Shown: positions 1-64,000 of the stretch, piece after piece | How the letters are laid out: the number at the start of each line of letters is the position of its first letter | Position numbering within the stretch: the first letter of the stretch is position 1 | Virus record (IMG/VR): IMGVR_UViG_2645727901_000008 | DNA: 64,000 nucleotides | Reading direction: 5' to 3' (one strand) | DNA from: a virus | Taxonomy: Duplodnaviria > Heunggongvirae > Uroviricota > Caudoviricetes | The notes under the pieces: model-generated | What the model was told of the DNA's origin: nothing | What the model saw: the letters and a program-made list of their open reading frames with translations, nothing else | The model's database searches: none | Program-made: the position numbers and the translations under genes

Positions 1-3000
1 AAACAAAGAGCCAAGCACCCCCTTATCTTCACCATCAATTACCTTGTATCCATTGTCATAAACTGGAATCCCCCTTGAGTTTACAGAGATTTTTTCACTC
101 TCACTTGCCGAAGAAACACCGGAGAGAAGATCCACTGAAGGCATATCGCGTTCAGCTTTTGGTCTTTTTTGTAAAGCGTCTCTTATATCAGTTACCTGGC
201 TTGCTTTTTGAAATCCAAAAGATTTACCGGTTAAGCTGGATATCTTTTCAGTAAGAGCCTGATCCATTCCTTTCGCTTTTTCGGAAAGCGAAGATATGGA
301 ACCAAACGAAGTCGCCGACGCAAAATCCTTAATCAGGCCAAGGTTTGTACCAGCAAGGCTGGTAGCCGCACCTCCAAATAAATTACCTACCCCGCTGTCA
401 TTTATAGCGATTAATCTCTCAAGCAGACTTGATGGCGAGCCAGTATTAACATCAACAATCTCTGGATTAATCGGTTGCGATTGATTGCCTGTTTTTTGTG
501 GCTTTTTGACTGCCTGGGCATGTTGTGCAACCTCAATTGGCTGTTGTGTTGCTGTCGGAACGGCATTCAAAACTGGTTGAGCTGGAGATTTTCCATTAGC
601 ATATTTTACCTTGCGACCAACACTATATTGCGAATCGCGGGCAATTAGCTGACCACCATTTTCTTTCTGAATTTTATTAATCCGCGCCAATGTTTCGTCA
701 GAGAATTGTCCCTCCCATCGACCAGTGTTAGTGTTAAATGCTCCAAGTGCATTCTTAATGAACTCATTATTAACTGCCGGATTTCCGCCTTCTTTCGTCG
801 CAATTGCACGAACTAATTGCGTCATAACCTCTGGGTTGCTGACATCTATTTTTTCATTAGGCGATACACCAAGATATTTACTGACGTTATCAATATATTG
901 GTTAGTATTGTTCTCATTTGGCGGTGCCCATTTTGAAATGATGCTGGATACCGTCTGTAACTTCTGATATCCCGCTGCAGCACTGGTGCCGTTGTAATAG
1001 CTGGAAACCTGGTTTGCCAGTGCCCTGATCCCTTCTTCAGGTGTGTTAAATCGCGCAAAACGTTGTTCACCCTTTGCATTTGGCGATTCCAGCGTCGCCC
1101 CTTCCTGGTTGGCAAAAACAAGATTACCGAGATTATTATTTCGGTAATTGCGGTTTTTAGCGTTGCTGCCGCCAATATTCAGATCCGCTGCAATGGTGTT
1201 GTTGGCAGGTGCACTAAATTCAGTTGGAGAAGTATACCCGTGCTCACCAACTCCATCCTCGCCATTACGCCCACCTTGTAATTGTTCACCTAGAGAATGA
1301 ATCGCATCGACAGTTTTTTTGGTGCCGTCTTCAACAGCTTTTTTTACTTGTTTCGTGTTTTCGTCAGTGGATAAAAATGTATCCTTAAGGCTACCAAAAA
1401 CAGATTTGGTGATATCTACCGCGCCGTTAACACCACGAGCAATATCTCCGGTATCAAAATTCTGAAGTTTTTCACCTGCTCTTTCAAATCCTAGCGCAGA
1501 AATTCCTTTCCCTATCAAGTTCGTTGCGCCCGACACCAAGCCACCCATATCGAGCACATTAGCTGTTGCGTAAGCCGTTTTTTGCTGTTCGGATACAGCA
1601 TCATCGTCACTTAAACCAAAGGCTGCCTTTTGCGCCTCTGTATCTGTGTAACCATCTATGGCGTCATATCCAGCCATTGCCAGCGAACCGATGATAGGGA
1701 CCGCTCTTGCCGCTGTGGATGCTGCTGATTTAACACCTATTTTTGCTGCACTTTTGAGGGCTACAGATTCAGTTTTTTTCTTTGCAATGACTTCGCCGGT
1801 TTTAATGGTGGCATCTTCAGCCACAACACCAGCTGACTTCACGGCCTTAGCAGTATTTTTTGTTTCCTTTGCAATCCCCTTTGATGTATCGCTGATAGTG
1901 CTTACATCTTTGGGTTTGCTGATCTTATTTTTAACTACTTTTGCTGCTCCGACACCAGTGCCAGCCGCAGCGCTACCGGCAGCAACTTTTTCGCCAGCGG
2001 AGAGTGCTTTTTTCCCAAGATTGCGGCCTTTCCTTTTCGATTTGTTCCGTTTATTTTTTCCCGTCTGATCACCAATATTGATTTTATTTCTTCTGCTTGC
2101 TCGATTTTTCCAGAGATCACTTAAGCCGAACTTATTTCCAGAAGACACTGATTTCCGAAGCTTAACTATCTCGTCAGAAACATTTTCCAGACCATCAATT
2201 ATTTTGTTGTCATTGGTCTGAAGGATTTTGGTTTGCTCTTCTACTGCTTGTGCGGATTTTGTCTCAACAGCGTTATTGAATGCTTTTGCAGATGTTGCTT
2301 TTTGAGAATTCACCGCCGCCGGATAAGTAATTACTGGTGATATCGCTTTCGAGGTTGATGTTTCTTTTTTCCCCTTTTCTACCAATTCTTTAAGAGATTC
2401 TGCTTTACCTGTGATCTCTTTAGTTATGTCGTACATGCCACGAGCCGCCATCCATAACGGCCCACCAGCACCGACACCAGCTGCATTTGTTAAAGACTCT
2501 TCACTGGAAGACTGATTGCCATCTACCCCCATAATGGAACCTAGCTTTCTGAGAAAGCCAGCTTGTAATTTTGCGTCGGCTTTACGTGCGTTCTGCAATT
2601 CTTTTTTTCTGGCTACATCCTCATTGCTTTTTTGGGATACAAAACGTCCATTACTATCCCGCAGCGGGCCTTTTAGACTTTGGGGGGATTGTGGTTCAAG
2701 AGGGGCTGAATTAGCAGCTACCGGTATAAAACCGTCCGATTTTCGGATGGTCTGACGTGATTGCACGGAGCGAACACTTTCTTGTGTGTTCGTTGCAACG
2801 ATAGAGCGGTCCACGGTTTGGTTTATCGGTGCCCTTTCCTTTTTAGCAGGGAGACGTTTTTTATATGGGTTAGTTTGGACATCTCTAACGCTATCAGATG
2901 TACTTTGCTCGTAGTCTTTACGCCTGCGTGATAGTCTGTTGCTAACTCTGCCTTGCCTTTCGTCCTGTTGAGTTATGGTGCTTGCCCCAGAAAGAATGGC

Positions 3001-3222
3001 GTCTTTTACCTCAGCAAGAGCTTTAAGTTCGTTTGTGCTCGCCTCCTGAATAGCGTCAATTATTGCGATACGGTTTTTATTCTCTTTCAAAATAACCTCT
3101 CTTTTACCAGCGCGATCAACGTTTCCCGGCTTGAGCTTTGTATTTTTCTTCCAGGGCTTTTGACATATGGAGTGCTCGCCATTGCGGTAATTGTTCAACG
3201 TCGCTAACGGGCTGATATCCAT
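1..3222 (-). CDS. sit: Tape-measure-like protein (P1 Sit-like), C-terminal part lies outside the window
   Basis: Uninterrupted minus-strand frame from ATG at 3222 to the window edge (over 1070 codons), Gly/Ala/Lys-rich repetitive sequence; absent from the ORF track because the stop is outside the window. Confidence 0.6.
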   Translation of the reverse strand, partial: MDISPLATLNNYRNGEHSICQKPWKKNTKLKPGNVDRAGKREVILKENKNRIAIIDAIQEASTNELKALAEVKDAILSGASTITQQDERQGRVSNRLSRRRKDYEQSTSDSVRDVQTNPYKKRLPAKKERAPINQTVDRSIVATNTQESVRSVQSRQTIRKSDGFIPVAANSAPLEPQSPQSLKGPLRDSNGRFVSQKSNEDVARKKELQNARKADAKLQAGFLRKLGSIMGVDGNQSSSEESLTNAAGVGAGGPLWMAARGMYDITKEITGKAESLKELVEKGKKETSTSKAISPVITYPAAVNSQKATSAKAFNNAVETKSAQAVEEQTKILQTNDNKIIDGLENVSDEIVKLRKSVSSGNKFGLSDLWKNRASRRNKINIGDQTGKNKRNKSKRKGRNLGKKALSAGEKVAAGSAAAGTGVGAAKVVKNKISKPKDVSTISDTSKGIAKETKNTAKAVKSAGVVAEDATIKTGEVIAKKKTESVALKSAAKIGVKSAASTAARAVPIIGSLAMAGYDAIDGYTDTEAQKAAFGLSDDDAVSEQQKTAYATANVLDMGGLVSGATNLIGKGISALGFERAGEKLQNFDTGDIARGVNGAVDITKSVFGSLKDTFLSTDENTKQVKKAVEDGTKKTVDAIHSLGEQLQGGRNGEDGVGEHGYTSPTEFSAPANNTIAADLNIGGSNAKNRNYRNNNLGNLVFANQEGATLESPNAKGEQRFARFNTPEEGIRALANQVSSYYNGTSAAAGYQKLQTVSSIISKWAPPNENNTNQYIDNVSKYLGVSPNEKIDVSNPEVMTQLVRAIATKEGGNPAVNNEFIKNALGAFNTNTGRWEGQFSDETLARINKIQKENGGQLIARDSQYSVGRKVKYANGKSPAQPVLNAVPTATQQPIEVAQHAQAVKKPQKTGNQSQPINPEIVDVNTGSPSSLLERLIAINDSGVGNLFGGAATSLAGTNLGLIKDFASATSFGSISSLSEKAKGMDQALTEKISSLTGKSFGFQKASQVTDIRDALQKRPKAERDMPSVDLLSGVSSASESEKISVNSRGIPVYDNGYKVIDGEDKGVLGSLF

Positions 3223-3236
3223 ATAGAGTCAGGTTG

Positions 3237-4058
3237 TTAATAATGGTTAGCCATCCATTCAGATCTAATTGATGGGATAAACTCTCTATTGAGAAAGGGG
3301 ACGTACAGTGTGGTTGTCACATCTGCACCCTCCTTAGCGTTTTTGCAATGTTGCGGAGGCAGGATCAGTCGGCTTGTGCCTCTCTCAATAGACATTTTCA
3401 GGCCGTGGCGTAGGTCTTTTTGCATAAGCTGTATGCGAGCCACAAGCGGTGTAAACTCGGTTTCAAGCGCCATGCTTTCAATGATGTCGAAGCGTCGGTT
3501 AGCTGCTTGAGTGAAGTCTTCCGGATCGTCGTCCAGTGCTGTGCATAAAGCGAGTTCTGCAATGCGCATACGGGCCACGCCTGCACTGTATTCAGGGCTT
3601 TTCATATCAGGAAGTGACGCACGCATACGTTCAAGGAGTTCCGCGCCTTTCCCGGTTAATGGTTTAAGTATCCAGTCAGTTGGTACGCCGTTTACCGGTA
3701 CGTTGGTTTTTACGTAAGGCGGTACAGTGAGTATCTCTACTGTTTGAGCCAGATCGCTCAGGTTTATATCGGCGTGATGCGTATTACCGCAGTGACTGCA
3801 CTCATAGGAGTAGGTCATTACTGCATCGGGGCGCGAATTAACAAATATCCACCAAAGAGCAGTTCTGCGATCCTGAACTGTCCAGTTAGCACTGTCGTTA
3901 ATTTCACCATCCTGCATAGAGTTAAGGTACTCTGTAGTAGTTGCCTCATCTTCTGCCGGGTTCAGGTCAGAATATTTCAGCGCATCCTTCACGGTAGGGG
4001 CGTGGAACTGAATTTCTGTCTCAGGACGGGAAGGCAATGGGAATTTTGGAATGTTCAA
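3237..4058 (-). CDS. Hypothetical tail morphogenesis protein, Cys/His-containing
   Basis: 273-aa ORF directly upstream of sit; TTG start preceded by GGAGG; CSHCGNTHH motif. Confidence 0.45.
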   Translation of the reverse strand: MNIPKFPLPSRPETEIQFHAPTVKDALKYSDLNPAEDEATTTEYLNSMQDGEINDSANWTVQDRRTALWWIFVNSRPDAVMTYSYECSHCGNTHHADINLSDLAQTVEILTVPPYVKTNVPVNGVPTDWILKPLTGKGAELLERMRASLPDMKSPEYSAGVARMRIAELALCTALDDDPEDFTQAANRRFDIIESMALETEFTPLVARIQLMQKDLRHGLKMSIERGTSRLILPPQHCKNAKEGADVTTTLYVPFLNREFIPSIRSEWMANHY

Positions 4059-4162
4059 TTATTCCTCCGAAAAGCAGGTATCTGTTCATTTTCCAGAGGA
4101 TAGGGAGTGTGTGATTTGCGATGGGGATTGAATGAAGATCTTTGCTAGTCGAGAAGCGATTA

Positions 4163-4304
4163 TTGAGGGTGATTTTTACACCTTAAGTGACGCTACTCAC
4201 ATATCCACAGAGTATTTTTATAAACCTTTTTCCATTTTTAATCCTTTTTAGATCCTTTTTAGGCGTCGCTGGAGCCAGTAGTGGCGCGGGCTGTAGAGGA
4301 GGCT
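4163..4304. promoter_or_regulatory. Putative replication-origin flank: DnaA-box-like ATATCCACA, GATC sites, inverted iteron copy
   Basis: ATATCCACA near 4201, GATC at about 4137 and 4250, iteron-like ttgagggtgatttttacacc near 4163. Confidence 0.4.
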
Positions 4305-4432
4305 GGTGTAAGATTTGCCCTCAATTAAATACGATCGGTGTAAGATTCGCCCTCAAAAGGTGTAAGATTTGCCCTCAAAAGGTGTAGTAATTGCCCTCAA
4401 AGTGATGTAAAAATTGCCCTCACCATTCGAAG
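4305..4432 (+). repeat. Five direct ~20-bp iterons upstream of repA (incC-like)
   Basis: GGTGTAAGATTTGCCCTCAA and close variants at about 4305, 4337, 4359, 4381, 4402 with 21-22 bp spacing. Confidence 0.8.
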
Positions 4433-4446
4433 GAACACACAGGGTT

Positions 4447-5202
4447 ATGAACAGAGCGGAATTAACAGCAAAAGCCGTCAGCCTGATTGAGTCAGCGACA
4501 CCTATTAGTCGTAGTTTGGCACAAGCCAATGAGATCACGGAGGCTGCTTATCACCTGACTCGCGACCAAAAGCGACTGTTGTTTATTGTGGTGGGAAGAC
4601 TTCGCTATGCTTCTAAGGATGGCGTTCTTGGTTCAGGTGCCTGTGAGTTGACGGTCAACGAATATGCAGAGATGTATAATTTGCCCTCTGCTGAAGCCAG
4701 CAAGGATATTCGTAAGGCCATTTCAGGGCTTAGCGAGAAGAAAGTTACGATATATAACCCTGATGAATCGACCGAATCAGAAGACAGTTATGAGTCTTAT
4801 CCTTGGATGATTAAGGATGCCTATTCACCACGGCGCGGGACTTACATTATTCATCTTAATCCATATCTCATGCCGTTTTTTACTCTGCTTGATAAGAGAT
4901 TCACGAGGCTGAATTTTACCGAAGTATCTCGCCTTACAAATCCTTATTCTATGCGGCTTTATGAGTCCTTATGCCAGTACAGGAAGGATGATGGAAGCGG
5001 CTTTGCCATACTTGGCGTCGAATGGATGCGGGAGCGTTATGGGTTACCAAAAAGCTATCAGCGGTATGCCGAATTTAAGAGAAGTTTTTTAACGAAGGCT
5101 GTAGCAGAGATTGAAAAAAATACAAAAATGAAAATAGTCTTCTCAGAGGTGACGGAAGGCGGAAAAGTTACCAGGATAAAATTTACCTATCAGCAGTCTT
5201 AA
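4447..5202 (+). CDS. repA: Iteron-binding plasmid replication initiator RepA-like
   Basis: Flanked by iteron arrays on both sides; ATG at 4447 follows the last iteron (the track's TTG at 4414 lies inside an iteron). Confidence 0.75.
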   Translation: MNRAELTAKAVSLIESATPISRSLAQANEITEAAYHLTRDQKRLLFIVVGRLRYASKDGVLGSGACELTVNEYAEMYNLPSAEASKDIRKAISGLSEKKVTIYNPDESTESEDSYESYPWMIKDAYSPRRGTYIIHLNPYLMPFFTLLDKRFTRLNFTEVSRLTNPYSMRLYESLCQYRKDDGSGFAILGVEWMRERYGLPKSYQRYAEFKRSFLTKAVAEIEKNTKMKIVFSEVTEGGKVTRIKFTYQQS

Positions 5203-5537
5203 GGGCAATTTTTACACCCTTCTCAAGGTGTAGAATTTGCCCTTAACGATCGGCAATTGAGGGCAATTTTTACATCTTAATTGCATGTATCTTGTTATTA
5301 GCAAGTTGTGTTTTTATATAACGTATTGATATGTAAGGATTATGTAAAAATCACCCTCAACCAATATCGTGCGTATCGTGCATTCTTATTGCGCTTTTTT
5401 ATTATCATTCACTGTGTTAACTGATTGATATTATTGAAATGTGTAAAGAATGCCTTCATTACAGATGAATTGATGATGTAAAAAATGCCCTCAAAATTGC
5501 GCTACCTTCCCTACCCGCTATCGTTGAGGGCGTGGGT
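5201..5537. repeat. Downstream iteron cluster in both orientations (incA-like copy-control locus)
   Basis: At least six copies of the GTGTAAAAATTGCCCTCAA family in both orientations after the repA stop. Confidence 0.7.
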
Positions 5538-5583
5538 GCTGACGGGAAATGAGCAACCCTCCAGCACACATAATTAAAGCGCT

Positions 5584-6291
5584 TCAGAATTTAATCACTC
5601 CACTCACAGCTCCCTTTAACGCACTTGTAGCCATGCCTGCGGCACCGTTGACCAAAGCAGAAACACCTGAGCCTGCGGATGTGTATTTCTGGAAAGTGAT
5701 TGGGTATGACAAGAACTCTGACACCTGATCACGTGAGCGAGTGATTTCCCCAAGTTGTGTAGGAAATACGCGCATTTCTTCTTCCAGTTCTTTTCCGCCG
5801 TCCTGAGTCACCCGGTAGACACGGATTTTCATCAGATATTCAGGAGGAAGGTTTATTGTTCCATCAGGGTTTGTTACACGAGAACGACGCTCTTTGAACC
5901 AGTCCATGATCTTGCCATCTTCGGTATCCCTCACGGTCATAGTGACCGGTCCGGCGCTAACATAGGTTGGCTTGCTGAATTCTACGCTGCCGATCACCTT
6001 GCTTTCTGTCTCAATGTTTCCACTGCTGTAGGTGATATCCTTCACGAACATATCGAAGCCGTTCAGGCCATCCACTTCAACGGTCCACTGCCACCCCTGG
6101 GCGTAACGGATACGCATAGCGGCAGCAACAATATTTTTCCCGTAGGCAATATCGCTACTGTAATTCCCGCTTACCCCGCCGCCTGATATGGCTTTATCAA
6201 GAATGTCGCTAATGAGGTTGCTGGTGAATGATTTCGTGTTAAATGACAATGCGGTGGTCAACGTTCTACCAACGCTGCTGAAAATACTCAC
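5584..6291 (-). CDS. Putative tail structural protein
   Basis: 235-aa ORF, GTG start with GGAGG RBS, in the tail gene block. Confidence 0.4.
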   Translation of the reverse strand: MSIFSSVGRTLTTALSFNTKSFTSNLISDILDKAISGGGVSGNYSSDIAYGKNIVAAAMRIRYAQGWQWTVEVDGLNGFDMFVKDITYSSGNIETESKVIGSVEFSKPTYVSAGPVTMTVRDTEDGKIMDWFKERRSRVTNPDGTINLPPEYLMKIRVYRVTQDGGKELEEEMRVFPTQLGEITRSRDQVSEFLSYPITFQKYTSAGSGVSALVNGAAGMATSALKGAVSGVIKF

Positions 6292-6306
6292 TCTGCGCCT
6301 CCAGCG

Positions 6307-6858
6307 TTAAAAAATGGTAGCCCCCGGAATAATGGCCCGGTTTGAGGACATTTTTTCCTCTATCTCCTGCACTCGGGCATATAGCGTGGCTTCATCGGGC
6401 AGATCGGAGTAGTCAAATTTCCCGTCGATGGACGCTCTACGCTGCCGGGCGACATTTCTGACATTGATAAGCGCCTCCAGATATTCCTCCAGCATTCCAA
6501 TGATTGCAGGAGGCACTTGCCATTCATCCAGCTTTCTGTCGCGTAGATTAACCAGATAGAGCATCCGAAAAGGCCAGCGTTCTGAACCTGTTAGCTCTAA
6601 TTCAATAAAGCCGGATAATTCATCCGAATAGACCAACAGGCCATTGTTGTCGGTAACATGAACCAGAGAGAGATAATCTTCTGGCAATGGAATTGCAGTA
6701 CCACCAGCTTTTTCAAGTTTTAACGTTTTCACTACCCCTGCCCTGTCCTGATACGTGGTCAGAGCTTTGATCAGGAAGGCTTTCAGCGTTTCTTCTTCAC
6801 GCACAAGCAGTGGATTAAATCGTGCTTTAACGCTTTCTAATAATTCGGTTGGTGTCAT
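6307..6858 (-). CDS. Hypothetical tail-assembly protein
   Basis: First ATG (6858) with GGAG RBS; the track start at 6897 is TTG. Confidence 0.4.
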   Translation of the reverse strand: MTPTELLESVKARFNPLLVREEETLKAFLIKALTTYQDRAGVVKTLKLEKAGGTAIPLPEDYLSLVHVTDNNGLLVYSDELSGFIELELTGSERWPFRMLYLVNLRDRKLDEWQVPPAIIGMLEEYLEALINVRNVARQRRASIDGKFDYSDLPDEATLYARVQEIEEKMSSNRAIIPGATIF

Positions 6859-6912
6859 CGTGCCTACAACTCCAAAACAAAGATGTTCCCGCCACAAGGG
6901 CGGGAGCGGGGA

Positions 6913-7404
6913 TTATTCTGCCCAGTTGTAAACAATACGCAGAGAAGGTTTAACAACAGCCGTTACGTCTTCGGAAGAGAAGTCCACGGCGTCGGAATAC
7001 ACTTTGCAGTGAGAATATGTGCGGATCAGACCTTTATGGTTACCGCTATTCGATTCAGCCGCCGCCTGTAAGGTAATTTCCAGATATTCTTTTCCGTATA
7101 CCATCTGTTTTACAGCGGCGAGAACTGCGCCTTCGATAGTTTCCGCGCATGTGACCTGAAATTCACCAGAGTTGCGTAATGGTCCGTGCTGGTTGAATTT
7201 CATGCCACCAGGGGCGTAATCCTCCACATCTTCACGTGTCATTTCTGGTAACTGAGCTGTACGAACTAGTACAGACAGATGTTCGTAACCCTTAATGGTC
7301 ATCCAATATTCAGAACCAATAAGTTTTTCGCCTGCAGCCAGGTTTTTATTAAACCGGGATTTTAGAAAGGCCATATCGGCTTTTGTATTTGCAAAACCGG
7401 ACAT
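6913..7404 (-). CDS. Putative tail tube protein (T4 gp19-like size and C-terminus)
   Basis: 163 aa, downstream of the sheath-like gene, GGAG RBS. Confidence 0.45.
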   Translation of the reverse strand: MSGFANTKADMAFLKSRFNKNLAAGEKLIGSEYWMTIKGYEHLSVLVRTAQLPEMTREDVEDYAPGGMKFNQHGPLRNSGEFQVTCAETIEGAVLAAVKQMVYGKEYLEITLQAAAESNSGNHKGLIRTYSHCKVYSDAVDFSSEDVTAVVKPSLRIVYNWAE

Positions 7405-7412
7405 AAATACTC

Positions 7413-8003
7413 CTACACAAAAACAGATGAGATATTGCTACGGTTGATCGATGTGTTACCGCTGCATTGCAGGGTTACCGTGTTATGAGTGAAATAGCCT
7501 TCCGGTGTGCGCGGGGCGTCCAGTTGGTAACTCACGCTTTTGATAACAACGTCGGTAAGGGCTATGTTCCTACCTATGTTTAACGTTACTGTCTCCGGGC
7601 GACGACCGAATGGCGCTACATTGTTCAGTTCCGGCGATTCCATCTTCAGCAATGCTGTAATGGCTGCGTTCACTTCAAGTTGCGCATTCACTGTCGCCAT
7701 GAAATCAATTACCAGATTAAATTCAGGCGGTTGCTGACCTTCCCAAACAAGCATTGAGTTGAAGAGGGTTTTTGTTGTTACGCCGGTTGCGGTCTGAAGC
7801 GTATCTGCAAGAGAGCCAGCCGCAGCGCTAATACCGCCAAGCAAACCTCCTACTGACTGGTTTTCAAATGGTGATTGCCACATTGATGACAGTTCTGCGG
7901 TAGATCCTTCACCGATATAACCGACGACCATATCCTCTGAAGAGAGGATATAAACCTTCATTAACGGACTTATTCCGTCAGGCATTATCGCGCCGCAAAT
8001 CAA
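7413..8003 (-). CDS. Hypothetical tail protein
   Basis: 196-aa ORF in the tail block, TTG start with GGGAG RBS. Confidence 0.4.
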   Translation of the reverse strand: MICGAIMPDGISPLMKVYILSSEDMVVGYIGEGSTAELSSMWQSPFENQSVGGLLGGISAAAGSLADTLQTATGVTTKTLFNSMLVWEGQQPPEFNLVIDFMATVNAQLEVNAAITALLKMESPELNNVAPFGRRPETVTLNIGRNIALTDVVIKSVSYQLDAPRTPEGYFTHNTVTLQCSGNTSINRSNISSVFV

Positions 8004-8052
8004 ACGCTATTTCTCCCAGGTAGAGGCCACCTTTGCAGGCGGCCTGTGTCAC

Positions 8053-8787
8053 TTACAAACCGCGTTTTTTGCGAATGCGCATTGATTTTTTGCGGTTAAT
8101 ATTCGCTACGGATGTATGTGCTTTGCGGCGTGCTTTTTTCAGCGCCTGTTTTTGCAATGACGTCATGCGGCGAGGACGCGGGCGTTTACGGATGATGGTA
8201 ACCTTGCCATCACGAACCACTTTTTTACGTACCGCTTCCAGCATTGCGCTATCACCACCAGCAACGGTGTAAATGGCAATAGCTGTTTCCATCATGTCGG
8301 TGTCGCTTTCGGAAAGAGCGTCATAAACACGTTCGGCAGCTGAGTCATCTTCATCGTCGATCATTTCGGTTACATCGTCCTGATCAGCGCCAAGCGCAAC
8401 AGCTGCATCAGCAAGAGCTGCGAGAGCATCGTTATAAGCATCGATTTGCTCATCGGTGAAATCGGTGTCTTCATCGATATCAGCCAGGCCAGCCATAGTG
8501 ATTGCTAATGCATCAAATGAGTCAGCCTCCGGATCACCATCTTCAACCCAACCAGCAAGCATGGAAGCTGCCAGGCTACGCATATCACCTTGTGCACGGG
8601 ATTCAACCGCTTCCATCATCGCGGTTTCAATGTCGTCTTTGGGCTTTGGTTGAGTGTCCTTTCCTTTCTGTCCTGCGCTTTCCAGCATGGCGTTATCATT
8701 ATTGTCCTGCGTGGATTTATCACCGCTTTCAAAGCAGCCAGAACCGAAAATCGCACGCATAAAAGGATCAGCAGTATAATTTTTCAT
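8053..8787 (-). CDS. Highly acidic protein with basic C-terminal tail
   Basis: Asp/Glu-rich over about 200 aa then KKARRK...RKKRGL; ATG at 8787 with GAGAGG RBS. Confidence 0.45.
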   Translation of the reverse strand: MKNYTADPFMRAIFGSGCFESGDKSTQDNNDNAMLESAGQKGKDTQPKPKDDIETAMMEAVESRAQGDMRSLAASMLAGWVEDGDPEADSFDALAITMAGLADIDEDTDFTDEQIDAYNDALAALADAAVALGADQDDVTEMIDDEDDSAAERVYDALSESDTDMMETAIAIYTVAGGDSAMLEAVRKKVVRDGKVTIIRKRPRPRRMTSLQKQALKKARRKAHTSVANINRKKSMRIRKKRGL

Positions 8788-8832
8788 ATTCAAACCTCTC
8801 TCCCCCGCATCATTTAGCGGGGGGGTTATAAA

Positions 8833-10491
8833 TCAGCGCATCAGAATTGGCTTACCGACGATTCGGCGAGCTGTACCGGTCGGACAAACAGACCAGGACA
8901 CTTCCCACAGATCGATGTCCTTTTGGACAACCTGAACAACATATGGATCTTCGCCCTGGGACTTGTCACGTGGAGTAACCAGCGCACCGGCTGCAACGTA
9001 ACGGTCAAGCAATTCAGTCATTGCTTTCATTAGCGTTTCTTTAGTAATGCCATCTGGTTCATGCTTAATTGTCTGAGCAACTTCATAGAAATTGCGGGCA
9101 ATAGCATTCATCAGAGACGAAACGTGCTGGAATCGCAGGTAGTTGTTTTTACTGAAAGTAGTTAAAGAGTCGTCGATGTAGACAGAACCATCAGCAGCAA
9201 CAGAAACTGGATTAATGCGCGCAAGAACGAACGCTTCACGATCAACTGCACCGATATTTGGAATTCGGGCAATGTTCTGTCGATCAATAATCGCGCGTGA
9301 TATACCTGCCGGTGCGTAATGCCAACCACCAACATCCGGTACCAGCGCCACTCCTTTTGCCTTCGCTACGAATGCGTCGCAGCTAATGCCATAGACGACA
9401 TTCATTCCAGTGAAAGTATCTCGGCAGGAGAGTGGGAAGTAGTAACGGCTTGGTTGATGTGAGCCGCCAAAACTATGGCTTTTCGCTTCTGAAATAGCGT
9501 TTTCAGGTGTCTGGTTGCCCTTCAGGTCATAGAACATGTCTACGCGAACATCTTCAGCCAGCTTTTTGATTGCGGCTAAGGCGGATGCGTCATAACAGCC
9601 AAGTGACAGCAATGCGGTGTAATTAACCTCTGAAGCTTCGAGAACCTTTAATGCTTCCAGATAGTCTGCAGCGTTAATTTCGGACAGATTTCCATCAGTA
9701 CCACCTTCAAAAGCTACATCCTCAAAAATGAGTTGAGCAGCGGATGCTTCTGCATTATCTGCCAGTACGGCACCAATGCGAGAGGACTGGCTTTCAAGCA
9801 GTGTCGGAATCCATGCTGGTTGGCCCATGTCGTTGGTGCCTTCTGGATTGAAAGACACTTGGTGACTTTCCAGCACCTCAATGGACCCATCGGTTTGTTT
9901 TTCTTTCAGCGTCAGCGTAAAGAGTTCGCTTTCTTCATCATCGCGAGTTAGTGATAACGTGCGATTTTGAGATGCATCACCATCTTTGATGAAGAATAAT
10001 GCCTTCTCTCCACTTTTAATCTGGGGCGTCTCTTTGGGTGTGAAGGTCACTGATTGAGTCGTTGCAGTTGAAGCAACACCAACGCTTAATGTGTCACCTG
10101 GATTTACTGTGGTTTCAGTAGGTTCAACGGAAAGTTCTTTGCTCGCCTTTGCCGCTTTTGCTTTGCCCACAACGGAAACAGAAATACCCGGCACCTTCAT
10201 GTCTTTAGCGCAAACTCGAACGACATATCCAGAGCCGCCTTTTACTGCACGCTCCACGTGGCGATATGGTTCAAATGCCGCGCCCTGGCGAGGGTGAATC
10301 GGTGAACCTAATACGCTTTGATAAGTCGTATCGTCAACTTTCAGTACCTTACCCGGTGCGCCACGACGCGATATTACAAGCCCAGCAAAGACGGATGCGC
10401 CACCGCTGGTATTGGTGAGGGTAGCGTCAGCATTTACTGACATTACAGCAACGCCAGCTGCCTGCCCTACCGAAAAACTAATCTTATTCAT
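8833..10491 (-). CDS. Putative contractile tail sheath protein
   Basis: 552 aa, position next to tube-like and head-like genes (P1 gene 22-like by size and synteny). Confidence 0.5.
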   Translation of the reverse strand: MNKISFSVGQAAGVAVMSVNADATLTNTSGGASVFAGLVISRRGAPGKVLKVDDTTYQSVLGSPIHPRQGAAFEPYRHVERAVKGGSGYVVRVCAKDMKVPGISVSVVGKAKAAKASKELSVEPTETTVNPGDTLSVGVASTATTQSVTFTPKETPQIKSGEKALFFIKDGDASQNRTLSLTRDDEESELFTLTLKEKQTDGSIEVLESHQVSFNPEGTNDMGQPAWIPTLLESQSSRIGAVLADNAEASAAQLIFEDVAFEGGTDGNLSEINAADYLEALKVLEASEVNYTALLSLGCYDASALAAIKKLAEDVRVDMFYDLKGNQTPENAISEAKSHSFGGSHQPSRYYFPLSCRDTFTGMNVVYGISCDAFVAKAKGVALVPDVGGWHYAPAGISRAIIDRQNIARIPNIGAVDREAFVLARINPVSVAADGSVYIDDSLTTFSKNNYLRFQHVSSLMNAIARNFYEVAQTIKHEPDGITKETLMKAMTELLDRYVAAGALVTPRDKSQGEDPYVVQVVQKDIDLWEVSWSVCPTGTARRIVGKPILMR

Positions 10492-10558
10492 GCTGGTTCT
10501 TATCCTCTAAAGCGAGAGAACGAGGCAAGGCTACCCACGGTTAATGGGCAGCCTCTGA

Positions 10559-10837
10559 TCAGGATTGGCTTACCGTGAAGTTATCGCCTACGGTTACTTC
10601 TTTCGTAGTTGGTTCAACACTGACGGTGCTTACGCTTTTATGTGCCTCCCTAACAGTGACTGTGCACTGTGCGGTTTTATTGCCGTCATTTGTTTTGATT
10701 GTCAGCACTGCCTGCCCGGCCTTAAGAGCGGTACATGTAGTGCCATCAACCCGGACAATATCAGGGTGATCTGACTCAACAGTGAAAGATTTGTCTGTTG
10801 CGTCAGATGGCGTGATAGTTACTTGAATGTTTGCCAT
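10559..10837 (-). CDS. Bacterial Ig-like domain protein
   Basis: 92 aa beta-rich TVTV/TVSV repeats typical of Big_2-like domains; GGAG RBS. Confidence 0.5.
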   Translation of the reverse strand: MANIQVTITPSDATDKSFTVESDHPDIVRVDGTTCTALKAGQAVLTIKTNDGNKTAQCTVTVREAHKSVSTVSVEPTTKEVTVGDNFTVSQS

Positions 10838-10983
10838 TTTTTCTCCTGAACGCCCCTTAATCAGGGGCGTGTTTTTGCCTTACTTCTGCTTTGTTTTTTT
10901 CTGTGCCTTTGAAGTGTTCGCGGCGATAGTTTCACCTTCATCTACGTCAAGTGACGTTGGTGATACCGACACGTTCGCCACCA

Positions 10984-12681
10984 TCACTTTTTTTCGTTAA
11001 CCTTGCCTGTCAGCATGTCGATAGCACCTTCTTTGGCACGAGTCAGACGCAGGCGGGTGAAGTAGTTTTCACCGTTGCGAGGATGTACTTCGTTGATGGC
11101 ACTGCCCCAGAGAGTGGTACGGTTAACGAGAGACGGATTGGTTTCGTGAACGTAAGGGATTGCTGGGACTGCATCACCAGCAATCAGACCGGCTTTACCA
11201 ATGCCTTCGCCACGCCCATAGAAGAAGATGTCATCCAGCCCGAAGTCATATCCCTGTGCCTGGAATTGCTCACAGACAGGTTGCGGCACTTCGTAAATAC
11301 GAATCGTGCCAAACAGGGTGCCGATGTACTGTACATACGGCGACTGAACGTAACCTGGTGCGATCTGGAAGTGCTGTGGAGGCAGAGAGCGCAGGAAGTT
11401 CGCGGCGTCACCACCAGCAAAGCCGCCACGAATACCCGTTGTCAGGGTACGATTTGCCATTTCTTGAGACAGAGCGTTTACTACGTGACGCAGGAGGCCG
11501 ACCCAGGACTCATAGTTTTGAGCTTCCGGCAGAGCCACATCAAATTCACGACCATAAACGGTATGGAATACCAGGGTGCGCAGACGCATGATGTCGGTTT
11601 CATGGGAGATCCAGTTACGCATCGCGGAGAACTGAAGTGCCGCTAATTCAAGGCCGTGCTCACGGCTTAAATCGGATGCGGACATTACCGTGTGTTCGGA
11701 AGCAATTACGTACTGGGACGGACGAACTTCGTACTTACGCATAGCCTGGTTGATCACCGGAATCAGGCTTGGATTGCGCTCGATGTTAATTTCGACCTGA
11801 ACAGCAATTTCAGTCCCTTCTGCTGGCGCTTGAGTGAAGGTAATGTCGATGACACCAGTGTCATAGGCAACTTTGGCAGTCGCTGAGAAAGCATTACCTT
11901 TGCTGTCTTTAGCATTGAAATAAAGGTTGCCATCGCCGTCGTCAACTTTGGACGGTTTGCGGTTGATCAGCAGTTTGTTATAACCAGCGCGAAGCGGGCA
12001 GGATTGTCCCTCAAAATTTTGGATGTCGAACTGGAAGGTTTTGGTGCTGCCATCCCCTTTAGTGGAAAGGGTATACAGGCGCTTCATTTGAGAATAAACA
12101 CCAGCTGACTGCATATTCAGTTCGTCACCTTGTTTGAAGGTGCCGAATTTTGTGCCTGCTACGTTGACCAGTTCATAAATATTTGACTCGTCACGATCAC
12201 AAGGAACAAAAGTACAGGCATCACTGGTAGCAGCGCCCAGAGAGGCAGGCAGAATTAGAGCAGCATATTGAGCAACTTTCATTACGCCGTCAGAGCTACG
12301 CATTGATTGCGCGACAGACTCAAACATTGCCTTACCCGTGCCTTCATGGGTATCACTGGCACATTCAGTCATCAGGCGTTCAAGAGCCATGTGTGCGTTC
12401 GCCAGGATGTCACTTGCCGGGTAATGACCATGTTGACGTTTATACTCATGCAGAGACATAGCCCACCCACCAGTGATCTGACGAGCGACCTCTGGATTTA
12501 CGCCTTCAAACATAGGCACTTTCTGGATTGCTTTATCCAGGTTTTCCATCATTACTGCCTGGTCAGCAATCATGTTGCCTGCTGCATCGGTGGTCGGATC
12601 GACGGTCATAGCCATGACGCTTGCCGCCCGATTCATAATCTCGCGCTCGCGATCACGAGCTGGCTGAATGTTTTTATTCAC
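10984..12681 (-). CDS. Putative major head protein (P1 gene 23-like by size and position)
   Basis: 565-aa ORF, GTG start, upstream of the sheath gene; assignment by synteny only. Confidence 0.4.
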   Translation of the reverse strand: MNKNIQPARDREREIMNRAASVMAMTVDPTTDAAGNMIADQAVMMENLDKAIQKVPMFEGVNPEVARQITGGWAMSLHEYKRQHGHYPASDILANAHMALERLMTECASDTHEGTGKAMFESVAQSMRSSDGVMKVAQYAALILPASLGAATSDACTFVPCDRDESNIYELVNVAGTKFGTFKQGDELNMQSAGVYSQMKRLYTLSTKGDGSTKTFQFDIQNFEGQSCPLRAGYNKLLINRKPSKVDDGDGNLYFNAKDSKGNAFSATAKVAYDTGVIDITFTQAPAEGTEIAVQVEINIERNPSLIPVINQAMRKYEVRPSQYVIASEHTVMSASDLSREHGLELAALQFSAMRNWISHETDIMRLRTLVFHTVYGREFDVALPEAQNYESWVGLLRHVVNALSQEMANRTLTTGIRGGFAGGDAANFLRSLPPQHFQIAPGYVQSPYVQYIGTLFGTIRIYEVPQPVCEQFQAQGYDFGLDDIFFYGRGEGIGKAGLIAGDAVPAIPYVHETNPSLVNRTTLWGSAINEVHPRNGENYFTRLRLTRAKEGAIDMLTGKVNEKK

Positions 12682-12814
12682 GGTTAAGCCCTAAATTCGG
12701 GCGCGGCGTGAAGGTTCTTTTGACGGGCTAACAATACCTACTTTGTGATTTAGTCAATAGGTTTAGTAAAATAAAATCTATTAACACTCATGTTGTTATG
12801 TGGTTTAATTTTAG

Positions 12815-12828
12815 TTTTCTAACACAAA
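12815..12828. promoter_or_regulatory. C1-type operator-like site TTTTCTAACACAAA
   Basis: Member of a recurring TTTTCTAACA motif family; immediately upstream of ATG 12840. Confidence 0.5.
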
Positions 12829-12839
12829 TCATTAGAGTT

Positions 12840-13232
12840 ATGGCGTATCGAATCTTTGTTTCGTATAAAAATGGCGCTAAGAGCCACTCTCTGAACACAA
12901 CAAGTCGCTTTCTTGTTGAGGCGCAGTTGGCATCAATTCTTGCCGAAAGTGAGATACTCTCGCTCGCTGAACGGATCGTTATCCAGTTTTCTGGTAGAGA
13001 TATACTCAATGTCCCCGCCCTCACCCCGGCCTCCGAAGTTATGGAATCAATTAAATGGCCTGTATGCGGATGTCCTGCCAGGGTTGAAGAGCCGGTAACA
13101 GCAACGCTCTACATGCCGAAAGCAGTAAGAGATTGGCTTGCTATGGTTGGTAATGGGAAAGTCAGTGCTGGACTTCGCAAGTTAATTGAAATGGCAGATA
13201 TTCCTGAGTTAAAAAACGCATGGCGACAATGA
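12840..13232 (+). CDS. Hypothetical protein, operator-controlled
   Basis: ATG 12840 downstream of operator motif. Confidence 0.4.
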   Translation: MAYRIFVSYKNGAKSHSLNTTSRFLVEAQLASILAESEILSLAERIVIQFSGRDILNVPALTPASEVMESIKWPVCGCPARVEEPVTATLYMPKAVRDWLAMVGNGKVSAGLRKLIEMADIPELKNAWRQ

Positions 13233-13248
13233 GTAAACAAGGGACAAA

Positions 13249-13707
13249 ATGAGCCACGTTAACCCATCAAAAACACAATATCGCTTAATGCTGGCGATCG
13301 CGTCAGCTATACCAACCAGCCTGAATCCCCCGGCAGGCTATCCCGCTGTTGTTGATGATTGTTTTCAGTATTACGGAGAAGACATCCTGAGCCAGTCCAA
13401 AGCGCTCAAGCAGTTATGTAAGGCAGGTATTCTTCACTGTATCGGAGATCCGGACGATTTTGTTGTTATGCTGGCGGATCGTGACTCTTTTCTACTGTCC
13501 TGGAAAGCCGGTGCGCGCGAAGCACGTTTGGGGAATGGTATTGGTTACATAGACTATAGTGATTGTCCGCTGGCATTTGCTGGTGGATATATGCATTGGC
13601 ATGAGCGAAATAGAGGCCGTCAGCGTCAGTATCGCTTGAGTGACTTTAACGTCTGTCACGGTTTCGAAGAAGCTGACAGCCAGGACATCTGGCTTCAGGA
13701 GCCTTGA
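13249..13707 (+). CDS. Hypothetical protein
   Basis: 152-aa ORF with ATG start. Confidence 0.45.
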   Translation: MSHVNPSKTQYRLMLAIASAIPTSLNPPAGYPAVVDDCFQYYGEDILSQSKALKQLCKAGILHCIGDPDDFVVMLADRDSFLLSWKAGAREARLGNGIGYIDYSDCPLAFAGGYMHWHERNRGRQRQYRLSDFNVCHGFEEADSQDIWLQEP

Positions 13708-14027
13708 TCCCCCTTCCCTTCCCAAATCTCCCTGTTTCTTTGGTTATTCAGTGCGTTTCGTTGGTTGCATTCGTCGATCGTGCTGAATAACTGTTCAGCG
13801 TATGTCGGATACTTGTTTAACAGCACTGGCGTGTCCTCTGGCACTAAACAAGGGGAGTAATCAATCAGATTTGCCTGCGGCTTGCTGGTGGCTTCTACGG
13901 TAATTTTCACTGGCACGCTGGTTGATGGCTTTTGCCCGTTCCCGCTGCATCCTGATAACGTCATCAGGCACACGCACATCGTTAATCCCAGCACGGCGTA
14001 ACGCATTTTCAAGGCGAGTGATTTCAT
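13695..14027 (-). CDS. Outer-membrane spanin subunit (Rz1-like lipoprotein)
   Basis: Signal peptide with lipobox LSGC; overlaps the 3-prime end of the i-spanin gene in another frame. Confidence 0.6.
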   Translation of the reverse strand: MKSLALKMRYAVLGLTMCVCLMTLSGCSGNGQKPSTSVPVKITVEATSKPQANLIDYSPCLVPEDTPVLLNKYPTYAEQLFSTIDECNQRNALNNQRNREIWEGKGDQGS

Positions 14028-14334
14028 TCTGGCTTTCCTCTCGTTGTTTGATTAGGTTGGCATTCAGTTCTGCTGTTTTGCGCTGGTACTCCTTTTCCAG
14101 TGCTTTAATTCTTTCGTTTTCGGTCAGCATGGCTGAGCGAGCGTTCTCACTTAACTGTAATGCGGTAGAAAGCGTGTTGTTCGTGCTTTCCAGTTGTGAT
14201 TTTGAGTCTTCAAGCGATCGGACATACCTGATGTGTTCGATAACTGCCGTCGTTGTTCGGTAAATTCCAGAAATGGCTAAAAGCGCAATTACAATCAAAA
14301 TTATCTTTTTCAAAACCATCCTCTCCAGGTTCAT
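13861..14334 (-). CDS. Inner-membrane spanin subunit (Rz-like)
   Basis: N-terminal TM helix then long coiled-coil; overlapped by the o-spanin ORF. Confidence 0.6.
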   Translation of the reverse strand: MNLERMVLKKIILIVIALLAISGIYRTTTAVIEHIRYVRSLEDSKSQLESTNNTLSTALQLSENARSAMLTENERIKALEKEYQRKTAELNANLIKQREESQNEITRLENALRRAGINDVRVPDDVIRMQRERAKAINQRASENYRRSHQQAAGKSD

Positions 14335-14389
14335 TTTTGGTGTTAAACATGTACCAATTTACATCCTTTTGTGTGCCTAAGTGGTGTTT

Positions 14390-15196
14390 CTATGGTTCCT
14401 TTTTGGTGTTCTTTTGGAGCGCATCGATAACGCCTTGTGGCATGATTAAACTGATTGCCGGACTCATTACTGCATCATCCAGTAGAGAACCAGTTAACGT
14501 GATGGCGACAGCGTTCTCTAAACCTCTGGTTGCCTGAGTGGTTGACGTTTTAATGCGACCTGTAAGGGCTACGACACCCTCACTTGCTGAGTTAATTTCG
14601 GAGAGTAAAACTTCGGCGGCTGTCACTGCTTCCCGTAAAGCATCAATTTCATCCTGAGTAATGACTGGAGCCTGAGCGCCCCCAGCACCACCCTGTCCAC
14701 CATTGCTTTCACCACCACCAGCACTTCCGGTAGCTTCAATTTTTGCGTTAATGGCGTTCATGGCGGTTTTCAGAGCATCAAGTTTTAGCGCCGTCAATGC
14801 GTCCGTCAGAGATTGCGGAATGGAAACATTCCCCATTCCCTCAACAAGGGCGAAAGCAGGTATGGGGGTCAGCTCGTTACCTTTTGCGTAGCATTCCCAG
14901 CCAATCTTCATCTGTAACAGCTCTGATGGTTTGGTGTATGGGGAAAGAGAATCAGCCAGTAATGAAGACGCTTTGCTGGCCTCATTGAGCTGTTCAGAAA
15001 AGCCAAGCAATTGAGTAGTCCAGGCCGAAACAGAATCAGGATAGGTTTTATCGGCGTGAACTATTCCCTGTATGGCGCTGGCGAGCGATGAGGCTTTTAC
15101 AGAAGCTGCCCGGCTTATGGTTATAGATTCTGGTGTAGAGATACCGGCATCTGACAGAATTTTGAAGGCTTTAACTTCACCTATTGAATCAAGCAT
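14390..15196 (-). CDS. Hypothetical alpha-helical protein coupled to the PAAR gene
   Basis: ATG at 15196 overlaps the PAAR stop (TAATG). Confidence 0.45.
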   Translation of the reverse strand: MLDSIGEVKAFKILSDAGISTPESITISRAASVKASSLASAIQGIVHADKTYPDSVSAWTTQLLGFSEQLNEASKASSLLADSLSPYTKPSELLQMKIGWECYAKGNELTPIPAFALVEGMGNVSIPQSLTDALTALKLDALKTAMNAINAKIEATGSAGGGESNGGQGGAGGAQAPVITQDEIDALREAVTAAEVLLSEINSASEGVVALTGRIKTSTTQATRGLENAVAITLTGSLLDDAVMSPAISLIMPQGVIDALQKNTKKEP

Positions 15197-15480
15197 TATG
15201 CAACCTGAAAAATATCCTCGCCGTTGGCGATAACAGAACCACAAGAAAGCGGATCGCCTACACAGACAACTCCCTTTCCACCTATCGAAAACCATACTCG
15301 CGTCGATACAGCTGCCCCTGGATGTGCACTGTTACCGTCAGTGTGACTGGGAAACATGGCACCATCTACAACAACTGGCTTACCGTTAACGGTGAACCAG
15401 GGAACGGTTTCAGCTACCAGTCGCGGCGGAAATCCTCCGTGACCAGAACAAAGGGTGTCGCTGGTGGCTATTGCGCTCAT
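15196..15480 (-). CDS. PAAR-repeat spike-tip protein
   Basis: 94 aa with PAAR-like repeats (GHGG, SHTDG, HPGAAV); AGGAGG RBS. Confidence 0.7.
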   Translation of the reverse strand: MSAIATSDTLCSGHGGFPPRLVAETVPWFTVNGKPVVVDGAMFPSHTDGNSAHPGAAVSTRVWFSIGGKGVVCVGDPLSCGSVIANGEDIFQVA

Positions 15481-15565
15481 TCTTCACCTCCTGGTTATCC
15501 TCCTATTGTCATCACTTTGTTATTTCGTCATTCAAACGGAGAGTTAAATTTCGGAATATTTTTGT

Positions 15566-15724
15566 ATTCTCAATTCGTTCTCAAATAAATCTCACTGTCA
15601 GACCATCATTCGGTGGGTGATTAAGATATTCTCAAAATAAACTCAACAATCGCTCTTTTTATCTCGTTTGGTGTGGATTTTTGGGTGCTTCTCTTTTAAA
15701 ATTACATTTTGGTTCTCAAATGTG
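15566..15724. repeat. parC-like centromere: iterated TTCTCAA(A/T) repeats upstream of parM
   Basis: At least four TTCTCAA copies between 15566 and 15724. Confidence 0.5.
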
Positions 15725-15745
15725 TCTCAGAAGTGGAGCAAGAAG

Positions 15746-16702
15746 ATGCGCATTTTTATCGATGATGGTTCAACCAATATCAAAATGCTGTGGGAGCACG
15801 ACGGGGAAACTCGCACTCACATCAGCCCTAACAGCTTTAAGCGCGGATGGTCAGCAACATTTGGTGCTGGCAAGCCATTTAACTATGTCATTGACGACGA
15901 AAAGTATTCGTATGATTTGATCTCGCCAGATGTTCTGCCGACGAATAACGTGGAATGGCAATACAGCCCGCTTAACGTCCTGGCTGTTCACCATGCCCTG
16001 CTGACAAGTGGCATTGAGCCGCAGGAAGTAGAAATTGTGGTTACGCTGCCACTGGCGGAGTTTTACGACGACGACGCGCAATACAATCTCGATAACATCG
16101 AGCGCAAGAAAGCCAGCCTTATGCGCCCCGTCACGCTGAATAAAGGCAATGTATTCACGATTAAGAAAGTTACGGTACGCCCGGAGTCTATTCCGGCAGG
16201 AATTGGTCTGTGCGACAATCTGAACCCTGCCCACTCTGTTCTTATCGTCGATTTGGGTGGAACTACCCTTGATGTTTCAATGGTCGCCGGGCAAATGACG
16301 GCAGTTTCCCGTGTTTTTGGCGATTCGAATCTTGGTGTATCACTGGTCACCAGGGAAGTAAGGCAAGCACTTGCCAGAGCCAATACCGAAACGTCAAATT
16401 ACAATGTCGATCAGCTCATTATTAACCGCCACGATGAAGATTATCTGAACGACAATATCAATGACCCATCAGCGGTTGGTGATGTGAAAAAGGCCATTGC
16501 CGCAAGCATTGACCGTCTGCGTACCCGCGTTCTTGATGTGATTGGCGACTTTAAAGGATATACGCATGTCATGGTGATCGGTGGTGGCGCACCGCTGGTG
16601 GCAGATGCAATTCGCGAGCAAGTTAATATTCGTGATGACCGTTTCTTCGTGGCGGATGACCCGCAACTTGCTCTTGTTCATGGCCTGAAAGCAATCGGTT
16701 AA
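15746..16702 (+). CDS. parM: Actin-like plasmid segregation ATPase (ParM/StbA family)
   Basis: Actin-fold motifs IFIDDGSTNIK, IVDLGGTTLD, MVIGGGAP; GGAG RBS. Confidence 0.75.
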   Translation: MRIFIDDGSTNIKMLWEHDGETRTHISPNSFKRGWSATFGAGKPFNYVIDDEKYSYDLISPDVLPTNNVEWQYSPLNVLAVHHALLTSGIEPQEVEIVVTLPLAEFYDDDAQYNLDNIERKKASLMRPVTLNKGNVFTIKKVTVRPESIPAGIGLCDNLNPAHSVLIVDLGGTTLDVSMVAGQMTAVSRVFGDSNLGVSLVTREVRQALARANTETSNYNVDQLIINRHDEDYLNDNINDPSAVGDVKKAIAASIDRLRTRVLDVIGDFKGYTHVMVIGGGAPLVADAIREQVNIRDDRFFVADDPQLALVHGLKAIG

Positions 16703-16715
16703 CGAGGTAATGTCC

Positions 16716-17054
16716 ATGTCTCAGGAACGTAAGAAAGTGATGATTTATCTTCGCCCAGAGGCTTATGCCAATGAAAAGGCGGCGAGCGAGAAGATAAAAA
16801 AACATAGCGATATGGCAAGAACCGCATTGTTGGCAGGGCTTGCGCTGGGAGAAGTCGATAGCAGGCTTCCAGGATTACTGGCTTCCCTGCTGACCGAAGA
16901 CAATAACCCGGAGCTGATCCGAAAAATGCTGGCATCCTTCCTGGAACTACCAGCTGCGGTTGAGGAGCGCCCTGCCTCCATTGAGCCAGTGAAGGAGCAA
17001 GTTGTTGCCAAAAGCGCGTCGGCGCGTAATCTTGCTGATTCTCTACCTGATTGA
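16716..17054 (+). CDS. parR: ParR/StbB-like centromere-binding adaptor
   Basis: Small ORF immediately after parM, ATG 16716 with GAGG RBS. Confidence 0.5.
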   Translation: MSQERKKVMIYLRPEAYANEKAASEKIKKHSDMARTALLAGLALGEVDSRLPGLLASLLTEDNNPELIRKMLASFLELPAAVEERPASIEPVKEQVVAKSASARNLADSLPD

Positions 17055-17071
17055 TGGTCAAAACTCTATTT

Positions 17072-17097
17072 TAAGGCTGCAAATTGCAGCCTTTTTT
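17072..17097 (+). terminator. Rho-independent terminator after parR
   Basis: GGCTGCAA-ATTGCAGCC hairpin followed by TTTTTT. Confidence 0.6.
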
Positions 17098-17106
17098 GTT
17101 CCTTTT

Positions 17107-17300
17107 TGGTGTTAAAATGGCATCAAAGCGACACCAAATGGGAGTCGTTAATGTACTGGTGCATACTTGGTGCTAATTTAGTGCTATTCAGGCGCAAAAC
17201 GTGTACCAGTATCCATCGGATTTGATGTTATACTTCCGGCATTAAGAATGGTGCTATTGCTGTACCGTTGATGTGTAAATGTGGTGCTGTTTTAGTGTAA
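17107..17300. repeat. Centromere-like iterated GGTGCT(A)TT repeats upstream of parA
   Basis: At least five GGTGCT-containing repeats; similar GTGCCATAATG repeats and a CGTGTACCAGT box recur at 18270-18335. Confidence 0.45.
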
Positions 17301-17326
17301 AAATAGAGCCAAAATAAAGCCGAGGT

Positions 17327-17974
17327 ATGGACATGATTATCCTGGTAGCAAGTCAAAAGGGAGGCTGTGGCAAGTCAACCACCAGCGTCAATATTTGTGC
17401 CGAGCTGGCCCGAAAAAACAAAGATGTCGTCTTGATTGATGCTGATAAGCAGGGAACGGCAGCTCGATGGGCGTCAGACCGTAATTCGTCCGAAGTGACA
17501 CCAGTTATTCATTGCGTCCAGAAGTTTGGAAATATTCGAGAAACTCTGCTCGATCTTAACAATCGATATGAATACGTGGTTGTTGATACCGCAGGTCGTG
17601 ATAGTAAAGAGATGCGCACAGGTATAACGGCGGCGGATATTCTATTGGTTCCATTCAGGCCGTCTCAGCCAGATTTGGACACGCTGGCACACTTTGTTGA
17701 GGTGTTTGAAGAGGCTTTGGATCTGATGCCTAATCCCAATATTAAGGCGTGCGCAGTCTTAACTATGGCCCCGTCAAATCCGGTTGTGAATGAAGCAAAT
17801 GAGGCCAAAGAGTATCTGGCAGAATATCCGCAACTGAAATTGCTGAAAACCATTATTCGCGATCGCAAGGTTTACCGCGACTGCATGGCTGAAGGAAAGG
17901 GTGTTGTTGAGATGGATAACGGTAAGGCGAAAGGTGAAATTCAGATGTTAGTTAAGGAGTTGCTAAGTGATTAA
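17327..17974 (+). CDS. parA: ParA/ParF-type partition ATPase (small deviant Walker-A)
   Basis: KGGCGKST deviant Walker A motif, 215 aa. Confidence 0.8.
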   Translation: MDMIILVASQKGGCGKSTTSVNICAELARKNKDVVLIDADKQGTAARWASDRNSSEVTPVIHCVQKFGNIRETLLDLNNRYEYVVVDTAGRDSKEMRTGITAADILLVPFRPSQPDLDTLAHFVEVFEEALDLMPNPNIKACAVLTMAPSNPVVNEANEAKEYLAEYPQLKLLKTIIRDRKVYRDCMAEGKGVVEMDNGKAKGEIQMLVKELLSD

Positions 17975-18251
17975 ACGTCGAGAACCAGCTAAAGCGCCTA
18001 AGGCTACTGATCCGGAACTTGAGCGAAGAATTGAAGAGTTCGCCAGCAAAGCGGATTTAATCCCGGATGAAATTACAACGGGGAAGGTGCTTGATAAAGA
18101 TGCGCCGCGCGACTTTAAATCCATACGCGTGAGCTTTAATGAATATGAGTACGGGGTGCTCGATGCGTTAAGCAAAAAGCTTAACCGCAGCAAATTGAAC
18201 CTGATTCGACATGCCATCCTCATGCTTGCTGAGTCAGAGGATGCTAAATGA
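17967..18251 (+). CDS. ParG-like small partition DNA-binding protein
   Basis: 94 aa, overlaps the parA stop, C-terminal ribbon-helix-helix-like region. Confidence 0.5.
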   Translation: MIKRREPAKAPKATDPELERRIEEFASKADLIPDEITTGKVLDKDAPRDFKSIRVSFNEYEYGVLDALSKKLNRSKLNLIRHAILMLAESEDAK

Positions 18252-18370
18252 TACCGATTTGATGCCTTATTGGCGTCTATCGTGTACCAGTGCAATAATG
18301 TGTCAAAGTGGTGCCATAATGGTGTTAATATACAGCCATATTGATATCAAATTGACACTGTATCGGCATC

Positions 18371-18396
18371 AAAAAGCCCCAGGCGGGGCTTTTTCT
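18371..18396. terminator. Bidirectional rho-independent terminator
   Basis: A-run, GCCCC-AGGC-GGGGC hairpin, T-run between convergent parG and dam-like gene. Confidence 0.6.
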
Positions 18397-19300
18397 ATTT
18401 GAGCGTTGCAATGATATCGTTAGCGACTATTCGCGTGGATGCTTTGCATGACACGGACCGTCTGGCTGGCATGTGGTACAGCTTAAAACCGTTTCTTTCG
18501 TACAATTCGCGAATTTTTGGCGCGCCACTGTTTGTTATTACTATCTTTGCACCGCGCTGGTGGGCCGCCACCAACAGTGATACAAGCCGTTTTTGTTCAT
18601 CGAAAAGGAAGCTATTTCCTGAATAGCTGGTAAATCCCTCTGTATCTGGCAGCGGCTCATACGGCGGGTCACAAAAAATCACATCGTCTTTACCAGCCGC
18701 CTCGATGACACCAGCAAAGTCACCTGATACAAAGGAAGTGTTTTTGAGTACGTCATCAGCCAAAAATGCCTTCATCTCTGCATGTGGGAAGTAGGGCGCT
18801 TTGTATTTGCCATACCCCACGTTGAACTCGCCATTTTGGTTGTACCGCGTTACGCCATTAAAACAGTGACGATTAAGGTACAAAAATGCGGCAGCATGAT
18901 GTAGTTGGTCATACTTTCCTCTGTTAAATGCCTCACGCACTTCGAGGTAAGCGTCAGCGTTGTTGTAATTTTTGAAAAAACTATATGACAGCGTGACGAG
19001 CGAATGTCCTTCTCGCTGCAATGTCTGATAGAAGTTAATCAGGTCACCGTTAATATCATTAAGCAGGTTGTGGCGAAATCCTGCATTCGTAAATACGGAA
19101 CCGCCACCAACGAATGGTTCTATTAACCGCTTACCGTGTGGTAGATGCTCAAGCACTGTAGGCAATTCTGAGAATTTACCACCTACCCATTTGAATATCG
19201 GACGCTCATATTCATCCGGAGTCCGAATGGTGCGCATATAGCTAATTTCAGCCATCGTATCCTGTTTTTCTATGGCTATGCTTGCTATAGATTTACTCAT
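18395..19300 (-). CDS. dmt: Dam-type N6-adenine DNA methyltransferase
   Basis: FKWVGGK motif I and DPPY catalytic motif; ATG 19300 overlaps the upstream stop by 8 nt. Confidence 0.75.
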   Translation of the reverse strand: MSKSIASIAIEKQDTMAEISYMRTIRTPDEYERPIFKWVGGKFSELPTVLEHLPHGKRLIEPFVGGGSVFTNAGFRHNLLNDINGDLINFYQTLQREGHSLVTLSYSFFKNYNNADAYLEVREAFNRGKYDQLHHAAAFLYLNRHCFNGVTRYNQNGEFNVGYGKYKAPYFPHAEMKAFLADDVLKNTSFVSGDFAGVIEAAGKDDVIFCDPPYEPLPDTEGFTSYSGNSFLFDEQKRLVSLLVAAHQRGAKIVITNSGAPKIRELYERNGFKLYHMPARRSVSCKASTRIVANDIIATLK

Positions 19301-20045
19301 AGAGCACCCCCTTATTCGCTTCGAAAACTGCCTTTGCGAATCCATGTGGAGTAGCACTTCGAAAATTAGCCCTGTCAGGCCCTGGTGGCGCGGCATGGAT
19401 TCTGTTATCTGGCTTGCCTAATGATTCGTCCATTAGGGCATCAGGCATGACAAAGCCCTGGCCGCTCCAGAGGCATGTTTTTTTTGTGTAGTTATCTTCC
19501 TGACAATATGCAGTGAAGAAGTAAGGGTGAAAGATGTGATCTGGCTTACGCCAGAATGTCGATATTTTGCTGACCGGATTTTCAATCATGTACGGACAAC
19601 CGATCATCTTTGCAATGTCATAACACTGCCAGACAACCTGCATTGCTTTGAACTGGAAAACCGGATCTTTATTAGCCTTGTCCGAAAACCAGCGCGCGCC
19701 GGAAACAGCCAGGTCAGTACACGGTGGGAACCCGGCCAGAAACACGATGCGCTGCAAATTCTTACGGAGAAAAGCGTATACTTCATCGCTATCGATGATC
19801 GCACTAATACGCGTCAGAACGGCACCTGATTGCATCCGCTCGTCACTGGTCGATAAGTGCTGTGGATCGACGATAGCGGCATCGACACCGTATTCCAGCC
19901 AGGGGGCAACCATTGCCCCCGTAAAATCACAAAGACTCACAACAAGCTGTCGGTTATTATCGTTCTGCTTCACCGCCAATGGCCTCCACCAGCGCGTTAA
20001 ACAGTGCAGATAATTCGCCCGTAAAGAGCACGAAATCAGCATCAA
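19293..20045 (-). CDS. C5-cytosine methyltransferase-like protein (catalytic-domain motifs only)
   Basis: Motif I-like [10 protein letters not shown] motif FAGFPPC, ENP motif; overlaps hrdC 3-prime end and the dam-like start. Confidence 0.5.
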
Positions 20046-20862
20046 ATCGTTGTGCTACATCCTCCCGGTCGATATCGTCGTTCTGGTCATAGAGATCATC
20101 ACAGAATGTCAGGGCTTTGATACTCATATCATCGTTGACTCTGAACGACGCACGGTCCATCCAGTTAATTGCAACGGTCGTAGCTACTTTCCCCGCCTCA
20201 ATGTGAGACATAATCTCGTCGGACTGTAGATCAACTTTGTTGCAGCGAACGGCACCACCATTATCGAGCAGACCCTTTAATGTGGCGTCTTCACCTGCTG
20301 TAAATCCGGCAGGGAAGCCGCTTTTAAACCACTCGGTCATTGTAATTTCCAGCGGTTCGCGTGGTGTGAATGGAATGACAGGCAGGCTGCCGAGCGACTT
20401 TCGCAATAAAGCCAGCTGGTCCTCTGCCTTTTTGGCGCTGCTTGCCTCAACGAATACCAGATGGTTGCTGCGGTCGATCAGGATTTTGGCGAGTGATTTT
20501 CTCGTGAACGCGCGAGGCAAAAGTGAATGCAGGACTTCATCTTTAAGACTGTCTCTTTCCGTTTTCTTCAGCTTGCGGGCTTGCTCTTCTTCGAGTTTCA
20601 GGACTTTTTTCTGCAACTCTTCCTTGAGCACCTGCGAGGGGAGAATTTTTTCTTCTCGCTTATGCTGTATTAGCAGAAAACCCTGGTATTCATGGGTGAG
20701 GTTGTCACCAAGAACAGGTGTCCAACCGACTTTAGCTGTGTCCTGAGAACCGCAAGGAGTAAACACGAATTTGCTAAGAGCATCGGATACTTCTGCGGCA
20801 CTCCAGTTAACTTCACGTGAAAGACGATAGATGAAGATGTTTTTGAAAGCGACTGATCTCAT
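19957..20862 (-). CDS. hrdC: RdgC-like recombination-associated protein (P1 HrdC-like)
   Basis: Translation aligns along its length with E. coli RdgC as recalled ([32 protein letters not shown], [15 protein letters not shown]). Confidence 0.85.
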
Positions 20863-20868
20863 GTTTCA

Positions 20869-20912
20869 CCAATTGTGTTAGAAAATTCTATTCAATTATC
20901 TAACACAATTGG
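20869..20912. promoter_or_regulatory. Palindromic pair of C1-type operator-like sites upstream of hrdC
   Basis: CCAATTGTGTTAGAAAATT / AATTATCTAACACAATTGG near-perfect palindrome. Confidence 0.55.
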
Positions 20913-20921
20913 ATGTGTTTT

Positions 20922-21575
20922 CTATCCCTTCTTGAAATCAAAGTTGCTTGCGATGGCCTGGAAGGTGCCTCCAGCCTTGAAATCAATATTTTCGTCGGCT
21001 GTCACAGTAATGTTTTTGCCATTAACGCTGATGTTATCGGCTGATTTGACGTTAACACTCCCTCCCGCATTCACTACTACATCAGCCGGACCAATGATGT
21101 ATATCTGCCCTGATTCATTCATTCCAATCCTTGAGCCTGCTGCCGTATTCGCTATTTCATATCCACCGCCAGCCGTTCGCACTTCGAGCACATTGTTGCG
21201 GTGAATCACGAAATCTTTTGTCGCCGAAAATTGCGGGCGGGGAGGCGCTCCGTCTACTTCTGGTGGCGTCCAGCCGCTACCATTGCCTGACGCCTCCGGC
21301 GCGACGTTTGGTACTCCTCCAGGCGCATCCTGAGCTGCGCCAACTATCATTGGGCGTCTGGTATCAATTCGACCATTAACATCCAGATAAGGAAACTCTA
21401 CCCATACCAGGTCGCCTTTTACTGTAGGTACAAACGCGTTACCTATGGGTAACAGGTATTCTGCCCAGGGTAGATCGTCATCAGGAACGCCATTCCAGTC
21501 TGGTAAAACACGGACCTGAGCACGCATAAGCCCTGCCGGGTGCACAGTTCCAACAATTTGCGCTCTACGCTTCAT
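20922..21575 (-). CDS. Baseplate central spike protein (gpV-like)
   Basis: N-terminal OB-fold-like region then Gly-rich beta-helix-like C-terminus. Confidence 0.55.
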   Translation of the reverse strand: MKRRAQIVGTVHPAGLMRAQVRVLPDWNGVPDDDLPWAEYLLPIGNAFVPTVKGDLVWVEFPYLDVNGRIDTRRPMIVGAAQDAPGGVPNVAPEASGNGSGWTPPEVDGAPPRPQFSATKDFVIHRNNVLEVRTAGGGYEIANTAAGSRIGMNESGQIYIIGPADVVVNAGGSVNVKSADNISVNGKNITVTADENIDFKAGGTFQAIASNFDFKKG

Positions 21576-22552
21576 TTGTTCGGCACTCCTAATATCATTC
21601 GTGTTGTGTAGCCTACGCGGTCTTCAAAGTGCGCAACATTTTTTACTATCAGCTTGCGGGGCATTGATTCATCAATGCGGTTTTCCTGGTCATAGCGGTA
21701 TACGATAATCTCTATTACCATTCCCGGTTTTATATCCGGATTGCCTGCGACTTCTATATCCATTTTGGGGACGAGAGACAGCTGCATATTGCGAAGAGTT
21801 TCCATATCAGAATCGGATATATAACGCACTGGGAGTGAGCTATCGCCATATTCGACGTAGCCATCGGTCATGGAATACCCAACAAAACGATATTGATTCT
21901 TTGCTGTTGTCGCATGTTCCTGTTGGAGTAGGCGCATTTTGGACAAAGTGTATTCTGCTTTAGGGTTATTCCCCTCGTAGGTAAATGATGGCGTTTGCTT
22001 CATCAGATCAGCCAGGGTGTAAAAGTTAAATTCCCCACGGCATACCCAACATAATGCACCTTTGTCTCGCGCTATCTGCGAGAGCATTTTTGACGGTTTG
22101 TCACCGGCATTCAGATGATATGTAACTGCGCGTTTTAGCACGCTGCTGGTAATTTTAAGCTTGCCGGAATATGCCTTGAATATAGCGTCTGGTGTTTTGT
22201 TGGTATGTAAATTTGTGCGCGGGGAGGGGATCTTAAACCTGCGCACGTCTTCACTGACAGCAATAACGGTAACAACATCACCAGCCAGCATTGCAGACGT
22301 AACAAAGAAGTCTGTTTTAAAAGTGCCTGCATTACCGTTTGGATCGCCCATTTCAGCCACCAGCGATGCACCGTATTTGGCTTTCCAGTCATCAATTACG
22401 GTGCCGGTAGCGTCATGAATTTCCAGTTTTAGCAAAGGGGCTTTGAGGCTGGTTTTTTCTACATATACTGCGGTAAAAATCCAGTCTCGTGGCACTTTGT
22501 TATCGTTAATGAGCACTGACTGTAGAAAATATTGTTGTAACTCCTGGGCCAC
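21572..22552 (-). CDS. Putative baseplate protein
   Basis: 326-aa ORF coupled to flanking baseplate genes. Confidence 0.4.
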   Translation of the reverse strand: MAQELQQYFLQSVLINDNKVPRDWIFTAVYVEKTSLKAPLLKLEIHDATGTVIDDWKAKYGASLVAEMGDPNGNAGTFKTDFFVTSAMLAGDVVTVIAVSEDVRRFKIPSPRTNLHTNKTPDAIFKAYSGKLKITSSVLKRAVTYHLNAGDKPSKMLSQIARDKGALCWVCRGEFNFYTLADLMKQTPSFTYEGNNPKAEYTLSKMRLLQQEHATTAKNQYRFVGYSMTDGYVEYGDSSLPVRYISDSDMETLRNMQLSLVPKMDIEVAGNPDIKPGMVIEIIVYRYDQENRIDESMPRKLIVKNVAHFEDRVGYTTRMILGVPNK

Positions 22553-22555
22553 TTA

Positions 22556-23323
22556 TCACCCCATAGATATCGAGGTTTCGGTAATAATACGTTTTGCGTC
22601 CAACTCCCATGCTGTGATCACGTCTGCAATCACACTTATCGGCGCTTGTGTGGCATAAATACGCTCTTCTCCAATTGGTGCCGAAACATCCGTAAATCCG
22701 ACTTCTTTGGCATCCTGTATCGAGCAAATCAGCGGGACCGGGACACGAACAAGGTGAGTGGTTGCTTCAAATTGTGTACCTGTCATCAGGCGAAGCCGTG
22801 CGCCCAGCGAATTACACATCAGACTCATGGTCGCTTTATCAGTTGACATTAACGTAACGTCATACGTCAGAATGGCCTGGGTGTATTCCAGTTCTGCTAA
22901 AGGCATTCCGGTATCCGGTTCGCAAAAACTGGCTACTTTTTTGCGGTCAATCTGCTGATCATCGTTGATATAATTGATATCCATAGTGCGTGAGATATTG
23001 ACCAGGGGGAGAGCATCCCGGTTAATGTTCTGGTTTTCAGGTTTTCTCCCTTGCCCGGCATTTGCGCGACGAACTGCTTTAAGAAACTCGATCGCATTGT
23101 CGAAACGGGCCACATAGACACGCTCTGCTGGTGGACGATTCAGGAATGACGCAAAGCGTTTTTCTTCCGGCGCGGGGGCCACCAGTAAGATATCAGAAAA
23201 GATATTGCTGATTAGCGTAGCAAACGCGTTATCCACGTTTTCAAAGCCCGTGGTCTGGAATTTCCCTGTGCGTGAGGTTTGCCATTCACCTGTTCGCGCC
23301 AGGAGGGTTTTATTTGAAGTCAT
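22556..23323 (-). CDS. Putative baseplate/tail protein
   Basis: 255-aa ORF in the same operon. Confidence 0.4.
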   Translation of the reverse strand: MTSNKTLLARTGEWQTSRTGKFQTTGFENVDNAFATLISNIFSDILLVAPAPEEKRFASFLNRPPAERVYVARFDNAIEFLKAVRRANAGQGRKPENQNINRDALPLVNISRTMDINYINDDQQIDRKKVASFCEPDTGMPLAELEYTQAILTYDVTLMSTDKATMSLMCNSLGARLRLMTGTQFEATTHLVRVPVPLICSIQDAKEVGFTDVSAPIGEERIYATQAPISVIADVITAWELDAKRIITETSISMG

Positions 23324-24121
23324 TCGATCACTCCGTTTTGAGTCGTATCAAAATTCCTGGCAGGTATGCAGTAGTAAAGCGAACCAACATGCTGTGTGCC
23401 GTAGCTAAAAATACGGTGCACGTACCACCAGCGGCGGGCTACGCCGTTTACCATCTCTTCATTCCATTCAAGAATTGATCCGACGGGGACGTTATTTGCT
23501 GCAATACGCAGAATCAGAACATCATCGGTTAAGCCATCCTGCTCACCGTCTGCGTCAATCGCATGGAAAGAGTCACGCCCGTCCGGGTTATCCAGCACAT
23601 AAACGATTTCAGGTTCCTGGTAAGTCAGTTCGCGCTGGTTGTTATCCAGTTCAGTGAATGACTCTTCTCCTGTTTCGTCGCTGACTACCCCATATGTGCC
23701 AACATCTGGTCGATATAAGAGAGCCTGAAACGCGTCTGGGCTGGATTCAATAATCAGCATCCAGTCTGCGCGGATTTGGTCGTTAAAGGCTTTATGCCCG
23801 TTATAGCGTGCTTTTAGCTGTGGAGTTGGTTCTCTGCCAGCCAGGGAAGGTGGAAGTATGGCTATATCTGATTCGGCAGCATCCGGAGTAAGGCCAGCGT
23901 TGCTATCAGCAAAATTATCATGGCTATCAGCTTTGGCGGCGGGTTGCTCTTCCAGAATGCTGAATGAATCCGAACCGGTATTGCCATGTTCCGGCGCGCC
24001 TCCTGCATTCGCTTCAATCGGCGCTGGCGTTTCTCTCTGCGTGCTGTCATGTTCTGACTCATTACTTGCCAGGTTTGCATCGTCAGCAAACCATTCGTCA
24101 AAACGGCCCATAAGCATCCTC
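23320..24121 (-). CDS. Hypothetical acidic tail-associated protein
   Basis: ATG 24121 with GAGGA RBS (track start 24153 is further upstream). Confidence 0.4.
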
Positions 24122-24181
24122 AAAGGTCGATTTATCAGGTATCGAGGGTGCATTGTCTGGAGATTGTGATTTCAATTCATA

Positions 24182-24226
24182 TCCCAACATGGGACTAAAG
24201 TGCTTTACATTGTCCCATATTGGGAC
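24182..24226. promoter_or_regulatory. Two short palindromes upstream of higB (putative HigA operator)
   Basis: TCCCA-ACA-TGGGA and GTCCCA-TAT-TGGGAC inverted repeats. Confidence 0.45.
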
Positions 24227-24256
24227 TACTATACTTTCAGAGAGAAGGAATCTGTG

Positions 24257-24559
24257 ATGAAAATAATTTCGGTAAAAACACTAAGGGATTTCTGGGCGAA
24301 GAATCCCGATGCAGAACAGCCATTAAAGGCATGGGTTGATGAAGCAACAAAGGCTGACTGGAAAAATCCGGCTGAGATCAAAGAACAGTACCGGACAGCC
24401 AGCATCCTTAAAAACAGGCGCGTGGTGTTCAATATTAAGGGAAATGATTACAGGTTAATTGTCGCAATTGCTTATCAGCGAGGATGGATGTTCGTTAAGT
24501 TTATTGGAACACATAAGGAATACGATGCCATTGAAGCGGATACAATAGAACTGGAGTAA
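24257..24559 (+). CDS. higB: HigB-family mRNA interferase toxin
   Basis: 100-aa RelE/HigB-like sequence; toxin-first order with downstream HTH antitoxin. Confidence 0.75.
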   Translation: MKIISVKTLRDFWAKNPDAEQPLKAWVDEATKADWKNPAEIKEQYRTASILKNRRVVFNIKGNDYRLIVAIAYQRGWMFVKFIGTHKEYDAIEADTIELE

Positions 24560-24562
24560 ATC

Positions 24563-24922
24563 ATGAACATTAAACCTATCCGTACAGAACAAGATTATGA
24601 GGCCGCACTGCGTGCGGTCGAACCGATGTTCGATAACGAACCGGAAATGAACACACCGGAAGGCGATTTCTTTGAAGTAATGTGCCTGCTCATTGAAGAG
24701 TACGAGAAAAAGCATTACCCAATTGAGCCACCATCACCTATTGAAGCCATTAAATTCCGTATGGAACAGCAAGGGCTGACCGTGAAGGATCTGGAACCGG
24801 CGATTGGTAAGTCAAATCGAGTTTACGAAGTGCTTAATGGGACACGAAATTTGACGTTACCTATGATTCGTCGTTTACATGCCCAGTTTGGTATTCCACT
24901 GGAAAGTCTGGTTGGTGTTTAA
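24563..24922 (+). CDS. higA: HigA-family HTH antitoxin
   Basis: 119 aa with XRE-type HTH in C-terminal half, 3 nt after the higB stop. Confidence 0.75.
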   Translation: MNIKPIRTEQDYEAALRAVEPMFDNEPEMNTPEGDFFEVMCLLIEEYEKKHYPIEPPSPIEAIKFRMEQQGLTVKDLEPAIGKSNRVYEVLNGTRNLTLPMIRRLHAQFGIPLESLVGV

Positions 24923-24972
24923 GTTTGGCGGTCTGGAGGACCGCTTTTTATCTAAAATAAAAATTAGAAGGT

Positions 24973-25722
24973 TTGATAGCTTGTATGGGCAAAAATTCAT
25001 CAACAGAAAACACATCTACAATTGACTCAATCAAGGGCACAATGGATGAAGCCATAAAAGATAAATTATTTAATAAATTATTTGCATATGTGGTGGTTTC
25101 ATTTTTTGTCGTTAATTGGCAAGAAATACTAATTTTGTTTAAATCTAAATATGATATATACACAACACTGTCTATAGTATGGGTAGGGGATAAATATCAA
25201 ATCCCTTATTTTGGAACCTTCATTGTATCTCCGTTTTTAGCTCACTTTGTGATGCCGTTTATATATGGCACTATTGCGTCCATAGTGATGCCTTATATTA
25301 CTATGCGTATATCAAAACTCACTGGTAGAAATTATGCGCAAATAAGATACATTGACCATGAATTTGACTCAGAAGAGAAAGCAAGAGTAAAGGCGTTGCT
25401 GAGAAACCTAAAGAAAAAAGAGGAAGAGCTTTTAAAATTAGAGGAACAAATAGAAGGTCAACAAAAAATACTGAATACAATCGAAGAAAAGAAGAGAGAG
25501 ATTGAGAGTGCCAGAGTGGCTCTGTATCACGGTATAAAAGTAATTGTTGATATATATAAAGCAAAAGATAAAAGGATTTCCACCAAAGAAGATTTTGCCG
25601 ATTTATTAAAAGCAATTGAAGAAAGTGATTTTTATAAAGACACTGGGTTGTGGGGTATTAATAAATTAATAGATGACGTGGAGACAATATATGAGTCTCA
25701 ATCGACATCAAAGGACAAGTAA
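24973..25722 (+). CDS. AT-rich membrane protein with cytoplasmic coiled-coil
   Basis: Two or three predicted TM helices then Lys/Glu-rich coiled-coil; low GC; start may be ATG 24985. Confidence 0.5.
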   Translation: MIACMGKNSSTENTSTIDSIKGTMDEAIKDKLFNKLFAYVVVSFFVVNWQEILILFKSKYDIYTTLSIVWVGDKYQIPYFGTFIVSPFLAHFVMPFIYGTIASIVMPYITMRISKLTGRNYAQIRYIDHEFDSEEKARVKALLRNLKKKEEELLKLEEQIEGQQKILNTIEEKKREIESARVALYHGIKVIVDIYKAKDKRISTKEDFADLLKAIEESDFYKDTGLWGINKLIDDVETIYESQSTSKDK

Positions 25723-25755
25723 TATAAAAGGCGGGATAACCGCCTTTGTTGTAAA

Positions 25756-26952
25756 TTAAGAACCTTTCTTCACATACTCCATGAACATTTTTTCAGCTTG
25801 TGCAGGTGGTGTTCCTGCCATGACCAGCGCATCAATGAACGCCTGCTTCTTCAGTGCGAACTGATCGGCCAGGCGTTGCTGAAGCTCCTTGTTTTTCTGT
25901 TTCTCACGTTGCAACGCCGCTTCTTTTGCTGCCGCCCGTTTTTTCTGTGCGTCTGACAACTTTCTGGCCTTGGTCAGTTGGTCACGTAGCTTGTCAATCT
26001 TGCCGTTGTCCTTTGCCAGTTTTGTGCTTAAAGCGGCCTGGCGCTTCTGATAGAGCCTCCATTCGCGCTTGGCAGCGTCAACGTTTGTTTTACTGTTGCG
26101 ATTGCGATTAAACTCCCTCTCGTCTTCTTTTGAGAAGTGTTTGGTTGTACGGCGGCGATCGTCACCAAATGCAATTTGCGTTGCGGCCTTTTGTAACGCA
26201 CGAGCAATACTCATTTGCCAACTAGCGGACTGTAACCGCGTCATTGAGTGGATCACGTGTTTACAGGCGACGCCTTGTAGCTTAGGGTTACGAACTTTTG
26301 GATAGGCGTATTCTTTTGGCGGGGCCAGGGCAAAGTTACCCGCAGTAGCGATGTAACGATACCAGTATTGATGACGACCACAGTCACAATCGAAAGACAC
26401 CCGCCCGGCGCACAGTGATTTAGTGATTTTCAGAGCTGATTTATCGTCTTCTGCGATGTCATCGACCATCTGATCCCATTCTTCAAAGCGTATCCGGACG
26501 ATATGGTGCTGGTGGACGGATATATCCGATGCTTCTACGCGGATATGAATCACGTTGTGGCGAAGAGATACGGGTGTAGCTCTTTTGATACCAGATCCGT
26601 CATCCACGGCGTTATTTGCACGCTTAATATCGATTGCCTGGCTGGATGCCACCAGCTGGGCGTATGTGATGCCAGCCGTCTTGCTGTCATATTTTTCGCG
26701 TGTTTTACTCCGTAGCTTTTCGAAACCTTTCAGGTCGTCTCGCGTGAAGAACGTGCCGCCTTTTTTCTTCCCTAACTTGAGAATATCTTCGGCGGATTTG
26801 TTCCTCAGTCTACCTGGCGTCAGCGTCCGGTGAGCTTGTCGGCGCTTACGGGTTTGTTCTTTCCTGATAAGGTCGAATAAACGCGTGAAGTCCTTAGAGG
26901 ACAGGCCGTCAGTGATATAGCGCCCGTCCTGGTTTTTCAGGAAATCAGGCAT
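25756..26952 (-). CDS. SWIM-type zinc-finger protein with basic coiled-coil C-terminus
   Basis: CxCx(n)CxH pattern FDCDCGRH...ACKHVIH; 398 aa. Confidence 0.5.
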   Translation of the reverse strand: MPDFLKNQDGRYITDGLSSKDFTRLFDLIRKEQTRKRRQAHRTLTPGRLRNKSAEDILKLGKKKGGTFFTRDDLKGFEKLRSKTREKYDSKTAGITYAQLVASSQAIDIKRANNAVDDGSGIKRATPVSLRHNVIHIRVEASDISVHQHHIVRIRFEEWDQMVDDIAEDDKSALKITKSLCAGRVSFDCDCGRHQYWYRYIATAGNFALAPPKEYAYPKVRNPKLQGVACKHVIHSMTRLQSASWQMSIARALQKAATQIAFGDDRRRTTKHFSKEDEREFNRNRNSKTNVDAAKREWRLYQKRQAALSTKLAKDNGKIDKLRDQLTKARKLSDAQKKRAAAKEAALQREKQKNKELQQRLADQFALKKQAFIDALVMAGTPPAQAEKMFMEYVKKGS

Positions 26953-27274
26953 TTTCTATCTCCGGTTCCGCGCTCGCGTAATCACGGATCTTGTTCCTCA
27001 GCCATGCCACATCAGGAAGAGTTAACGTGGTCCCGGCGGGCATTTCTTCCATTTCTGACTCATGGCCCACCAGCACCCGGAATACCCAGCGCAAATCTGC
27101 ATTGCCATACGCCCTGTAGGCTGCAAGGTCTGAACGATATACTTCATCAATCTTTATCGTGTACTGGAAATTATCAGAGTGATACTCCGATACCCGCTTA
27201 ATCATTTCCTGGTGAAACAGCGCACGAAAAATATCGTCTTCAATGTACCTATCGTCGAGTCTGCTATAGCCCAT
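26945..27274 (-). CDS. Hypothetical protein
   Basis: 109-aa ORF coupled to the SWIM gene. Confidence 0.4.
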   Translation of the reverse strand: MGYSRLDDRYIEDDIFRALFHQEMIKRVSEYHSDNFQYTIKIDEVYRSDLAAYRAYGNADLRWVFRVLVGHESEMEEMPAGTTLTLPDVAWLRNKIRDYASAEPEIENA

Positions 27275-27467
27275 AACAAAGCCTCTCAGTCATAACATGG
27301 GGGAAACTGTATGCAGGGTGTGAAATGCGAGAAACAGACAGGCCACCAGTTCAGGGGGATGTGGTTCATAAATCCCCTCACTGGTGACAAGTGACTTTCA
27401 TTAATCTTTATGCGGGGGCCAGCTTCATTTGCTGGCATTAGATTAAAAATTAAACGGAGTGAATGAC

Positions 27468-27611
27468 ATGGATGTTATTCTAGAATTGTTAAAGCTTATT
27501 GATCTGTTTATGAACGCCTCATTGACCACTCAAATACTGGCGTCAATATTTTTGTTACTCTTCTACCTGGTATTGAGGGAGTTAACAAAGCTACTAATGT
27601 GATCAAAGTAT
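27468..27611 (+). CDS. Small hydrophobic peptide (47 aa), not in the ORF track
   Basis: ATG preceded by GGAG; hydrophobic core ILASIFLLLFYLVL; 3-prime end overlaps the convergent gene. Confidence 0.3.
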
Positions 27612-28256
27612 CACGGTATCTTCATCAACTTCTTTCCCAGCCAGTGACTTTGGCTGGGAGGTGCCTGCTTTAACTTTTTCATGCCCAATAATGGAAAGGA
27701 ACGAAGCGAGTATGCCTGTTTTTTGCTCTTTCTCGACTGTACCGGTCATCTGCTCTACATAATCTGCACTGGCAACGTTGTGGTATACGGTCGCGTAGCA
27801 ACACAGGATCATCAGAATATGCTCCGGCCTGATATCCTGCCAGTTCACCCTGTAGACTTCTTCTCCGTTACCGTTGTATTCGGTATCAACGATAGAGTCG
27901 GGGATTTCGAAAGCACCTTTGTTATTTTGCGGCAGGGATAATAGTTTCTGGAGTTTTAACTCTCTGTATCTTTCCATCCCGACGATGATTGCTGCTCTTC
28001 CATCGGCATGACGGGTCTTGAGAGTCACCTGACTTGCTCCGGTGCCAGCGGAGATCGTTGGCGTAATTTCGTCTACCAGTACCTTAAATTTGCTTTTCCG
28101 CAGGGCTGCTATAGCTGGAGGAATTTTTTGCTTTTGCTCCAATGCTGACGCGGGAAGGGGTTTTACTTCGTTAATAATGAGAGCACCGTCTTTCAGTATT
28201 GCAGTGAGCATTTGAGGCTTGCTGGTGGTCAGGCTGAATATTGCGATCTTTTCCAT
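27603..28256 (-). CDS. Hypothetical protein
   Basis: ATG 28256 with GGAGGAAGG RBS. Confidence 0.45.
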   Translation of the reverse strand: MEKIAIFSLTTSKPQMLTAILKDGALIINEVKPLPASALEQKQKIPPAIAALRKSKFKVLVDEITPTISAGTGASQVTLKTRHADGRAAIIVGMERYRELKLQKLLSLPQNNKGAFEIPDSIVDTEYNGNGEEVYRVNWQDIRPEHILMILCCYATVYHNVASADYVEQMTGTVEKEQKTGILASFLSIIGHEKVKAGTSQPKSLAGKEVDEDTVIL

Positions 28257-28524
28257 TGTCCTTCCTCCACGGATGACGGATACAAAAAAAGGCCGCACAT
28301 GGCGGCCTGCTTTGGCGTTATGACTCCCTACCGCGCTTCGGCTGAAAGTTAATCGTCAAAAGAACCTTCAACGGGAGCCGTTAGCGCGATGGATTATGTG
28401 CAGTTTGTGATTTCCAAAATAGTGTCAACCACTTTTTGTGGATTTTATTTTTTGACCGAAATTTGGCCTAAATCATGTTGATGTAGTTAATTGTTTTTAT
28501 AACATAAAACTTCATTTTGTTTAC

Positions 28525-29148
28525 ATGAAGGATGGTGTAGTGAAGTTAAGGGTTTTAGGGGCCGCGCTCGCGGCTATGTTGGGATGCGTATCTGCTAATA
28601 CTGCCAATGCAACTGCGTTACCTGCACAATTCAGGGCAGGGCAGCAGGTTATGAATAATGCTGGTGGGGATCATTCACAAGCGGCCATTATGGACTTTTG
28701 CAAGAGGGAGGGCATTCCATTACGGCCTGTTGGAACTCAGTTTATTGGTAAAACTGACTTTTGCGTTTTTGCATATACAGCATATCTGACGGACAAAGCT
28801 ATAACAAAAACAGGTTATTCAACCAAAGATACTCTTTCCAGATTAAGTCAGGGATGGCAGCAATTCGAAGTGTATCGCCAGCAAGGATTAGGTGAGTTAT
28901 TGCAACCACTTTTTATGCTTGCGTTGGTGCCCGAGGGGCAGCAATTTTTGGTTAAAAAGGGAATGCTTCGCCAAAGTGATATTGCCGGGTTCGATAGCAT
29001 GATGGCTTATGAGCGCAAACTAACCGAGCAGCGAAATAAAAAACCATCTGCTTCATGTGTGCAAAGTAAAACAGCAGAATACAGTGCAGTAGCCGGGCCT
29101 TTAGCCAAACAAATGGCAGAGCAATGGTGTAAAAAATACGGGCAATAA
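28525..29148 (+). CDS. Secreted protein with cleavable signal peptide
   Basis: N-terminal signal peptide ending ANA. Confidence 0.5.
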   Translation: MKDGVVKLRVLGAALAAMLGCVSANTANATALPAQFRAGQQVMNNAGGDHSQAAIMDFCKREGIPLRPVGTQFIGKTDFCVFAYTAYLTDKAITKTGYSTKDTLSRLSQGWQQFEVYRQQGLGELLQPLFMLALVPEGQQFLVKKGMLRQSDIAGFDSMMAYERKLTEQRNKKPSASCVQSKTAEYSAVAGPLAKQMAEQWCKKYGQ

Positions 29149-29168
29149 GTTACGCAGCGGAGGCAGAA

Positions 29169-29561
29169 TTGAAAAGATTGACTATTGCTTTACTGGCGTC
29201 TTTCCCTTTGATCGCGAGCGCCGGAAATTTACAAGTTAAGTGCGGTCGGTTTGATATAAAAATCTATCCAGATGCCATATTTCTGAATGGGAATAAGGTT
29301 GATAACGTACACCGAAAAACTAAATCTGACGTAATGAGCTATGTGTTCCAGGAGTATGCGGAGATGGGGGGAACTTACACGCTGTACTCGCTGGATGTTC
29401 CTTCTCGCGGTGATATGACATTATCCCATCAATGGCAGAACGCCGATGGCGAAGCTCTGCGCGAAGTTAAAACAGAAAAATGCGGCACTTTCCATTCTTT
29501 TAAAGGGAAAGTGCCAAATGTTAAATCTGTGCTTGAAAAACAGCGCGCAGGTGATTTTTAA
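29169..29561 (+). CDS. Small secreted protein
   Basis: Signal peptide MKRLTIALLASFPLIASAG. Confidence 0.5.
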   Translation: MKRLTIALLASFPLIASAGNLQVKCGRFDIKIYPDAIFLNGNKVDNVHRKTKSDVMSYVFQEYAEMGGTYTLYSLDVPSRGDMTLSHQWQNADGEALREVKTEKCGTFHSFKGKVPNVKSVLEKQRAGDF

Positions 29562-29584
29562 ACTGCGTTAGCACTTTGAACATG

Positions 29585-29627
29585 GCGACAACACATCTTG
29601 GTGGCTGCGTTGTCGCTGTATGTTTTT
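29585..29627 (+). terminator. Rho-independent terminator after the secreted-protein genes
   Basis: GCGACAAC / GTTGTCGC stem then T-run. Confidence 0.5.
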
Positions 29628-29649
29628 ATAATATAAAGCATTAAAGTTT

Positions 29650-30267
29650 TCATTTTTGTCGGATCTTTTCCAGCATATTTAATTCATTATCACTTTCTGC
29701 TGCTGAGACGGTTGGCCTCACATTTCCGAAATATTTCCTGTGAGACTCATGACTTATGTATTCACCGACAGTTTCATTCTTGAATATACGAATTTGACAT
29801 ATGCGAGATCCAACAATAAGTTCTACAGGGCTATTCCCATGATTAAATAACTCTAAAGATATACAGCCTCTGTACCCTGGTTGTATCATGGTATTTAATG
29901 AAAGACCAAGCCTTGTATAGCTGCTTCTGGACAATACATCAGCGTAGCAATCTGGTGGCAAACAAACATATTCTAATGTTGTTGCCAGTACCACTTGATT
30001 CGGGTAAACAATGAATCTATCCCCAAGATCTCTCCTTGTTTCCTGGAAAAATGTTCTGATTGGTTGATGAGTATCATTGTTTTTTGATGGAATTAACTCT
30101 ATTGACGGCTTCCTTGTCATAATAGACACTAAAAAATCGTAACCAAGTCTAAGGTCTATGGTGAAGTTCCCAATTTGGTTTTTATTTAGAAGAGGTTCAA
30201 TGAACAACGACTCAGGTTCTTCTGATTCATAATATTGCAGCAATTCAGCTTTGCTTAGGAGATTCAT
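29650..30267 (-). CDS. Standalone dCTP deaminase-like enzyme (dUTPase fold)
   Basis: VLATTLEYVCLP, RSSYTRLGL and IQPGYRGCISLELFN align with E. coli Dcd motifs as recalled; ATG 30267 overlaps the upstream stop (ATGA), GGAG RBS. Confidence 0.7.
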   Translation of the reverse strand: MNLLSKAELLQYYESEEPESLFIEPLLNKNQIGNFTIDLRLGYDFLVSIMTRKPSIELIPSKNNDTHQPIRTFFQETRRDLGDRFIVYPNQVVLATTLEYVCLPPDCYADVLSRSSYTRLGLSLNTMIQPGYRGCISLELFNHGNSPVELIVGSRICQIRIFKNETVGEYISHESHRKYFGNVRPTVSAAESDNELNMLEKIRQK

Positions 30268-31337
30268 TGTGCACTCCATTTTTCAAGAATCATTACGTTT
30301 CGAATCGATTTTTCAACCAAATCATTTATAGTTTTTTCTATGGCTTCTTGTGACAACCCAGACCATATACCCGTAGGTTTTTCCCATTCAGAGCATAAGT
30401 ACTGCCAGCTGCTGTTAATAAAAGCATGCATTTCATTGTGGTCGCGAATAACAAAAGGACGCACATTATCAAAAGCTGATTTCACATCAAGCAAAGGTGT
30501 CGGCAATGTCAAACAAGGAGAAATAATCTGCCCACCATTATGTAAGGCTGATATCACAGCATTGAACATGCCAACAACTGGATTTTCCACTTTGTTCAAA
30601 AAGTCGCTTACAATTTTAACTCTATCTTCTGTGGATGGGTGAGTATAGCTTGCAGGATGAGAGCCAGCTAATTTGTATAAGAAATCTACCCCACTTTTTC
30701 CAATAAATTGGGCACTAAATAGATCTGCAAAATATTCTCTGCAATGATTTATCCAAATAACATCAGGTAGATTACTCCATTCTGGTCCAGGAAGTGTGCC
30801 TTTGTCCTTGGAACGATAGTTAAGACAGGCAAGCTCAGAAATACCTTTGCTAATATCAACGAAATGTCCCAATTCGTGATATAAAGGTATAGAGCATAAT
30901 GGTCGTCTTCTGTACATTTCAGGTAATGAAATCTGAATTAATTCGACATCGAATTTGACATTTAAAACTTCGTCAAATAAAGAATACAAATTCTTGTTTA
31001 CAGACTTAAAATAAAACCCATGCATATCTGGAGATAGGGCTGTGGTTATAAGTGTTTTTTCACTTATCCATTTTTTACAGGCATCATTTAAGCAATAGAC
31101 AATCTCGTAGGGAATTTTCTTTGTAGTACTGCCAGTGAAAAAATTAACTGCATCGGTGATAAAAAAAGTACAATCCGCAATTATTTTATCAGCAACATTC
31201 ACATGGTTTTCATAGAGCTTATCCACCGCTTCTTGTAGAACAGCAAGATATTCATGCATGTCTTTAGAAAAATAGGGAGATTCTGATATCTCCCTTAGCT
31301 TATTTCGAACTAATGTAAGTTGTGTAAATGCAAGCAT
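30264..31337 (-). CDS. HExxH metallopeptidase-like protein (ImmA/IrrE-like HELGH motif)
   Basis: PLYHELGHFVD motif in a 357-aa protein; start overlaps the upstream stop (TAATG). Confidence 0.55.
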   Translation of the reverse strand: MLAFTQLTLVRNKLREISESPYFSKDMHEYLAVLQEAVDKLYENHVNVADKIIADCTFFITDAVNFFTGSTTKKIPYEIVYCLNDACKKWISEKTLITTALSPDMHGFYFKSVNKNLYSLFDEVLNVKFDVELIQISLPEMYRRRPLCSIPLYHELGHFVDISKGISELACLNYRSKDKGTLPGPEWSNLPDVIWINHCREYFADLFSAQFIGKSGVDFLYKLAGSHPASYTHPSTEDRVKIVSDFLNKVENPVVGMFNAVISALHNGGQIISPCLTLPTPLLDVKSAFDNVRPFVIRDHNEMHAFINSSWQYLCSEWEKPTGIWSGLSQEAIEKTINDLVEKSIRNVMILEKWSAQ

Positions 31338-31642
31338 TAAATGTACTCTAATACATTCCGGGCCATTACGGGTTCTAACATATCTTCGCTAGTTACTTTG
31401 GTTAGCACCTGGGCGAGCGCCTTAGTGTGGCGTATCTCTACCGCGAGCGAGATGGACTCTCTGTGAGAAGGAATCTGTAATTGATCACCTTTATCTACAC
31501 TTAAGTTTGAGGCTTCTCTGATCACCTCATAAACCCGTAACTTTAACTGCTGTGACACTTCTTGTTGAGATGCTATAAGCTGAAGTACAGTCTTGATCAA
31601 CTTCAAAGAATCAGAAGCTTGCTGAGGAACCGCATAGAGCAT
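31337..31642 (-). CDS. Small protein, first gene of the three-gene cassette
   Basis: 101-aa ORF translationally coupled to the HExxH gene. Confidence 0.45.
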   Translation of the reverse strand: MLYAVPQQASDSLKLIKTVLQLIASQQEVSQQLKLRVYEVIREASNLSVDKGDQLQIPSHRESISLAVEIRHTKALAQVLTKVTSEDMLEPVMARNVLEYI

Positions 31643-31779
31643 AACCCCTCCTTTCCCTTATCTATAACCGCTTTCTTTTTTCTGTGTATGTTAAAAGTAG
31701 AAGCGGTTTTTACCTTTTGTAATATATATAGTGTCTAAAACTAACTTTGGCACTATATATGGCATGATATCTATGTTTT

Positions 31780-31821
31780 AAAGACACAAAAGCTCTGTTA
31801 AAACAGAGCTTTTGTGTCTTT
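31780..31821. repeat. Perfect 20-bp inverted repeat with 2-nt spacer
   Basis: AAAGACACAAAAGCTCTGTT-AA-AACAGAGCTTTTGTGTCTTT. Confidence 0.8.
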
Positions 31822-31967
31822 AACTTGATCATTTTCTCGCTGAAGTGTATGTCAGGCTTAGCTCATAATCAAGTTGCTTCCAAGCTAAAAATGAGCTAGC
31901 TCCCTGAAACACTAAGAGCGGGGTGTTTCATTTATTAGCGTTGGGCCTGACGGTGTGTAGGTGAATT

Positions 31968-32255
31968 TTAGCTCATTACTCGATAACGACGGGGAATGGA
32001 ATTCTCCATCAGGCCACGAATTACTCCCGCCTCACGTAGTTCCTCTGTCTCCCAGTATCTGTTTGTCACCAGATCGAGGCTGGCTATGACCTTGTGCCGG
32101 TCATTCGGCATAGCTAATTTTTCTGCTATAACCATCAGTGAAAACTCTTCATCCAGTAGAATTTGATAGCAGTTTTTTGATAGTTCCACTTCCCTTATGA
32201 GACTGAAACGTCGCTGGATTGTGGCAGTAGAGTAAGTGAAATCTATTTTCTTCAT
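31968..32255 (-). CDS. Hypothetical small protein downstream of ant
   Basis: 95-aa ORF. Confidence 0.4.
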   Translation of the reverse strand: MKKIDFTYSTATIQRRFSLIREVELSKNCYQILLDEEFSLMVIAEKLAMPNDRHKVIASLDLVTNRYWETEELREAGVIRGLMENSIPRRYRVMS

Positions 32256-32314
32256 CGTGCGGAGAATCCGATTATTTAGCAGTTAAAGCCCCGGACAGGC
32301 CGGGGCAACAGTAA

Positions 32315-33241
32315 TTAACTAACAATCCAGTCCATAGCAACCATATCCTCTGGCGCTAAATCAATAGCATGGATTTTCCCATCCCGGATAGTGCGCCAGT
32401 GCTTCCTTGATCCGCCTTCGGGCCATACCCATACACCTTCAGACCATGAGGCGCGACGGCATACCGTTGCATATCCACTTCTGATCTTCTCTCTGGCGGT
32501 ATGCAGTGACAGATTATCTTTTGGGATTTCCGGTAAAGGATGATGGATTGCCTGAAACAGCCCCATCTTGGGATGATACCAGCGTTTGTTGCGTGGTTCT
32601 GCCTCCGACATAACCTGCTTGAAGGCTTTCTGGAAGGGGGCCAGGGCCACAATGGAGCGTCGCGCAAGCAAACCATCTGGAGTTAAAAACTCATGCGTAT
32701 CGGTGGGAATCCGGAAAGCGTTAACCAGGTTGCGACATTTGGCTTCGGTCAGGCCACATTTCGCCGCCAGCTGGCGGTAGCCAATGTAGCCTTCCGGAAT
32801 ATTGCCTTTCTTTATTTGCTCGAGTGTTTCAGCGACCATCGATACTTGTGCTGATACCTCGGCTACCTGGGCATTTACGGCGTTGATCCGGCGTTCATGC
32901 TCAAGATGCATTTGCGCCATTTCAGCCAGGATTTCGGCTTTTGATTTTAACTGTACCCGGGCATTCTCCAGTTCGCGCCAGCGGTCCACCAGCCGGGCGG
33001 TGAATTCGGGAGAGAGCTGCGCGACGACGACAATACTATCGCGCTTGCCTTGCTCGCCTTCGAAGACGTAATAGCTCGCCGGGCGGCCTGCGGTGGGCTT
33101 TTCCTCAATTTGAGGAAAAGATATTACGCCCCGTTCCGCCAGGTGTTCAATGGTGCGTTTAACGTTATCAGGGCGCTTACCTACCAGTTCCGCGATCTCA
33201 ATGCTGGTCATTGTCGCTTTTTGAGAGATGGACAGATTCAT
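32315..33241 (-). CDS. ant: Antirepressor-like protein (Rha-like N-terminal region)
   Basis: N-terminal TSIEIAELVGKRPDNVKRTIEHL; start overlaps the upstream small ORF stop (ATGA); GGAGG RBS. Confidence 0.55.
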   Translation of the reverse strand: MNLSISQKATMTSIEIAELVGKRPDNVKRTIEHLAERGVISFPQIEEKPTAGRPASYYVFEGEQGKRDSIVVVAQLSPEFTARLVDRWRELENARVQLKSKAEILAEMAQMHLEHERRINAVNAQVAEVSAQVSMVAETLEQIKKGNIPEGYIGYRQLAAKCGLTEAKCRNLVNAFRIPTDTHEFLTPDGLLARRSIVALAPFQKAFKQVMSEAEPRNKRWYHPKMGLFQAIHHPLPEIPKDNLSLHTAREKIRSGYATVCRRASWSEGVWVWPEGGSRKHWRTIRDGKIHAIDLAPEDMVAMDWIVS

Positions 33242-33456
33242 CAGTGCGCCTCCACGCAGTTCATCGGCAGATTCCAGTAATTGAGGATCTCCATCGCATC
33301 AAGAGTGAAGCGAGCAGCAAAAATGCAGGGTTCTTCGGGAAGGTATGAGCGCGCCTCTGCTTCGGTAGCAGCCATGACGCAGATATACAGGTGTTTTTGG
33401 CAGGAATAGAAACGCCAGATAAATTCAGAATGAGTTGGGGTAGGGATAGTAGCCAT
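33241..33456 (-). CDS. icd: Icd-like small protein upstream of ant
   Basis: 71-aa ORF with AGGAGG RBS, positioned like P1 icd. Confidence 0.4.
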   Translation of the reverse strand: MATIPTPTHSEFIWRFYSCQKHLYICVMAATEAEARSYLPEEPCIFAARFTLDAMEILNYWNLPMNCVEAH

Positions 33457-33631
33457 ATTGGCAGCCTCCTTTGACTAAGTTAAGGAGCTACCGCGTGAGG
33501 TTCCAATCTCAATGGCGGTAGCACTGACTGGGTTGGAACTACCGGCGTCAAAGGGAACCGGCCTGCCTTTCGGCAGCCCAGCCAGCACTACCATTGATCT
33601 CTGAGCTAAACGCTACGTATGGCTGTGCGAT

Positions 33632-33720
33632 GGCATGACACAAAAAAAGACGCTTTCGGCGTCTGTGTCGCCTTTGACATTATCCGGGGTTCCAATCCCG
33701 GCACCCGTTTTTCTAAGGTG
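33632..33720 (-). ncRNA. Candidate c4-like antisense RNA
   Basis: Promoter-like region with operator-like GTAGAAATATA, then on the minus strand a hairpin (AGACGC-CGAAA-GCGTCT) plus U-run about 80 nt downstream; GGTTCCAATC-type elements recur in the icd leader. Confidence 0.35.
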
Positions 33721-33772
33721 CCGTAGAAATATACCCCACGATAATGCCAGGGCGCAACAGTCAGTATTTTAT

Positions 33773-33937
33773 GCTTTGGCGGATTTCTTCCGGGCTTGCT
33801 TGCAGGCGTAGGCCATTGCTTTAGCTTTCACTTCATCCAGCTTCCCGGTGATCGCTTCTTTTCCGAGAGTGACAAACCAGTCATAGCAACCGCCAGTGAT
33901 GTTCTGGATTTGAAAGTTGAGGTAGCGAACGGTCATT
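33773..33937 (-). CDS. Small hypothetical protein (54 aa), not in the ORF track
   Basis: ATG with GGGGGTG RBS-like upstream. Confidence 0.3.
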
Positions 33938-34256
33938 TTGACACCCCCAGCGCGAGTAAAGAATGCAGATTATCGCGTGAGTGGCGGACAACGAGTGATG
34001 GGAAAAGACAGTAGCTGTTCATAGTGTAGTGACTCCTTGCTTTCGGAGCCGCCATCGACTGTTCCACGGTCTGGTGGCGGCGCAATAAAGGCTGGAACAC
34101 CGTGAGTCAACGGGGGCTTTTCAGCCACCTATATTGCACCGCCATAGGTATAGCGGCGGCAATAATACGAAAAACTAAACAGTTTGTCTCAAAAAGTTGA
34201 CCGGTGTGCCAATCGGTAGTGAATGTACATCGGAGAAATTTACAATTCAACTTAAA

Positions 34257-34271
34257 ATGTTAGAAAACTAA
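34257..34271. promoter_or_regulatory. C1-type operator-like site ATGTTAGAAAACTAA
   Basis: Nearly identical to the site upstream of the c1-like gene; faces the sim-like/c4/icd/ant region. Confidence 0.45.
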
Positions 34272-34846
34272 TTTATCAATTCAATCGCCATCTGATACAA
34301 CGTCATTTCATCGGCATTGTGCCGCATGAAATCTGCTTTTCCGCCTATTTTTCCGTCAGCATGAACAGGGACCAGCCAGGGATATTGTTCTCGGACCTCG
34401 GCTGGCGCTGCGTACTGGTGGTGCCATTTACACAAAGGGAGGACATATTTATGCGCGTTCTCTGCCGTTCTCCCGAAGATATGGTGCAGGGATACTACTG
34501 GGCTATGTTGTCCGTGAATATGGCAGGCAATGCAGGGGAGAGTACCGATAGCGGTCTGTATCCGGCGTTCATCAGCTGTGAGTGATCTGCCCTTCAGGCC
34601 GCGTGACGTGCGTGTTTTTTTGGGCGGAGCGGATACAGCTTTATCTTTTCTCCGCTGTTCATATTGCTTTGCTTTTTCAATTTTCTTTTGCCGATATTCA
34701 GGCGATGCGGCTTTTTCTCTCGCTCGCTGCTGCTGGCGTTGAGCTTGTTGAAGGCGCTTTGCCCTTTGTTCCTCTCGCCAGGCCGGGTCAGCCAATTTTT
34801 GCATGGCTTTTTGTCTCTGTTTCTCCCAATAGCTCTGTTTCTGCAT
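34268..34846 (-). CDS. ref: Ref-like HNH endonuclease
   Basis: Lys/Arg/Gln-rich N-terminus then HNH-like core CIACHIHG...HHIFGR...CKWHH. Confidence 0.7.
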   Translation of the reverse strand: MQKQSYWEKQRQKAMQKLADPAWREEQRAKRLQQAQRQQQRAREKAASPEYRQKKIEKAKQYEQRRKDKAVSAPPKKTRTSRGLKGRSLTADERRIQTAIGTLPCIACHIHGQHSPVVSLHHIFGRTAENAHKYVLPLCKWHHQYAAPAEVREQYPWLVPVHADGKIGGKADFMRHNADEMTLYQMAIELIN

Positions 34847-34893
34847 GATGGCAGTCTCTTACTTTTCAATGATTTTTCTATGATTGATCAAAA

Positions 34894-34929
34894 CTGTTAG
34901 ATATTCAAAATTGATTTTCTAACACAAAA
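34894..34929. promoter_or_regulatory. Pair of C1-type operator-like sites in the divergent ref region
   Basis: CTGTTAGATAT and TTTTCTAACACAAAA. Confidence 0.5.
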
Positions 34930-35118
34930 CATTAATATCATTCCTGATAACTGTTTGGAGGACATGATGCTTATAGCTTTAAGTGCGATCCACCAGCCAT
35001 CTGTGAATGAAATTGGCCTGTTCTATGTGTTGTTTTTCGGGGCGTTGGCGCTACTTGAGCTTGGTATTGAGCTTTTCGCAGTGCTTATGTTTTGCGTCAC
35101 GATTTTGGGGAAATTTTG

Positions 35119-35742
35119 ATGGTGAAACGAGTTTTGAAAATTTACATCGCGGGGCCGATGACTGGTTATCCAGATTACAACCGTGCTGCGTTTAATGCGA
35201 AAGCGAGCGAGCTGATGGCTGAAGGGCATATCGTTCTGAATCCAGCTGTGTTACCTGGTGGCCTTTGTCAGAGTGAATACATGGATATTTGCCTGGCAAT
35301 GGTGCGTTCTGCTGATGCGATCTACTTGCTCAATCGATGGGAGGAATCGATTGGTGCTCGTGCAGAGCACGCGCTGGCTGAAAAGCTGGGGCTGACTGTA
35401 ATTTATGAATCACCAACCAACATTGAATGCCAGGTTGCTCCGCATATTTACCGGGAACTGGTCAATGCGTTACGTGATGTTGCTATTGAATGTCACGGCA
35501 CGGATCAGCTTCGCGCTCGCTTAAGCCAAACCCTTTCCAGTTACCTGTCTTTGGCTGAAGGATACAACCTCCGACAGCGAAGAATGGTCAAATTAATCAC
35601 TCTTTTATCGCAATCCCTTGCAAATGCTGAACCAACCAATCCGCTACCTGGTGACGCAATGAATTATCTGAAGTCATGCGGTGTTGTTTCTGAAGATGCA
35701 GTTCGTTTTGTGGAGTTTATGTCTCGGAGGATGTCGGCGTGA
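35119..35742 (+). CDS. Nucleoside 2-deoxyribosyltransferase-like (DUF4406-like) protein with distinct C-terminal module
   Basis: N-terminal KIYIAGPMTG...NP motif; C-terminal about 35 aa paralogous to the 43835 protein. Confidence 0.45.
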   Translation: MVKRVLKIYIAGPMTGYPDYNRAAFNAKASELMAEGHIVLNPAVLPGGLCQSEYMDICLAMVRSADAIYLLNRWEESIGARAEHALAEKLGLTVIYESPTNIECQVAPHIYRELVNALRDVAIECHGTDQLRARLSQTLSSYLSLAEGYNLRQRRMVKLITLLSQSLANAEPTNPLPGDAMNYLKSCGVVSEDAVRFVEFMSRRMSA

Positions 35743-36056
35743 GCTGGCGGGGATGGGGAAGGGCAGAAATCATGATACTCCGCCAGTGCGCCGGAACTAT
35801 GACGGTAGAGAGTATTGGGAAGCTGATCGGTCGTACCGGTGATGCCGTCAGGACTAAAGCGCGGGAGCTGGGGATCAGCATGATTCTGAAAGGAGACTTT
35901 CATCCGTCAGCCAAATACCGGCAGAGCGATATAGAACTGGCACGGCAGCTTCATCAGTGTGGTGTTCCCCGCCGTGAGATCGCGGAAAAACTCGAAATGC
36001 CCCTGGGCATGATTAATCAGTACGTTTATTTCGAAAGGAGAGTACATGAAGTCTGA
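35739..36056 (+). CDS. Small HTH-like protein
   Basis: 105 aa, overlaps the upstream stop. Confidence 0.4.
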   Translation: MSWRGWGRAEIMILRQCAGTMTVESIGKLIGRTGDAVRTKARELGISMILKGDFHPSAKYRQSDIELARQLHQCGVPRREIAEKLEMPLGMINQYVYFERRVHEV

Positions 36057-36471
36057 AGGTTTAACGCCAGAGCAACTGGCGGAGCGTAACGCTCAGTATG
36101 TGACGGAAATTTCCCGTCTTGAGAAAGAGCGCGCGGCGCTGGCGGCGGAGAATGCAGGGCTAAAGGCGATATGTGATGACTGTCGCAGGTTCATCATGAA
36201 TGGTGTGCAGATGGGTTATATCAAGGTGCCAACAGCGGAAACAGATCCAGACCTTGAGACAATACGTATTGCTATATCACCACAAAAGCCCATTCCAGCC
36301 ACCGATGCTTTTCTGGCTGAAGTCCGGGCACAGGGATTGGAGATGTTTGCTCAGAAATGTAACTCAAAATCAGAACAGTCGATTGCATCTGATATACGCG
36401 ATAACTGGAAACTACTCGGTGAACATGCCACTGACTTTGCCGCAGAGCTTCGCAAGGGAGGGAAACAGTGA
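36046..36471 (+). CDS. Hypothetical protein
   Basis: 141-aa coupled ORF. Confidence 0.4.
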   Translation: MKSEGLTPEQLAERNAQYVTEISRLEKERAALAAENAGLKAICDDCRRFIMNGVQMGYIKVPTAETDPDLETIRIAISPQKPIPATDAFLAEVRAQGLEMFAQKCNSKSEQSIASDIRDNWKLLGEHATDFAAELRKGGKQ

Positions 36472-36716
36472 GTAATTCAGCACGACTACAGCTTGGTTTT
36501 TCACCGCTATCAAAAACCATCGTGTTGGCAAAAATGCGTGACTTAGGGGATGGAACAAAACGTCGTGTTGGCAATGATCGCGGTCGTGATGTAACCAACG
36601 AGGCCGCTCAACTCGTCTGGCATCTGGTCATGGCAGAAGGCGGTGAAATTAATTGGGAGCTGGATGATGGTTCGCGCATGGTATTGAAGGCAGAAAAGCA
36701 GGAGCCACCACAGTGA
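36468..36716 (+). CDS. Hypothetical protein
   Basis: 82-aa coupled ORF. Confidence 0.4.
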   Translation: MSNSARLQLGFSPLSKTIVLAKMRDLGDGTKRRVGNDRGRDVTNEAAQLVWHLVMAEGGEINWELDDGSRMVLKAEKQEPPQ

Positions 36717-37006
36717 ATATCGACACCACGATAACGATCGATACGGCCCTCAACACAGGTTTGGCCCTGCTCGGTTGGTTTTACATCATGTTCAGTGCGG
36801 GGAAGTGGGCGGCCTCTGTTTTTCTAAAGCAGTGGGGAAAGCGCCGCAAACAGGAGATACGCCAGAAAGCGTTAGAGGCGTTCTATGACGCCTTTGAACT
36901 TAGCCGCATTGAGCCTGGCACAACAGCCAGGGTAGCAACAAAAGATGACCTGATGATCGTGATGTTCCGACAGGAGAAAGCAAATGGCAGCAAAGCGAAT
37001 GACTAA
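36713..37006 (+). CDS. Small membrane protein
   Basis: 97 aa with N-terminal TM helix. Confidence 0.4.
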   Translation: MNIDTTITIDTALNTGLALLGWFYIMFSAGKWAASVFLKQWGKRRKQEIRQKALEAFYDAFELSRIEPGTTARVATKDDLMIVMFRQEKANGSKAND

Positions 37007-37208
37007 TCGCGAACTTGTTGATGCCGCGATTGAACTTGCTGGCGATTTTTATTCCATGATGGGGTACACGCATCGCCCAGGCTTCAAATATTGGGAGTCT
37101 CCGCACCCGCAAGAGCAACGGGTATTTCAAATGGCCTGTCGCGCTTTTGAAGTTATTCGCGGTTCTGATGTGATGGACGCGATTGCTGATTTGGAGGATG
37201 AAGAGTGA
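36984..37208 (+). CDS. Hypothetical protein
   Basis: 74-aa coupled ORF. Confidence 0.35.
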   Translation: MAAKRMTNRELVDAAIELAGDFYSMMGYTHRPGFKYWESPHPQEQRVFQMACRAFEVIRGSDVMDAIADLEDEE

Positions 37209-37516
37209 ACACAATTAAAGAAATGCCGGTAGAACGTGATGAATATGGCTGCTGGACACATCCGGAGTATGAGAAGTTTTGCGCAGGTCGTGAATATATT
37301 TCCACTGAGGAATTTGACGCCTGGATGAAGGAAAATAATCTTCAGTGGACTATTCGCAGTATGGATGAAGATGATTTTGATCTGGACGCAGCTGGTCCCG
37401 ATATTGCCGCCTGGGAACCGGAGCGACCAGAAGGTGAAGGCTGGTTTGTTGGCTCTATTCATGACACTGAAGATGGTCCAGTTTGTATCTGGCTGCGGGA
37501 GAAGGTTGCCGCATGA
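37205..37516 (+). CDS. Hypothetical acidic protein
   Basis: 103-aa coupled ORF. Confidence 0.4.
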
Positions 37517-38205
37517 TCCAAGCTATGCATGAAGTGAATTTATATAGCCGTATTGATGGTTCTGGCTACAGAAACATATGGGTAGTTGGTGATCTGCATG
37601 GTTGCTACACCAGACTGATGTCCGAACTCCATCGTGTGGATTTTGACCCGGCGCAGGATTTACTGATATCGGTTGGCGACCTTATCGATCGCGGTACTGA
37701 AAATGTCGAATGTCTGGAACTATTACAGATGCCCTGGTTCAGGGCAGTAATGGGGAACCATGAGCGGTTGATGCTTGATGCGTTAAGTCCTGATGGCAAC
37801 GTGAATAACTGGCTAATGAATGGCGGACAATGGTTCTTCATGCTGGACACTGATCAGGAAATATTAGCCAAGGCGCTGGTGGAGCTGGTAAAGCGTCTGC
37901 CATATATCATTGAGTTGAACACCGGACATGAAACTATCGTTATAGCCCATGCCGACTATCCAGGTGGAGAGTACCAGTTCGGTAAGGATGTATCGCTTTT
38001 TGATGTTGTCTGGTCGCGCAGTCGCGTCGGTGATTCGATAGATGGCATTGGTGGAGAAATCACAGGCGCAGATCGCTTTATCTTTGGGCACACACCGGTA
38101 CGAAGACCAAAAGCATACTGGAATCAGCACTACATAGACACGGGCGCGGTTTTTTGTGGAAATCTGACGCTAATGCAGGTGAAGGGAGGGCAGCTTAAAG
38201 TCTGA
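37513..38205 (+). CDS. ppp: Lambda-type Ser/Thr protein phosphatase
   Basis: Metallophosphatase motifs GDLHG, GDLIDRG, GNHE; ATG 37513 overlaps the upstream stop. Confidence 0.8.
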
Positions 38206-38228
38206 TCAAATCATTTACGCACTCAAAA

Positions 38229-38263
38229 TGCGTTAGAACATTGATTTTAGTTTTCTAACATAT
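38229..38263. promoter_or_regulatory. Inverted pair of C1-type operator-like sites
   Basis: CGTTAGAACA ... TTTTCTAACATAT upstream of ATG 38303. Confidence 0.5.
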
Positions 38264-38302
38264 TATTTTACCACTCGGAACAAAACAGAGTCGGTATGCA
38301 TT

Positions 38303-39298
38303 ATGAGTGCAATAATCACCCCATATGTCGTAAATGAAACTGGTGTGGCTGTCTTTCCGGTAGACAAGCCCACCAGCAACTACATCGGCGCAGGTCGCCG
38401 TTTCATTATCTCACCACTTCCGCGAGAACAGGCTGAAAACACTCCAGATGGCGTAGTGGATCTGAATTATTCGCTGGTTGCCAACCAGTCGCTGAAACCA
38501 TTTTTTCAAAGCGAGCGCGTATTTAACGCGTTAGGCGGTGAAGATTCGCTTGTTCATTGGGTAAGTTCCAATATCCACGATTGCCAGGCGCACGATAAGC
38601 GCGATTGCAGCCACCAGCTAACCACTCATTTCTATAACGGCTCTGCCGTTCGCCTGTGCTGGAAGCATGATGCGGAATACATGATGAAGGGGTACAGCAA
38701 GCTGGACGACCAGTTATCCCTGAATCGCGCCAACTGGGTTATGAACTGGGCTGCGAGCGAGTTAAAACTACCGCCAGAACGCGATCTGAGCATGGTTGAA
38801 CTCACTTTTTGGGCCATTCGCCGGAATCTGAAAGATGAGCTGCCAGATGAAGCCGGGCGCATTGCATTTTGTCAGCCAAAAACTGAAATCCCTACCGGTA
38901 CGCTGAAAGAATCAGATATCACCTGGGAGCACAGTACCCGCGAGCTGGTGGACATAACCGCAGAGCAGATCGTCAACCTGTCTGTAGATGAGGATTCCGG
39001 CCTGCTTTATATGCGCCGACCAAAAGCGGTCCTCGGTAAAAGCCCAGCTTATCTCCGGTTTGTGGTTTCTCGTCCGTGCATCGGATGCGGTGGCAAAGTT
39101 AACCACCCGTTCATGTACCGCGCCCGCTCGTTAAACGAACACGACCGCTGGGCTGTTCCTCTTTGTGATGACTGCGCCAGAAGCGCAGAACACGATGTCC
39201 GGGCATGGGAAAAAGCACATGGCATACGCCTTTATGTAGCCGCTAACCAGCTTTTCGACTTCGCCATCGAGCGCGGAGTGATCACGTTCAATAACTGA
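38303..39298 (+). CDS. Hypothetical operator-controlled protein with C-terminal Cys cluster
   Basis: 331 aa; CIGCGG...CDDC. Confidence 0.45.
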   Translation: MSAIITPYVVNETGVAVFPVDKPTSNYIGAGRRFIISPLPREQAENTPDGVVDLNYSLVANQSLKPFFQSERVFNALGGEDSLVHWVSSNIHDCQAHDKRDCSHQLTTHFYNGSAVRLCWKHDAEYMMKGYSKLDDQLSLNRANWVMNWAASELKLPPERDLSMVELTFWAIRRNLKDELPDEAGRIAFCQPKTEIPTGTLKESDITWEHSTRELVDITAEQIVNLSVDEDSGLLYMRRPKAVLGKSPAYLRFVVSRPCIGCGGKVNHPFMYRARSLNEHDRWAVPLCDDCARSAEHDVRAWEKAHGIRLYVAANQLFDFAIERGVITFNN

Positions 39299-39311
39299 TG
39301 GGAACAACGCA

Positions 39312-39611
39312 ATGAGTCAAGGTAACGGTGGTGGAGCTGCAAAGTGCAGAATCTCCACTTGTTTGATTAATGGCAGAAAAATAGAACCGTGCGCGGCGCT
39401 GGCACAATCTCTGGAGCAGGATGCTGAATACACGACGCGAAAAGGCCTGCTGAAATACAAAGTCTATAACCATGAATTAATTCATTCACAGGACCTGATC
39501 ATGCTGCGGTCTGGTGAATTTTCTAAATCGCCTATTCGAGTTTCATTTTGCCCATTCTGTGGTGAAAGTCTGAAAACGTGGGAAGCGGAGGCAACCAGTG
39601 AGCAAAATTAA
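39312..39611 (+). CDS. Small Cys-containing protein, paralog of 41104-41367
   Basis: Shared KCRI..G..IEPCA and FCPFCGESLKTW motifs. Confidence 0.4.
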   Translation: MSQGNGGGAAKCRISTCLINGRKIEPCAALAQSLEQDAEYTTRKGLLKYKVYNHELIHSQDLIMLRSGEFSKSPIRVSFCPFCGESLKTWEAEATSEQN

Positions 39612-40056
39612 CTATCAAGAACTGCGCGAGGCGGCGGAACAGGCAACGCAAGATGAATGGGTAGCATATATTTTGCCGGGTCATAACGGCATTTATCCTG
39701 CGCGCACGTCTGAAGGTAGGCATTGCGGATACTTTATTGACTGGCCTGGCATTGATGGACAAAGGAATGCTGGTGCTAATGCCCGTTATATCGCGGCTAT
39801 CCCACCAAAAGTTGCACTGTCACTCCTAGGCGAAATTAAGCGCCTGGAGGACAAAAATATTGATGCCATGTGCCAAATTGCAGAGCTGGAGAGCAATCGC
39901 GCGGCGCTGGCGGCGGAGCATGGTATTCAGATTGCAATAAATGAACTGCTTGCTCTGGCCCCGCGTCTGGATAAACGAGCGATGGATGCACTCTCTGTGG
40001 CTGTGGAGCACCTGTGTAAACTGATTAAGAAGGAGGCAGTCAGTGAGCAAAATTAA
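39598..40056 (+). CDS. Ead/Ea22-like protein (MSKINYQ family, copy 1)
   Basis: GTG start with GGAGG RBS; N-terminus shared with two downstream paralogs. Confidence 0.45.
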   Translation: MSKINYQELREAAEQATQDEWVAYILPGHNGIYPARTSEGRHCGYFIDWPGIDGQRNAGANARYIAAIPPKVALSLLGEIKRLEDKNIDAMCQIAELESNRAALAAEHGIQIAINELLALAPRLDKRAMDALSVAVEHLCKLIKKEAVSEQN

Positions 40057-40723
40057 TTACCAGGCACTGCGTGAGGCGGCAGAAAAAGCACTACATGGTG
40101 AATGGGGTTACGAGGCAGGGGCAATCTGGAATACCTGTGATAGCGGCTATGTTCAGCACATGGCAGCGGTCGAGACTGGCGATGATGTTAGCGATGAAGA
40201 GCATATGAGCAATATGCGTTTTATCACGCTCGCCACGCCAACTGTTGTTCTTGGATTGCTTGATGAGCTTTCTGAAGCTAAAGCTGCCGAAGAGAATGAG
40301 TCCAGTTGTGCTAACAGCGTTATCGACATCGCTATCAACTGGCAGATGCGAGCCAAAGATGCAGAAGCCAAGCTGGAAGCCGCAGAGAAGCGCATTGCGG
40401 AACTGGAAACAAAAGCGAACCAGCAAACCAGAATAAGCGATAAGAATCTGACCAGGCTGATTGCCGATGCTGACAAAATGCTGGGTATGCGTTCGCCGGT
40501 TATAGACAGCGAGTGGTGGACGCTTTTACGGCAGTTCCTGATTGAACTTCAGGATCGCCGCAGAAACAGCATTTCTGAATCTGGAATCCGTGCTGAAACC
40601 CTGAATGATTTAATCCGACATATTGACAGAAACCTGGATATTGACGCGATGAAATCGCCGTTTGAACTGTCATCTGAAATTGTGGATTACGTTAATAGGC
40701 AACTGCACAAGGAGAATTCGTAA
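40043..40723 (+). CDS. Ead/Ea22-like protein (copy 2)
   Basis: Same N-terminal module; coiled-coil centre. Confidence 0.45.
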   Translation: MSKINYQALREAAEKALHGEWGYEAGAIWNTCDSGYVQHMAAVETGDDVSDEEHMSNMRFITLATPTVVLGLLDELSEAKAAEENESSCANSVIDIAINWQMRAKDAEAKLEAAEKRIAELETKANQQTRISDKNLTRLIADADKMLGMRSPVIDSEWWTLLRQFLIELQDRRRNSISESGIRAETLNDLIRHIDRNLDIDAMKSPFELSSEIVDYVNRQLHKENS

Positions 40724-40942
40724 TGCAGGTGGCATTTGTTGGCCTGTTACCGCATCCGATCCGCCTTTGGGCGGATATGTCACTCATAAAAACGCATTTT
40801 TTTACTACTGATGGCGGCATTCCGGCACCAAAGCGCCGTCATACCGGTATTGCAGCGGCACGACGAGCAGCAAAGAGACGCAGGAGAGCAAAGCGATGAA
40901 AAACCGTAAAGCAAATAAAGTGGCAAAACAGGAGGCGGCGCA

Positions 40943-41119
40943 GTGAACCAGCAAACCAGAATAAGCGATAAGAGCCTGACCAGACTGATTGCCGATGCGG
41001 ACAAGGTGCTGGAGCGGAACACACCCGTTGCCGATGAGGAATGGTGGCAGGATTTCCGGGCTGCAATGCTGGAACTTCAGGAACGTCGTCGGGAGGAGTT
41101 GAAGTGAGTGAATTAAAGT
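40943..41119 (+). CDS. Short ORF duplicating the C-terminal part of copy 2 (possible gene fragment)
   Basis: About 60-bp direct repeat of 40425-40490; GTG start with AGGAGG RBS. Confidence 0.3.
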
Positions 41120-41367
41120 GTCGAATTAATGGCAATCAGATAGAACCGTGTGCGGTACTGGCAAAAGCACTCGAATATGGAAATCCAGCCTTTAAGAGTA
41201 AAGGCATATTTATCCCGGAACGCGTGAATATAAATACCGGCGAGCCAGGCTTAGACATTGCTCAAATTCACTCCGGCCAATATGTCGGTCGTGGTGTTGC
41301 CATGTGTTTTTGCCCGTTCTGTGGTGAAAGTCTGAAAACATGGAAAAAGGAGGCAACCAGTGAGTGA
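41104..41367 (+). CDS. Small Cys-containing protein, paralog of 39312-39611
   Basis: GTG 41104; same FCPFCGESLKTW C-terminus. Confidence 0.4.
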   Translation: MSELKCRINGNQIEPCAVLAKALEYGNPAFKSKGIFIPERVNINTGEPGLDIAQIHSGQYVGRGVAMCFCPFCGESLKTWKKEATSE

Positions 41368-41914
41368 AGTTAACTATCAGGCACTGCGTGAGGTGGCAGA
41401 GGCCGCGAAGGGGGATACGACGTGGCAGAACCTACAGGCTTTTCATGCTGCGGCAACGCTGGAGGTTGTGCAGGCGTTGCTGGATGAAAACGAAAGACTG
41501 TGTCGCGATCTGATAGCTCGTAATGGTGAGATTGAAGGGCTTCGGGAGTGGGCAGAAGAACTGGAGGCACGGGAAGTGGCTTTGCCAGTAGCGTCATGCA
41601 TTGTTGAAGATGGATGCATGTGTGTTGATGGGTTCAGTGAGTATGTAGGTCACTCGCTACCTGATGGAATGCATGAGCTTTATGCTGCCCCACCAGCGTC
41701 GGTAGTGCCGGAAGGACTAGTTAAAGCAGTGCGTTTCTATGAACAGGTAAAGTGTGAGAATCCGCCAGTCGAAACCGGAGCATGGAAAGACGCTATTGAC
41801 TGGGTGCTCAAAGAGGCTTGCCAGGCTGTAAACATTGGCATCAAAGGAGAGAGATATGGCAACTTTAACAAAAAAAGAACAAGCATGGTTGAACGAATTA
41901 CAGGACGTTCTTGA
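41360..41914 (+). CDS. Ead/Ea22-like protein (copy 3)
   Basis: N-terminus MSEVNYQALREVAE. Confidence 0.45.
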   Translation: MSEVNYQALREVAEAAKGDTTWQNLQAFHAAATLEVVQALLDENERLCRDLIARNGEIEGLREWAEELEAREVALPVASCIVEDGCMCVDGFSEYVGHSLPDGMHELYAAPPASVVPEGLVKAVRFYEQVKCENPPVETGAWKDAIDWVLKEACQAVNIGIKGERYGNFNKKRTSMVERITGRS

Positions 41915-42119
41915 TCGCTGTCCGTCACCGAAAAAAATAGGCTTTTACACCATTGGCGATAAAAACATTTACCTGTATGACCTACGCCGCATGGATGTAA
42001 TCATGGAGGCTCTTGATAATCGTTCGTCGATGGATTGGTGTGCTGCTGTCCATGATATGAATGCCGGATTTGATGAAACGATTTTGTTCCCCTCATCAGT
42101 TGAAAGCACTGCGGGTTAA
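41856..42119 (+). CDS. Hypothetical protein
   Basis: ORF overlapping the previous gene end. Confidence 0.35.
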   Translation: MATLTKKEQAWLNELQDVLDRCPSPKKIGFYTIGDKNIYLYDLRRMDVIMEALDNRSSMDWCAAVHDMNAGFDETILFPSSVESTAG

Positions 42120-42129
42120 GGAGTAACAC

Positions 42130-42513
42130 ATGACCACTATTACCAAAGAACGTATTGAATTGTTCATTAAAAATCCGCTTGAAAACGGACTTACCCGTGG
42201 CGAACAAATGGAACTGGCACGAATTGCACTGGCCTCGCTTGAGGCAGAGCCAGTTGGTGCATTCCACATTGCTGAACAGCAAGTTGACGGCACAAGTGAC
42301 TACATCAAGGATGGGGAGTGGCCTATTGATAATGGGACAATTGAAGTCTACGCCGCCCCGCCAGTACCGGTAGTACCTGCTGCATTACCTGAGAACGACG
42401 ATGAGGACGGGCAGGACATTGATTATCTTGAGCCATCTGAAGTTTACGCGCTTGGGCGAACAGCTGGCTGGAACGCCTGCCGTGCTGCCATGCTTAAGGG
42501 AGATAAATCATGA
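42130..42513 (+). CDS. Hypothetical protein
   Basis: 127-aa ORF with GGAG RBS. Confidence 0.4.
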   Translation: MTTITKERIELFIKNPLENGLTRGEQMELARIALASLEAEPVGAFHIAEQQVDGTSDYIKDGEWPIDNGTIEVYAAPPVPVVPAALPENDDEDGQDIDYLEPSEVYALGRTAGWNACRAAMLKGDKS

Positions 42514-42881
42514 TTAATCGTACCAAGCTGGAGCACATCCTCGAATATGCCAGACAGCAGAAGCGCTTTGGTCAGCATTGCAAAATTCCGCCAGGAGATA
42601 TGGTTGAAATCGTGGAGATTGCCATGCGTAAGGCTGGCAACTATCCGGTAACTCCGGATAGTTGGATAAGCTGTAGTGATCGAATGCCTGAAAAGGGCCA
42701 GAACGTGCTTATTTCGGTGAATTTCGATAGCTCTCTGGTTGAACCGCTAATATGCTCCGCACGCTATACCGGAAGCACCTTTCGGCGCGGAGATGCAACG
42801 ATTAAGCCGGGTAATGGTATTGAGCAAGCAACTCACTGGATTCCGCTACCGGAACCGCCGCAGGAGGTTAACCGTGGCTAA
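42510..42881 (+). CDS. Hypothetical protein
   Basis: 123-aa coupled ORF. Confidence 0.4.
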   Translation: MINRTKLEHILEYARQQKRFGQHCKIPPGDMVEIVEIAMRKAGNYPVTPDSWISCSDRMPEKGQNVLISVNFDSSLVEPLICSARYTGSTFRRGDATIKPGNGIEQATHWIPLPEPPQEVNRG

Positions 42882-43155
42882 CCTGCAACTTGCCGTCAAA
42901 GGTGAATACTTCGATGCCATGATTCGCGGGGAGAAAACAGAAGAATATCGCCTGTGTAATGACTACTGGAATAAGCGAATTATGTTCCGGGAATATGACC
43001 GCCTGATTATCACAAAGGGATATCCGAAGCGCGACGATTCCAGTCGCAGAATAGACGTCCCGTATAACGGATATGAAATCAAGACAATCACACATCCGCA
43101 CTTCGGTGATAAACCGGTAAAGGTGTTCGCGATAAAAGTGAAGATTAATAGCTAA
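42874..43155 (+). CDS. ASCH-like small protein
   Basis: GTG 42874 overlapping the upstream stop. Confidence 0.35.
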   Translation: MANLQLAVKGEYFDAMIRGEKTEEYRLCNDYWNKRIMFREYDRLIITKGYPKRDDSSRRIDVPYNGYEIKTITHPHFGDKPVKVFAIKVKINS

Positions 43156-43178
43156 ATTTCAATTAACACGGAGTAATT

Positions 43179-43472
43179 ATGTGGCGCGGTAATAATCATG
43201 GCGGAAGCCAGATGATACTTACCGAATATACGTTCGACCCCAAAACCTATAAATCACGTTCAGTATATTTGCTTCGGCACAATAGCCGCGTAAGGAATAC
43301 CGTGCTGGAGCAAAATCTGACCGTTGAAATGGATAATTTTGGGAACTTCAAGCCAACAATTGCGCTTGATGATTTTCCGCGTGGTTTAAGCGAAAGAGAA
43401 GCAATGCTGAAATTAGCAGAATGGCTACAAAGATTAAGCATTGCTATTGAAGATAACTGGTCTGAACCTTAA
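43179..43472 (+). CDS. Hypothetical protein
   Basis: 97-aa ORF. Confidence 0.35.
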   Translation: MWRGNNHGGSQMILTEYTFDPKTYKSRSVYLLRHNSRVRNTVLEQNLTVEMDNFGNFKPTIALDDFPRGLSEREAMLKLAEWLQRLSIAIEDNWSEP

Positions 43473-43478
43473 ATTTAT

Positions 43479-43853
43479 ATGATGACACTAAAACATTTTC
43501 TTGACCGCCCATTATGGGCGGCAGCCGCAGGCTATGATTTTAATTATATGGATTGCATGTCTTATACTGCCAATGCATACGACCATTCGTTCAGCCTGCT
43601 GTTTAATTCTTTAAGAATATTGCCGGAAACAGAAGTTGGAGAGCTTCATTTATGGCTATTGGGTTTTATCGCGGCTGTCGTTGGTATTGCTGTATGGCCT
43701 TTTATTTTCTGGCTGGTGGCTGTTGTAGTGTGGTTTAAGTGCAAGACATACCGGAAAAAGTATTTCTTAGGTGATGGAATGACTGATATTGCCAAAATGA
43801 ACATTGAAAAATGGACTAAGGAATGTGAAAAGAAATGGCGCAAAAAGAAATGA
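43479..43853 (+). CDS. Membrane protein
   Basis: TM segment LWLLGFIAAVVGIAVWPFIFWLVAVVVWF. Confidence 0.4.
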   Translation: MMTLKHFLDRPLWAAAAGYDFNYMDCMSYTANAYDHSFSLLFNSLRILPETEVGELHLWLLGFIAAVVGIAVWPFIFWLVAVVVWFKCKTYRKKYFLGDGMTDIAKMNIEKWTKECEKKWRKKK

Positions 43854-44458
43854 CCAGAATCACTGAAGAGCGTATATCAGAGATTATTTCCCGTATCGAA
43901 ATGTATGGTCACGGAGCTGGATATACGGCAGATGAAGTATTGGAAATAGCCCAGCAGATGCTGGCCTTGAGACAAAAAGAGCAACATGAAAGTAATACGT
44001 GTAGATTGAATTTTGAGCAGTGGCTGGAACAGCAACGCGGGAAAATCGATGTGGACTGTGGTTGTGTGTCCACTGAAACATTCATGCACTGGCTGCGGGT
44101 AGCTTACGAGGCTGGCAACTATCCGGATATTCCGGATAGTTCGGCGCAAGCACCAGGGAAGGGGGGGTTCCCCGGAGAGCGGATCCGAATTAAGCCGCAT
44201 GTTTACCGTGAACTGGTTAACCGCCTCCACGATACAGCGATCAAGTGTGCTGGCACCCAGCAATTACGGGAAAGAATTAGCCGCGTTTTGGGCGAAGTTA
44301 TTACACCAGATCGTCATAAACAAGCCGAGAAAAGCGGCCTGGAAAGGAGTCATCTTGAGGCGGCATTAAACATTAAACCGGGGCATACGCTAGGTGTCAT
44401 TGATGCCATGTTGGTTCATGAAATGGCTAAGGCGTTATTGCCACTGGAGGCTGATTAA
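43835..44458 (+). CDS. Hypothetical protein sharing a C-terminal module with the 35119 protein
   Basis: PHVYRELVNRLHDTAIKCAGTQQLRERISRVL vs PHIYRELVNALRDVAIECHGTDQLRARLSQTL. Confidence 0.4.
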   Translation: MAQKEMTRITEERISEIISRIEMYGHGAGYTADEVLEIAQQMLALRQKEQHESNTCRLNFEQWLEQQRGKIDVDCGCVSTETFMHWLRVAYEAGNYPDIPDSSAQAPGKGGFPGERIRIKPHVYRELVNRLHDTAIKCAGTQQLRERISRVLGEVITPDRHKQAEKSGLERSHLEAALNIKPGHTLGVIDAMLVHEMAKALLPLEAD

Positions 44459-44521
44459 ATTCCGGATAAAGCTGATATCTGATCACCATGCTAAAATCCC
44501 CTCAATTCACAGAGGGGATTT

Positions 44522-44794
44522 TTGTATATGTTGCGTAGATTTTTAGGTAAAAGCGTTATTGTCGGTGCGATGTTGGCTATGTCTGGGTGTGCTATGGTGC
44601 AATACAATGACGGAGAAAAGGTTAGCATCCAGTCAGATGGTTGGTATGGCCTGGATAGCCTGCAAAAAACAGCGGATAAAGCCTGCCAGCAATACGGAAA
44701 GTCTAAAGCCGTATATCAGCATAGCGCGAACGCTAACCCTCATCTTGCGCCCGGTTCGGGTGTTCAGAATACCATCTGGAAATGTGAGCCTTAA
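44522..44794 (+). CDS. Small lipoprotein
   Basis: Signal peptide with lipobox LAMSGC. Confidence 0.5.
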
Positions 44795-44796
44795 AC

Positions 44797-45045
44797 ATGA
44801 GCGACTGGAATATTGCAGCCAAAAGTCAGGAAGAACGGGATAAGGTTAACGTAGATCTGGCTGCCAGCGGTGTGGCGTACAAAGAGCGATTGAACATACC
44901 AGTCATAGCGGAACAGGTGGCCAGGGAACAACCTGAGCACTTGCGTGCATATTTCATGGAAAGACTACGTTATTACCGCGAGCAGAGCGTGAAACTACCA
45001 AAAGGAAGTGATCCGGTATATCAAAAGGCAGATCCACAAAAATAA
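44797..45045 (+). CDS. hot: Pol III theta-subunit homologue (P1 Hot-like)
   Basis: [39 protein letters not shown] matches HolE as recalled. Confidence 0.75.
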
Positions 45046-45120
45046 GCCTTTTCAATAAGCTATATCACCACCAGCTAAAAAATACATTCTGACTTGCATG
45101 AAATGCGCCCTTTAGCGATA

Positions 45121-45140
45121 TACTGTATATAAACACAGTA
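45121..45140. promoter_or_regulatory. LexA (SOS) box overlapping the humD promoter
   Basis: TACTGTATATAAACACAGTA fits CTGT-N8-ACAG; TTGCAT and TATACT promoter-like hexamers nearby. Confidence 0.65.
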
Positions 45141-45156
45141 TTTAGGAGGGCGTATA

Positions 45157-45549
45157 ATGGGATTCCCATCACCAGCAGCCGATTTTGCTGAAAGCAGAAT
45201 TTCGCTTGACGCACAATTCATCAAACGACCAACCGCAACATATTTCATGCGGGCCGCCTGCTCACATCTCCGTGAGGGGATTTTGCAAGGTGCAATGCTG
45301 GTGGTTGATTCATCTCTTCCACCACTGGATGGTTCTCTACTCATATGTGCCGTAGAGGGAGAATTTCGCGTAAAGCGATACCGCAAGCATCCTCGCCCAC
45401 ACCTTGAGGATCTGGAAAGCGGAAGACGTGAGTCACTGCCAGATGATGATGACAGCAGCTATTCCGGGAGTCAGGCCATATTCGGGGTAATCACATACAT
45501 CATTAACGATGCCAGGAGTGGGGAATTTGATGATTGCCCGGTGATTTAA
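45157..45549 (+). CDS. humD: UmuD-prime homologue HumD
   Basis: 130 aa S24-peptidase-like core lacking the N-terminal arm; AGGAGGG RBS; LexA box upstream. Confidence 0.8.
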   Translation: MGFPSPAADFAESRISLDAQFIKRPTATYFMRAACSHLREGILQGAMLVVDSSLPPLDGSLLICAVEGEFRVKRYRKHPRPHLEDLESGRRESLPDDDDSSYSGSQAIFGVITYIINDARSGEFDDCPVI

Positions 45550-45621
45550 GCTGCAAAGAGCTGGTGCTTTATGCTTGTGAAGTTTATACTTGTGTACACA
45601 TAACGAGTACACGAGGTGTTT

Positions 45622-45843
45622 ATGCAATCCATTAACTTCCGTACCGCGCGTGGCAACCTTTCTGAAGTGCTCAACAATGTTGAAGCCGGGGAAGAGGTTG
45701 AAATCACCCGCAGAGGCCGTGAGCCAGCAGTAATTGTCAGCAAGGCTACTTTCGAAGCCTACAAAAAAGCGGCGCTGGATGCTGAATTTGCATCCCTGTT
45801 TGACACCCTGGACTCCACCAACAAGGAACTGGTTAACCGATAA
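45622..45843 (+). CDS. phd: Phd antitoxin
   Basis: [49 protein letters not shown] matches P1 Phd as recalled. Confidence 0.95.
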
Positions 45844-46223
45844 TGAGGCATATATCACCGGAAGAACTTATTGCGCTTCATGATGCGAATATAAGCCGCT
45901 ACGGCGGCCTGCCGGGAATGTCAGATCCGGGTAGGGCAGAGGCCATTATCGGGAGAGTTCAGGCCAGAGTTGCCTACGACGAGATCACCGACCTTTTCGA
46001 AGTCTCCGCCACCTACCTGGTGGCTACGGCGAGAGGGCATATATTCAATGATGCCAATAAGCGTACCGCGCTAAACAGTGCGCTGCTATTTCTACGCCGT
46101 AACGGTATACAGGTATATGATTCTCCCGTGCTGGTGGAACTTGCGGTGGGGGCCGCAACTGGTGAAATCCCCGTATCTTCAGTAGCGGAAAAACTACGTG
46201 AATTATTTGGTTCCAATATTTGA
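45843..46223 (+). CDS. doc: Doc toxin (Fic-fold)
   Basis: 126 aa, start overlaps the phd stop; [11 protein letters not shown] Fic-type motif. Confidence 0.95.
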
Positions 46224-46306
46224 AAAGAAGCCCGCTCAACCAGGCGGGCTTCCTACTATCACTCAATGATTTTTTCTGCTGTCAGCCAGCTAATTCGGTG
46301 ATGTTT

Positions 46307-47113
46307 TTAGGCGTCAGCATCAGCATCCTCCGCTACCTCTGCTTCCACATCAGCCACGGCTTCATCGGACGGTTCTTCTTTGGCCTGATCTGCAATCGCC
46401 GCACGGCATTTCGCCCTGGCTGTAGCGATTGCTTCAGCTCGCACATCATCAGGAATCGTTGACGTGATATACATATCCACTTCTTCGGCGCGGAACACTG
46501 TTTGGTCCAGATATTCGCGTAGCATCCAGGTAAATTCGAAATCACACGCGATAATCTCTGCGCTACCTTCTGCACCATTTGAGAAATGAATAAATGCCTG
46601 TTTAGCCAAACCGATAACACGACATGCGGTTGCCAAAACAGCGACAACTAGGTTTACATTTTCACACGCTACGGGCTGATTAACGCCGGAGATTACTCCA
46701 TTTAACTGTCGGTTATATGGAAGGTAGTTTGAGATGCGTTCTACGCGCCATGTGCCAGTCAGGCTGCCATTTTTAAATATAATTGGTGTAACGGATAGCC
46801 CAAGCTCGCGTATAAGTCGTTGCGCTATAGCAGGATCATTAAACAGGTCTAATGCTATACATTCGAAAGACTGCGCAAGGGCAAACAGTTCTTCCAGAGA
46901 GTAGTCTTTGCCCCTGGCGGTGATGTAACGACGAACGCCGCTGTCTGCATCACTCCATATAGCTACGCCATGCTCTTCATTCAGCACTTCATTAAAGCCG
47001 AGATACGTCATGATAGTGCGTTCAATCGTGTCAAACGGCAGTGACATGTCGGCGTTAACAGCCACCAGCAGGCCATTACGCAAGCGGTATTGAATTGTTT
47101 TGGTGCTTTCCAT
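46307..47113 (-). CDS. Hypothetical protein with acidic C-terminus
   Basis: 268-aa ORF. Confidence 0.4.
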   Translation of the reverse strand: MESTKTIQYRLRNGLLVAVNADMSLPFDTIERTIMTYLGFNEVLNEEHGVAIWSDADSGVRRYITARGKDYSLEELFALAQSFECIALDLFNDPAIAQRLIRELGLSVTPIIFKNGSLTGTWRVERISNYLPYNRQLNGVISGVNQPVACENVNLVVAVLATACRVIGLAKQAFIHFSNGAEGSAEIIACDFEFTWMLREYLDQTVFRAEEVDMYITSTIPDDVRAEAIATARAKCRAAIADQAKEEPSDEAVADVEAEVAEDADADA

Positions 47114-47119
47114 GTCAAA

Positions 47120-47797
47120 TCACTCCACTACAAACCAGTCACATGCCAGTAAGTCGCCTACAGAAGGAACCCACGGAACAACTACACCTTGTGCATTTTT
47201 TAAGGCGAAATAAGCACCATACGGAACGAGGTCGCCGGGGAAATATCCCTTAATGGGTTCCATTCGTGCCGGGTACTGTCCTTCAGGAACCAGCCAGCAG
47301 AATTGGTTTTCGCCGTTCCACCCGCGTCGAGCAACTTTCTTGCCATCCTTCAGCCACATCAGCGCGTCAGAAAAGTCGGCTGCTTCAAGGTCGATTTCTT
47401 CTTGCTGGGTGGTGATGCCACCAGCAGAAATAGTTACGCTCCCGGTAAGATTAATCATCACGCCGTTGTCATCCGTAATGATGACCGTGGTTCCATTTTT
47501 GGCGGCGTCGTTAACCAGGCCATAGCGTTCCTCAAATGGTTTCTCCGGGGCATAGAACAAATAACCGTTTTCATAAACGATCAGATACCCGCCAGTTTTT
47601 GGTCGGTGTTTTTGTAAAAACATTGCGTCAACACAAACTGTTGCCCCTTTTGGCTCAACGAGTTCGATGCAGCCCCAAAGTGGGGCATCAGTTACTCCGA
47701 AAATAACAACATTTTTGATTTTCGATGCACTAACGTTTTTGTGAGCTTTGTATTTGGGAAGGAACTTAAAAAGCTCTTTCGTTGCCATGTTATTCAT
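47120..47797 (-). CDS. Hypothetical protein
   Basis: 225-aa ORF. Confidence 0.4.
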   Translation of the reverse strand: MNNMATKELFKFLPKYKAHKNVSASKIKNVVIFGVTDAPLWGCIELVEPKGATVCVDAMFLQKHRPKTGGYLIVYENGYLFYAPEKPFEERYGLVNDAAKNGTTVIITDDNGVMINLTGSVTISAGGITTQQEEIDLEAADFSDALMWLKDGKKVARRGWNGENQFCWLVPEGQYPARMEPIKGYFPGDLVPYGAYFALKNAQGVVVPWVPSVGDLLACDWFVVE

Positions 47798-47811
47798 AGT
47801 CTTTTCTCTGC

Positions 47812-48306
47812 TTATAACTTTTCGTACTGAAGCGGTGAACGCTTAATTTCAAAGTGGCCTTCCGATGTGCTACCAAAGCCACCAGCACCACGTTCCGTTT
47901 CGTTGAGTTCCTCAACCTCGACTAGTGAGACTTGTTCAACACGCTCAAAAATGCCTTGCATGACAGCCATTCCTGGCTTGAGACAAACGCCTTCCCCGCC
48001 GGGATCAGTAATCAGTTTTGCCATGATTTCACCGCGATAATCGGAGTCGATAATTCCTACGCAGTTAGCCAGGCGAGTATGTTTTTTGCAGCCCAATCCG
48101 GATCGCGGATAGAGTTTCAGACACCAGCCGGGCGGGATCTCCATAGCCAGTCCGGTATACACCCACCAGCTTGAGGAAATTGCACCATTGCTATCGACGC
48201 ATGTTTTTATTTCAACAGCCTCAAAATCCATCGCCGCCGATCCGGAGGTGGCATAAGCTGGAAGTTTTGCTGCCGGATGTAGGCGTTTCACTTTTACGTA
48301 AATCAT
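47812..48306 (-). CDS. dut: dUTPase
   Basis: Motifs YPRSGL, GIIDSDYRGE, RGAGGFGSTS. Confidence 0.75.
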   Translation of the reverse strand: MIYVKVKRLHPAAKLPAYATSGSAAMDFEAVEIKTCVDSNGAISSSWWVYTGLAMEIPPGWCLKLYPRSGLGCKKHTRLANCVGIIDSDYRGEIMAKLITDPGGEGVCLKPGMAVMQGIFERVEQVSLVEVEELNETERGAGGFGSTSEGHFEIKRSPLQYEKL

Positions 48307-48779
48307 TGTTTTTTAGCTCTCTGCGTGAAGGTGTAAACCCGACGTTTGATATGTGGAACGGTAGGAACAGGAAGACAGGAACTTTCAATAACCCCTTGCT
48401 CCTCCAGCGATCGCACCGCCCGCAAGAACTGCGACGTGTCGCCGCCAAACTGGCGGGCATAGGTGCTGCCGTTAAGAAGTATTTGAGCTATTACCCGAGC
48501 TTTTGTCTGGCTGTCACGATATGCGAATAGCCGCACGGCCTCTTCTGGCGCAATCGCTAACTGATAGCCTTTACCGGCACGGTGTCGAATGAATCCATGC
48601 GCCAGTAGGTTTTTGAGTTCGTTACGAGTGCGAACAGATCCGTAATCCAGGAAGTGCGGATTAATAACGACTGGCTTAAACCATTCCGTAGGTGCTTTAG
48701 CTAATAGAGCTAACAGCTTTCCGGACAATTCTGGATAGGAAGACGGGTAACAATTCAGAGATGGGTAATAAGTTTTCAC
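48303..48779 (-). CDS. Hypothetical protein
   Basis: 158-aa coupled ORF. Confidence 0.4.
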   Translation of the reverse strand: MKTYYPSLNCYPSSYPELSGKLLALLAKAPTEWFKPVVINPHFLDYGSVRTRNELKNLLAHGFIRHRAGKGYQLAIAPEEAVRLFAYRDSQTKARVIAQILLNGSTYARQFGGDTSQFLRAVRSLEEQGVIESSCLPVPTVPHIKRRVYTFTQRAKKQ

Positions 48780-49120
48780 CGACGCCCCCTTGCAGGATAT
48801 CGACCTGCATCAGTATCCGGTGCGATAAAGCCGGTAGTGGGGCGAGTGAAAGCGAGATTAATCTTCTCGACCATAGTGCGATAATTTTCCTGATAGTGGG
48901 CCAGGAGTTTTTCGGCGGCAATGATGGTTACTTTCCGGACGTAGCTTTCTGCTTCCTCCAGATTTCGCCAGTTTTTTTCGAGGGTAAACACAGGGACGGC
49001 CTCAAGCCCGGTCATGATGCCGAATACAACGACAGCATGACTGTTCTTAACACCAGCAGCGAAGGTTACGGTGTAACCATCCACCTTAAAGCGTCTTGAT
49101 TCCGTGATTTGACTCTGCAA
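48776..49120 (-). CDS. Hypothetical protein downstream of operator
   Basis: 114-aa ORF. Confidence 0.4.
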   Translation of the reverse strand: MQSQITESRRFKVDGYTVTFAAGVKNSHAVVVFGIMTGLEAVPVFTLEKNWRNLEEAESYVRKVTIIAAEKLLAHYQENYRTMVEKINLAFTRPTTGFIAPDTDAGRYPARGRR

Positions 49121-49174
49121 AGCACCCTCCGAAATAGGCGAGGGTACTTTACAGCAAAGATAACAATCTAAAAA

Positions 49175-49190
49175 GATGTGTTAGAAATTT
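49175..49190. promoter_or_regulatory. C1-type operator-like site
   Basis: GATGTGTTAGAAATTT between the cre stop and the next gene start. Confidence 0.45.
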
Positions 49191-49193
49191 AAT

Positions 49194-50222
49194 TTATGAA
49201 TCCATCAGGCGGCTATTAGCCCCCACAGACACGCCGCCACGGCGCAGATACCGCATAAGTGTTTCCGGTTTCTTCCAGGTTCCTTCCTGCATGATCTCCA
49301 CCATAGACACCTGCTTTTCAGCCATATCGATAGCGGCCCCGACACGAGCACTATGCCCGGTCCACGTCCGGTATCTCCCTTTGTTTGGCGTGGCATCTCT
49401 TTTATTCAGCAACACCCAGGCGTCGCTGAATATTTTCTCCATTGCAGGTGCAGTAAGGGGAGTTGTCGTAATCCTGGCCTTATTGCTACGGTGTATCGGC
49501 GGGAACAGCACCGCGTCAGGATGTTCACGAAGCCCGGAAACATCCAGCCAGTCATTCAGCACTGCGGTAGTGCGACGGGAAAGCACCTTATCAAGCCCGG
49601 CGGCGGTCGTTATTGTCTTCGTGTGTGAAATATGTAGCGTGACAGTGTCACCTGTTTGGTCCAGATCTCCTACACGAATACGCGAGATTTCAGACATTCG
49701 CATCAGCGTATTGTATGCAACGAAGAGGAAAGCCCGGTTACGCAGGTCCACCAGCCGTTCTGACCTGGACAACAGGACGTCGAGCAGTTTCAGATCGTCC
49801 CACCGCAGCGGTATAGCCTGGCCTGTTCGTTCGCCTTTTTCCGTTGCCGCTTCGCGCCGGATGCGCCGCATAGCCAGAGAAACACTTTTATCATCCGAAA
49901 GTGGCGGAAGGCCACAATGCGAAAGCAGCATGTTAAGCATGGCGTAGTGCTTATCAATGGTGGTCGAAGCCAGATCAGCATCATGCAGCTGAAGAAAATA
50001 CTCGCGGGCCATCTCTGGTGAGATCGGGAACCAAGCGAGCTGGCGAGCGTGGCACCATCGCGCCCAGGAGTGAAACACTAACCGGAGATCGCGCAAAGTA
50101 TTCGGCGCGTAAGCCCCCTGGTCATTCATGAACCGCATAAAGTTTTCTGCGGCCTCCTGGTACTCTTTGCCAATGTTGCGCAGAAAACCACCGGAGCTGC
50201 CAGAGATAATTAATTCACTCAT
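49194..50222 (-). CDS. cre: Cre-like tyrosine site-specific recombinase
   Basis: Extended similarity to P1 Cre as recalled (HSWARWC, WFPISPE, SVSLAMRRIRRE, WTGHSARVGAA, LMRYLRR). Confidence 0.9.
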   Translation of the reverse strand: MSELIISGSSGGFLRNIGKEYQEAAENFMRFMNDQGAYAPNTLRDLRLVFHSWARWCHARQLAWFPISPEMAREYFLQLHDADLASTTIDKHYAMLNMLLSHCGLPPLSDDKSVSLAMRRIRREAATEKGERTGQAIPLRWDDLKLLDVLLSRSERLVDLRNRAFLFVAYNTLMRMSEISRIRVGDLDQTGDTVTLHISHTKTITTAAGLDKVLSRRTTAVLNDWLDVSGLREHPDAVLFPPIHRSNKARITTTPLTAPAMEKIFSDAWVLLNKRDATPNKGRYRTWTGHSARVGAAIDMAEKQVSMVEIMQEGTWKKPETLMRYLRRGGVSVGANSRLMDS

Positions 50223-50371
50223 GAAACTATTTAACCTCTATATACAGATGACGCTACGCAAAAATATAAAAATGACAGGGTAGCTATAAGTTAATTTTCA
50301 AAATTCAAGCCTTTGATTCGAGGCACGTATTTTTAGTGATGTCAACACTGATCATCTACCCATGATTATAG

Positions 50372-50407
50372 TCTAACTTTAAATAATGCCAATTATCTAA
50401 AGTTAGA
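50372..50407. other. lox-like recombination site
   Basis: TCTAACTTTAAATA-ATGCCAAT-TATCTAAAGTTAGA: 14-bp inverted arms (1 mismatch) around an 8-bp asymmetric spacer, about 150 bp upstream of the cre start. Confidence 0.7.
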
Positions 50408-50493
50408 AACTTAGGAATTTTTTTCCTTTCCCCGTAGATGGGCAATGCATTGCTGGCGTGGGCTTTAAGTTATGCCTGGCAGTTTTTAAGCAG

Positions 50494-50594
50494 AATTTTC
50501 TAAATTGGATGACAAAAAAATGCATCTTGATCCTTTACTCACCCTGTTATTCGGCATAGATTTGTCATAGTAATTTTATGTTAGAAAACTAAAT
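50494..50594. promoter_or_regulatory. Operator-like sites upstream of the c1-like gene
   Basis: ATTTTCTAAAT (about 50494) and ATGTTAGAAAAC (50578-50589). Confidence 0.45.
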
Positions 50595-50606
50595 CGAGTA
50601 GGAATA

Positions 50607-51644
50607 ATGAGTAAGAAGTCGATCGAGAAAGAGTACAAACGGTTCCTGCAAACCGCTGAACGGTGGAAAGAGCTGGTGGTCGCAAACTCTGTTTTCCATG
50701 ATACCAGTTATGCCGGCGAGGAATTCCGCCACGTTGCACTAACACATGATCAGAATGTACTAGAAGAAGCTGAAAAGTGCCTCACAGAATGGAAAGCCTT
50801 TGTTGACTTGTGCCGTAACGCTGACGGCAAAGCGTCCAACATTGTTGAGTCTGTATATTCTCCGATCCCATTCATTATTGAGGACACAAATCAAAGCACG
50901 CATATTGTTGTGCAAAGCGCGACCACCACCCGCTCATTTACGCGCGAAAATCTGCTCAAAAAATATGATGCAATTATAAAGAAAAGCCTGAAAAACAAGA
51001 TATTTTCGCAGATTGTTGGTGCACTTGAAGAAGAGCGCCGTTTTTTCGCATCAGAACCTGAAGGGGAAGTTTACCGGGCGCGCAAAGATGGATACACAGA
51101 TGTAGTGCTTACAACAAACATTGAAGGCAGCAATGCTCTGTCACGATTCAGGGTAGGCGCACACGGAGCCTTAGTGTTCGCAAAACTTCCGAACACCACA
51201 GTGCCCGTTGTTAATAATGTCGGCGAACGTCGCAGCATTACTATTTATTCTGGGGTTGAGTCGATACCTTGCGGCCTGCTTGGTGACTTTAGCCTCTATC
51301 GCGTTCGCGATCTGGAGAAACACCAACCAAGCTATGTTGCGAAGTCATATATCTTGCGAAACATCGACATCCGCAATGAGAGCTTAAAGAACAAATCAGC
51401 CAAAATGCTTGAGGAAGCCGATCCGGCTATTCGCCATATCATTGAGCGTAAAATACAGACAGCACGCGAAGCGATGGCGAGACTGAATAAAATGGATCTG
51501 GAGTTGTTAGACGTAATGATGACATCCGGAGATGACCTGACAGGCATAAAACTGACAGACGCGCGGAAAAGATACGGTAAAACCATAGAAGAACGTTACG
51601 GGTTCACTTTCTCCCAAACACAGCACGCCGCTAAACTCTGGTAA
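50607..51644 (+). CDS. Putative C1-like master repressor (assignment by position)
   Basis: 345-aa ORF between lox/cre and pacB, preceded by clustered operator-like sites; no recognisable motif. Confidence 0.4.
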   Translation: MSKKSIEKEYKRFLQTAERWKELVVANSVFHDTSYAGEEFRHVALTHDQNVLEEAEKCLTEWKAFVDLCRNADGKASNIVESVYSPIPFIIEDTNQSTHIVVQSATTTRSFTRENLLKKYDAIIKKSLKNKIFSQIVGALEEERRFFASEPEGEVYRARKDGYTDVVLTTNIEGSNALSRFRVGAHGALVFAKLPNTTVPVVNNVGERRSITIYSGVESIPCGLLGDFSLYRVRDLEKHQPSYVAKSYILRNIDIRNESLKNKSAKMLEEADPAIRHIIERKIQTAREAMARLNKMDLELLDVMMTSGDDLTGIKLTDARKRYGKTIEERYGFTFSQTQHAAKLW

Positions 51645-51649
51645 TCACA

Positions 51650-51672
51650 AGCCCCGCATTGCCGGGGCTTTA
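51650..51672. terminator. Bidirectional rho-independent terminator
   Basis: GCCCCG-CATTGC-CGGGGC hairpin with flanking A/T runs. Confidence 0.6.
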
Positions 51673-53178
51673 TATATCCAGATCTGGCATTTCCACATCT
51701 GCAAGAACCTGATCGCGGAAGGTAGCCATTTCAGCGCCGATATCTTCATTAGCAGGAACATAGTCCACCAGCATTGTAAAGCAGTAGGTATCCCATCGGT
51801 CAGGTGATTTGATGTTCAGCTTTTGCCGCATGTGCTCCTTGCGCATCATCGCCATCTTCCCTTCTTCATTAAGTAAAAAGGGGATTTTTGACGCTTGCTC
51901 TGCCGTTTTAGGGTCACTGTCTATTCGCATACGACCTGACTTTATGGCATCACGAGCCATAATATTTGCGTAGGCACGTTGGTTAACAAAACGCTCCTTG
52001 TCTTTGTTCGAAAACATGGGTTTCCCCCACCGAATACGTACCGGATTAGCCCCACGGCGCACCAGCTGCGCACAGGTATCTGAACCAAAACCGTCTGCGT
52101 CAACCGCGATTGTAATATTCGGGTATTTATCCGGCGTGCATTCGTTGTATATAAAGTCAGCAAAAGCCAGCGGGTCCATAGTCCCTGGCATTTCCATTAT
52201 CTTAAAGTTAACAACGCGCCGCTTATTCCTGTGACCTGACACCTTGCAGATGTTAAGGACCGACTTGTCTCGCCCGTTCCCAACGTCAGCTGTCGCTACC
52301 CACCCCCAATTTTTCTCCAACAACACCTTGCGCCGCGCAGCGCGATCGCATTCATCACGACCAAGCAAATAGCCGTTAATCTCCCGAGGGAACTGACCAA
52401 GCACCTTAACCATATACTCAATAGAATCGCGCCCGCCATATTCCAGGAGTTTCTGCCTGATGAATTGTGGTGTGACGAACGGTGATTCTTCTGAGTTAAG
52501 AACAATTGCTGTCCAGATCCCTTTCGGGTTGTCTGGGGTTTTAGCTTGAGAATGGTGCGAATCGTAGAAATAACCACTTGGCCTTGTTGGCTGGGATAGC
52601 ATCAACATTCGGTTATCTTCTTCAGTAAGAGCACCGGTCATTACGCCGATCGCCTTATCAGATATACCAGATGCTTCATCCAGAATTAGAAGCAAATGTG
52701 CCGCGTGTTCCCCCGCCAGCGCTTCTTCGTTGCCGAGTCGATAACCTTTGCAGAGAACTTCCCAAATCCCCTTACGGGAGCGCTCATAAAACATGGTGTC
52801 AGAGAGGACAAAATAGGTCTGCAACCACCCATGACGCTTAACTGCATTCGCCCAATACTGTTTAACGTATTTGAATACGCCTGTTTTTACCTGGCCTATC
52901 TTGTTAGCAACAATGATGACACGGGCATCGGGGAACAGGATCATAAAAATCAACAGCAACATCGCGGTAAGGGACGACTTCCCCGTTCCGTGTCCGGACG
53001 TGACGGTAGTCCTACTCCCCGTTTCCTGCACTGACTGAATGATCTGCTGCTGCTGGTGGGAGGGGAACATCCCAAAAATATCGACAACAGCCTGGGTAAA
53101 GTTGTAGCGGTATTTGATTACCATATCGCGCCAGCGTGGATCGCTGGTGACGCATTTAATCTTGCGCCCGCCAGCCAT
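51670..53178 (-). CDS. pacB: Terminase large subunit (PacB-like)
   Basis: Walker A GHGTGKSS; 502 aa; GGAGGATG RBS. Confidence 0.8.
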   Translation of the reverse strand: MAGGRKIKCVTSDPRWRDMVIKYRYNFTQAVVDIFGMFPSHQQQQIIQSVQETGSRTTVTSGHGTGKSSLTAMLLLIFMILFPDARVIIVANKIGQVKTGVFKYVKQYWANAVKRHGWLQTYFVLSDTMFYERSRKGIWEVLCKGYRLGNEEALAGEHAAHLLLILDEASGISDKAIGVMTGALTEEDNRMLMLSQPTRPSGYFYDSHHSQAKTPDNPKGIWTAIVLNSEESPFVTPQFIRQKLLEYGGRDSIEYMVKVLGQFPREINGYLLGRDECDRAARRKVLLEKNWGWVATADVGNGRDKSVLNICKVSGHRNKRRVVNFKIMEMPGTMDPLAFADFIYNECTPDKYPNITIAVDADGFGSDTCAQLVRRGANPVRIRWGKPMFSNKDKERFVNQRAYANIMARDAIKSGRMRIDSDPKTAEQASKIPFLLNEEGKMAMMRKEHMRQKLNIKSPDRWDTYCFTMLVDYVPANEDIGAEMATFRDQVLADVEMPDLDI

Positions 53179-54542
53179 TAATCATCCTCCGGCGGTTCTA
53201 TCGCGATATCATCATCTCCGGCGTCATACCCTGCATCAGATACATCATAATCACCGTAAATTTCAGCCGTTGCCGAAGGGTCAATATCCAGCTCTTCGTC
53301 GTTGGCCTCGAATTCTCCAGCTTTACGCTCGCCATTGCGGTCGTAATCTCCGCACCCCAATTCTTCAACAATGGTTGCCACATCCGCCCGGCGCTCTGCC
53401 AGCCATTGCGGATGGTTAGCCTGAAGCGTTGCAAACTCCCTTGCCTCTTTGTCCAGCTGTTCATCATCAACATCATTGACGTCAGAAACAGGTGGTTCGA
53501 GAAGAGTGATAGCTTTCGCCGCGCGCGCCGCGAGGATAGCCGGGACGCTGACCCCCTGGCGCTCGATGTATTCAGCAACACCGATATCATCCAGTTCCTC
53601 GCGCTCACGCATACGTATAGCGGCGGCGATAACTCTGGCTGCGCGTGCGTCAGCGCCAATGCGATATTCAATCTCTTTGCCACGCTGTTCGGCCTGTAGG
53701 CGTGCTAATTCGAGTTTTTCTCTGGCCTCAGCCTCTTTGAATGCTTGCTGGCGAGCGCTCTGACGAAGCTTTTCATCCCCCTGTCGCAGCTTTTGTTCGG
53801 ACTGATATATAGCTGCCAACCTACTGATAAAATCATTCATGTAGTAGGCCGCGTCACTGATTAGACCGAGAAGACGCTGCCCAGGGTGCATTCCTTCTGG
53901 CTCTTTATCGCCCAAGGCGTCTATTTCCGCCTGTAGGCGTTCGGCCTCCTGATCAACAATGCTTTGATACTGAAGTGCGCGCTCTTGCGCCATTTGAATT
54001 GCTAACCGCAGGTGTTCTTCTGCGCCGTTCTTCATCATATCGCGAGCCACATTCGTAGTGGGCAATGTGGCACGCTGCACAGCACCGTCAGGGATCATTG
54101 CAGAAGATCCCTCAATTTTTGGGGCGCTTTTATCTTCTTCGGGGATCATTTTCGCCATTTTTTCGCGCAATGATCTCCTGACAGATTCTTTTATCTCATT
54201 GTTATTATTTGCATTATTTTCATGATCCGAAGTTTTCTTTCTCGGCATACTTCGGAAAGAACCTGCGCCCTGCGAATTGTCAATTTCTGTAAATTTTGTT
54301 TTTTCTGCACCCTCTTCCAGCTTTTTTGTTGCTCTTCCCGCCCGTTTTTTTTCAGGTGATTTGGTGCTTTTTTTTGTTGTCTTTACCTGCGACCGCACCT
54401 CATTTTTTTTCATATTGAGATGCTTTCTGGCTGTATTGAAGCTAAGGCCATGCTCCTCACAGTATTCCTTTACAGTGATCCCTTTTTCTTCACGCAACGC
54501 TATAAAGCGGGCGCGGTGCTCCTCCCAATTAACCAGACTCAT
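53178..54542 (-). CDS. pacA: Terminase small subunit (PacA-like)
   Basis: Upstream of and coupled to pacB; contains a GATC-rich pac-like region. Confidence 0.7.
   Translation of the reverse strand: MSLVNWEEHRARFIALREEKGITVKEYCEEHGLSFNTARKHLNMKKNEVRSQVKTTKKSTKSPEKKRAGRATKKLEEGAEKTKFTEIDNSQGAGSFRSMPRKKTSDHENNANNNNEIKESVRRSLREKMAKMIPEEDKSAPKIEGSSAMIPDGAVQRATLPTTNVARDMMKNGAEEHLRLAIQMAQERALQYQSIVDQEAERLQAEIDALGDKEPEGMHPGQRLLGLISDAAYYMNDFISRLAAIYQSEQKLRQGDEKLRQSARQQAFKEAEAREKLELARLQAEQRGKEIEYRIGADARAARVIAAAIRMREREELDDIGVAEYIERQGVSVPAILAARAAKAITLLEPPVSDVNDVDDEQLDKEAREFATLQANHPQWLAERRADVATIVEELGCGDYDRNGERKAGEFEANDEELDIDPSATAEIYGDYDVSDAGYDAGDDDIAIEPPEDD
54090..54230. other. pac-like cluster of GATC hexamers inside pacA
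   Basis: Five GATC sites in about 135 bp. Confidence 0.4.
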
Positions 54543-54931
54543 AAAGCAACACCACGCTTTTTAACGGCGGCATTCCACAGCTTATTCGCCATGTCCACCA
54601 GCTCTCGTTGCTCTTTTCGCGCCTGTTCGACTGATTTCCTGCTACAGTTTTTAACCAGTAAGCTACCGTATTCAGGCGTGCGCCCGCGCACCTTGAACTG
54701 ATATCCGTTCAGACCATGTAGCCAATATTTTCGTGGATACACACGATCATCCAGCTCACAGATTGCCCTGCTTGAACGAACAAAATGACGAATGATGTTA
54801 GTTACACTTACTCGTGAAACATGGAGATGAGGGTATTTTTCTTTGGCGAGAGTGGTAATTTCAGTGACTGTCAGATAGCAGTCAGCCCTGATCATGATAT
54901 CCGCAATTTCTGCGCTGCTGATTTGTTCCAT
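54539..54931 (-). CDS. lpa: Putative late-promoter activator (Lpa-like, by position)
   Basis: 130-aa ORF directly upstream of pacA with an operator-like site upstream. Confidence 0.45.
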   Translation of the reverse strand: MEQISSAEIADIMIRADCYLTVTEITTLAKEKYPHLHVSRVSVTNIIRHFVRSSRAICELDDRVYPRKYWLHGLNGYQFKVRGRTPEYGSLLVKNCSRKSVEQARKEQRELVDMANKLWNAAVKKRGVAL

Positions 54932-55005
54932 TAATCCCCCGGGCAGGAAATGACCGAGGGGATGATAATGAGAATGTTAAAACTGTATAGACTGGTAAAA
55001 AGATG

Positions 55006-55026
55006 ATTATATTAGAAAATTAATAT
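55006..55026. promoter_or_regulatory. C1-type operator-like site upstream of lpa
   Basis: ATTATATTAGAAAATTAATAT. Confidence 0.4.
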
Positions 55027-55039
55027 TAAATACCTAACG

Positions 55040-55432
55040 CTACCAGCGAGACAAACGAACAACATGTTTCACTTTTGCGATCCACTTTCCGCGATAACTA
55101 TTGATTACGGCCTGTGCCAGCTTCAAATTGGCTTCAAAATCAGCCTTACTACCATCAGACTCCACCAGCATTCCTCCATCTATTTCTGGTAAACATAGAT
55201 AATCCTGCTCAACCTGCAGCGGCATTGATGGCTCTCTGAATGGCGTTACTTGCTCTGCTTTCCAGCGAAATCTAACCCTCATCCCCCTGGTGGTCATTAC
55301 TAGATAGCCTGTTATAGTGCTTTTATGGCCCACATCAGTACGCGTGGCATTGCATGACACGATCTTACAGTTAGCGATAGACCACTCCATATTGGTGGCC
55401 TGTTGAGTGCTTAATTTGGTAGTCCCGTACAT
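55040..55432 (-). CDS. Hypothetical protein
   Basis: 130-aa ORF. Confidence 0.4.
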   Translation of the reverse strand: MYGTTKLSTQQATNMEWSIANCKIVSCNATRTDVGHKSTITGYLVMTTRGMRVRFRWKAEQVTPFREPSMPLQVEQDYLCLPEIDGGMLVESDGSKADFEANLKLAQAVINSYRGKWIAKVKHVVRLSRW

Positions 55433-56007
55433 CAGAAAGCCTCCCAGTCAGTCGCGATAATATCCACACCAGTTGCAAACCAGTCTGTCTGCGCCTGTAA
55501 ATCACCATTCATCATTACCAGGCGAGGCATCACCATCACATCGCACCCTTCCACAATATCGAATGCCTCTTCCGGCAAGAATTCGAAGAGCTTTTCTTTG
55601 CTGCCAATGCTGCCACGGAACATCGATATATAGCTCCCTTTAGGCCATGATGTCCGCCGGGCATCAAGCCCTTTCATCATCCAGTAAAAAGCCGAGGAAA
55701 AAGGGATATTCTTTTTGCCAATGATTACATTATTCGCTTCTGTGTACTTCAGGAACTTAACTAACCTTACCATTGACTCGGATAACGCAACGTATGGCTC
55801 ATGATTGATTGCTGACACGCTTACACCGTGCAATCCAACGCTTACCACTGTCATATCGCCGCTTTGTGCGGTTTCGATATTGACGCCTTTGCGAACTAAT
55901 GAGGCGTAAAGTTCCTCTCGCTTTTGGGTCCAGCGTTCACGCTTCCCTATGAAGTCACTCAAAATGAGATCTTCTTCTGCATATGCGTTATCGTTCGCCA
56001 TTAACAT
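55432..56007 (-). CDS. Hypothetical protein
   Basis: 191-aa coupled ORF. Confidence 0.4.
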   Translation of the reverse strand: MLMANDNAYAEEDLILSDFIGKRERWTQKREELYASLVRKGVNIETAQSGDMTVVSVGLHGVSVSAINHEPYVALSESMVRLVKFLKYTEANNVIIGKKNIPFSSAFYWMMKGLDARRTSWPKGSYISMFRGSIGSKEKLFEFLPEEAFDIVEGCDVMVMPRLVMMNGDLQAQTDWFATGVDIIATDWEAF

Positions 56008-56461
56008 AACGTCTCCTTTTTTACACGCGCGACTATCCCCCGGAAGTACCGGTAGTGATGTCGTAACTTCGTATTAATTAAGGGGTACAGCCTGAGCGGC
56101 TATATGATGAATTGAAAGGAGTTGTGGCGGTGGTGCCTCCACCTGCCAGGTTAGCCACTCCCGGCGACGTCACTTATCAGAACGTAGTGAATGAAAATGG
56201 CTTCGTCACGAGCGCATAGCCGCAATTACCACAACGGAAACGGCGCTCACGCTAATTAAACGCCTTTTCCTGTTGTGCGCCGTACTCTTCCGGCTGTCAC
56301 ACCGAATCGCCAGGATGGTGAGTCCTCGGTCCGACGATATGAACGGGGCTTGCACATTCCGGCTACCTGGTTTGTTGCCTGAGCTAGGGGAAAAGGTAAC
56401 CCCTTTAACGTCACCAGACCGCTAACGACGCATGTGCCATACGCCGTGTTACAACCAAATA

Positions 56462-56537
56462 TGGTGGCCCCTACCGGACTTGAACCGGTGACCGTGCGAT
56501 TATGAGTCGCCAGCTCTAACCACTGAGCTAAAGGGCC
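56462..56537 (-). tRNA. tRNA-Ile2-like, anticodon CAT (could be Met)
   Basis: Cloverleaf traced by hand; close to E. coli ileX as recalled; CCA encoded. Confidence 0.8.
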
Positions 56538-56547
56538 AATTAGTGTT

Positions 56548-56661
56548 TTATTTTCGACGCCTGAGATTCTTCGCGACTTGTTCTACGCCGTATACGATCA
56601 CAAGTAGAAACAGCAAAAACCATCCAGGGTTCTTATCGATATACGTCCAAAAATCCATCAT
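56548..56661 (-). CDS. Tiny membrane peptide (37 aa)
   Basis: Hydrophobic core; start overlaps the upstream stop. Confidence 0.3.
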   Translation of the reverse strand: MMDFWTYIDKNPGWFLLFLLVIVYGVEQVAKNLRRRK

Positions 56662-56822
56662 GAGTTCCTGAACGCACCTTCAATAATCGGCAATAGCAAT
56701 ACCACAGCTACTGAAACTAATGCCCCATCAGCCAACACCGACATCACTTTGCTGGTGAAATCCACCAGTACGGACAAAACGAGAAAGCCAATGGCGCCCG
56801 CAATACGCGCCTTGCCAATCAT
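56658..56822 (-). CDS. Small membrane protein (54 aa)
   Basis: ATG overlaps the TerB-like stop (TAATG); two hydrophobic segments. Confidence 0.35.
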   Translation of the reverse strand: MIGKARIAGAIGFLVLSVLVDFTSKVMSVLADGALVSVAVVLLLPIIEGAFRNS

Positions 56823-57256
56823 TACAGATAATCTTCCACACGAAGGCCAAGACGGCGACCAACCTCTTCCAGAACCTTATGCTCCGCAGGTTCGATTTCA
56901 CCATCTGCTTCAGCGATCGTGAGCATGTTCACGAAGACTTCTTCCGCTTCTTTGGGATCGTTTTTGATATCTTCAATTTCGCGGAGGATATTCATGCGAC
57001 CAACACGGAAACCAGCTTCCAGTTGCTCAGTAAAACGGGTGATTGTTGCGGTAATTTCGTTGCCAAAATGACTTAAGCGAGGATTAGAGCGGACAAGCTG
57101 ATCAAGTTTCGCTGTTTCTTCCTTTTCGATTTCACCATCTGCGGCAGACACCAGCAAACAGCCACCGATGATGGCCTCCATCAGATCGCGATTCTCAACC
57201 CTTTTCAGCTCTACTTTTGCTGAAGCGACTTTCTTACCGAAAAATTTACCGAACAT
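56822..57256 (-). CDS. TerB-like tellurite-resistance family protein (P1 TciA-like)
   Basis: TerB-like acidic repeats ADGEIEKEE and ADGEIEPAE; ATG 57256 with GAGGG RBS. Confidence 0.7.
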   Translation of the reverse strand: MFGKFFGKKVASAKVELKRVENRDLMEAIIGGCLLVSAADGEIEKEETAKLDQLVRSNPRLSHFGNEITATITRFTEQLEAGFRVGRMNILREIEDIKNDPKEAEEVFVNMLTIAEADGEIEPAEHKVLEEVGRRLGLRVEDYL

Positions 57257-57523
57257 TGGTTTTCCCTCAATAAACATGACGTATTTATTAGGTTGCGGTG
57301 CCTGGTGCCTCCAGGTGACGTTAACCAGTTAACAATTAACGCCGGGATTTTTGTCTTCACAATTAAGGAGGATTGTTTTAACTGTTCCGCGTGCGCTTAG
57401 CCGCATTCACCGCAATGGTAAGAGCACTTGGCTGGCTGGGCGGCGATGACGCCTGTACGCATTTGGTGAACCGGTTCTGCTTCCGGCATTCGCTTAATTA
57501 GCCAAATACTCTTAACGTTGCAC

Positions 57524-57610
57524 TGGCGGAGAGTAATGGAATCGAACCATCATCGCTTGCGCAATGGGACGGTTTTCAAGACCGCTTGAGCACCATGCTC
57601 CCTACTCTCC
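57524..57610 (-). tRNA. Long-arm tRNA-like gene, anticodon loop CUUGAAA (Ser-TGA-like), atypical D/variable arms
   Basis: 7-bp acceptor stem, TTCGATT T-loop, CCA encoded; anticodon stem-loop resembles tRNA-Ser(UGA) but other arms are non-canonical. Confidence 0.5.
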
Positions 57611-57746
57611 CGTTATTGTGGCGACCGGTGCTGATCTCCGGCTTGCGGTTATTTCAGACTCTCACGGGCGTTTAATTGCCCCGCCGAACAGCTCTTTTCC
57701 GCAATAGCTGCAATGTCTTTCGCGCATCAGCCTGCGCATTCACCAC

Positions 57747-57834
57747 AATGTTGAGAACACTGGTTGTCACGCTGCAACGCAACATTTATTCGTAGATTGG
57801 GATATGACCCCGTTACGCCAGTGTTCTCAACGTT
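57747..57834. repeat. 17-bp inverted repeat (16/17) separated by 54 bp
   Basis: AATGTTGAGAACACTGG ... CCAGTGTTCTCAACGTT. Confidence 0.5.
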
Positions 57835-57983
57835 GTAGTGCCGGTTACGGTTCCGGCCAGGCCTCTTCCTCAACGGGTTGTTCTCCATACGGACTACCGT
57901 TTATTGGTCGTTCCTGCGGTTTATGTTGTGAAGCCAGATGCTTATCTTCTGGTTGCTTCAAAGAGCTGCACTTCATCACAACG

Positions 57984-58056
57984 GTAAGGGTACTTCGTAG
58001 GGATTCGAACCCTCTGCCAAGCACGGCGATCTCCGACGTCGCAAAATACCCTTACC
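57984..58056 (-). pseudogene. Degenerate tRNA-like element
   Basis: GGTTCGAATCCC T-loop and 7-bp acceptor pairing, but no canonical anticodon arm and no CCA. Confidence 0.3.
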
Positions 58057-58064
58057 TGTTGCGT

Positions 58065-58140
58065 TGGTGCCGATTAACGGGATCGAACCGCTGACCATTC
58101 GCTTACAAAGCGACTGCTCTACCAACTGAGCTAAACCGGC
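58065..58140 (-). tRNA. tRNA-Thr (TGT)
   Basis: Canonical cloverleaf, anticodon loop TTTGTAA, CCA encoded. Confidence 0.85.
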
Positions 58141-58144
58141 AATT

Positions 58145-58231
58145 TGGTGGGGAGTGATGGAGTCGAACCACCCGAGTCGCAATGACAGTAGATTTACAGT
58201 CTACCCCGCTACCCCTACGGACTAACTCCCC
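58145..58231 (-). tRNA. tRNA-Tyr (GTA), long variable arm
   Basis: Anticodon stem-loop GTAGA-CTGTAAA-TCTAC as in E. coli tRNA-Tyr; CCA encoded. Confidence 0.75.
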
Positions 58232-58236
58232 TAAAG

Positions 58237-58313
58237 TGGCGATGGTGGGTGGATTCGAACCACCGACCGACAGCTTAGAAGGCTGCTGCTCTATCCTACT
58301 GAGCTACACCATC
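58237..58313 (-). tRNA. tRNA-Arg (TCT)
   Basis: Canonical cloverleaf, anticodon loop CTTCTAA, CCA encoded. Confidence 0.85.
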
Positions 58314-58816
58314 ACTTGCCGGGTACGTCTCCGGCGAGGGCTTCCACCTCCGTATGCTTTTCGGCGCACCGCGCCCTGGCTGCAATTCAGTAACAGGGGA
58401 TGCATAACCCTGGCTTCCAGCGTGATTAGCGCCTTCAGCATGACGGGATATACCCGTAACCAACAAACTTTCCCATATACCATCAAACAATGGCTGTTAC
58501 GCGGGAGGGACGTAACAGGTAAGGGCGCTGACCAGAAAGACCTGACCCTTCTCATTCATCTGGTTAATCACACCAGCGCCCTTGCCTGTTATGTCTCCCC
58601 GTTCCCTAATACACAGACGGGGACACTCTGCGGTCGATTTTTTGACGGGGGACGACTCATACCCCGTGGCGTCTGGCTTCTTAGGCCGCTACCATCATCA
58701 GATCATCGTTTGCATTTACTTTAATGGTCGGTTTCTAAACCGCCGCAAAGCCGCTAACCATGACGAAAACCCTAAAAAAGCCCACCCGAAGATGGGCAAA
58801 TACGCTACATCTCACA

Positions 58817-58895
58817 CAAGAAAGAAGCCGACTGCCTGAGCTGGATTCACTTTCAAATGCCCGCAGAAAGGGAACACAAGTCGGCTTCTTTCTTG
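58817..58895. repeat. Perfect 17-bp inverted repeat separated by 45 bp
   Basis: CAAGAAAGAAGCCGACT ... AGTCGGCTTCTTTCTTG in an ORF-poor stretch. Confidence 0.6.
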
Positions 58896-59383
58896 ATGCG
58901 GCACTCTCTCCGCCCGTCACCGTTCTGTCTCGGTTGTCGCGTTTGCCACGCCAGCCGTAACGAGGTTTAAAGTCTTTGCACGTTTCCATCACTCGACTGC
59001 CGTCTGTGGCTGTTCGTTGCAGCGGGGGTGCCTCCCCCTGGGGATATCCCCGGCCTTACCCCATTCTTTCAAGACACAATGCAAGGCCGCATCCGCATAG
59101 GTGCATTACCGCAACATTAAGGAGACTTAGGGCAAAAGGTAATCGCCACAAAAAAAATCCCTATGCCTCCTTAATGTTGAGGATGTGCATTGATGATGAT
59201 TCGATGCGGCGAGTCCCGTTACTCTCTGCCGGACCATCATCAATGAACATCTTAAAAAGACCTTCCGTGGCTCAACATGTCTTGTCGTTTACTCCGTAAA
59301 GTGCTCTCTCTGAAACCACTTTACGCACTAAACCTGCTGAACTTTGGCTTGCTCGGTGCCAAAGCGAGTCCCTGTATGTATGT

Positions 59384-59398
59384 AATTTTCTAACACTT
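59384..59398. promoter_or_regulatory. C1-type operator-like site
   Basis: AATTTTCTAACACTT. Confidence 0.45.
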
Positions 59399-59540
59399 TA
59401 ATTTGTTATTTGCTGGTGGGCGAACAACAACCAATAAGTGACTATCAAGCCCAGCAAGCGAAATGTGGCAACGCTCCACCAGCAAGGAAAATTCTAAGTT
59501 AAGTTACTCTCACAATCAATACGTTCGTTTAGTGAAATTA

Positions 59541-59555
59541 GATTTCTAACATTTT
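59541..59555. promoter_or_regulatory. C1-type operator-like site
   Basis: GATTTCTAACATTTT at the 3-prime end of the 406-aa gene. Confidence 0.45.
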
Positions 59556-60774
59556 ATTTCCCATAAAGATCTTCTACGCCCCCATTCTTCTTGTCCCATT
59601 CGTTAGCCCACACCCGGCAGGCATCAATAATTTCTTGACGACGGTCGCCCTGCATAAAGGGGATGCTTTCATGAAAACTACTTGGGATACAGGCCACGCT
59701 GAATACGGTATCAAACGCAGTCTGTTTGATAGCTTCCAACGTCTCTGGGCGCATTTTCAATTCATCGATCGGCGCATCCTTAGAGTCCATAATCCGGCGA
59801 TGCAGGCGCGGGAAATCAGTCTCCAGGTACGCCATAATTTTATCTGCCAGGCATTCGTCTATATCGGTATTCCAGTCCGTTTCGAAGCCGGGCAGGCGAT
59901 AGTAAAGCGGCGTTCCCCATACTGATGGGATCACATCCATCGTCAGCAGGCGGTTGGTTCTAATTTGTTGATGGTAATTAGCCGTCAACAGAGCTTCACC
60001 ACGCTGACCAGTCTCCGCAACCAGACCATGCGGGTACTCATGGATATAGGCAATAGCATCCACCCCGTCATACATGAGCGGGAATGTCTCTGGCCTTTGT
60101 CCCATACCACAAGCGCGGTTCAGATCATGACCAAGCTGTGAGCACTCTCGTTTCAGCGTTTCAATAATGTTCTGCGCTGTTGCTAACTTTTTACGCAGTG
60201 TGACGCCTTCGCCTTGATACTTAATGCATTGCTGATTCAGCTCTGTTAAACGCTCTTTTAGTTCCCGACGCTCTCTTTTCAGCGCACGGTTATCCTTCTC
60301 CGCAACATCCAGTCGTTTTGACAGACTGGCTGGATAGTCTTTTTTGTAACGACTCAAATCGGCTTCTGCGGATTTGCGCAGTGTGTTTGCCTGTTCAAGA
60401 CGCGCTTCCAGATTACCGATCTCACTACGCATATTCGCGGCAAATTGATTAACAGCATTGCCAAGACTTTCAACTGTCGCTGATACGCCTGTGACTTGTG
60501 AAAAACGGATCAAGCCATCATTAACGGCTTGTTGATATCCCTCAAACTGATCCACCAGCTTGTTGTAATCAACCGTCCCTTCCTCAAGTAGCTGGTTGAT
60601 CTCCGCGACCAGGTTATCAGTAGTGGCAATGACGCTCTCATGTAACCGTCTGGACAGGTCATCCCCCGGATTCCGCTTTTGAATAAGGGCGATCTGTGTC
60701 CGCAGCGTTTCAATCGCGGCTGAGATGATTTCCAGATTAGAAGTATCAGTTTGTTGACTCATTGCAGTTCCCAT
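59554..60774 (-). CDS. Operator-controlled coiled-coil protein
   Basis: ATG 60774 (or 60762) just downstream of the operator; long N-terminal coiled-coil. Confidence 0.5.
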   Translation of the reverse strand: MGTAMSQQTDTSNLEIISAAIETLRTQIALIQKRNPGDDLSRRLHESVIATTDNLVAEINQLLEEGTVDYNKLVDQFEGYQQAVNDGLIRFSQVTGVSATVESLGNAVNQFAANMRSEIGNLEARLEQANTLRKSAEADLSRYKKDYPASLSKRLDVAEKDNRALKRERRELKERLTELNQQCIKYQGEGVTLRKKLATAQNIIETLKRECSQLGHDLNRACGMGQRPETFPLMYDGVDAIAYIHEYPHGLVAETGQRGEALLTANYHQQIRTNRLLTMDVIPSVWGTPLYYRLPGFETDWNTDIDECLADKIMAYLETDFPRLHRRIMDSKDAPIDELKMRPETLEAIKQTAFDTVFSVACIPSSFHESIPFMQGDRRQEIIDACRVWANEWDKKNGGVEDLYGK

Positions 60775-60790
60775 TGTTTTTTGCAAGATT

Positions 60791-60806
60791 AGTTTTCTAA
60801 CATATT
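60791..60806. promoter_or_regulatory. C1-type operator-like site
   Basis: AGTTTTCTAACATATT. Confidence 0.5.
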
Positions 60807-60844
60807 TTATTAGTATGAGAACAAGAGCGAAAGATGTGATAAAC

Positions 60845-60871
60845 AAAAAACCCGCTAATCGGCGGGTTTTT
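60845..60871. terminator. Bidirectional rho-independent terminator
   Basis: A-run, CCCGC-TAATCG-GCGGG hairpin, T-run. Confidence 0.55.
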
Positions 60872-60877
60872 GAGCGG

Positions 60878-61192
60878 TTATTGTGTCATTGCCTGGTAGA
60901 TAAAATACACGATGCATACCGGTACGATAGCCCATTGCAGCAATGAAAGCAGCCTCATGGCTGTCATGGGAGTAACTCCATCTACGTATTCCTTCTCTGA
61001 CATTTTCCCTAACCAACTAACCGACAAAAGGGTCGAGTTCTCCCCCATTTCCAGCTCCCTGAGGGCTTCCCGGATTAAAGGCGCTGTTACCACCTTGCGG
61101 GCAGTGTTGAGCGTAATGCTCCGCGTCCTCCCGGCGTCATCGGCAAACGCCAGGTTCACATGATATTTTTTGCTCAATGTACAAACTCCCAA
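60878..61192 (-). CDS. Small protein with C-terminal TM helix
   Basis: 104 aa; LLSLLQWAIVPVCIVYFIY. Confidence 0.35.
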   Translation of the reverse strand: MGVCTLSKKYHVNLAFADDAGRTRSITLNTARKVVTAPLIREALRELEMGENSTLLSVSWLGKMSEKEYVDGVTPMTAMRLLSLLQWAIVPVCIVYFIYQAMTQ

Positions 61193-61374
61193 TCATTGGC
61201 TTTCGCGCTTTCCGGGGTAATGCATACCTTGTCGCCGGTAACTATGTTTCGGGCTTCTAATGCCCCATCATCCATCTTTTTAAGCTCTATACAGAAAGAA
61301 TGAGGCCATGAGCAGCGACGAGCAACAACGTTAGCACCAGCAGGGATAAGTTCAGCCACGTTAAGTAAACGCAA
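61174..61374 (-). CDS. Small hypothetical protein
   Basis: 66-aa coupled ORF. Confidence 0.3.
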   Translation of the reverse strand: MRLLNVAELIPAGANVVARRCSWPHSFCIELKKMDDGALEARNIVTGDKVCITPESAKANDWEFVH

Positions 61375-61388
61375 AACGATTTCTCCGT

Positions 61389-61832
61389 TTAATCAAGACA
61401 AACATATTCCGTGATAGCTTTTATGGCTTCATCGGCACTGCGCGCCTCAAAGCAGTAATAGCCTGCTTCCGTGAGGCGAGTCATCCAGACGAGCTGTTCG
61501 GGAGTCAGACGGTTTCTCCCGTGCTTCATCTCAATGCGCATTCCGTGATACCCACCACGAGCAAGGTCAATAGAAAGGTCCGGATAGCCCTTCTTCTGAC
61601 CTTCTGCCACCATCTTAATGGCTGTCCTTTTGCCTCTCAGGCCGCCGTTCGGTGTTGAGTGTGTGTGCTCATACACGTATCGCATGTTGCGATACAGCCA
61701 ATCCAGAACGCGAACCTGTTCGTAATGTTCGTAATTCCGTTTTAATAAGTCAGGATTTCTTTCTAACTCTCTCAGTGCAGCAGCGTGCGGGGATATTTCA
61801 GAATACGCACTATGATGCCTGCGTCTTCGCAT
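61389..61832 (-). CDS. VRR-NUC-type (PD-(D/E)xK) nuclease
   Basis: GYPDLSIDL...HGMRIEMK core; ATG 61832 abuts the operator. Confidence 0.65.
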   Translation of the reverse strand: MRRRRHHSAYSEISPHAAALRELERNPDLLKRNYEHYEQVRVLDWLYRNMRYVYEHTHSTPNGGLRGKRTAIKMVAEGQKKGYPDLSIDLARGGYHGMRIEMKHGRNRLTPEQLVWMTRLTEAGYYCFEARSADEAIKAITEYVCLD

Positions 61833-61834
61833 CA

Positions 61835-61849
61835 AATTTCTAACACAAA
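61835..61849. promoter_or_regulatory. C1-type operator-like site
   Basis: AATTTCTAACACAAA immediately upstream of the VRR-NUC start. Confidence 0.5.
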
Positions 61850-62020
61850 CTTACTGAATTCATGAACACGATAATAACAAGAGCGTTAGTTTTATCAAAC
61901 CGAGGGGAATACTACTGAAGAGATAGGCGGATGCAACAGGTCGGACTTGTTTTTAGAGTAAATGGTGATGCGGGTCAACAAGCCGGGTAAATTGTATGTC
62001 ATTTACCCAACTTGTTATTT

Positions 62021-62281
62021 TTAATGGTTTATTTTATCAGGTTCGTTAATTTCCGTAACCGCCTTGTCGATAGCAATCATCCATCCTTCATAGGATAAAT
62101 CATCAACAAGTCCCACCAGCTTATCGTCAGTGTGCGGAAAATAAATCCATCCCCATTTCGAAGGGTTTCCTATATGCCGCAGGGTAAATACCCGCTTATA
62201 ACGGTGGTATTCAAGGGCGTATCCCTTCCCTTGTGAGTACGCTTTTAAGTCGTCGATCGTAAACCTACGATTCTTCCGCAT
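62021..62281 (-). CDS. Hypothetical protein
   Basis: 86-aa ORF. Confidence 0.4.
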   Translation of the reverse strand: MRKNRRFTIDDLKAYSQGKGYALEYHRYKRVFTLRHIGNPSKWGWIYFPHTDDKLVGLVDDLSYEGWMIAIDKAVTEINEPDKINH

Positions 62282-62283
62282 GG

Positions 62284-62718
62284 CTACCCCACGATTCGAT
62301 ATTTCTCTATAGACTCGTCGTAACTTGTGTATACGTATGGCTCTGTATCATCAGCATAAGGCGCGACTTCCAGAGCATGAACGGGATTGTATACCGCGTC
62401 ATTTTCCAGGCGATCGCTCGAATACAGATGCCCGGCTAAAACCGTAAGCGCCGGGCGACTCATTTTGTAGATTTCTGCCACATCACTATCTACAACTTGT
62501 CCAAATGATATGTCGCCACGCTCCAGCAATAACGTTTTAAGCGCAGGCCACCACGGCCCATAAAGATGATAAAGCTGTGGATCTCTTTTCAGCCTTTCCG
62601 CCATGCCATCCAGATATGCATCCAGAAACGCCTCTTCACTCCTGCCATTGAGCGCCTGCGGCAAAATGTCCTCAAGGTAGGATTCCGTCGGTTTTACAGT
62701 GTCAATTAATGTCGTCAT
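62284..62718 (-). CDS. Hypothetical protein
   Basis: 144-aa coupled ORF. Confidence 0.4.
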   Translation of the reverse strand: MTTLIDTVKPTESYLEDILPQALNGRSEEAFLDAYLDGMAERLKRDPQLYHLYGPWWPALKTLLLERGDISFGQVVDSDVAEIYKMSRPALTVLAGHLYSSDRLENDAVYNPVHALEVAPYADDTEPYVYTSYDESIEKYRIVG

Positions 62719-62754
62719 TCAAATTCGGCCCCGGTTGGGGCCGCTCCTTATCTG

Positions 62755-63894
62755 TTAGGCCGCATCGGCGATTATTTTACGCAATTCATCTACCGAGTAA
62801 CGCGTAGATACCATCCATGCAGGACGGTCAAAGTTCACATCAGCAACCGGGTTTGCTTCAAAATTCCAGAAACGCCCGCCAATCTTCTTAATCGCGTCTT
62901 TGGCGTTCCGTATTGTCGAGGAACCAGGTTGGTCGGCAATGAGATAAACCGCACCGACGTCCTCGCTGACACTCCACCAGCGCCCGCGAACACGCGCCTT
63001 AGCGCGAATCGGCTTATCATTAACCACAATGATATAGTCATCATTCGCCGCTTCATCAGCTCTGGCTTCAGCCACTGCCGCCTGCTCTTCTCTTTTGCTT
63101 TCAGCCTGTTCAAGCCTTTCCGCGATCTCTGATTCGGTGGCCCCGCCGTTTTTCAGCGATACATAGTCTTGCCACGTTGCTGATTTGAGCGCATCCGGCA
63201 ACTCATTCACATAGTCACCGTCTTTCAACTCACGGGCGCGGCGGGTAGCCATTTCTACCAGGCGATTAACAGAAACAGCATCAGCAAAATCGTCCTTACT
63301 AATGTGTTTTTCATCAAATGCATTGATGACAGCCCCCACCTTAATCCACTGCGCTGCTGGCGAATCCAGAGGATTATCGGCCTGAACAATGGCTAATTTC
63401 GCTCCATCGACACCATTATTAGCCAGCTGCTCCAATGCCGACCAGCCATCGGCATCGCTGAGTGATTTATATTGCTCAAACAATGCATCGCGCCAGGCCA
63501 CCAGCGCAGCTCGTGTTTTCTCAATTTTCGCCGTAATTTTCGCGGCCTTCACCTGATTAAACATCCGTTCAATGTCATCAGTGTTGCTAAAGGCTTTCAT
63601 CCTGCCCTGGAATAAACGGTATGCCACCACGGTCTTCCAGAAAGATTCCAGCCCTTCTCCGGACGGTTTACGGAACAGGCTAAGAATATCTTCAGAAGTA
63701 ACTTTATTAAGTGAGCGACCGGACAAACCACGCCCTGCCATCCAGTTTTCAAACTCCTGGGAAACATCATCCATCGTGGCCTGTGACCCCCATGCCTGCA
63801 TTCCCTGGATGTAATCATATCCATACAATGCCTGGAGGAATCCCTCGCCGTCCACGACATTCAGCGGGTTATCACTGGCTTGTATTTTTGCCAC
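62755..63894 (-). CDS. Hypothetical protein
   Basis: 379-aa ORF with GTG start. Confidence 0.4.
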   Translation of the reverse strand: MAKIQASDNPLNVVDGEGFLQALYGYDYIQGMQAWGSQATMDDVSQEFENWMAGRGLSGRSLNKVTSEDILSLFRKPSGEGLESFWKTVVAYRLFQGRMKAFSNTDDIERMFNQVKAAKITAKIEKTRAALVAWRDALFEQYKSLSDADGWSALEQLANNGVDGAKLAIVQADNPLDSPAAQWIKVGAVINAFDEKHISKDDFADAVSVNRLVEMATRRARELKDGDYVNELPDALKSATWQDYVSLKNGGATESEIAERLEQAESKREEQAAVAEARADEAANDDYIIVVNDKPIRAKARVRGRWWSVSEDVGAVYLIADQPGSSTIRNAKDAIKKIGGRFWNFEANPVADVNFDRPAWMVSTRYSVDELRKIIADAA

Positions 63895-63897
63895 TTC

Positions 63898-64000
63898 ACG
63901 CTTCAGCGCCTCATCGTTGCCATCAGGGTAAATCCACCGCTCAGGCGCTATATCCGATGCTCGCCCGATTTTTTGACCTATTACGCCATCATAAGCCGAT
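63898..64000 (-). CDS. 3-prime end of a minus-strand gene starting outside the window
   Basis: Open frame running off the window edge, stop overlapping the downstream GTG start. Confidence 0.25.

Follow-up and report, generated by a model that had tools for sequence, protein, structure and literature searches.

A repeated gene-start sequence and apparent exchange between replicons in the accessory-gene array of a D6-type phage-plasmid

How does a phage-plasmid come to carry, within 2.6 kb, three genes that begin with nearly the same codons, two small cysteine-containing genes with a common end, and a short sequence that recurs at three gene junctions? The answer begins with where the array lies. 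The window, by which we mean the whole stretch of 64,000 nucleotides analysed here, is, judged by its alignment to phage D6, a D6-type (P1-related) phage-plasmid, and the array is a patchwork of small accessory genes within it. The window aligns collinearly with D6 over positions 1-39619 and 50497-64000; it ceases to be collinear from 39629 and, by megablast, becomes so again at about 50.5 kb, the only D6 match inside the variable segment being at 44110-44454 (88%). The break in collinearity corresponds to a hypervariable accessory segment at about 39.6-44.1 kb, which measures approximately 4.5 kb here and 2.2 kb in D6 and includes the array. Three ead/Ea22-family genes, two four-cysteine genes (phrog_4030) and other small phage genes make up its content, with ppp/pdcB-like genes on one side of the array and hot-humD-phd-doc on the other. 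The earlier note on this DNA placed the array in an early region; the locus is not a lambdoid early-left operon but a D6/P1-type accessory operon, situated between the ppp/pdcB-like genes and hot-humD-phd-doc. Gene content differs in every phage-plasmid relative compared, and the variation in ead copy number that the note proposed to look for among related phages is present, with 1 to 3 ead genes in related phage-plasmids.

The genes of the array, and the gene that follows it, are:

39312-39611, plus strand: Cys1, 99 aa, four conserved cysteines (phrog_4030, E=7e-41)
39598-40056, plus strand: ead1, 152-aa Ead/Ea22-like protein (PF13935, 68.0 bits)
40043-40723, plus strand: ead2, 226-aa Ead/Ea22-like protein (PF13935, 56.2 bits)
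40723-40899, plus strand: ORF58, small arginine-rich 58-aa protein (phrog_13831, E=1.6e-24)
40943-41107, plus strand: ORF54, free-standing 54-aa gene (phrog_14672; AGGAGG site of its own, GTG start)
41104-41367, plus strand: Cys2, 87 aa, Cys1 paralog (phrog_4030, E=2.8e-29)
41360-41914, plus strand: ead3, 184-aa Ead/Ea22-like protein (PF13935, 49.4 bits)
41856-42119, plus strand: downstream 87-aa gene (phrog_1714, E=3.8e-49), the start of block D

In profile searches each ORF of the array matches a recurrent PHROG family, and start and stop codons overlap throughout: the Cys1 stop codon lies 14 nt within ead1, the ATG of ORF58 overlaps the ead2 stop codon (TAATG), the GTG of Cys2 overlaps that of ORF54 (GTGA), and the phrog_1714 gene overlaps ead3 by 59 nt. 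Promoter-like sites are depleted in the operon (3 found versus 17 expected), and the first strong plus-strand terminator is at 44493. The array is a single long, translationally coupled accessory operon. The P1 C1-operator consensus is absent from the whole window with up to 3 mismatches allowed, so that control of the operon by a P1-type repressor could not be shown. The array matches none of the PADLOC defence models, Rfam returned no matches at a permissive E-value, and no NCBIfam family exceeded its cut-off for any array ORF; a chorismate-mutase-like NCBIfam match on ead1 was rejected at 18.8 bits against a cut-off of 73.

All three ead products score above the 27-bit gathering cut-off of the Pfam Ead_Ea22 family (PF13935). 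As had been noticed from the letters alone, three GTG-started ORFs (39598, 40043 and 41360) encode (M)S(K/E)(I/V)NYQxLRE; they are not all adjacent, however, since three small genes separate ead2 from ead3. Amino-acid identity among the three is 36-38%, alignment between the paralogs is limited to the N-terminus and a helical region, and an alignment of ead homologues reveals interchangeable C-terminal modules. In an AlphaFold model of ead3, helices at residues 6-18, 22-31 and 34-73 (block-mean pLDDT 67-83) are the only confident part, the C-terminal domain falling below pLDDT 50; these predicted helices fit the published Ea22 layout (PMC10834534), and the N-terminal segment, central helical, coiled-coil-like region and variable C-terminal domain of that architecture can all be recognised here. 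The last ~20 residues of ead3 represent read-through into the next module, and ead1 is chimeric, with homology breaks recurring at 39750 and 39918. (PGAP labels the identical chimeric ead1 'incomplete' in another record.) Sequence searches of solved structures with ead2, ead3 and Cys1 returned nothing significant (best E-values 0.02-0.5). By analogy with Ea22, the ead proteins are probably coiled-coil oligomerisation scaffolds with an N-terminal helix and interchangeable C-terminal domains. Neither lambda ea22 nor the corresponding region of P1 is essential (PMC10695390), and tetrameric assembly and a pro-lysogenic effect have been demonstrated for lambda and Stx-phage Ea22 (PMC10834534, PMC7093339); by the same analogy the proteins encoded here would not be needed for lytic growth and may affect host physiology or the choice between lysis and lysogeny.

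The two Cys genes do share a C-terminus, as the earlier note had it: both carry FCPFCGESLKTW, and a repeat search recovered a 93-nt stretch of 86% DNA identity between them (repeat D2), with 44% protein identity overall. An alignment of 18 sequences shows conservation of 90% or more at C17, C27, C80 and C83; an AlphaFold run on that alignment gave an unusable pLDDT of 39. Cys1 belongs to the same family as Upf87.4 of P7, and its counterpart in D6 is orf99. We regard both products as putative small zinc-binding proteins, probably co-translated with the ead gene downstream.

Does the recurring junction sequence itself have a function in rearrangement? The note's ~35-bp element occurs three times, as reported: the 31-nt pattern GGAGGCANNCAGTGAGNNAANTTAANTANCA has exactly three copies in the window, starting at 39587, 40032 and 41349, and 0 in 100 shuffles. 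The corresponding repeat (D1) spans 75 nt when extended, with identities of 80% and 69%. Self-comparison yields repeats at the junctions (75 nt), in the Cys genes (93 nt) and internally (71 nt). The three junctions are:

39587-39661, plus strand: junction 1, a GGAGG ribosome-binding site followed by the ead1 GTG start (39598) and ~21 initial codons
40032-40106, plus strand: junction 2, a ribosome-binding site followed by the ead2 GTG start (40043) and N-terminal codons
41349-41423, plus strand: junction 3, a ribosome-binding site followed by the ead3 GTG start (41360) and N-terminal codons

On sequence grounds, the junction is a conserved ead/Ea22 translation-start cassette rather than a special element, composed of an (A)AGGAGG ribosome-binding site, a 6-nt spacer, the GTG start and ~15-20 codons encoding MSKINYQALREAAE. 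Three well-conserved direct copies that recur in many genomes with differing flanks could also be taken for a dedicated cis-element, either the site of an integron- or shufflon-like cassette recombinase or a structured regulatory RNA preceding each ead gene. We consider this highly improbable. The junction is fully accounted for by a ribosome-binding site, a start codon and N-terminal codons whose third positions vary; it has no Rfam match, the repeat search of the window reported no inverted repeat within a junction, and RNA folding of the three copies is no better than that of shuffled sequences (z-scores +0.01 to +1.15). Moreover, breakpoints are spread over the junction instead of falling at one fixed base, and none of the neighbouring ORFs scanned matches an integrase or invertase family.

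The junction is also widespread, being present in at least 120 IMG/VR stretches. Across these contigs the conserved stretch runs from about -20 to +60 as an island, the sequence upstream of it being near random, and the junction joins 26 upstream to 23 downstream sequence classes in 56 combinations. The loci were chosen for the presence of the junction and many are related, and breakpoint counts drawn from them carry no valid p-value. Among ead loci selected by the peptide motif, the GTG start is kept in 23 of 28 and the ribosome-binding site is conserved too, while several third-codon positions of the cassette vary, which indicates constraint on the protein and the ribosome-binding site.

The origin of the array is best approached through the replicons that its parts resemble most closely:

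37001-40084 (no strand): block A, 99.8% identical to E. coli plasmid NZ_JBYCWU010000003 (L001); its upstream limit was set by the compared range, and it may reach further upstream
40030-40915 (no strand): block B, 97.9% identical to the Salmonella IncY P1-like plasmid NZ_CP030188 (L135)
40927-41849 (no strand): block C, 97.2% identical to a Mu-like prophage of EPEC E. coli E2348/69 (L002)

Together with block D, these alignments indicate that the array is made of at least four blocks of differing provenance. They bear directly on the proposal of the earlier note that the genes are tandem paralogs, which would imply local duplication of a Cys-ead unit followed by divergence. The order Cys-junction-ead does occur twice, in the same orientation and 1762 nt apart, with the 93-nt stretch at 86% identity in common, and arrays of two to three ead genes are common in relatives. 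The copies within the array are nevertheless not each other's closest relatives: the paralogs share only 36-44% amino-acid identity, with similarity limited to short terminal motifs, whereas DNA identity between each Cys-ead unit and a copy in some other replicon is 97-99.8%, and the second unit, together with ORF54, occurs as one block in the Mu-like prophage. Because the paralogs have diverged while blocks A, B and C are nearly identical to separate replicons, exchange between phages is indicated, and local duplication is a very improbable origin that these data largely refute. The broader claim of recombination-driven module shuffling, by comparison, gains from the same blocks and from homologies that end in junctions 1 and 2.

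A similar conclusion applies to the internal repeat. The duplication of ~60 bp that had been noted is genuine and somewhat longer, with positions 40414-40484 matching 40942-41012 over 71 nt at 90% identity (repeat D3), and weaker matches between ead2 and ORF54 (repeats D5 and D6 of the search) continue at the same 528-nt offset to 40560. The ead2 portion is:

40414-40560, plus strand: segment of ead2 homologous to ORF54, the first 71 nt 90% identical

The corresponding protein match covers 53 aa at 62% identity (ead2 residues 126-178). This repeat had been thought to create a 58-aa fragment ORF; the ORF that bears it is the 54-aa one, and the 58-aa ORF is an unrelated gene (phrog_13831). ORF54 is not a locally made fragment either, as one copy belongs to block B and the other to block C, which differ in origin, and ORF54 is a recurrent, independent gene: it matches the 56-position phage family phrog_14672 end to end (E=6e-34), is annotated separately in E2348/69 inside the 97% identical block, and is called as a gene in independent assemblies. 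The Salmonella plasmid, for its part, has a gene of ead2 length inside the 97.9% identical block.

Where, then, were the blocks joined? Homology to D6, P7 and several plasmids stops within junction 1 (breaks at 39601, 39606 and 39629, the last being that of D6); for P7 and three other relatives (L006, L007, L010) it ends at 39601, where an additional gene separates the Cys gene from ead. Five relatives, including the replicons matched by blocks A and B, break inside junction 2 (L001, L005, L006, L010, L135). The A/B crossover can be placed in this junction, as the two blocks overlap exactly there and share 55 nt of homology, and a three-way alignment shows the switch. Both junction 1, for the D6, P7 and plasmid breaks, and junction 2, for the A/B join, thus display the trace expected of homologous recombination, namely a block of >90% identity flanked by lower, above-background identity with a switch. 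The core of junction 2 reads KINYQ in the window and KIDYQ in both sampled 'parents', implying that the true parents lie outside the sample. No sampled relative breaks homology in junction 3. Overall, 44 of 219 homology endpoints fall in the three junction zones, which occupy 4.6% of the query, in a sample that is biased and whose members are non-independent. Further breakpoints recur within genes at short conserved motifs (39366, 39750 and 41685). Among three internal joins between blocks, A/B alone falls in the repeated junction; at the B/C (40915/40927) and C/D (~41850) joins, microhomology does not exceed that of a ribosome-binding site and the recombination trace is absent, so that exchange at the junctions cannot explain the whole array.

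These last two joins, flanked by only a few bases of homology, are what would be expected of illegitimate recombination followed by selection (Hendrix-type), in which joins arise at random without homology, those at gene boundaries survive, and the junction is kept solely for its function. The variable synonymous sites of the junction in peptide-selected loci agree with such a functional explanation of its conservation, and according to De Paepe et al. only ~30% of the boundaries in mosaics bear traces of homologous recombination (PMC3945230). As an account of the array, however, we judge it rather unlikely, since the A and B homologies overlap over the 55 nt of junction 2 as a crossover in shared sequence predicts, homology to several independent relatives is lost within the same few bases of junction 1, and some breakpoints (39366, 39750, 41685) recur at short motifs within genes and not at gene boundaries.

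Our favoured reading, which we hold to be likely, is that the array is a D6-type variable segment built by exchanges that use the ead start cassette, with some joins made without homology. According to this model, a cassette of 55-90 nt common to many otherwise unrelated temperate phages would offer enough of a match for homologous recombination, and other short conserved motifs, such as both ends of the Cys genes and the YAAPP linker, would serve likewise. Host RecA or phage recombinases would presumably be the agents; the latter act on short, diverged homologies (~30 bp or more) and yield mosaics (PMC3945230, PMC2327257). Whole genes or sub-genic modules would be swapped, inserted or deleted as a result, and the present array would be the product of such exchanges plus some gene-boundary joins that lack homology.

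It could be asked whether the blocks reflect nothing more than reads mis-joined at the junctions to give a chimeric contig, as short repeats could mislead short-read assemblers and coverage of the array by any single record stays at or below 53% in PLSDB, among complete E. coli genomes and in the phage collection. Such an artefact is extremely improbable: the whole array, found by exact-protein look-up, is 100% identical in four separate assemblies, including two independent SRA runs and a metagenome, all of its ORFs are intact and coupled, and the repeats (31-93 nt) are shorter than typical reads.

A more speculative extension of recombination at the cassette is that the ead start cassette and its linkers (the Cys-gene ends, LASLEAEPV and YAAPPxPVVP) are kept partly as a universal recombination handle for lambdoid, Mu-like and P1-like phages, and that the paralogs of an array might co-assemble into mixed oligomers. 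We think this improbable. If true, the handle would support a trade in effector cassettes across phage groups that otherwise rarely recombine, and mixed oligomers formed through the shared N-terminal and coiled-coil scaffold would display different C-terminal domains.

The array is an ordinary example of phage mosaicism that entails no new mechanism and no new family. Its value lies in a base-level illustration of how the accessory regions of temperate phages are assembled: within 2.6 kb it brings together blocks shared with lambdoid phages, a Mu-like prophage, a P1-like plasmid of Salmonella and a plasmid of E. coli, and one crossover maps to a conserved gene-start cassette of 55 nt. In annotation, both the 54-aa and the 58-aa ORF deserve to be treated as genuine, recurrent genes, and the three ead genes should be neither merged nor handled as duplicates.

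Among known systems, the closest is the lambda Ea22/P22 Ead family (PF13935, IPR025153), which includes the Stx-phage Ea22 variants and whose family HMM all three ead genes pass. Ea22 genes are mosaics of a common N-terminus and coiled coil with unrelated C-terminal domains (PMC10834534); the ead proteins similarly share a conserved N-terminal segment and a helical, coiled-coil-like region, and the C-terminal domains of ead1, ead2 and ead3 differ from one another. In contrast to lambda Ea22, the genes described here number three in one array instead of one, and reside in a D6/P1-type operon and not in the lambdoid exo-xis early-left region, a difference that is contextual and not family-defining. 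The array also resembles the mosaics attributed to relaxed homologous recombination (Martinsohn 2008; De Paepe 2014) in that blocks of >95% identity are bounded by lower, above-background identity, junctions 1 and 2 comprise 75 nt at 69-80%, and both sub-genic fragments and whole genes have been exchanged. It departs from that model in that two of the three internal joins bear no trace of homology, and from the observation by De Paepe et al. that recent exchange stayed inside one group, lambda-like or P1-P2-Mu (PMC3945230), since the array combines blocks common to P1-like plasmids, a Mu-like prophage and lambdoid phages. Finally, relative to hot-humD-phd-doc the array occupies a position equivalent to hypervariable region 8 of P1-like phage-plasmids (pmgT-humD, PMC9603915), and the 'hea' operon of P7 pairs a Cys-family protein, Upf87.4, with an ead/Ea22-like protein, Upf88.3. 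The backbone here is of D6 type, unlike the P1 backbone of region 8, and the published account of that region deals with which genes are present or absent and not with junction sequences (PMC9603915).

The array of ead/Ea22-like and small four-cysteine (Cys) genes at 39312-41914 is a real, well-resolved and ordinary case of temperate-phage mosaicism in a known family. The earlier note was right about module shuffling and wrong about local duplication, a "fragment ORF" and the genomic context. Exact-protein look-ups recovered this gene order four times (in GCA_001266335.1, two independent SRA-run assemblies and one ENA metagenome), each time with 100% identity to the window across 1.5-6.7 kb. 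The copy in GCA_001266335.1 lies on contig JHTE01000033.1, from which the window probably derives and whose size of 178.7 kb, about twice that of phage D6 (91 kb), could reflect cointegration, an integrated copy or a join made in assembly. The + strand genes are tightly packed, with start/stop overlaps nearly throughout (14, 14, 1, 4, 8, 59 and 4 nt).

Genes in and around the array, from the ORF list and raw sequence
38303-39298, +, DUF968/HNH gene, 331 aa
39312-39611, +, Cys1, 99 aa
39598-40056, +, ead1, 152 aa
40043-40723, +, ead2, 226 aa
40723-40899, +, ORF58, 58 aa
40943-41107, +, ORF54, 54 aa
41104-41367, +, Cys2, 87 aa, GTG start
41360-41914, +, ead3, 184 aa
41856-42119, +, 87-aa gene
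42130-42513, +, 127-aa gene
42510-42881, +, DUF551 gene, 123 aa

Three ead genes are present, as had been claimed, and each passes Pfam PF13935 (68, 56 and 49 bits for ead1, ead2 and ead3 against a cut-off of 27), but they are not all adjacent. The 31-nt pattern noticed earlier has exactly three matches, at 39587, 40032 and 41349 (junctions 1, 2 and 3), against 0 in 100 shuffles. A repeat search of the window lengthened it to 75 nt (80% and 69% identity), and also returned a 93-nt repeat (86%) that takes in the 3′ end of the Cys genes together with the junction, and a 50-nt repeat (78%) close to their 5′ end. In the raw sequence, all junctions share (A)AGGAGG, 6 nt, a GTG start and codons for S-K/E-I/V-N-Y-Q-x-L-R-E-x-A-E, and the end of the upstream gene falls within them: Cys1 and ead1 both finish in ...EA(T/V)SEQN*, with the TAA stop 14 nt into the next gene, and Cys2 in ...EATSE*. 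This makes the junction the translation-start cassette of an ead/Ea22 gene, set up for translational coupling. Folding the three junctions gave no RNA structure above chance (z-scores +0.01 to +1.15), and an Rfam search of the junction matched no family. The 28 distinct ead loci selected by peptide motif, not by DNA, show a conserved ribosome-binding site and GTG start (GTG in 23/28) while several third-codon positions vary (pairwise identity 0.48-0.58 at N5, Y6, Q7, R10 and A13), which points mainly to constraint on the protein and ribosome-binding site.

Local blastn against annotated relatives resolved the array into blocks 97-99.8% identical to blocks in different replicons, in agreement with the shuffling proposed earlier; the array is a mosaic.

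Blocks and their closest relatives
Block A, up to 40084 (compared from 37001), 99.8%, E. coli plasmid L001 (NZ_JBYCWU010000003)
Block B, 40030-40915, 97.9%, Salmonella IncY P1-like plasmid L135 (NZ_CP030188), with a same-length 226-aa ead2
Block C, 40927-41849, 97.2%, Mu-like prophage L002 of EPEC E2348/69
Block D, from 41833-41853, ~95%, lambdoid phages such as PhiR49_2

The paralogs, by contrast, are old: the ead proteins share 36-38% amino acid identity, limited to the N-terminus plus a few positions in helices, and Cys1 and Cys2 share 44%. Old paralogs in young blocks shared with DNA elsewhere argue against local duplication. An internal repeat does exist (71 nt, 90% identity, 40414 versus 40942; weaker matches, still offset by 528 nt, reach 41088), but its two copies sit in blocks B and C, of different origins, and its carrier is the 54-aa ORF54 (62% identical to ead2 residues 126-178). 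The 58-aa ORF, proposed as the carrier, is a different gene (phrog_13831). Nor is ORF54 a fragment made in place, since it aligns end to end with a 56-position PHROG family of free-standing genes (E=6e-34) and starts from an AGGAGG-N8-GTG of its own; in L002, ORF54, the Cys gene and the ead gene are annotated as three genes. We found no record covering more than 53% of 39200-42200 in the phage collection, 5,426 complete E. coli genomes or PLSDB. At the equivalent place, related phage-plasmids and prophages have between one and three ead/Ea22-like genes, several flagged partial. The window alone in the 134-locus sample has three strict MS[KE][IV]NYQ starts plus two Cys genes; RefSeq annotates three ead-like genes also in the sampled loci L001, L007 and L011.

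Homology to blocks A and B overlaps at 40030-40084, inside junction 2, where a three-way alignment shows the window tracking L001 as far as the start codon and, from ~30 nt beyond it, L135. The core (40051-40075) reads AAAATTAATTACC (K-I-N-Y) in the window and AAGATTGACTATC (K-I-D-Y) in both plasmids, so the true recombination partners are absent from the sampled sequences. At junction 1, D6 homology breaks at 39629, and P7 and three plasmids break at 39601-39606, with a upf87.6-like gene between the Cys gene and the ead1 orthologue. One internal join and several between-genome joins thus fall inside the conserved cassette; at the B/C and C/D joins, no shared sequence was found beyond the ribosome-binding site. 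The junction pattern occurs in at least 120 IMG/VR stretches. Among the matches listed, conservation is confined to an island (about -20 to +60), upstream of which the sequence is near-random; flanking sequences sort into 26 classes upstream and 23 downstream, seen in 56 combinations. In the pooled sample, 44/219 homology endpoints lie in junction zones making up 4.6% of the query, an excess that is only indicative and not a statistical test, because the sampled loci were chosen for carrying the junction and are related to one another. From established knowledge, RecA or phage recombinases would carry out exchange within these 55-93-nt homologies, and phage recombinases accept short, diverged homology (PMC2327257, PMC3945230). 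The direct repeats would also predict deletions of 445 bp (junction 1 × 2) and 1762 bp (junction 1 × 3).

Breakpoints also recur within genes, at short conserved motifs: 39366 (INGxxIEPC of the Cys genes), 39750 and 39918 (in ead1) and 41685 (the ead3 YAAPP linker). The ead1 gene is chimeric too: 25 IMG/VR loci lose homology at ~39750 and two plasmids at 39918, and another plasmid gains it at 39811. PGAP labels the L001 copy (3399-3722, in the 99.8%-identical block) "incomplete; missing C-terminus"; despite this the ORF is intact, a 152-aa gene being called in four assemblies. The last ~20 residues of ead3 (…GERYGNFNKKRTSMVERITGRS; 41850-41914) are a read-through over the C/D join, with a 59-nt overlap into the next gene; …NIGIKGE is where most homologues terminate, and the extended tail recurs in database proteins P0060, P0122 and P0128. 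The 127-aa ORF (42130-42513) has short linker motifs (LASLEAEPV, YAAPPVPVVP, GWNACRAAML) common to relatives of the ead3 C-terminal domain; given these and the YAAPP breakpoint, sub-genic shuffling reaches beyond ead genes. Database protein P0058 joins the N-terminus of the window's 74-aa ORF (36984-37208; MAAKRMTNRELVDAA…) to a Cys-family C-terminal half (…MLRSGEFSKLPVRVSFCPFCGESLKTW), making it another cross-gene chimera of the same operon.

In the homologue alignment, N-terminal, insert, coiled-coil and C-terminal modules are combined in many ways, DUF551 fusions among them. Helices at 6-18, 22-31 and 34-73 of the ead3 model are confident, and its C-terminal domain is poorly defined. The lambda Ea22 tetramer, built of a short N-terminal segment, coiled coil and variable C-terminal domain, favours lysogeny (PMC10834534, PMC7093339); Ea22 is also dispensable (PMC10695390). 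Roles for the array proteins may be read from it by analogy only. The four conserved cysteines of the Cys family suggest a putative zinc site, its structure model being unusable. Searches for defence-system, NCBIfam and solved-structure relatives of the array proteins found none.

The window is collinear with Escherichia phage D6, a P1-related phage-plasmid (98% identity over 1-20000, 95.5% over 20000-39619 and 92.6% over ~50500-64000). Collinearity ends at 39619-39629, within junction 1; the variable segment beyond (~4.5 kb versus ~2.2 kb in D6) is matched only at 44110-44454 (88%). Homologues of hot, humD and phd/doc follow downstream of the variable segment. This is not a lambdoid early-left operon, which leaves the "early region" placement unsupported. 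The variable segment is instead part of a long + strand operon beginning near 35.1 kb. Within 34500-46500, sigma-70-like promoter matches are scarce (3 versus 17.2 ± 4.5 expected) and the + strand terminator at 44493-44522 is the first strong and sole convincing one, which fits one long coupled operon. In D6 (13991-14569 of its sampled locus), a Ref-like RecA-filament endonuclease gene (recombination enhancement) diverges from the accessory operon start, corresponding by collinearity to ~34.3-34.9 kb in the window; an hrdC-like "recombination-associated exonuclease" gene lies further upstream.

In P7, C1 operators control the equivalent "hea" operon, whereas nothing in the whole window comes within 3 mismatches of the P1 C1 operator consensus (ATTGCTCTAATAAATTT); D6-type elements presumably use another repressor specificity. 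In P1-like phage-plasmids, the position of the array corresponds to one published hypervariable region (PMC9603915).

What the first reader, a model, noticed from the sequence alone, without database searches (positions are those of the whole stretch)
49194..50407. Cre-like recombinase with a variant lox site (new Cre/lox specificity pair)
The 342-aa recombinase aligns with P1 Cre but is clearly diverged, and the nearby 36-bp site has the lox architecture (inverted arms around an 8-bp asymmetric spacer) with arm sequence TCTAACTTTAAATA instead of the loxP arm, sharing only a TAACTT core. This predicts an orthogonal recombination system. The right arm also resembles the dispersed operator motif (GTTAGAAA).
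Basis: partly seen in the sequence, partly recalled or inferred. Interest (0 to 1): 0.7.

Follow-up and report, generated by a model that had tools for sequence, protein, structure and literature searches.

The report
Known Dre recombinase and rox site
This is not a new Cre/lox-type pair: it is the well-known Dre recombinase of phage D6 (protein 100% identical) beside its rox site, which carries one natural base change also found in many related phage-plasmids.

Summary
A 342-aa ORF (49194-50222, minus strand) is a Cre homologue: 41.6% identity over the aligned columns, E 5e-69 to Cre structures. A lox-like palindrome lies 150 bp upstream at 50372-50407.

It is not new. The protein is 342/342 identical to Dre of Escherichia phage D6; all 33 nucleotide differences are synonymous. 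The site matches the annotated 32-bp rox site at 31 of 32 positions (T to C at window 50397). Gene order (dut-orf3-orf2-dre-rox-c1-pacB-pacA) is that of D6, so the window is a D6-like, P1-family phage-plasmid.

The T/C difference is a common natural polymorphism: 21 T and 9 C among 30 IMG/VR contigs, and both alleles occur in the E. coli, Salmonella and E. fergusonii plasmids sampled. The identical Dre protein occurs with both alleles, so no new specificity is implied. Left and right flanks reassort exactly at rox among relatives, which suggests both alleles are active and cross-compatible.

The arms are better described as 14-16 nt around a 4-bp core (GCCA); 14-8-14 is the loxP-aligned view. 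The GTTAGAAA motif really is over-represented (13 copies against 1.9 expected) and is probably the C1 operator. The copy abutting rox shares only the 8-mer and looks coincidental.

Verdict: already known, low interest.

The parts
49194..50222 (-). dre: Cre-type tyrosine recombinase, 342 aa
   Evidence: ORF listed. 342/342 aa identical to D6 Dre (AAV84949.1 / ASR76376.1), with 33 nt differences, all synonymous. Pfam Phage_integrase E 5.3e-17. Cre structures E 5e-69. Catalytic residues R175, K202, H290, R293, W316 and Y325 are present.
50374..50405 (+). rox site, 32 bp: TAACTTTAAATAAT-GCCA-ATTATCTAAAGTTA
   Evidence: 31/32 identical to the feature annotated in AY753669 as 'region of crossover (rox) site for Dre recombinase'. 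Unique in the window, 0 expected by chance.
50372..50407 (.). Extended palindrome in this window: 16-nt arms, 4-nt gap, one mismatch.
   Evidence: repeat I1. The outer 2 bp of symmetry are not conserved in relatives.
50397..50397 (+). Polymorphic base in the right arm: C here, T in D6. It is position 24 of rox, or half-site position 8 in loxP-style numbering.
   Evidence: IMG/VR contigs show 21 T and 9 C. The identical Dre protein occurs with both alleles.
50365..50392 (-). Sigma-70-like promoter pointing at dre. The -35 TTGGCA (50392..50387) lies in the rox core, the spacer is the left arm, and the -10 TATAAT (50370..50365) lies just outside rox.
   Evidence: 11/12 consensus match. 48 of 2000 dinucleotide shuffles of the intergenic region do as well. 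The -10 hexamer is conserved at 90% or more across 35 distinct haplotypes. Function not tested.
50607..51644 (+). c1: prophage repressor, 345 aa
   Evidence: 90% identical to D6 C1; same position as in D6.
50572..50597 (+). Strong copy of the dispersed motif (AATTTTATGTTAGAAAACTAAATCGA) just upstream of the c1 ATG; probable C1 operator
   Evidence: Invariant in 6 diverged relatives.
49172..49197 (+). Another strong copy of the motif, between dre and orf2
   Evidence: score 28.1.
50402..50409 (+). GTTAGAAA 8-mer overlapping the right end of rox; probably coincidental
   Evidence: Its flank score is -12.7, the 75th percentile of random positions, whereas the 11 good sites score +9 to +20. Absent in D6.
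47812..49120 (-). dut, orf3 and orf2 homologues downstream of dre
   Evidence: ORFs. Collinear with AY753669 at 94.7% identity and with the D6 annotation.
51670..53178 (-). pacB: terminase large subunit, 502 aa
   Evidence: ORF. Same length and position as D6 pacB. Weak Terminase_6N match. Covered by the D6 match.

Best explanation
The window is a D6-like, P1-family phage-plasmid, and the feature is its Dre/rox site-specific recombination module, the D6 counterpart of P1 Cre/loxP. By homology with Cre, four Dre monomers would bind the arms of two rox sites. They would cut and exchange strands in the central region through Tyr325 and a Holliday-junction intermediate, with the asymmetric GCCA core setting orientation. 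In the phage this would circularise incoming terminally redundant DNA and resolve plasmid-prophage dimers before partition. That role is inferred by analogy with P1 Cre/lox and from the conserved position next to c1 and pacAB. The single T-to-C change in the right arm is a neutral or nearly neutral natural allele of rox, not a new specificity.
For: Shown directly:
- The protein is 342/342 identical to D6 Dre and all six catalytic residues are present.
- The site is 31/32 identical to the annotated rox site.
- Gene order and sequence are collinear with D6.
- 146 plasmid records and 126 complete E. coli genomes carry the locus.
- dre is under very strong purifying selection: pN/pS is 0 to 0.08, and against D6 there are 33 synonymous and 0 non-synonymous differences.
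- The C allele is in 9 of 30 IMG/VR contigs, and the identical Dre protein is paired with both C and T.
- Haplotypes to the left and right of rox reassort. CP058654 has the window's dre (3 nt differences) and left flank but the D6 right arm and flank, and the switch maps between 50373 and 50397, inside rox.

From the literature:
- Dre recombines rox and does not cross-react with Cre/loxP. rox has 14-bp repeats and a 4-bp spacer, and its functional crossover region is probably as long as that of loxP (PMC4777119).
[quoted passage not shown] My mapping of the variant to position 8 is an inference from that paper's loxP numbering.
Against: No recombination assay exists for the C allele. [quoted passage not shown] The roles in circularisation and dimer resolution are inferred from P1, not shown for D6-like elements here. 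The reassortment at rox could in principle come from homologous recombination within the conserved 32 bp rather than from Dre.
Confidence: 0.93

Rival explanations
1. This is a new Cre-like recombinase paired with a new lox variant, i.e. a novel orthogonal specificity pair.
For: The protein is only 41.6% identical to Cre. The arms differ from loxP in the block that sets specificity. The site differs from published rox at one base.
Against: The protein is identical in every residue to Dre. The site is 31/32 rox. The same protein sequence sits next to both the T and the C allele in nature. Dre/rox has been known and used since 2004.
Confidence: 0.02
2. The C-allele site is a decaying, poorly functional rox, and the module is a remnant in a domesticated plasmid.
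For: The change breaks the perfect symmetry of the arms (15 of 16 complementary). Dre prefers canonical bases at most positions.
Against: The allele recurs in many independent plasmids and viral contigs and with several left-flank haplotypes. dre beside it is intact and under strong purifying selection. The position is not among Dre's strongest determinants. From general knowledge of lox66/lox71, Cre-type enzymes tolerate much heavier single-arm mutation.
Confidence: 0.04
3. The palindrome serves mainly as a transcriptional control element, either a C1 operator or an autoregulated dre promoter, rather than as a recombination site.
For: GTTAGAAA overlaps the right end of the site. An 11/12 sigma-70-like promoter uses the rox core as its -35 and a conserved TATAAT as its -10, and it points at dre.
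Against: The operator match is limited to the 8-mer, with background-level flanks, and is absent from D6. A promoter overlap would add to recombination, not replace it. The site is the experimentally defined rox. 2.4% of shuffles give an equally good promoter match.
Confidence: 0.25

Closest known systems
Dre recombinase / rox site of Escherichia phage D6 (GenBank AY753669, MF356679; Sauer & McDermott 2004, as cited in PMC4777119)
   Same: The protein is 342/342 identical. The site is 31/32 identical, with the same 14-4-14 layout and the same GCCA core. The position between dre and c1, next to pacB/pacA and dut-orf3-orf2, is the same.
   Different: One base in the right arm (C instead of T at 50397). 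There are 33 synonymous differences in dre. The sequence immediately to the right of rox is unrelated for about 100 bp (53.6% identity in the 50401-50500 block), and c1 is a different allele (90% aa identity).
Cre / loxP of phage P1
   Same: The same fold family and catalytic residues, with an end-to-end alignment (E 5e-69). Both have inverted arms around an asymmetric core, and the arms share a TAACTT outer block and an ATA inner block. Both have the same genomic role next to c1 and pac in a P1-family plasmid prophage (P1 biology from general knowledge).
   Different: Only 41.6% identity. loxP is 13-8-13 (34 bp) and rox is 14-4-14 (32 bp). The arms differ at three consecutive positions (half-site positions 8-10). 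The two systems do not cross-react (PMC4777119).
Other Cre-type pairs used as orthogonal tools (VCre/VloxP, SCre/SloxP, Vika/vox, Nigri/nox, Panto/pox)
   Same: The same kind of system: a Cre homologue with its own lox-like palindrome (titles and abstracts).
   Different: These are different proteins and sites. I made no direct comparison because the identity to Dre settles the assignment.

Membership tests
Dre/rox (phage D6) | Protein sequence equals Dre | tested here: met
   342/342 identical to AAV84949.1 and ASR76376.1. The same protein occurs as WP_001292231.1 in plasmids.
Dre/rox (phage D6) | 32-bp rox target: TAACTTTAAATAAT GCCA ATTATTTAAAGTTA | tested here: met
   31/32 identical; one T>C change at position 24. 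That change is a common natural allele.
Dre/rox (phage D6) | Location between dre and c1, next to pacAB, in a P1-like phage-plasmid | tested here: met
   Collinear with the AY753669 and MF356679 annotation.
Dre/rox (phage D6) | Dre-dependent recombination at this exact site (C allele) | not testable with these tools
   Indirect evidence only: flank haplotypes reassort with the breakpoint inside rox.
Dre/rox (phage D6) | No cross-reaction with Cre/loxP | not testable with these tools
   Reported for the identical protein in PMC4777119.
Tyrosine recombinases (Cre type) | Catalytic R-K-H-R-W-Y set and Phage_integrase domain | tested here: met
   R175, K202, H290, R293, W316 and Y325 present. PF00589 E 5.3e-17. 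Cre structures E 5e-69.
Cre/loxP (phage P1) itself | Cre protein and the 34-bp loxP site | tested here: not met
   41.6% identity to Cre. The site is rox, not loxP.
Dispersed GTTAGAAA operator-like motif (putative C1 operator of the D6 group) | Fit to the extended ~26-nt motif, not just the 8-mer | tested here: not met
   The rox-adjacent copy scores 2.2 in total (flanks -12.7, 75th percentile of random positions), against 24-33 for the 11 good sites.

The most novel reading that the evidence does not exclude
rox may do double duty. Its core and left arm would form the -35 and spacer of a conserved dre promoter, so that Dre bound at rox represses its own gene. Dre-mediated exchange at rox between co-resident D6-like phage-plasmids would also be the route by which the c1/immunity side is swapped against the rest of the genome, with the T and C alleles fully cross-compatible.
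Probability: 0.3. Interest if true: 0.3.

Novelty: already known. Interest (0 to 1): 0.08.

Why it matters
It matters little as a discovery, because Dre/rox is a long-established tool. There are three modest points of value:
- A natural rox allele (C at position 24) co-occurs with wild-type Dre in many elements. It could be tested cheaply as a tolerated arm variant.
- Natural haplotype data show rox as a sharp mosaic junction in D6-like phage-plasmids.
- The possible overlap between a dre promoter and rox could matter when rox sites are placed in bacterial constructs.

Tried and rejected
- **Original Dre/rox paper.** I tried to read it by DOI and by PMC534624, but it is not held. The rox definition therefore comes from the GenBank annotation and from PMC4777119.
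- **Literature searches.** Searches for a D6 C1 operator, for cre promoter regulation and for the D6 genome paper returned nothing usable. One script failed on a missing file and one alignment call failed on a malformed sequence reference.
- **C1 operator at rox.** I considered that the palindrome might be a C1 operator and rejected it, because only the 8-mer core matches.
- **Functional 16-nt arms.** I considered that the 16-nt arm extension in this window might be functional and rejected it, because the outer 2 bp vary among relatives.
- **P1 comparison.** From memory of the loxP sequence, no comparable -35 lies in its core. This was not tested with tools.
- **Not run.** I did not run structure prediction, fold search or large protein searches, because 100% identity to Dre made them unnecessary.

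Full report
**Observation.** The ORF at 49194..50222 on the minus strand is real, at 342 aa with an ATG start. It aligns over residues 22-341 with every Cre structure in the PDB copy (best E 5e-69). Of the 317 aligned columns, 132 are identical, i.e. 41.6%. Pfam gives Phage_integrase at E 5.3e-17. In the 384-bp gap between this ORF and the next gene, the repeat finder reports an inverted repeat at 50372-50387 / 50392-50407: TCTAACTTTAAATAAT / ATTATCTAAAGTTAGA, 16 nt, 15 of 16 complementary, 4 nt between the arms. The symmetry actually continues 2 bp further inward on each side, leaving a 4-bp asymmetric core, GCCA.

**What it is.** A megablast of 49000-50700 against phage records hits only Escherichia phage D6, and the features under the match are annotated 'dre: tyrosine recombinase', 'c1' and 'region of crossover (rox) site for Dre recombinase'. 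The window's protein is identical at all 342 residues to Dre in both D6 records. The genes differ at 33 nucleotides, all synonymous. The annotated 32-bp rox site is TAACTTTAAATAATGCCAATTATTTAAAGTTA. The window has TAACTTTAAATAATGCCAATTATCTAAAGTTA at 50374-50405, one T-to-C change at 50397. The pattern occurs once in the window, against 0.00 expected. The catalytic residues listed for Dre in PMC4777119 (Arg175, His290, Arg293, Trp316, Tyr325) are all present, as is Lys202.

**Context.** The surrounding genes are collinear with D6: dut, orf3, orf2, dre, rox, c1, pacB, pacA. Identity is 94.7% to the D6 immC record and 92.6% over the next 13.5 kb of the complete genome. The window is therefore a D6-like, P1-family phage-plasmid. 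Similar loci occur in 146 PLSDB plasmids, most of those listed about 90 kb and the D6-type ones fetched typed rep_cluster_1704, from E. coli, Salmonella and Shigella. They also occur in 126 of 5426 complete E. coli genomes. The closest match is NZ_CP122510.1 at 99.3%.

**Is the one-base difference a new specificity? No.** I fetched 15 plasmid loci across the identity range and 30 IMG/VR contigs that carry either allele.
- The identical Dre protein (0 differences) sits beside the C allele in CP122510, CP100711 and OY754373 and in two IMG/VR contigs. It sits beside the T allele in D6, CP058654 and six IMG/VR contigs.
- Among the IMG/VR contigs the count is 21 T to 9 C.
- Dre homologues of only about 89% identity also carry either allele.
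- dre is under very strong purifying selection, with pN/pS of 0 to 0.08.

[quoted passage not shown] In that paper's loxP-style numbering the variant falls at position 8. That mapping is my inference from the numbering and from the stated 25% difference between rox and loxP. Position 8 lies within the three-base block (8-10) that distinguishes rox from loxP, so a small affinity effect cannot be excluded.

**Natural evidence that the site works.** Against D6, the window is about 97% identical to the left of rox. Identity falls to 53.6% in the 100-bp block just to the right, and c1 is 76-91% identical at the DNA level and 90% at the protein level. Plasmid CP058654 has the window's dre (3 nt differences, against 33 for D6) and the window's left flank. 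From the T/C position onward, however, it has the D6 right arm and D6 right flank. The switch maps between 50373 and 50397, inside rox. Across 47 loci there are 35 distinct haplotypes, and left and right flank types occur in many combinations. This is what repeated exchange at rox would produce. It suggests that the T and C alleles recombine with each other, although homologous recombination within the conserved 32 bp is not excluded.

**Mechanism.** What is shown is the identity to Dre/rox. From the literature, Dre recombines rox as efficiently as Cre recombines loxP, without cross-reaction. The functional crossover region of rox probably reaches into the first base of each repeat, so it is similar in length to that of loxP (PMC4777119). 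From Cre homology I infer that four monomers act on two sites, with cleavage by Tyr325 and a Holliday-junction intermediate. By analogy with P1 Cre/lox, and from the conserved position next to pac and c1, I infer roles in circularising terminally redundant infecting DNA and in resolving prophage-plasmid dimers.

**The operator remark.** GTTAGAAA occurs 13 times against 1.93 expected. Eleven copies share a much longer motif, roughly AATAATGTGTTAGAAAACTAATTT, some with an inverted TCTAAC partner about 16-17 bp downstream. One copy lies about 20 bp upstream of the c1 ATG and is invariant in six diverged relatives. These are good candidates for C1 operators of the D6 group. The copy at 50402-50409 is different. 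Four of its bases are the outer GTTA of the rox arm. Its flanks score -12.7, the 75th percentile of random positions, against +9 to +20 for the good sites. D6 and many relatives have GTTATAAA or GTTACAAA at this position. I regard it as coincidental.

**Seen in passing.** A sigma-70-like promoter matching 11 of 12 consensus positions lies on the minus strand across rox. Its -35, TTGGCA, is the rox core. Its 16-nt spacer is the left arm. Its -10, TATAAT, lies 3 nt outside the arm. Of 2000 shuffles of the intergenic region, 2.4% do as well. However, the -10 hexamer is conserved at 90% or more even in lineages whose neighbouring flank has diverged. Dre bound at rox could therefore repress dre. 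This is untested.

**Verdict.** The mechanistic reading is correct but the novelty claim is refuted: this is the already known Dre/rox system carrying a common natural rox allele. Interest is low.

Noticed in passing
window 50365-50392 (minus strand): A sigma-70-like promoter (11/12 match) straddles rox and points at dre. The -35 TTGGCA is the rox core, the spacer is the left arm, and the -10 TATAAT lies 3 nt outside the arm. The -10 is conserved across 35 haplotypes. Dre may autoregulate through it.
   Followed up: partly
window 12806-12831, 20869-20894, 34251-34276, 34906-34931, 38242-38267, 49172-49197, 50572-50597, 55003-55028, 59377-59402, 59533-59558, 60784-60809, 61827-61852: A dispersed motif of about 26 nt around GTTAGAAA (consensus AATAATGTGTTAGAAAACTAATTT). 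The 8-mer occurs 13 times against 1.9 expected. Some copies have an inverted TCTAAC partner about 16-17 bp away. It is probably the C1 operator set of D6-type phages, and one copy abuts the c1 start.
   Followed up: partly
window 50373-50397, compared with L007 (CP058654), L001 (D6) and L003: There is a sharp mosaic junction inside rox. Relatives combine the window-type dre side with the D6-type c1 side and vice versa. The ~100 bp to the right of rox exists in at least four unrelated versions.
   Followed up: yes
window 49194-50222 compared with L001:1524-2552: There are 33 nucleotide differences from D6 dre and not one changes an amino acid (pS 0.133, pN 0). This is unusually strict conservation of the Dre protein across the plasmid population.
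   Followed up: yes
L016 (Shigella dysenteriae CP026816), site about 150 bp upstream of its dre homologue: A more diverged natural site, TAGCTTTAAATAATACTAATTATCTAAAGTTA (left arm A>G, core GCCA>ACTA), lies next to a Dre homologue of 89.5% identity. A changed core could make it incompatible with canonical rox.
   Followed up: no
L015 (CP080067, IncY) and L017 (CP034789, IncFIB, 159 kb): Dre homologues of about 89% identity, with intact rox, occur on plasmids typed IncY and IncFIB/MOBH rather than the D6-type replicon. This suggests the module has moved or that these are cointegrates.
   Followed up: no
window 50338-50358: A conserved block, TGTCAAYACTGWTCAT, lies to the left of rox. It contains a GATC (Dam) site, and its reverse complement carries a perfect TTGACA. 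Its role is unknown.
   Followed up: no

What the first reader, a model, noticed from the sequence alone, without database searches (positions are those of the whole stretch)
54090..54230. pac-like GATC cluster inside pacA, with a Dam-type methylase encoded on the same element
Five GATC hexamers within about 135 bp of the pacA coding region match the P1 logic in which packaging cleavage is controlled by adenine methylation of clustered GATC sites; the element encodes its own Dam-like enzyme (18395-19300).
Basis: partly seen in the sequence, partly recalled or inferred. Interest (0 to 1): 0.4.

Follow-up and report, generated by a model that had tools for sequence, protein, structure and literature searches.

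The report
Candidate packaging site of D6-like phage
The five clustered GATC sites are a conserved DNA repeat element inside the small-terminase gene of a phage D6-like plasmid prophage, most likely its packaging start site and probably gated by Dam methylation as in phage P1, so this is an expected relative of a known system, not a new kind.

Summary
The window is a phage D6-like plasmid prophage, a distant relative of P1. The five GATC sites exist exactly as described, 316-450 nt into pacA (53178-54542, minus strand). P1's mapped pac site lies in the corresponding part of its pacA.

The cluster alone is only marginally unusual: P=0.18 for any such cluster in 64 kb. Comparison makes it real. 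Relatives with 67-69% nucleotide identity keep all five GATC at identical positions inside the most variable part of the gene (P about 4e-5). Gly/Arg replacements preserve GATC, and synonymous positions inside the motif are frozen.

The repeat unit is an asymmetric 9-mer, AATGATCCC, in both orientations, not P1's TGATCA/G hexamer. The D6 lineage also lacks the left-hand array seen in P1 and seven other PacA lineages. Across 11 lineages the flanks differ but the GATC core persists.

The element encodes a Dam-family methylase (18395-19300, minus strand), 65-66.5% identical to the Dam domain of P1 Dmt.

The best reading is the D6-type pac site working by P1 logic. Cleavage and methylation dependence are inferred, not shown. 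It is a new member of a known kind, of modest interest.

The parts
54091..54228 (.). pac-like cluster of five GATC-containing repeats (pacA nt 316-452). The midpoint between the inner and outer repeat pairs falls near window 54160.
54222..54228 (+). Site A: ATGATCC (GATC 54224-54227; pacA nt 316), the weakest match to the 9-mer (7 of 9).
   Evidence: Invariant CGGATCA in four lineages.
54169..54177 (+). Site B: AATGATCTC (GATC 54172-54175; pacA nt 368). Relatives have AATGATCCC here.
   Evidence: The Arg/Gly codon differs between lineages but GATC is kept.
54142..54150 (-). Site C: AATGATCCC (GATC 54144-54147; pacA nt 396), encoding Met-Ile-Pro.
   Evidence: AAATGATCCC is the longest invariant run in the variable linker.
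54103..54111 (+). Site D: GAAGATCCC (GATC 54106-54109; pacA nt 434). With site E it forms a short palindrome, which has perfect 10-bp arms in the E. marmotae plasmid.
54091..54099 (-). Site E: AATGATCCC (GATC 54093-54096; pacA nt 447), encoding Met-Ile-Pro.
54192..54204 (-). Weak IHF-like sequence TAACAATGAGATA between sites A and B. It has 2 mismatches to WATCAANNNNTTR and resembles the annotated P1 IHF site AAACAAAGAGTTA. Speculative.
   Evidence: Partly conserved (ATAACA invariant). Not statistically distinguishable from chance.
53178..54542 (-). pacA, terminase small subunit, 454 aa. It has an N-terminal HTH, a variable Lys/Asn-rich linker (aa ~48-170) that carries the cluster, and a conserved C-terminal part.
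51670..53178 (-). pacB, terminase large subunit, 502 aa, 56% identical to P1 PacB.
54539..54931 (-). lpa, late promoter activator. Its stop codon overlaps the pacA start.
18395..19300 (-). Dam-family N6-adenine DNA methyltransferase with a DPPY motif, 65-66.5% identical to the Dam domain of P1 Dmt.
19293..20045 (-). Second DNA methyltransferase ORF (PHROG 757; annotated in D6 as putative cytosine methylase), overlapping the Dam gene by 8 nt. In P1 a single dmt ORF extends about 2.2 kb upstream of its Dam domain.

Best explanation
The cluster is the packaging initiation (pac) site of this D6-like phage-plasmid. It is written into the permissive, variable linker of the small-terminase gene pacA, as in P1. 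It consists of five copies of an asymmetric GATC-containing element with consensus AATGATCCC. Relative to the coding strand the orientations are reverse, reverse, forward, reverse, forward.

Inferred mechanism, by homology with P1:
1. Late in infection PacA (N-terminal HTH) and PacB assemble on these repeats.
2. The DNA is cut inside the cluster. Two candidate places are the midpoint between the repeat pairs near window 54160 and the A+T-rich 48-bp gap between sites A and B.
3. Headful packaging then runs towards pacB, c1 and rox, so that the Dre target lies in the terminal redundancy.
4. Because every repeat contains GATC, cutting is probably gated by N6-adenine methylation, supplied by host Dam and by the phage's own Dam orthologue. 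Fully methylated sites would be cut and freshly replicated hemimethylated sites spared. This would limit initiation events per concatemer.

Shown here: the repeats, their DNA-level conservation, their homologous position, the family-wide GATC core, and the Dam orthologue. Inferred: binding, cleavage position, packaging direction and methylation dependence.
For: Identity of the element: the window is collinear with phage D6 at 93-96% identity, and pacA is 99% identical to D6 pacA.

Position: P1 pac cleavage maps 276-285 nt into P1 pacA, between hexamer arrays at nt 195-232 and 325-351. The D6 cluster lies at nt 316-450 of its pacA, in the same variable linker.

Conservation:
- Three plasmid lineages with only 67-69% nucleotide identity over the first 600 nt keep all five GATC at identical positions.
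- Only 13% of 4-mers in linker nt 141-520 are invariant, which gives P about 4e-5 for five out of five.
- The two longest invariant runs in the linker are AAATGATCCC and AATGATCCC.
- 27 of the 29 distinct D6-type pacA sequences that share this five-site layout keep all five.

DNA-level rather than protein-level constraint:
- Gly/Arg replacements (GGA/AGA) at sites B and D retain GATC.
- The codons for Asp106, Ser124, Ile133 and Ile150 are identical in all four lineages, against 35% for invariant degenerate residues in general. The Pro third position just outside the 9-mer varies freely.
- With the protein sequence held fixed, synonymous resampling gives fewer GATC than observed. P is 0.05, 0.003, 0.02 and 0.002 in four D6-type lineages, and 0.019 for P1 as positive control.

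Repeat nature: the E. marmotae plasmid has four perfect 11-mers, AAATGATCCCT, two in each orientation. In the window, 3 of the 13 matches to the 9-mer with at most 1 mismatch fall within 87 bp.

Family-wide pattern: in 11 PacA lineages (25-100% amino-acid identity; Escherichia, Enterobacter, Citrobacter, Pantoea, Serratia, Xenorhabdus and P1), GATC is 4.6 times denser in nt 140-480 than in the rest of pacA and pacB. The flanks differ between lineages (TGATCA, GTGATCAC, GCGATCAA, CTGATC, AATGATCCC) while the GATC core is kept.

Methylase: a Dam-family enzyme sharing the target-recognition loop of P1 Dmt.

P1 precedent: seven TGATCA/G hexamers carry Dam sites, and their methylation state governs cleavage (PMC10028697, citing Sternberg & Coulby 1987 and 1988 and Skorupski et al. 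1994).
Against: - No packaged-end data for D6 were available. The D6 genome paper and the paper on the D6 immC region were not held.
- None of the five sites is a P1 hexamer.
- The D6 lineage lacks the left-hand, often 12-bp-phased array at pacA nt 145-255. P1 and seven other lineages have it, including the nearest outgroup in Enterobacter hormaechei. The P1 geometry of two arrays flanking a spacer of about 90 bp is therefore not reproduced.
- The IHF-like match is weak, with 2 mismatches.
- Within the window alone the cluster is not significant (P=0.18).
- Two natural variants each lack one site (L023 lacks site B, L041 lacks site C), so no single site is indispensable.
- Methylation dependence cannot be read from sequence.
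Confidence: 0.65

Rival explanations
1. The repeats are the PacA recognition and pac site, but cleavage does not depend on methylation. GATC is simply part of the protein's recognition sequence, and the phage Dam serves anti-restriction or other roles.
For: The conserved unit is 9-11 bp, longer than GATC, as expected for a protein-binding site. Phage Dam enzymes are widespread and have other functions (520 phage records hit).
Against: Across PacA lineages the flanking bases of the repeat have changed (TGATCA, GCGATCAA, CTGATC, AATGATCCC) while GATC has not. That fits a constraint from a shared GATC-reading factor, on top of the lineage-specific terminase. In P1 the methylation dependence is experimentally established (cited in PMC10028697).
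Confidence: 0.2
2. The cluster is a conserved Dam/SeqA-sensitive or PacA-autoregulatory element that controls pacA-pacB expression or timing. The true cleavage site lies elsewhere.
For: Clustered GATC sites are classic SeqA and Dam regulatory targets (established knowledge). The lpa stop overlaps the pacA start, so regulation here differs from P1, which has an intergenic late promoter.
Against: No promoter-like site lies in or next to the cluster. The position matches the mapped P1 pac. No other cluster of the 9-mer exists in the 64-kb window, although 27 kb of the element lies outside the window.
Confidence: 0.08
3. The GATC sites are by-products of conserved peptide motifs in PacA (Met-Ile-Pro twice, Asp-His, Gly-Ser) and have no role as DNA.
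For: The invariant residues in the linker coincide with the sites. With the protein fixed, about 2.4 GATC are expected in the linker anyway.
Against: - The Gly/Arg replacements keep GATC.
- Synonymous positions inside the motif are invariant, while the base just outside varies.
- The same 9-11-mer occurs on both strands, so in different reading frames and coding contexts.
- The rest of the linker is the least conserved part of the protein.
- Site turnover in the E. hormaechei lineage keeps the number of sites rather than the peptides.
Confidence: 0.04
4. The cluster is a chance aggregation of GATC sites.
For: A window-wide scan gives P=0.18 for such a cluster anywhere in 64 kb.
Against: The positions are conserved in lineages at 67-69% identity (P about 4e-5), and the same feature recurs in 11 PacA lineages.
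Confidence: 0.01

Closest known systems
Bacteriophage P1 pac site (161-162 bp inside pacA; HEX4 and HEX3 arrays of TGATCA/G, an IHF site, central cleavage, cleavage regulated by Dam methylation)
   Same: - It lies in the 5' variable linker of the homologous small-terminase gene.
- It consists of multiple GATC-containing repeats.
- The adjacent PacB is 56% identical, and the gene order lpa-pacA-pacB-c1-recombinase site is the same.
- The phage encodes a Dam orthologue.
   Different: - The repeat is the asymmetric 9-mer AATGATCCC in both orientations, not the near-palindromic hexamer TGATCA/G.
- There are five sites rather than seven or eight.
- There is no left array at nt 145-255, and the whole cluster lies about 100 nt further into the gene.
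- There is no convincing IHF site.
- PacA is only 21% identical to P1 PacA.
- Function is untested.
GATC arrays in pacA of other P1-supercluster plasmid prophages (Enterobacter hormaechei p60214CZ_1; Pantoea, Serratia, Xenorhabdus, Citrobacter and E. kobei plasmids)
   Same: GATC is enriched in pacA nt 140-480. The E. hormaechei lineage uses the same AATGATCCC unit and shares three of the five positions.
   Different: All of these have a two-part layout, with a left array that is often phased at 12 bp. The D6 lineage has a 12-nt deletion at that place and no left array.
P1 Dmt (DNA methyltransferase with a Dam domain)
   Same: 65-66.5% identity over the Dam domain, a DPPY motif and the same target-recognition loop, LNRHCFNG(V/L)TRYNQ-GEFNVGYGKYK.
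   Different: In P1 the Dam domain is the C-terminal part of one long dmt ORF. Here it is a separate 301-aa ORF that overlaps an upstream methyltransferase ORF by 8 nt.
pac sites inside small-terminase genes of other headful phages (P22 gene 3, SPP1 gene 1, Sf6); from established knowledge
   Same: The packaging site is embedded in the small-terminase gene and recognised by that gene's own product.
   Different: Those sites are not built from GATC repeats and are not known to be gated by Dam methylation.

Membership tests
P1-type pac site | Located within the 5' part of the small-terminase gene pacA, next to pacB | tested here: met
   The cluster lies at pacA nt 316-450 of 1365. P1 pac lies at nt 195-351 of 1194, with cleavage at 276-285. 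PacB is 56% identical to P1 PacB.
P1-type pac site | Repeated hexamer 5'-TGATCA/G-3' | tested here: not met
   None of the five sites reads TGATCA or TGATCG on either strand. The unit is AATGATCCC.
P1-type pac site | Every repeat contains a Dam site (GATC) | tested here: met
   All five repeats contain GATC, and the core is invariant in diverged relatives and across 11 PacA lineages.
P1-type pac site | Two arrays (4 + 3) flanking a central spacer of about 90 bp that holds the cleavage site | tested here: not met
   Spacings are 52, 28, 38 and 13 bp. There is no array at the HEX4-equivalent position. Four of the five sites are arranged roughly symmetrically around nt 383, a pattern noticed after the fact.
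P1-type pac site | IHF-binding site next to the cleavage point | tested here: inconclusive
   Only a match with 2 mismatches, TAACAATGAGATA, at 54192-54204. About one such match is expected by chance in a region of this size.
P1-type pac site | Cut by PacA and PacB to start headful packaging | not testable with these tools
   No virion-end data are available. Contig-end analysis was not possible.
P1-type pac site | Cleavage requires full adenine methylation of the repeats | not testable with these tools
   This is an inference from P1 (PMC10028697) and from the family-wide invariance of the GATC core.
Dam family (D12 class N6-adenine methyltransferase, GATC-specific) | Profile match above the curated cut-off, and the catalytic DPPY motif | tested here: met
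   TIGR00571 at 248 bits against a cut-off of 114.85. PF02086 at 1.5e-55. DPPY present. E. coli Dam at 4e-58.
Dam family (D12 class N6-adenine methyltransferase, GATC-specific) | GATC target specificity | not testable with these tools
   Inferred from 65-66.5% identity to the P1 Dmt Dam domain and a shared recognition loop. The score is below the E. coli Dam equivalog cut-off (237 against 441 bits).

The most novel reading that the evidence does not exclude
The D6 lineage has rewired pac recognition. It uses an asymmetric 9-bp element (AATGATCCC) arranged roughly symmetrically around a midpoint, has lost the ancestral left array, and has a PacA only 21% identical to that of P1. D6 and P1 pacases would then be heterospecific, like Dre and Cre. 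The GATC core retained in every lineage would mark a methylation timer shared by the whole P1 supercluster. This would give a second packaging signal, orthogonal to P1's, for phagemid delivery.
Probability: 0.4. Interest if true: 0.45.

Novelty: new member of a known kind. Interest (0 to 1): 0.3.

Why it matters
If confirmed, this locates the pac site of the D6 group. These phage-plasmids are widespread in E. coli, Salmonella and Shigella: 121 PLSDB plasmids carry this pacA. Such elements move DNA by generalized transduction.

The comparison also suggests that a GATC-built pac site is ancestral to the whole P1 supercluster, while the terminase-specific flanks have diverged. That helps in predicting packaging specificity, in designing P1- or D6-based phagemids that do not cross-package, and in interpreting coverage steps in sequencing of induced lysogens.

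It does not reveal a new mechanism.

Tried and rejected
- **Literature.** The D6 genome paper (Gilcrease & Casjens 2018), the D6 immC paper (Sauer & McDermott 2004) and the P1 genome paper (Lobocka 2004) are not held. Full-text searches for D6 with GATC or pac found nothing relevant. I therefore cannot exclude that the D6 cluster has already been noted in print.
- **Genome-contig scan** with the PacA alignment found no relatives.
- **Physical DNA ends from contig ends.** I scanned metagenome and viral collections with flanking 29-mers. Locus boundaries turned out to be storage chunks, not contig ends, so this was uninformative. One IMG/VR isolate contig does end at pacA nt 329, between sites A and B, but that is a single anecdote.
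- **tblastn of D6 PacA against phage records** finds only D6 at E<=1e-5. Homology to P1 PacA shows only in a pairwise comparison (21% identity, E=7e-10).
- **Promoter and terminator scan** of 53700-55100 found no promoter in the cluster, and terminator-like hairpins only on the antisense strand at near-chance numbers.
- **IHF consensus.** Only a match with 2 mismatches, so it is not used as evidence.
- **Other loose GATC clusters** (19538-19868 and 60418-60694) lie in ordinary coding sequence (a methyltransferase ORF and a PmgS-like gene) and are no denser than expected.

Full report
**What the window is.** The pacA region is 99% identical in DNA to Escherichia phage D6 (MF356679, AY753669). 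Two 24-25 kb blocks of the window are collinear with D6 at 93-96% identity. D6 is a plasmid prophage distantly related to P1. The local gene order, all on the minus strand, is:
- lpa (54539-54931; Pfam late promoter activator, 5e-57)
- pacA (53178-54542; 454 aa)
- pacB (51670-53178; 502 aa)

The C1 repressor gene and the rox/dre recombination module follow, as in the D6 records. PacB is 56% identical to P1 PacB. PacA is only 21% identical to P1 PacA (E=7e-10 pairwise), with the similarity concentrated in the N-terminal HTH and the C-terminal part. PHROG matches confirm the terminase assignments.

**The observation.** GATC occurs at 54093, 54106, 54144, 54172 and 54224. In pacA coding-strand coordinates these are nt 447, 434, 396, 368 and 316.
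- It is the densest five-site cluster in the window: 135 bp, against 277 bp for the next non-overlapping one.
- Random placement of 214 sites gives such a cluster somewhere in 64 kb 18% of the time.
- Against the local pacA/pacB density the Poisson P is 0.012.

On its own the cluster is weak evidence. None of them is the P1 hexamer TGATCA/G on either strand.

**Comparative evidence that it is a real DNA element.** PLSDB holds 121 plasmids with this pacA, with identity ranging from 99% down to 67%. I compared lineages from an E. marmotae, a Shigella dysenteriae and an E. fergusonii plasmid. These are 67-69% identical to the window over the first 600 nt of pacA.
- All five GATC sit at exactly the same positions.
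- The surrounding linker (nt 141-520) is the least conserved part of the gene. Only 48% of its columns and 13% of its 4-mers are invariant. That gives P about 4e-5 for five conserved GATC out of five.
- The two longest invariant runs in the linker are AAATGATCCC and AATGATCCC. CGGATCA and GATCATT are also among the few invariant runs.
- Of 31 distinct D6-type pacA sequences from PLSDB and IMG/VR, 29 share this five-site layout, and 27 of those keep all five sites. The other two each lack one site, and the two Enterobacter hormaechei-type sequences have a different layout.

The constraint acts on DNA, not on protein:
- At sites B and D the residue alternates between Gly (GGA) and Arg (AGA) while GATC stays.
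- The codons for Asp106, Ser124, Ile133 and Ile150 are identical in all four lineages. Only 35% of invariant degenerate residues have that property.
- The Pro third position immediately 3' of the motif varies freely.
- The same 9-11-mer occurs on both strands, hence in different coding contexts.
- Holding the protein fixed and resampling synonymous codons gives fewer GATC than observed in every D6-type lineage (P = 0.05, 0.003, 0.02, 0.002). The same holds for P1, the positive control (P = 0.019).

**Anatomy.** The unit is an asymmetric 9-mer, AATGATCCC, which extends to a perfect 11-mer, AAATGATCCCT, present four times in the E. marmotae plasmid. The table gives each site relative to the coding strand.

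| Site | pacA nt | Orientation | Sequence in the window |
|---|---|---|---|
| A | 316 | reverse | CATGATCCG |
| B | 368 | reverse | AATGATCTC (AATGATCCC in relatives) |
| C | 396 | forward | AATGATCCC |
| D | 434 | reverse | GAAGATCCC |
| E | 447 | forward | AATGATCCC |

- Sites B and C, and sites A and E, are back-to-back pairs sharing a midpoint at nt 383, which is window position 54160. Sites D and E form a short palindrome.
- This symmetry was noticed after the fact, and it is not kept in the Enterobacter lineage, so I treat it as a lead only.
- In the window, 3 of the 13 matches to the 9-mer with at most 1 mismatch fall within 87 bp, and 3 of the 8 ATGATCC fall within 137 bp.
- Between sites A and B lies an A+T-rich 48-bp gap containing TAACAATGAGATA. 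This resembles the annotated P1 IHF site AAACAAAGAGTTA but has two mismatches to the IHF consensus, so it is not significant.

**Relation to P1 and to the wider family.** In P1 the pac cleavage points are annotated 276-285 nt into pacA, next to an IHF site. They lie between four hexamers at nt 195-232 and three or four at nt 325-379. I examined pacA genes encoding proteins with roughly 25-56% identity to the window's PacA, from Enterobacter hormaechei, E. kobei, Citrobacter, two Pantoea, Serratia and Xenorhabdus plasmids.
- Each has a GATC array at nt 145-255, reduced to a single site in Citrobacter and often phased at 12 bp. For example, one Pantoea plasmid has sites at 154, 166, 178, 190, 202 and 214.
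- Each also has a second group at about nt 325-470.
- Over 11 lineages GATC is 4.6 times denser in nt 140-480 than in the rest of pacA plus pacB. The 140-480 interval was chosen after seeing the data.
- The flanks of the repeat differ by lineage: TGATCA in P1, Pantoea agglomerans and Xenorhabdus; GTGATCAC in Serratia; GCGATCAA in Pantoea sp.; CTGATC in E. kobei; AATGATCCC in the D6 group. The GATC core is constant.
- This pattern fits a lineage-specific terminase contact combined with a shared reader of GATC, that is Dam methylation and possibly SeqA.

The D6 lineage is the outlier. At the position of the left array it has a 12-nt deletion and no GATC. Its nearest outgroup, E. hormaechei at 55-57% amino-acid identity, still has three sites there, two of them AATGATCCC units 12 bp apart, plus five sites on the right. 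Three of those five are positionally shared with D6.

**The methylase.** The ORF at 18395-19300 (minus strand) is a Dam-family enzyme.
- It matches PF02086 at 1.5e-55 and TIGR00571 at 248 bits against a cut-off of 115, and its best solved-structure match is E. coli Dam at 4e-58.
- It is 95.5% identical to the D6 'site-specific DNA-adenine methylase' and 65-66.5% identical to the Dam domain of P1 Dmt. It shares the DPPY motif and the recognition loop with the latter.
- In P1 a single dmt ORF continues about 2.2 kb upstream of the Dam domain. Here the Dam ORF is preceded by a separate methyltransferase ORF (19293-20045; PHROG 757) that overlaps it by 8 nt.
- GATC specificity is inferred, not shown.

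**Mechanism proposed.** By homology with P1, PacA and PacB would assemble on the repeats. They would cut within the cluster and start headful packaging towards pacB, c1 and rox. Cutting would be restricted to fully methylated GATC, so that freshly replicated hemimethylated copies are spared. The P1 facts are that seven TGATCA/G hexamers carry Dam sites, that hemimethylated pac is bound but needs further methylation to be cut, and that IHF and HU are required. These are summarised in PMC10028697, which cites Sternberg & Coulby 1987 and 1988 and Skorupski et al. 1994. I put about 0.8 on 'this is the pac or terminase recognition site' and about 0.65 on the full statement including methylation control.

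**Rivals.**
- A methylation-independent pac site (0.2).
- A regulatory GATC or PacA-binding element with pac elsewhere (0.08).
- A by-product of conserved peptide motifs (0.04).
- Chance (0.01).

**Novelty and interest.** The logic is that of P1, known since the late 1980s, and the element is a known phage type. What is added:
- a specific, testable location for the D6-group pac site;
- its distinct 9-mer unit and derived architecture;
- the family-wide pattern of an invariant GATC core with lineage-specific flanks.

I could not read the two D6 papers, so prior description cannot be excluded. I rate this a new member of a known kind, with interest 0.3.

Noticed in passing
window 31482-31599 (also 31826): Three P1-type palindromic hexamers TGATCA lie within 116 bp, inside a small ORF of unknown function (31337-31642, minus strand; PHROG 27938). 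Only 25 TGATCA occur in the whole window, so about 0.02 such triplets are expected by chance. A fourth site lies in the A+T-rich intergenic region at 31826.
   Followed up: partly
window 18395-20045: The Dam domain is a separate ORF here. An upstream methyltransferase ORF (19293-20045, minus strand; PHROG 757) and the Dam ORF (18395-19300, minus strand) overlap by 8 nt. In P1 a single long dmt ORF continues upstream of the Dam domain.
   Followed up: partly
window 54539-54542: The lpa stop codon overlaps the pacA start. There is therefore no room for an intergenic late promoter like P1's LPpac, which sits in an 85-bp lpa-pacA spacer. The late promoter for pacA and pacB must lie upstream of lpa or inside it.
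   Followed up: no
window 54277-54295 (pacA nt 248-266): A conserved block without GATC, AATTTACA..TGACAA, stands out in the otherwise variable linker, 50-68 bp upstream of the first GATC repeat. It is also recognisable in the E. hormaechei lineage. It could be another cis element of the packaging site or a conserved peptide (FT-D).
   Followed up: no
whole window: GATC is mildly under-represented overall: 214 sites against 250±15 in dinucleotide-preserving shuffles, and every one of the 100 shuffles had at least 214.
   Followed up: no
L042 / L069 (IMG/VR contig UViG_2537562191_000026, end of contig): A 19-kb contig from an isolate genome ends at pacA nt 329, in the A+T-rich gap between GATC sites A and B. 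This is a single case and could be an assembly accident rather than a physical DNA end.
   Followed up: partly
L007 (E. hormaechei p60214CZ_1), pacA nt 157-181 and 380-471; also L039 and L045: The nearest outgroup lineage has eight GATC sites: a left trio with 12-bp spacing at the position of P1's four-hexamer array, plus five on the right. It shows turnover of individual sites relative to D6, with the D6 positions nt 316 and 434 lost and new sites gained.
   Followed up: yes
L008 (Salmonella plasmid pSa1423-90k, NZ_MK356557.1): Its pacA homologue has 18 in-frame stop codons from scattered single-base insertions and deletions. This is probably sequence-quality error rather than a true pseudogene. 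Four of the five GATC sites remain at matching positions and the fifth lies about 3 nt away.
   Followed up: no
window 54474-54482 (pacA nt 63): A further match to the repeat (AGTGATCCC, 8 of 9) lies in the HTH-coding part of pacA, 253 bp upstream of site A. Its GATC is conserved in the lineages at 67-69% identity but absent in the E. hormaechei lineage. This part of the protein is highly conserved, so the conservation is not informative.
   Followed up: partly
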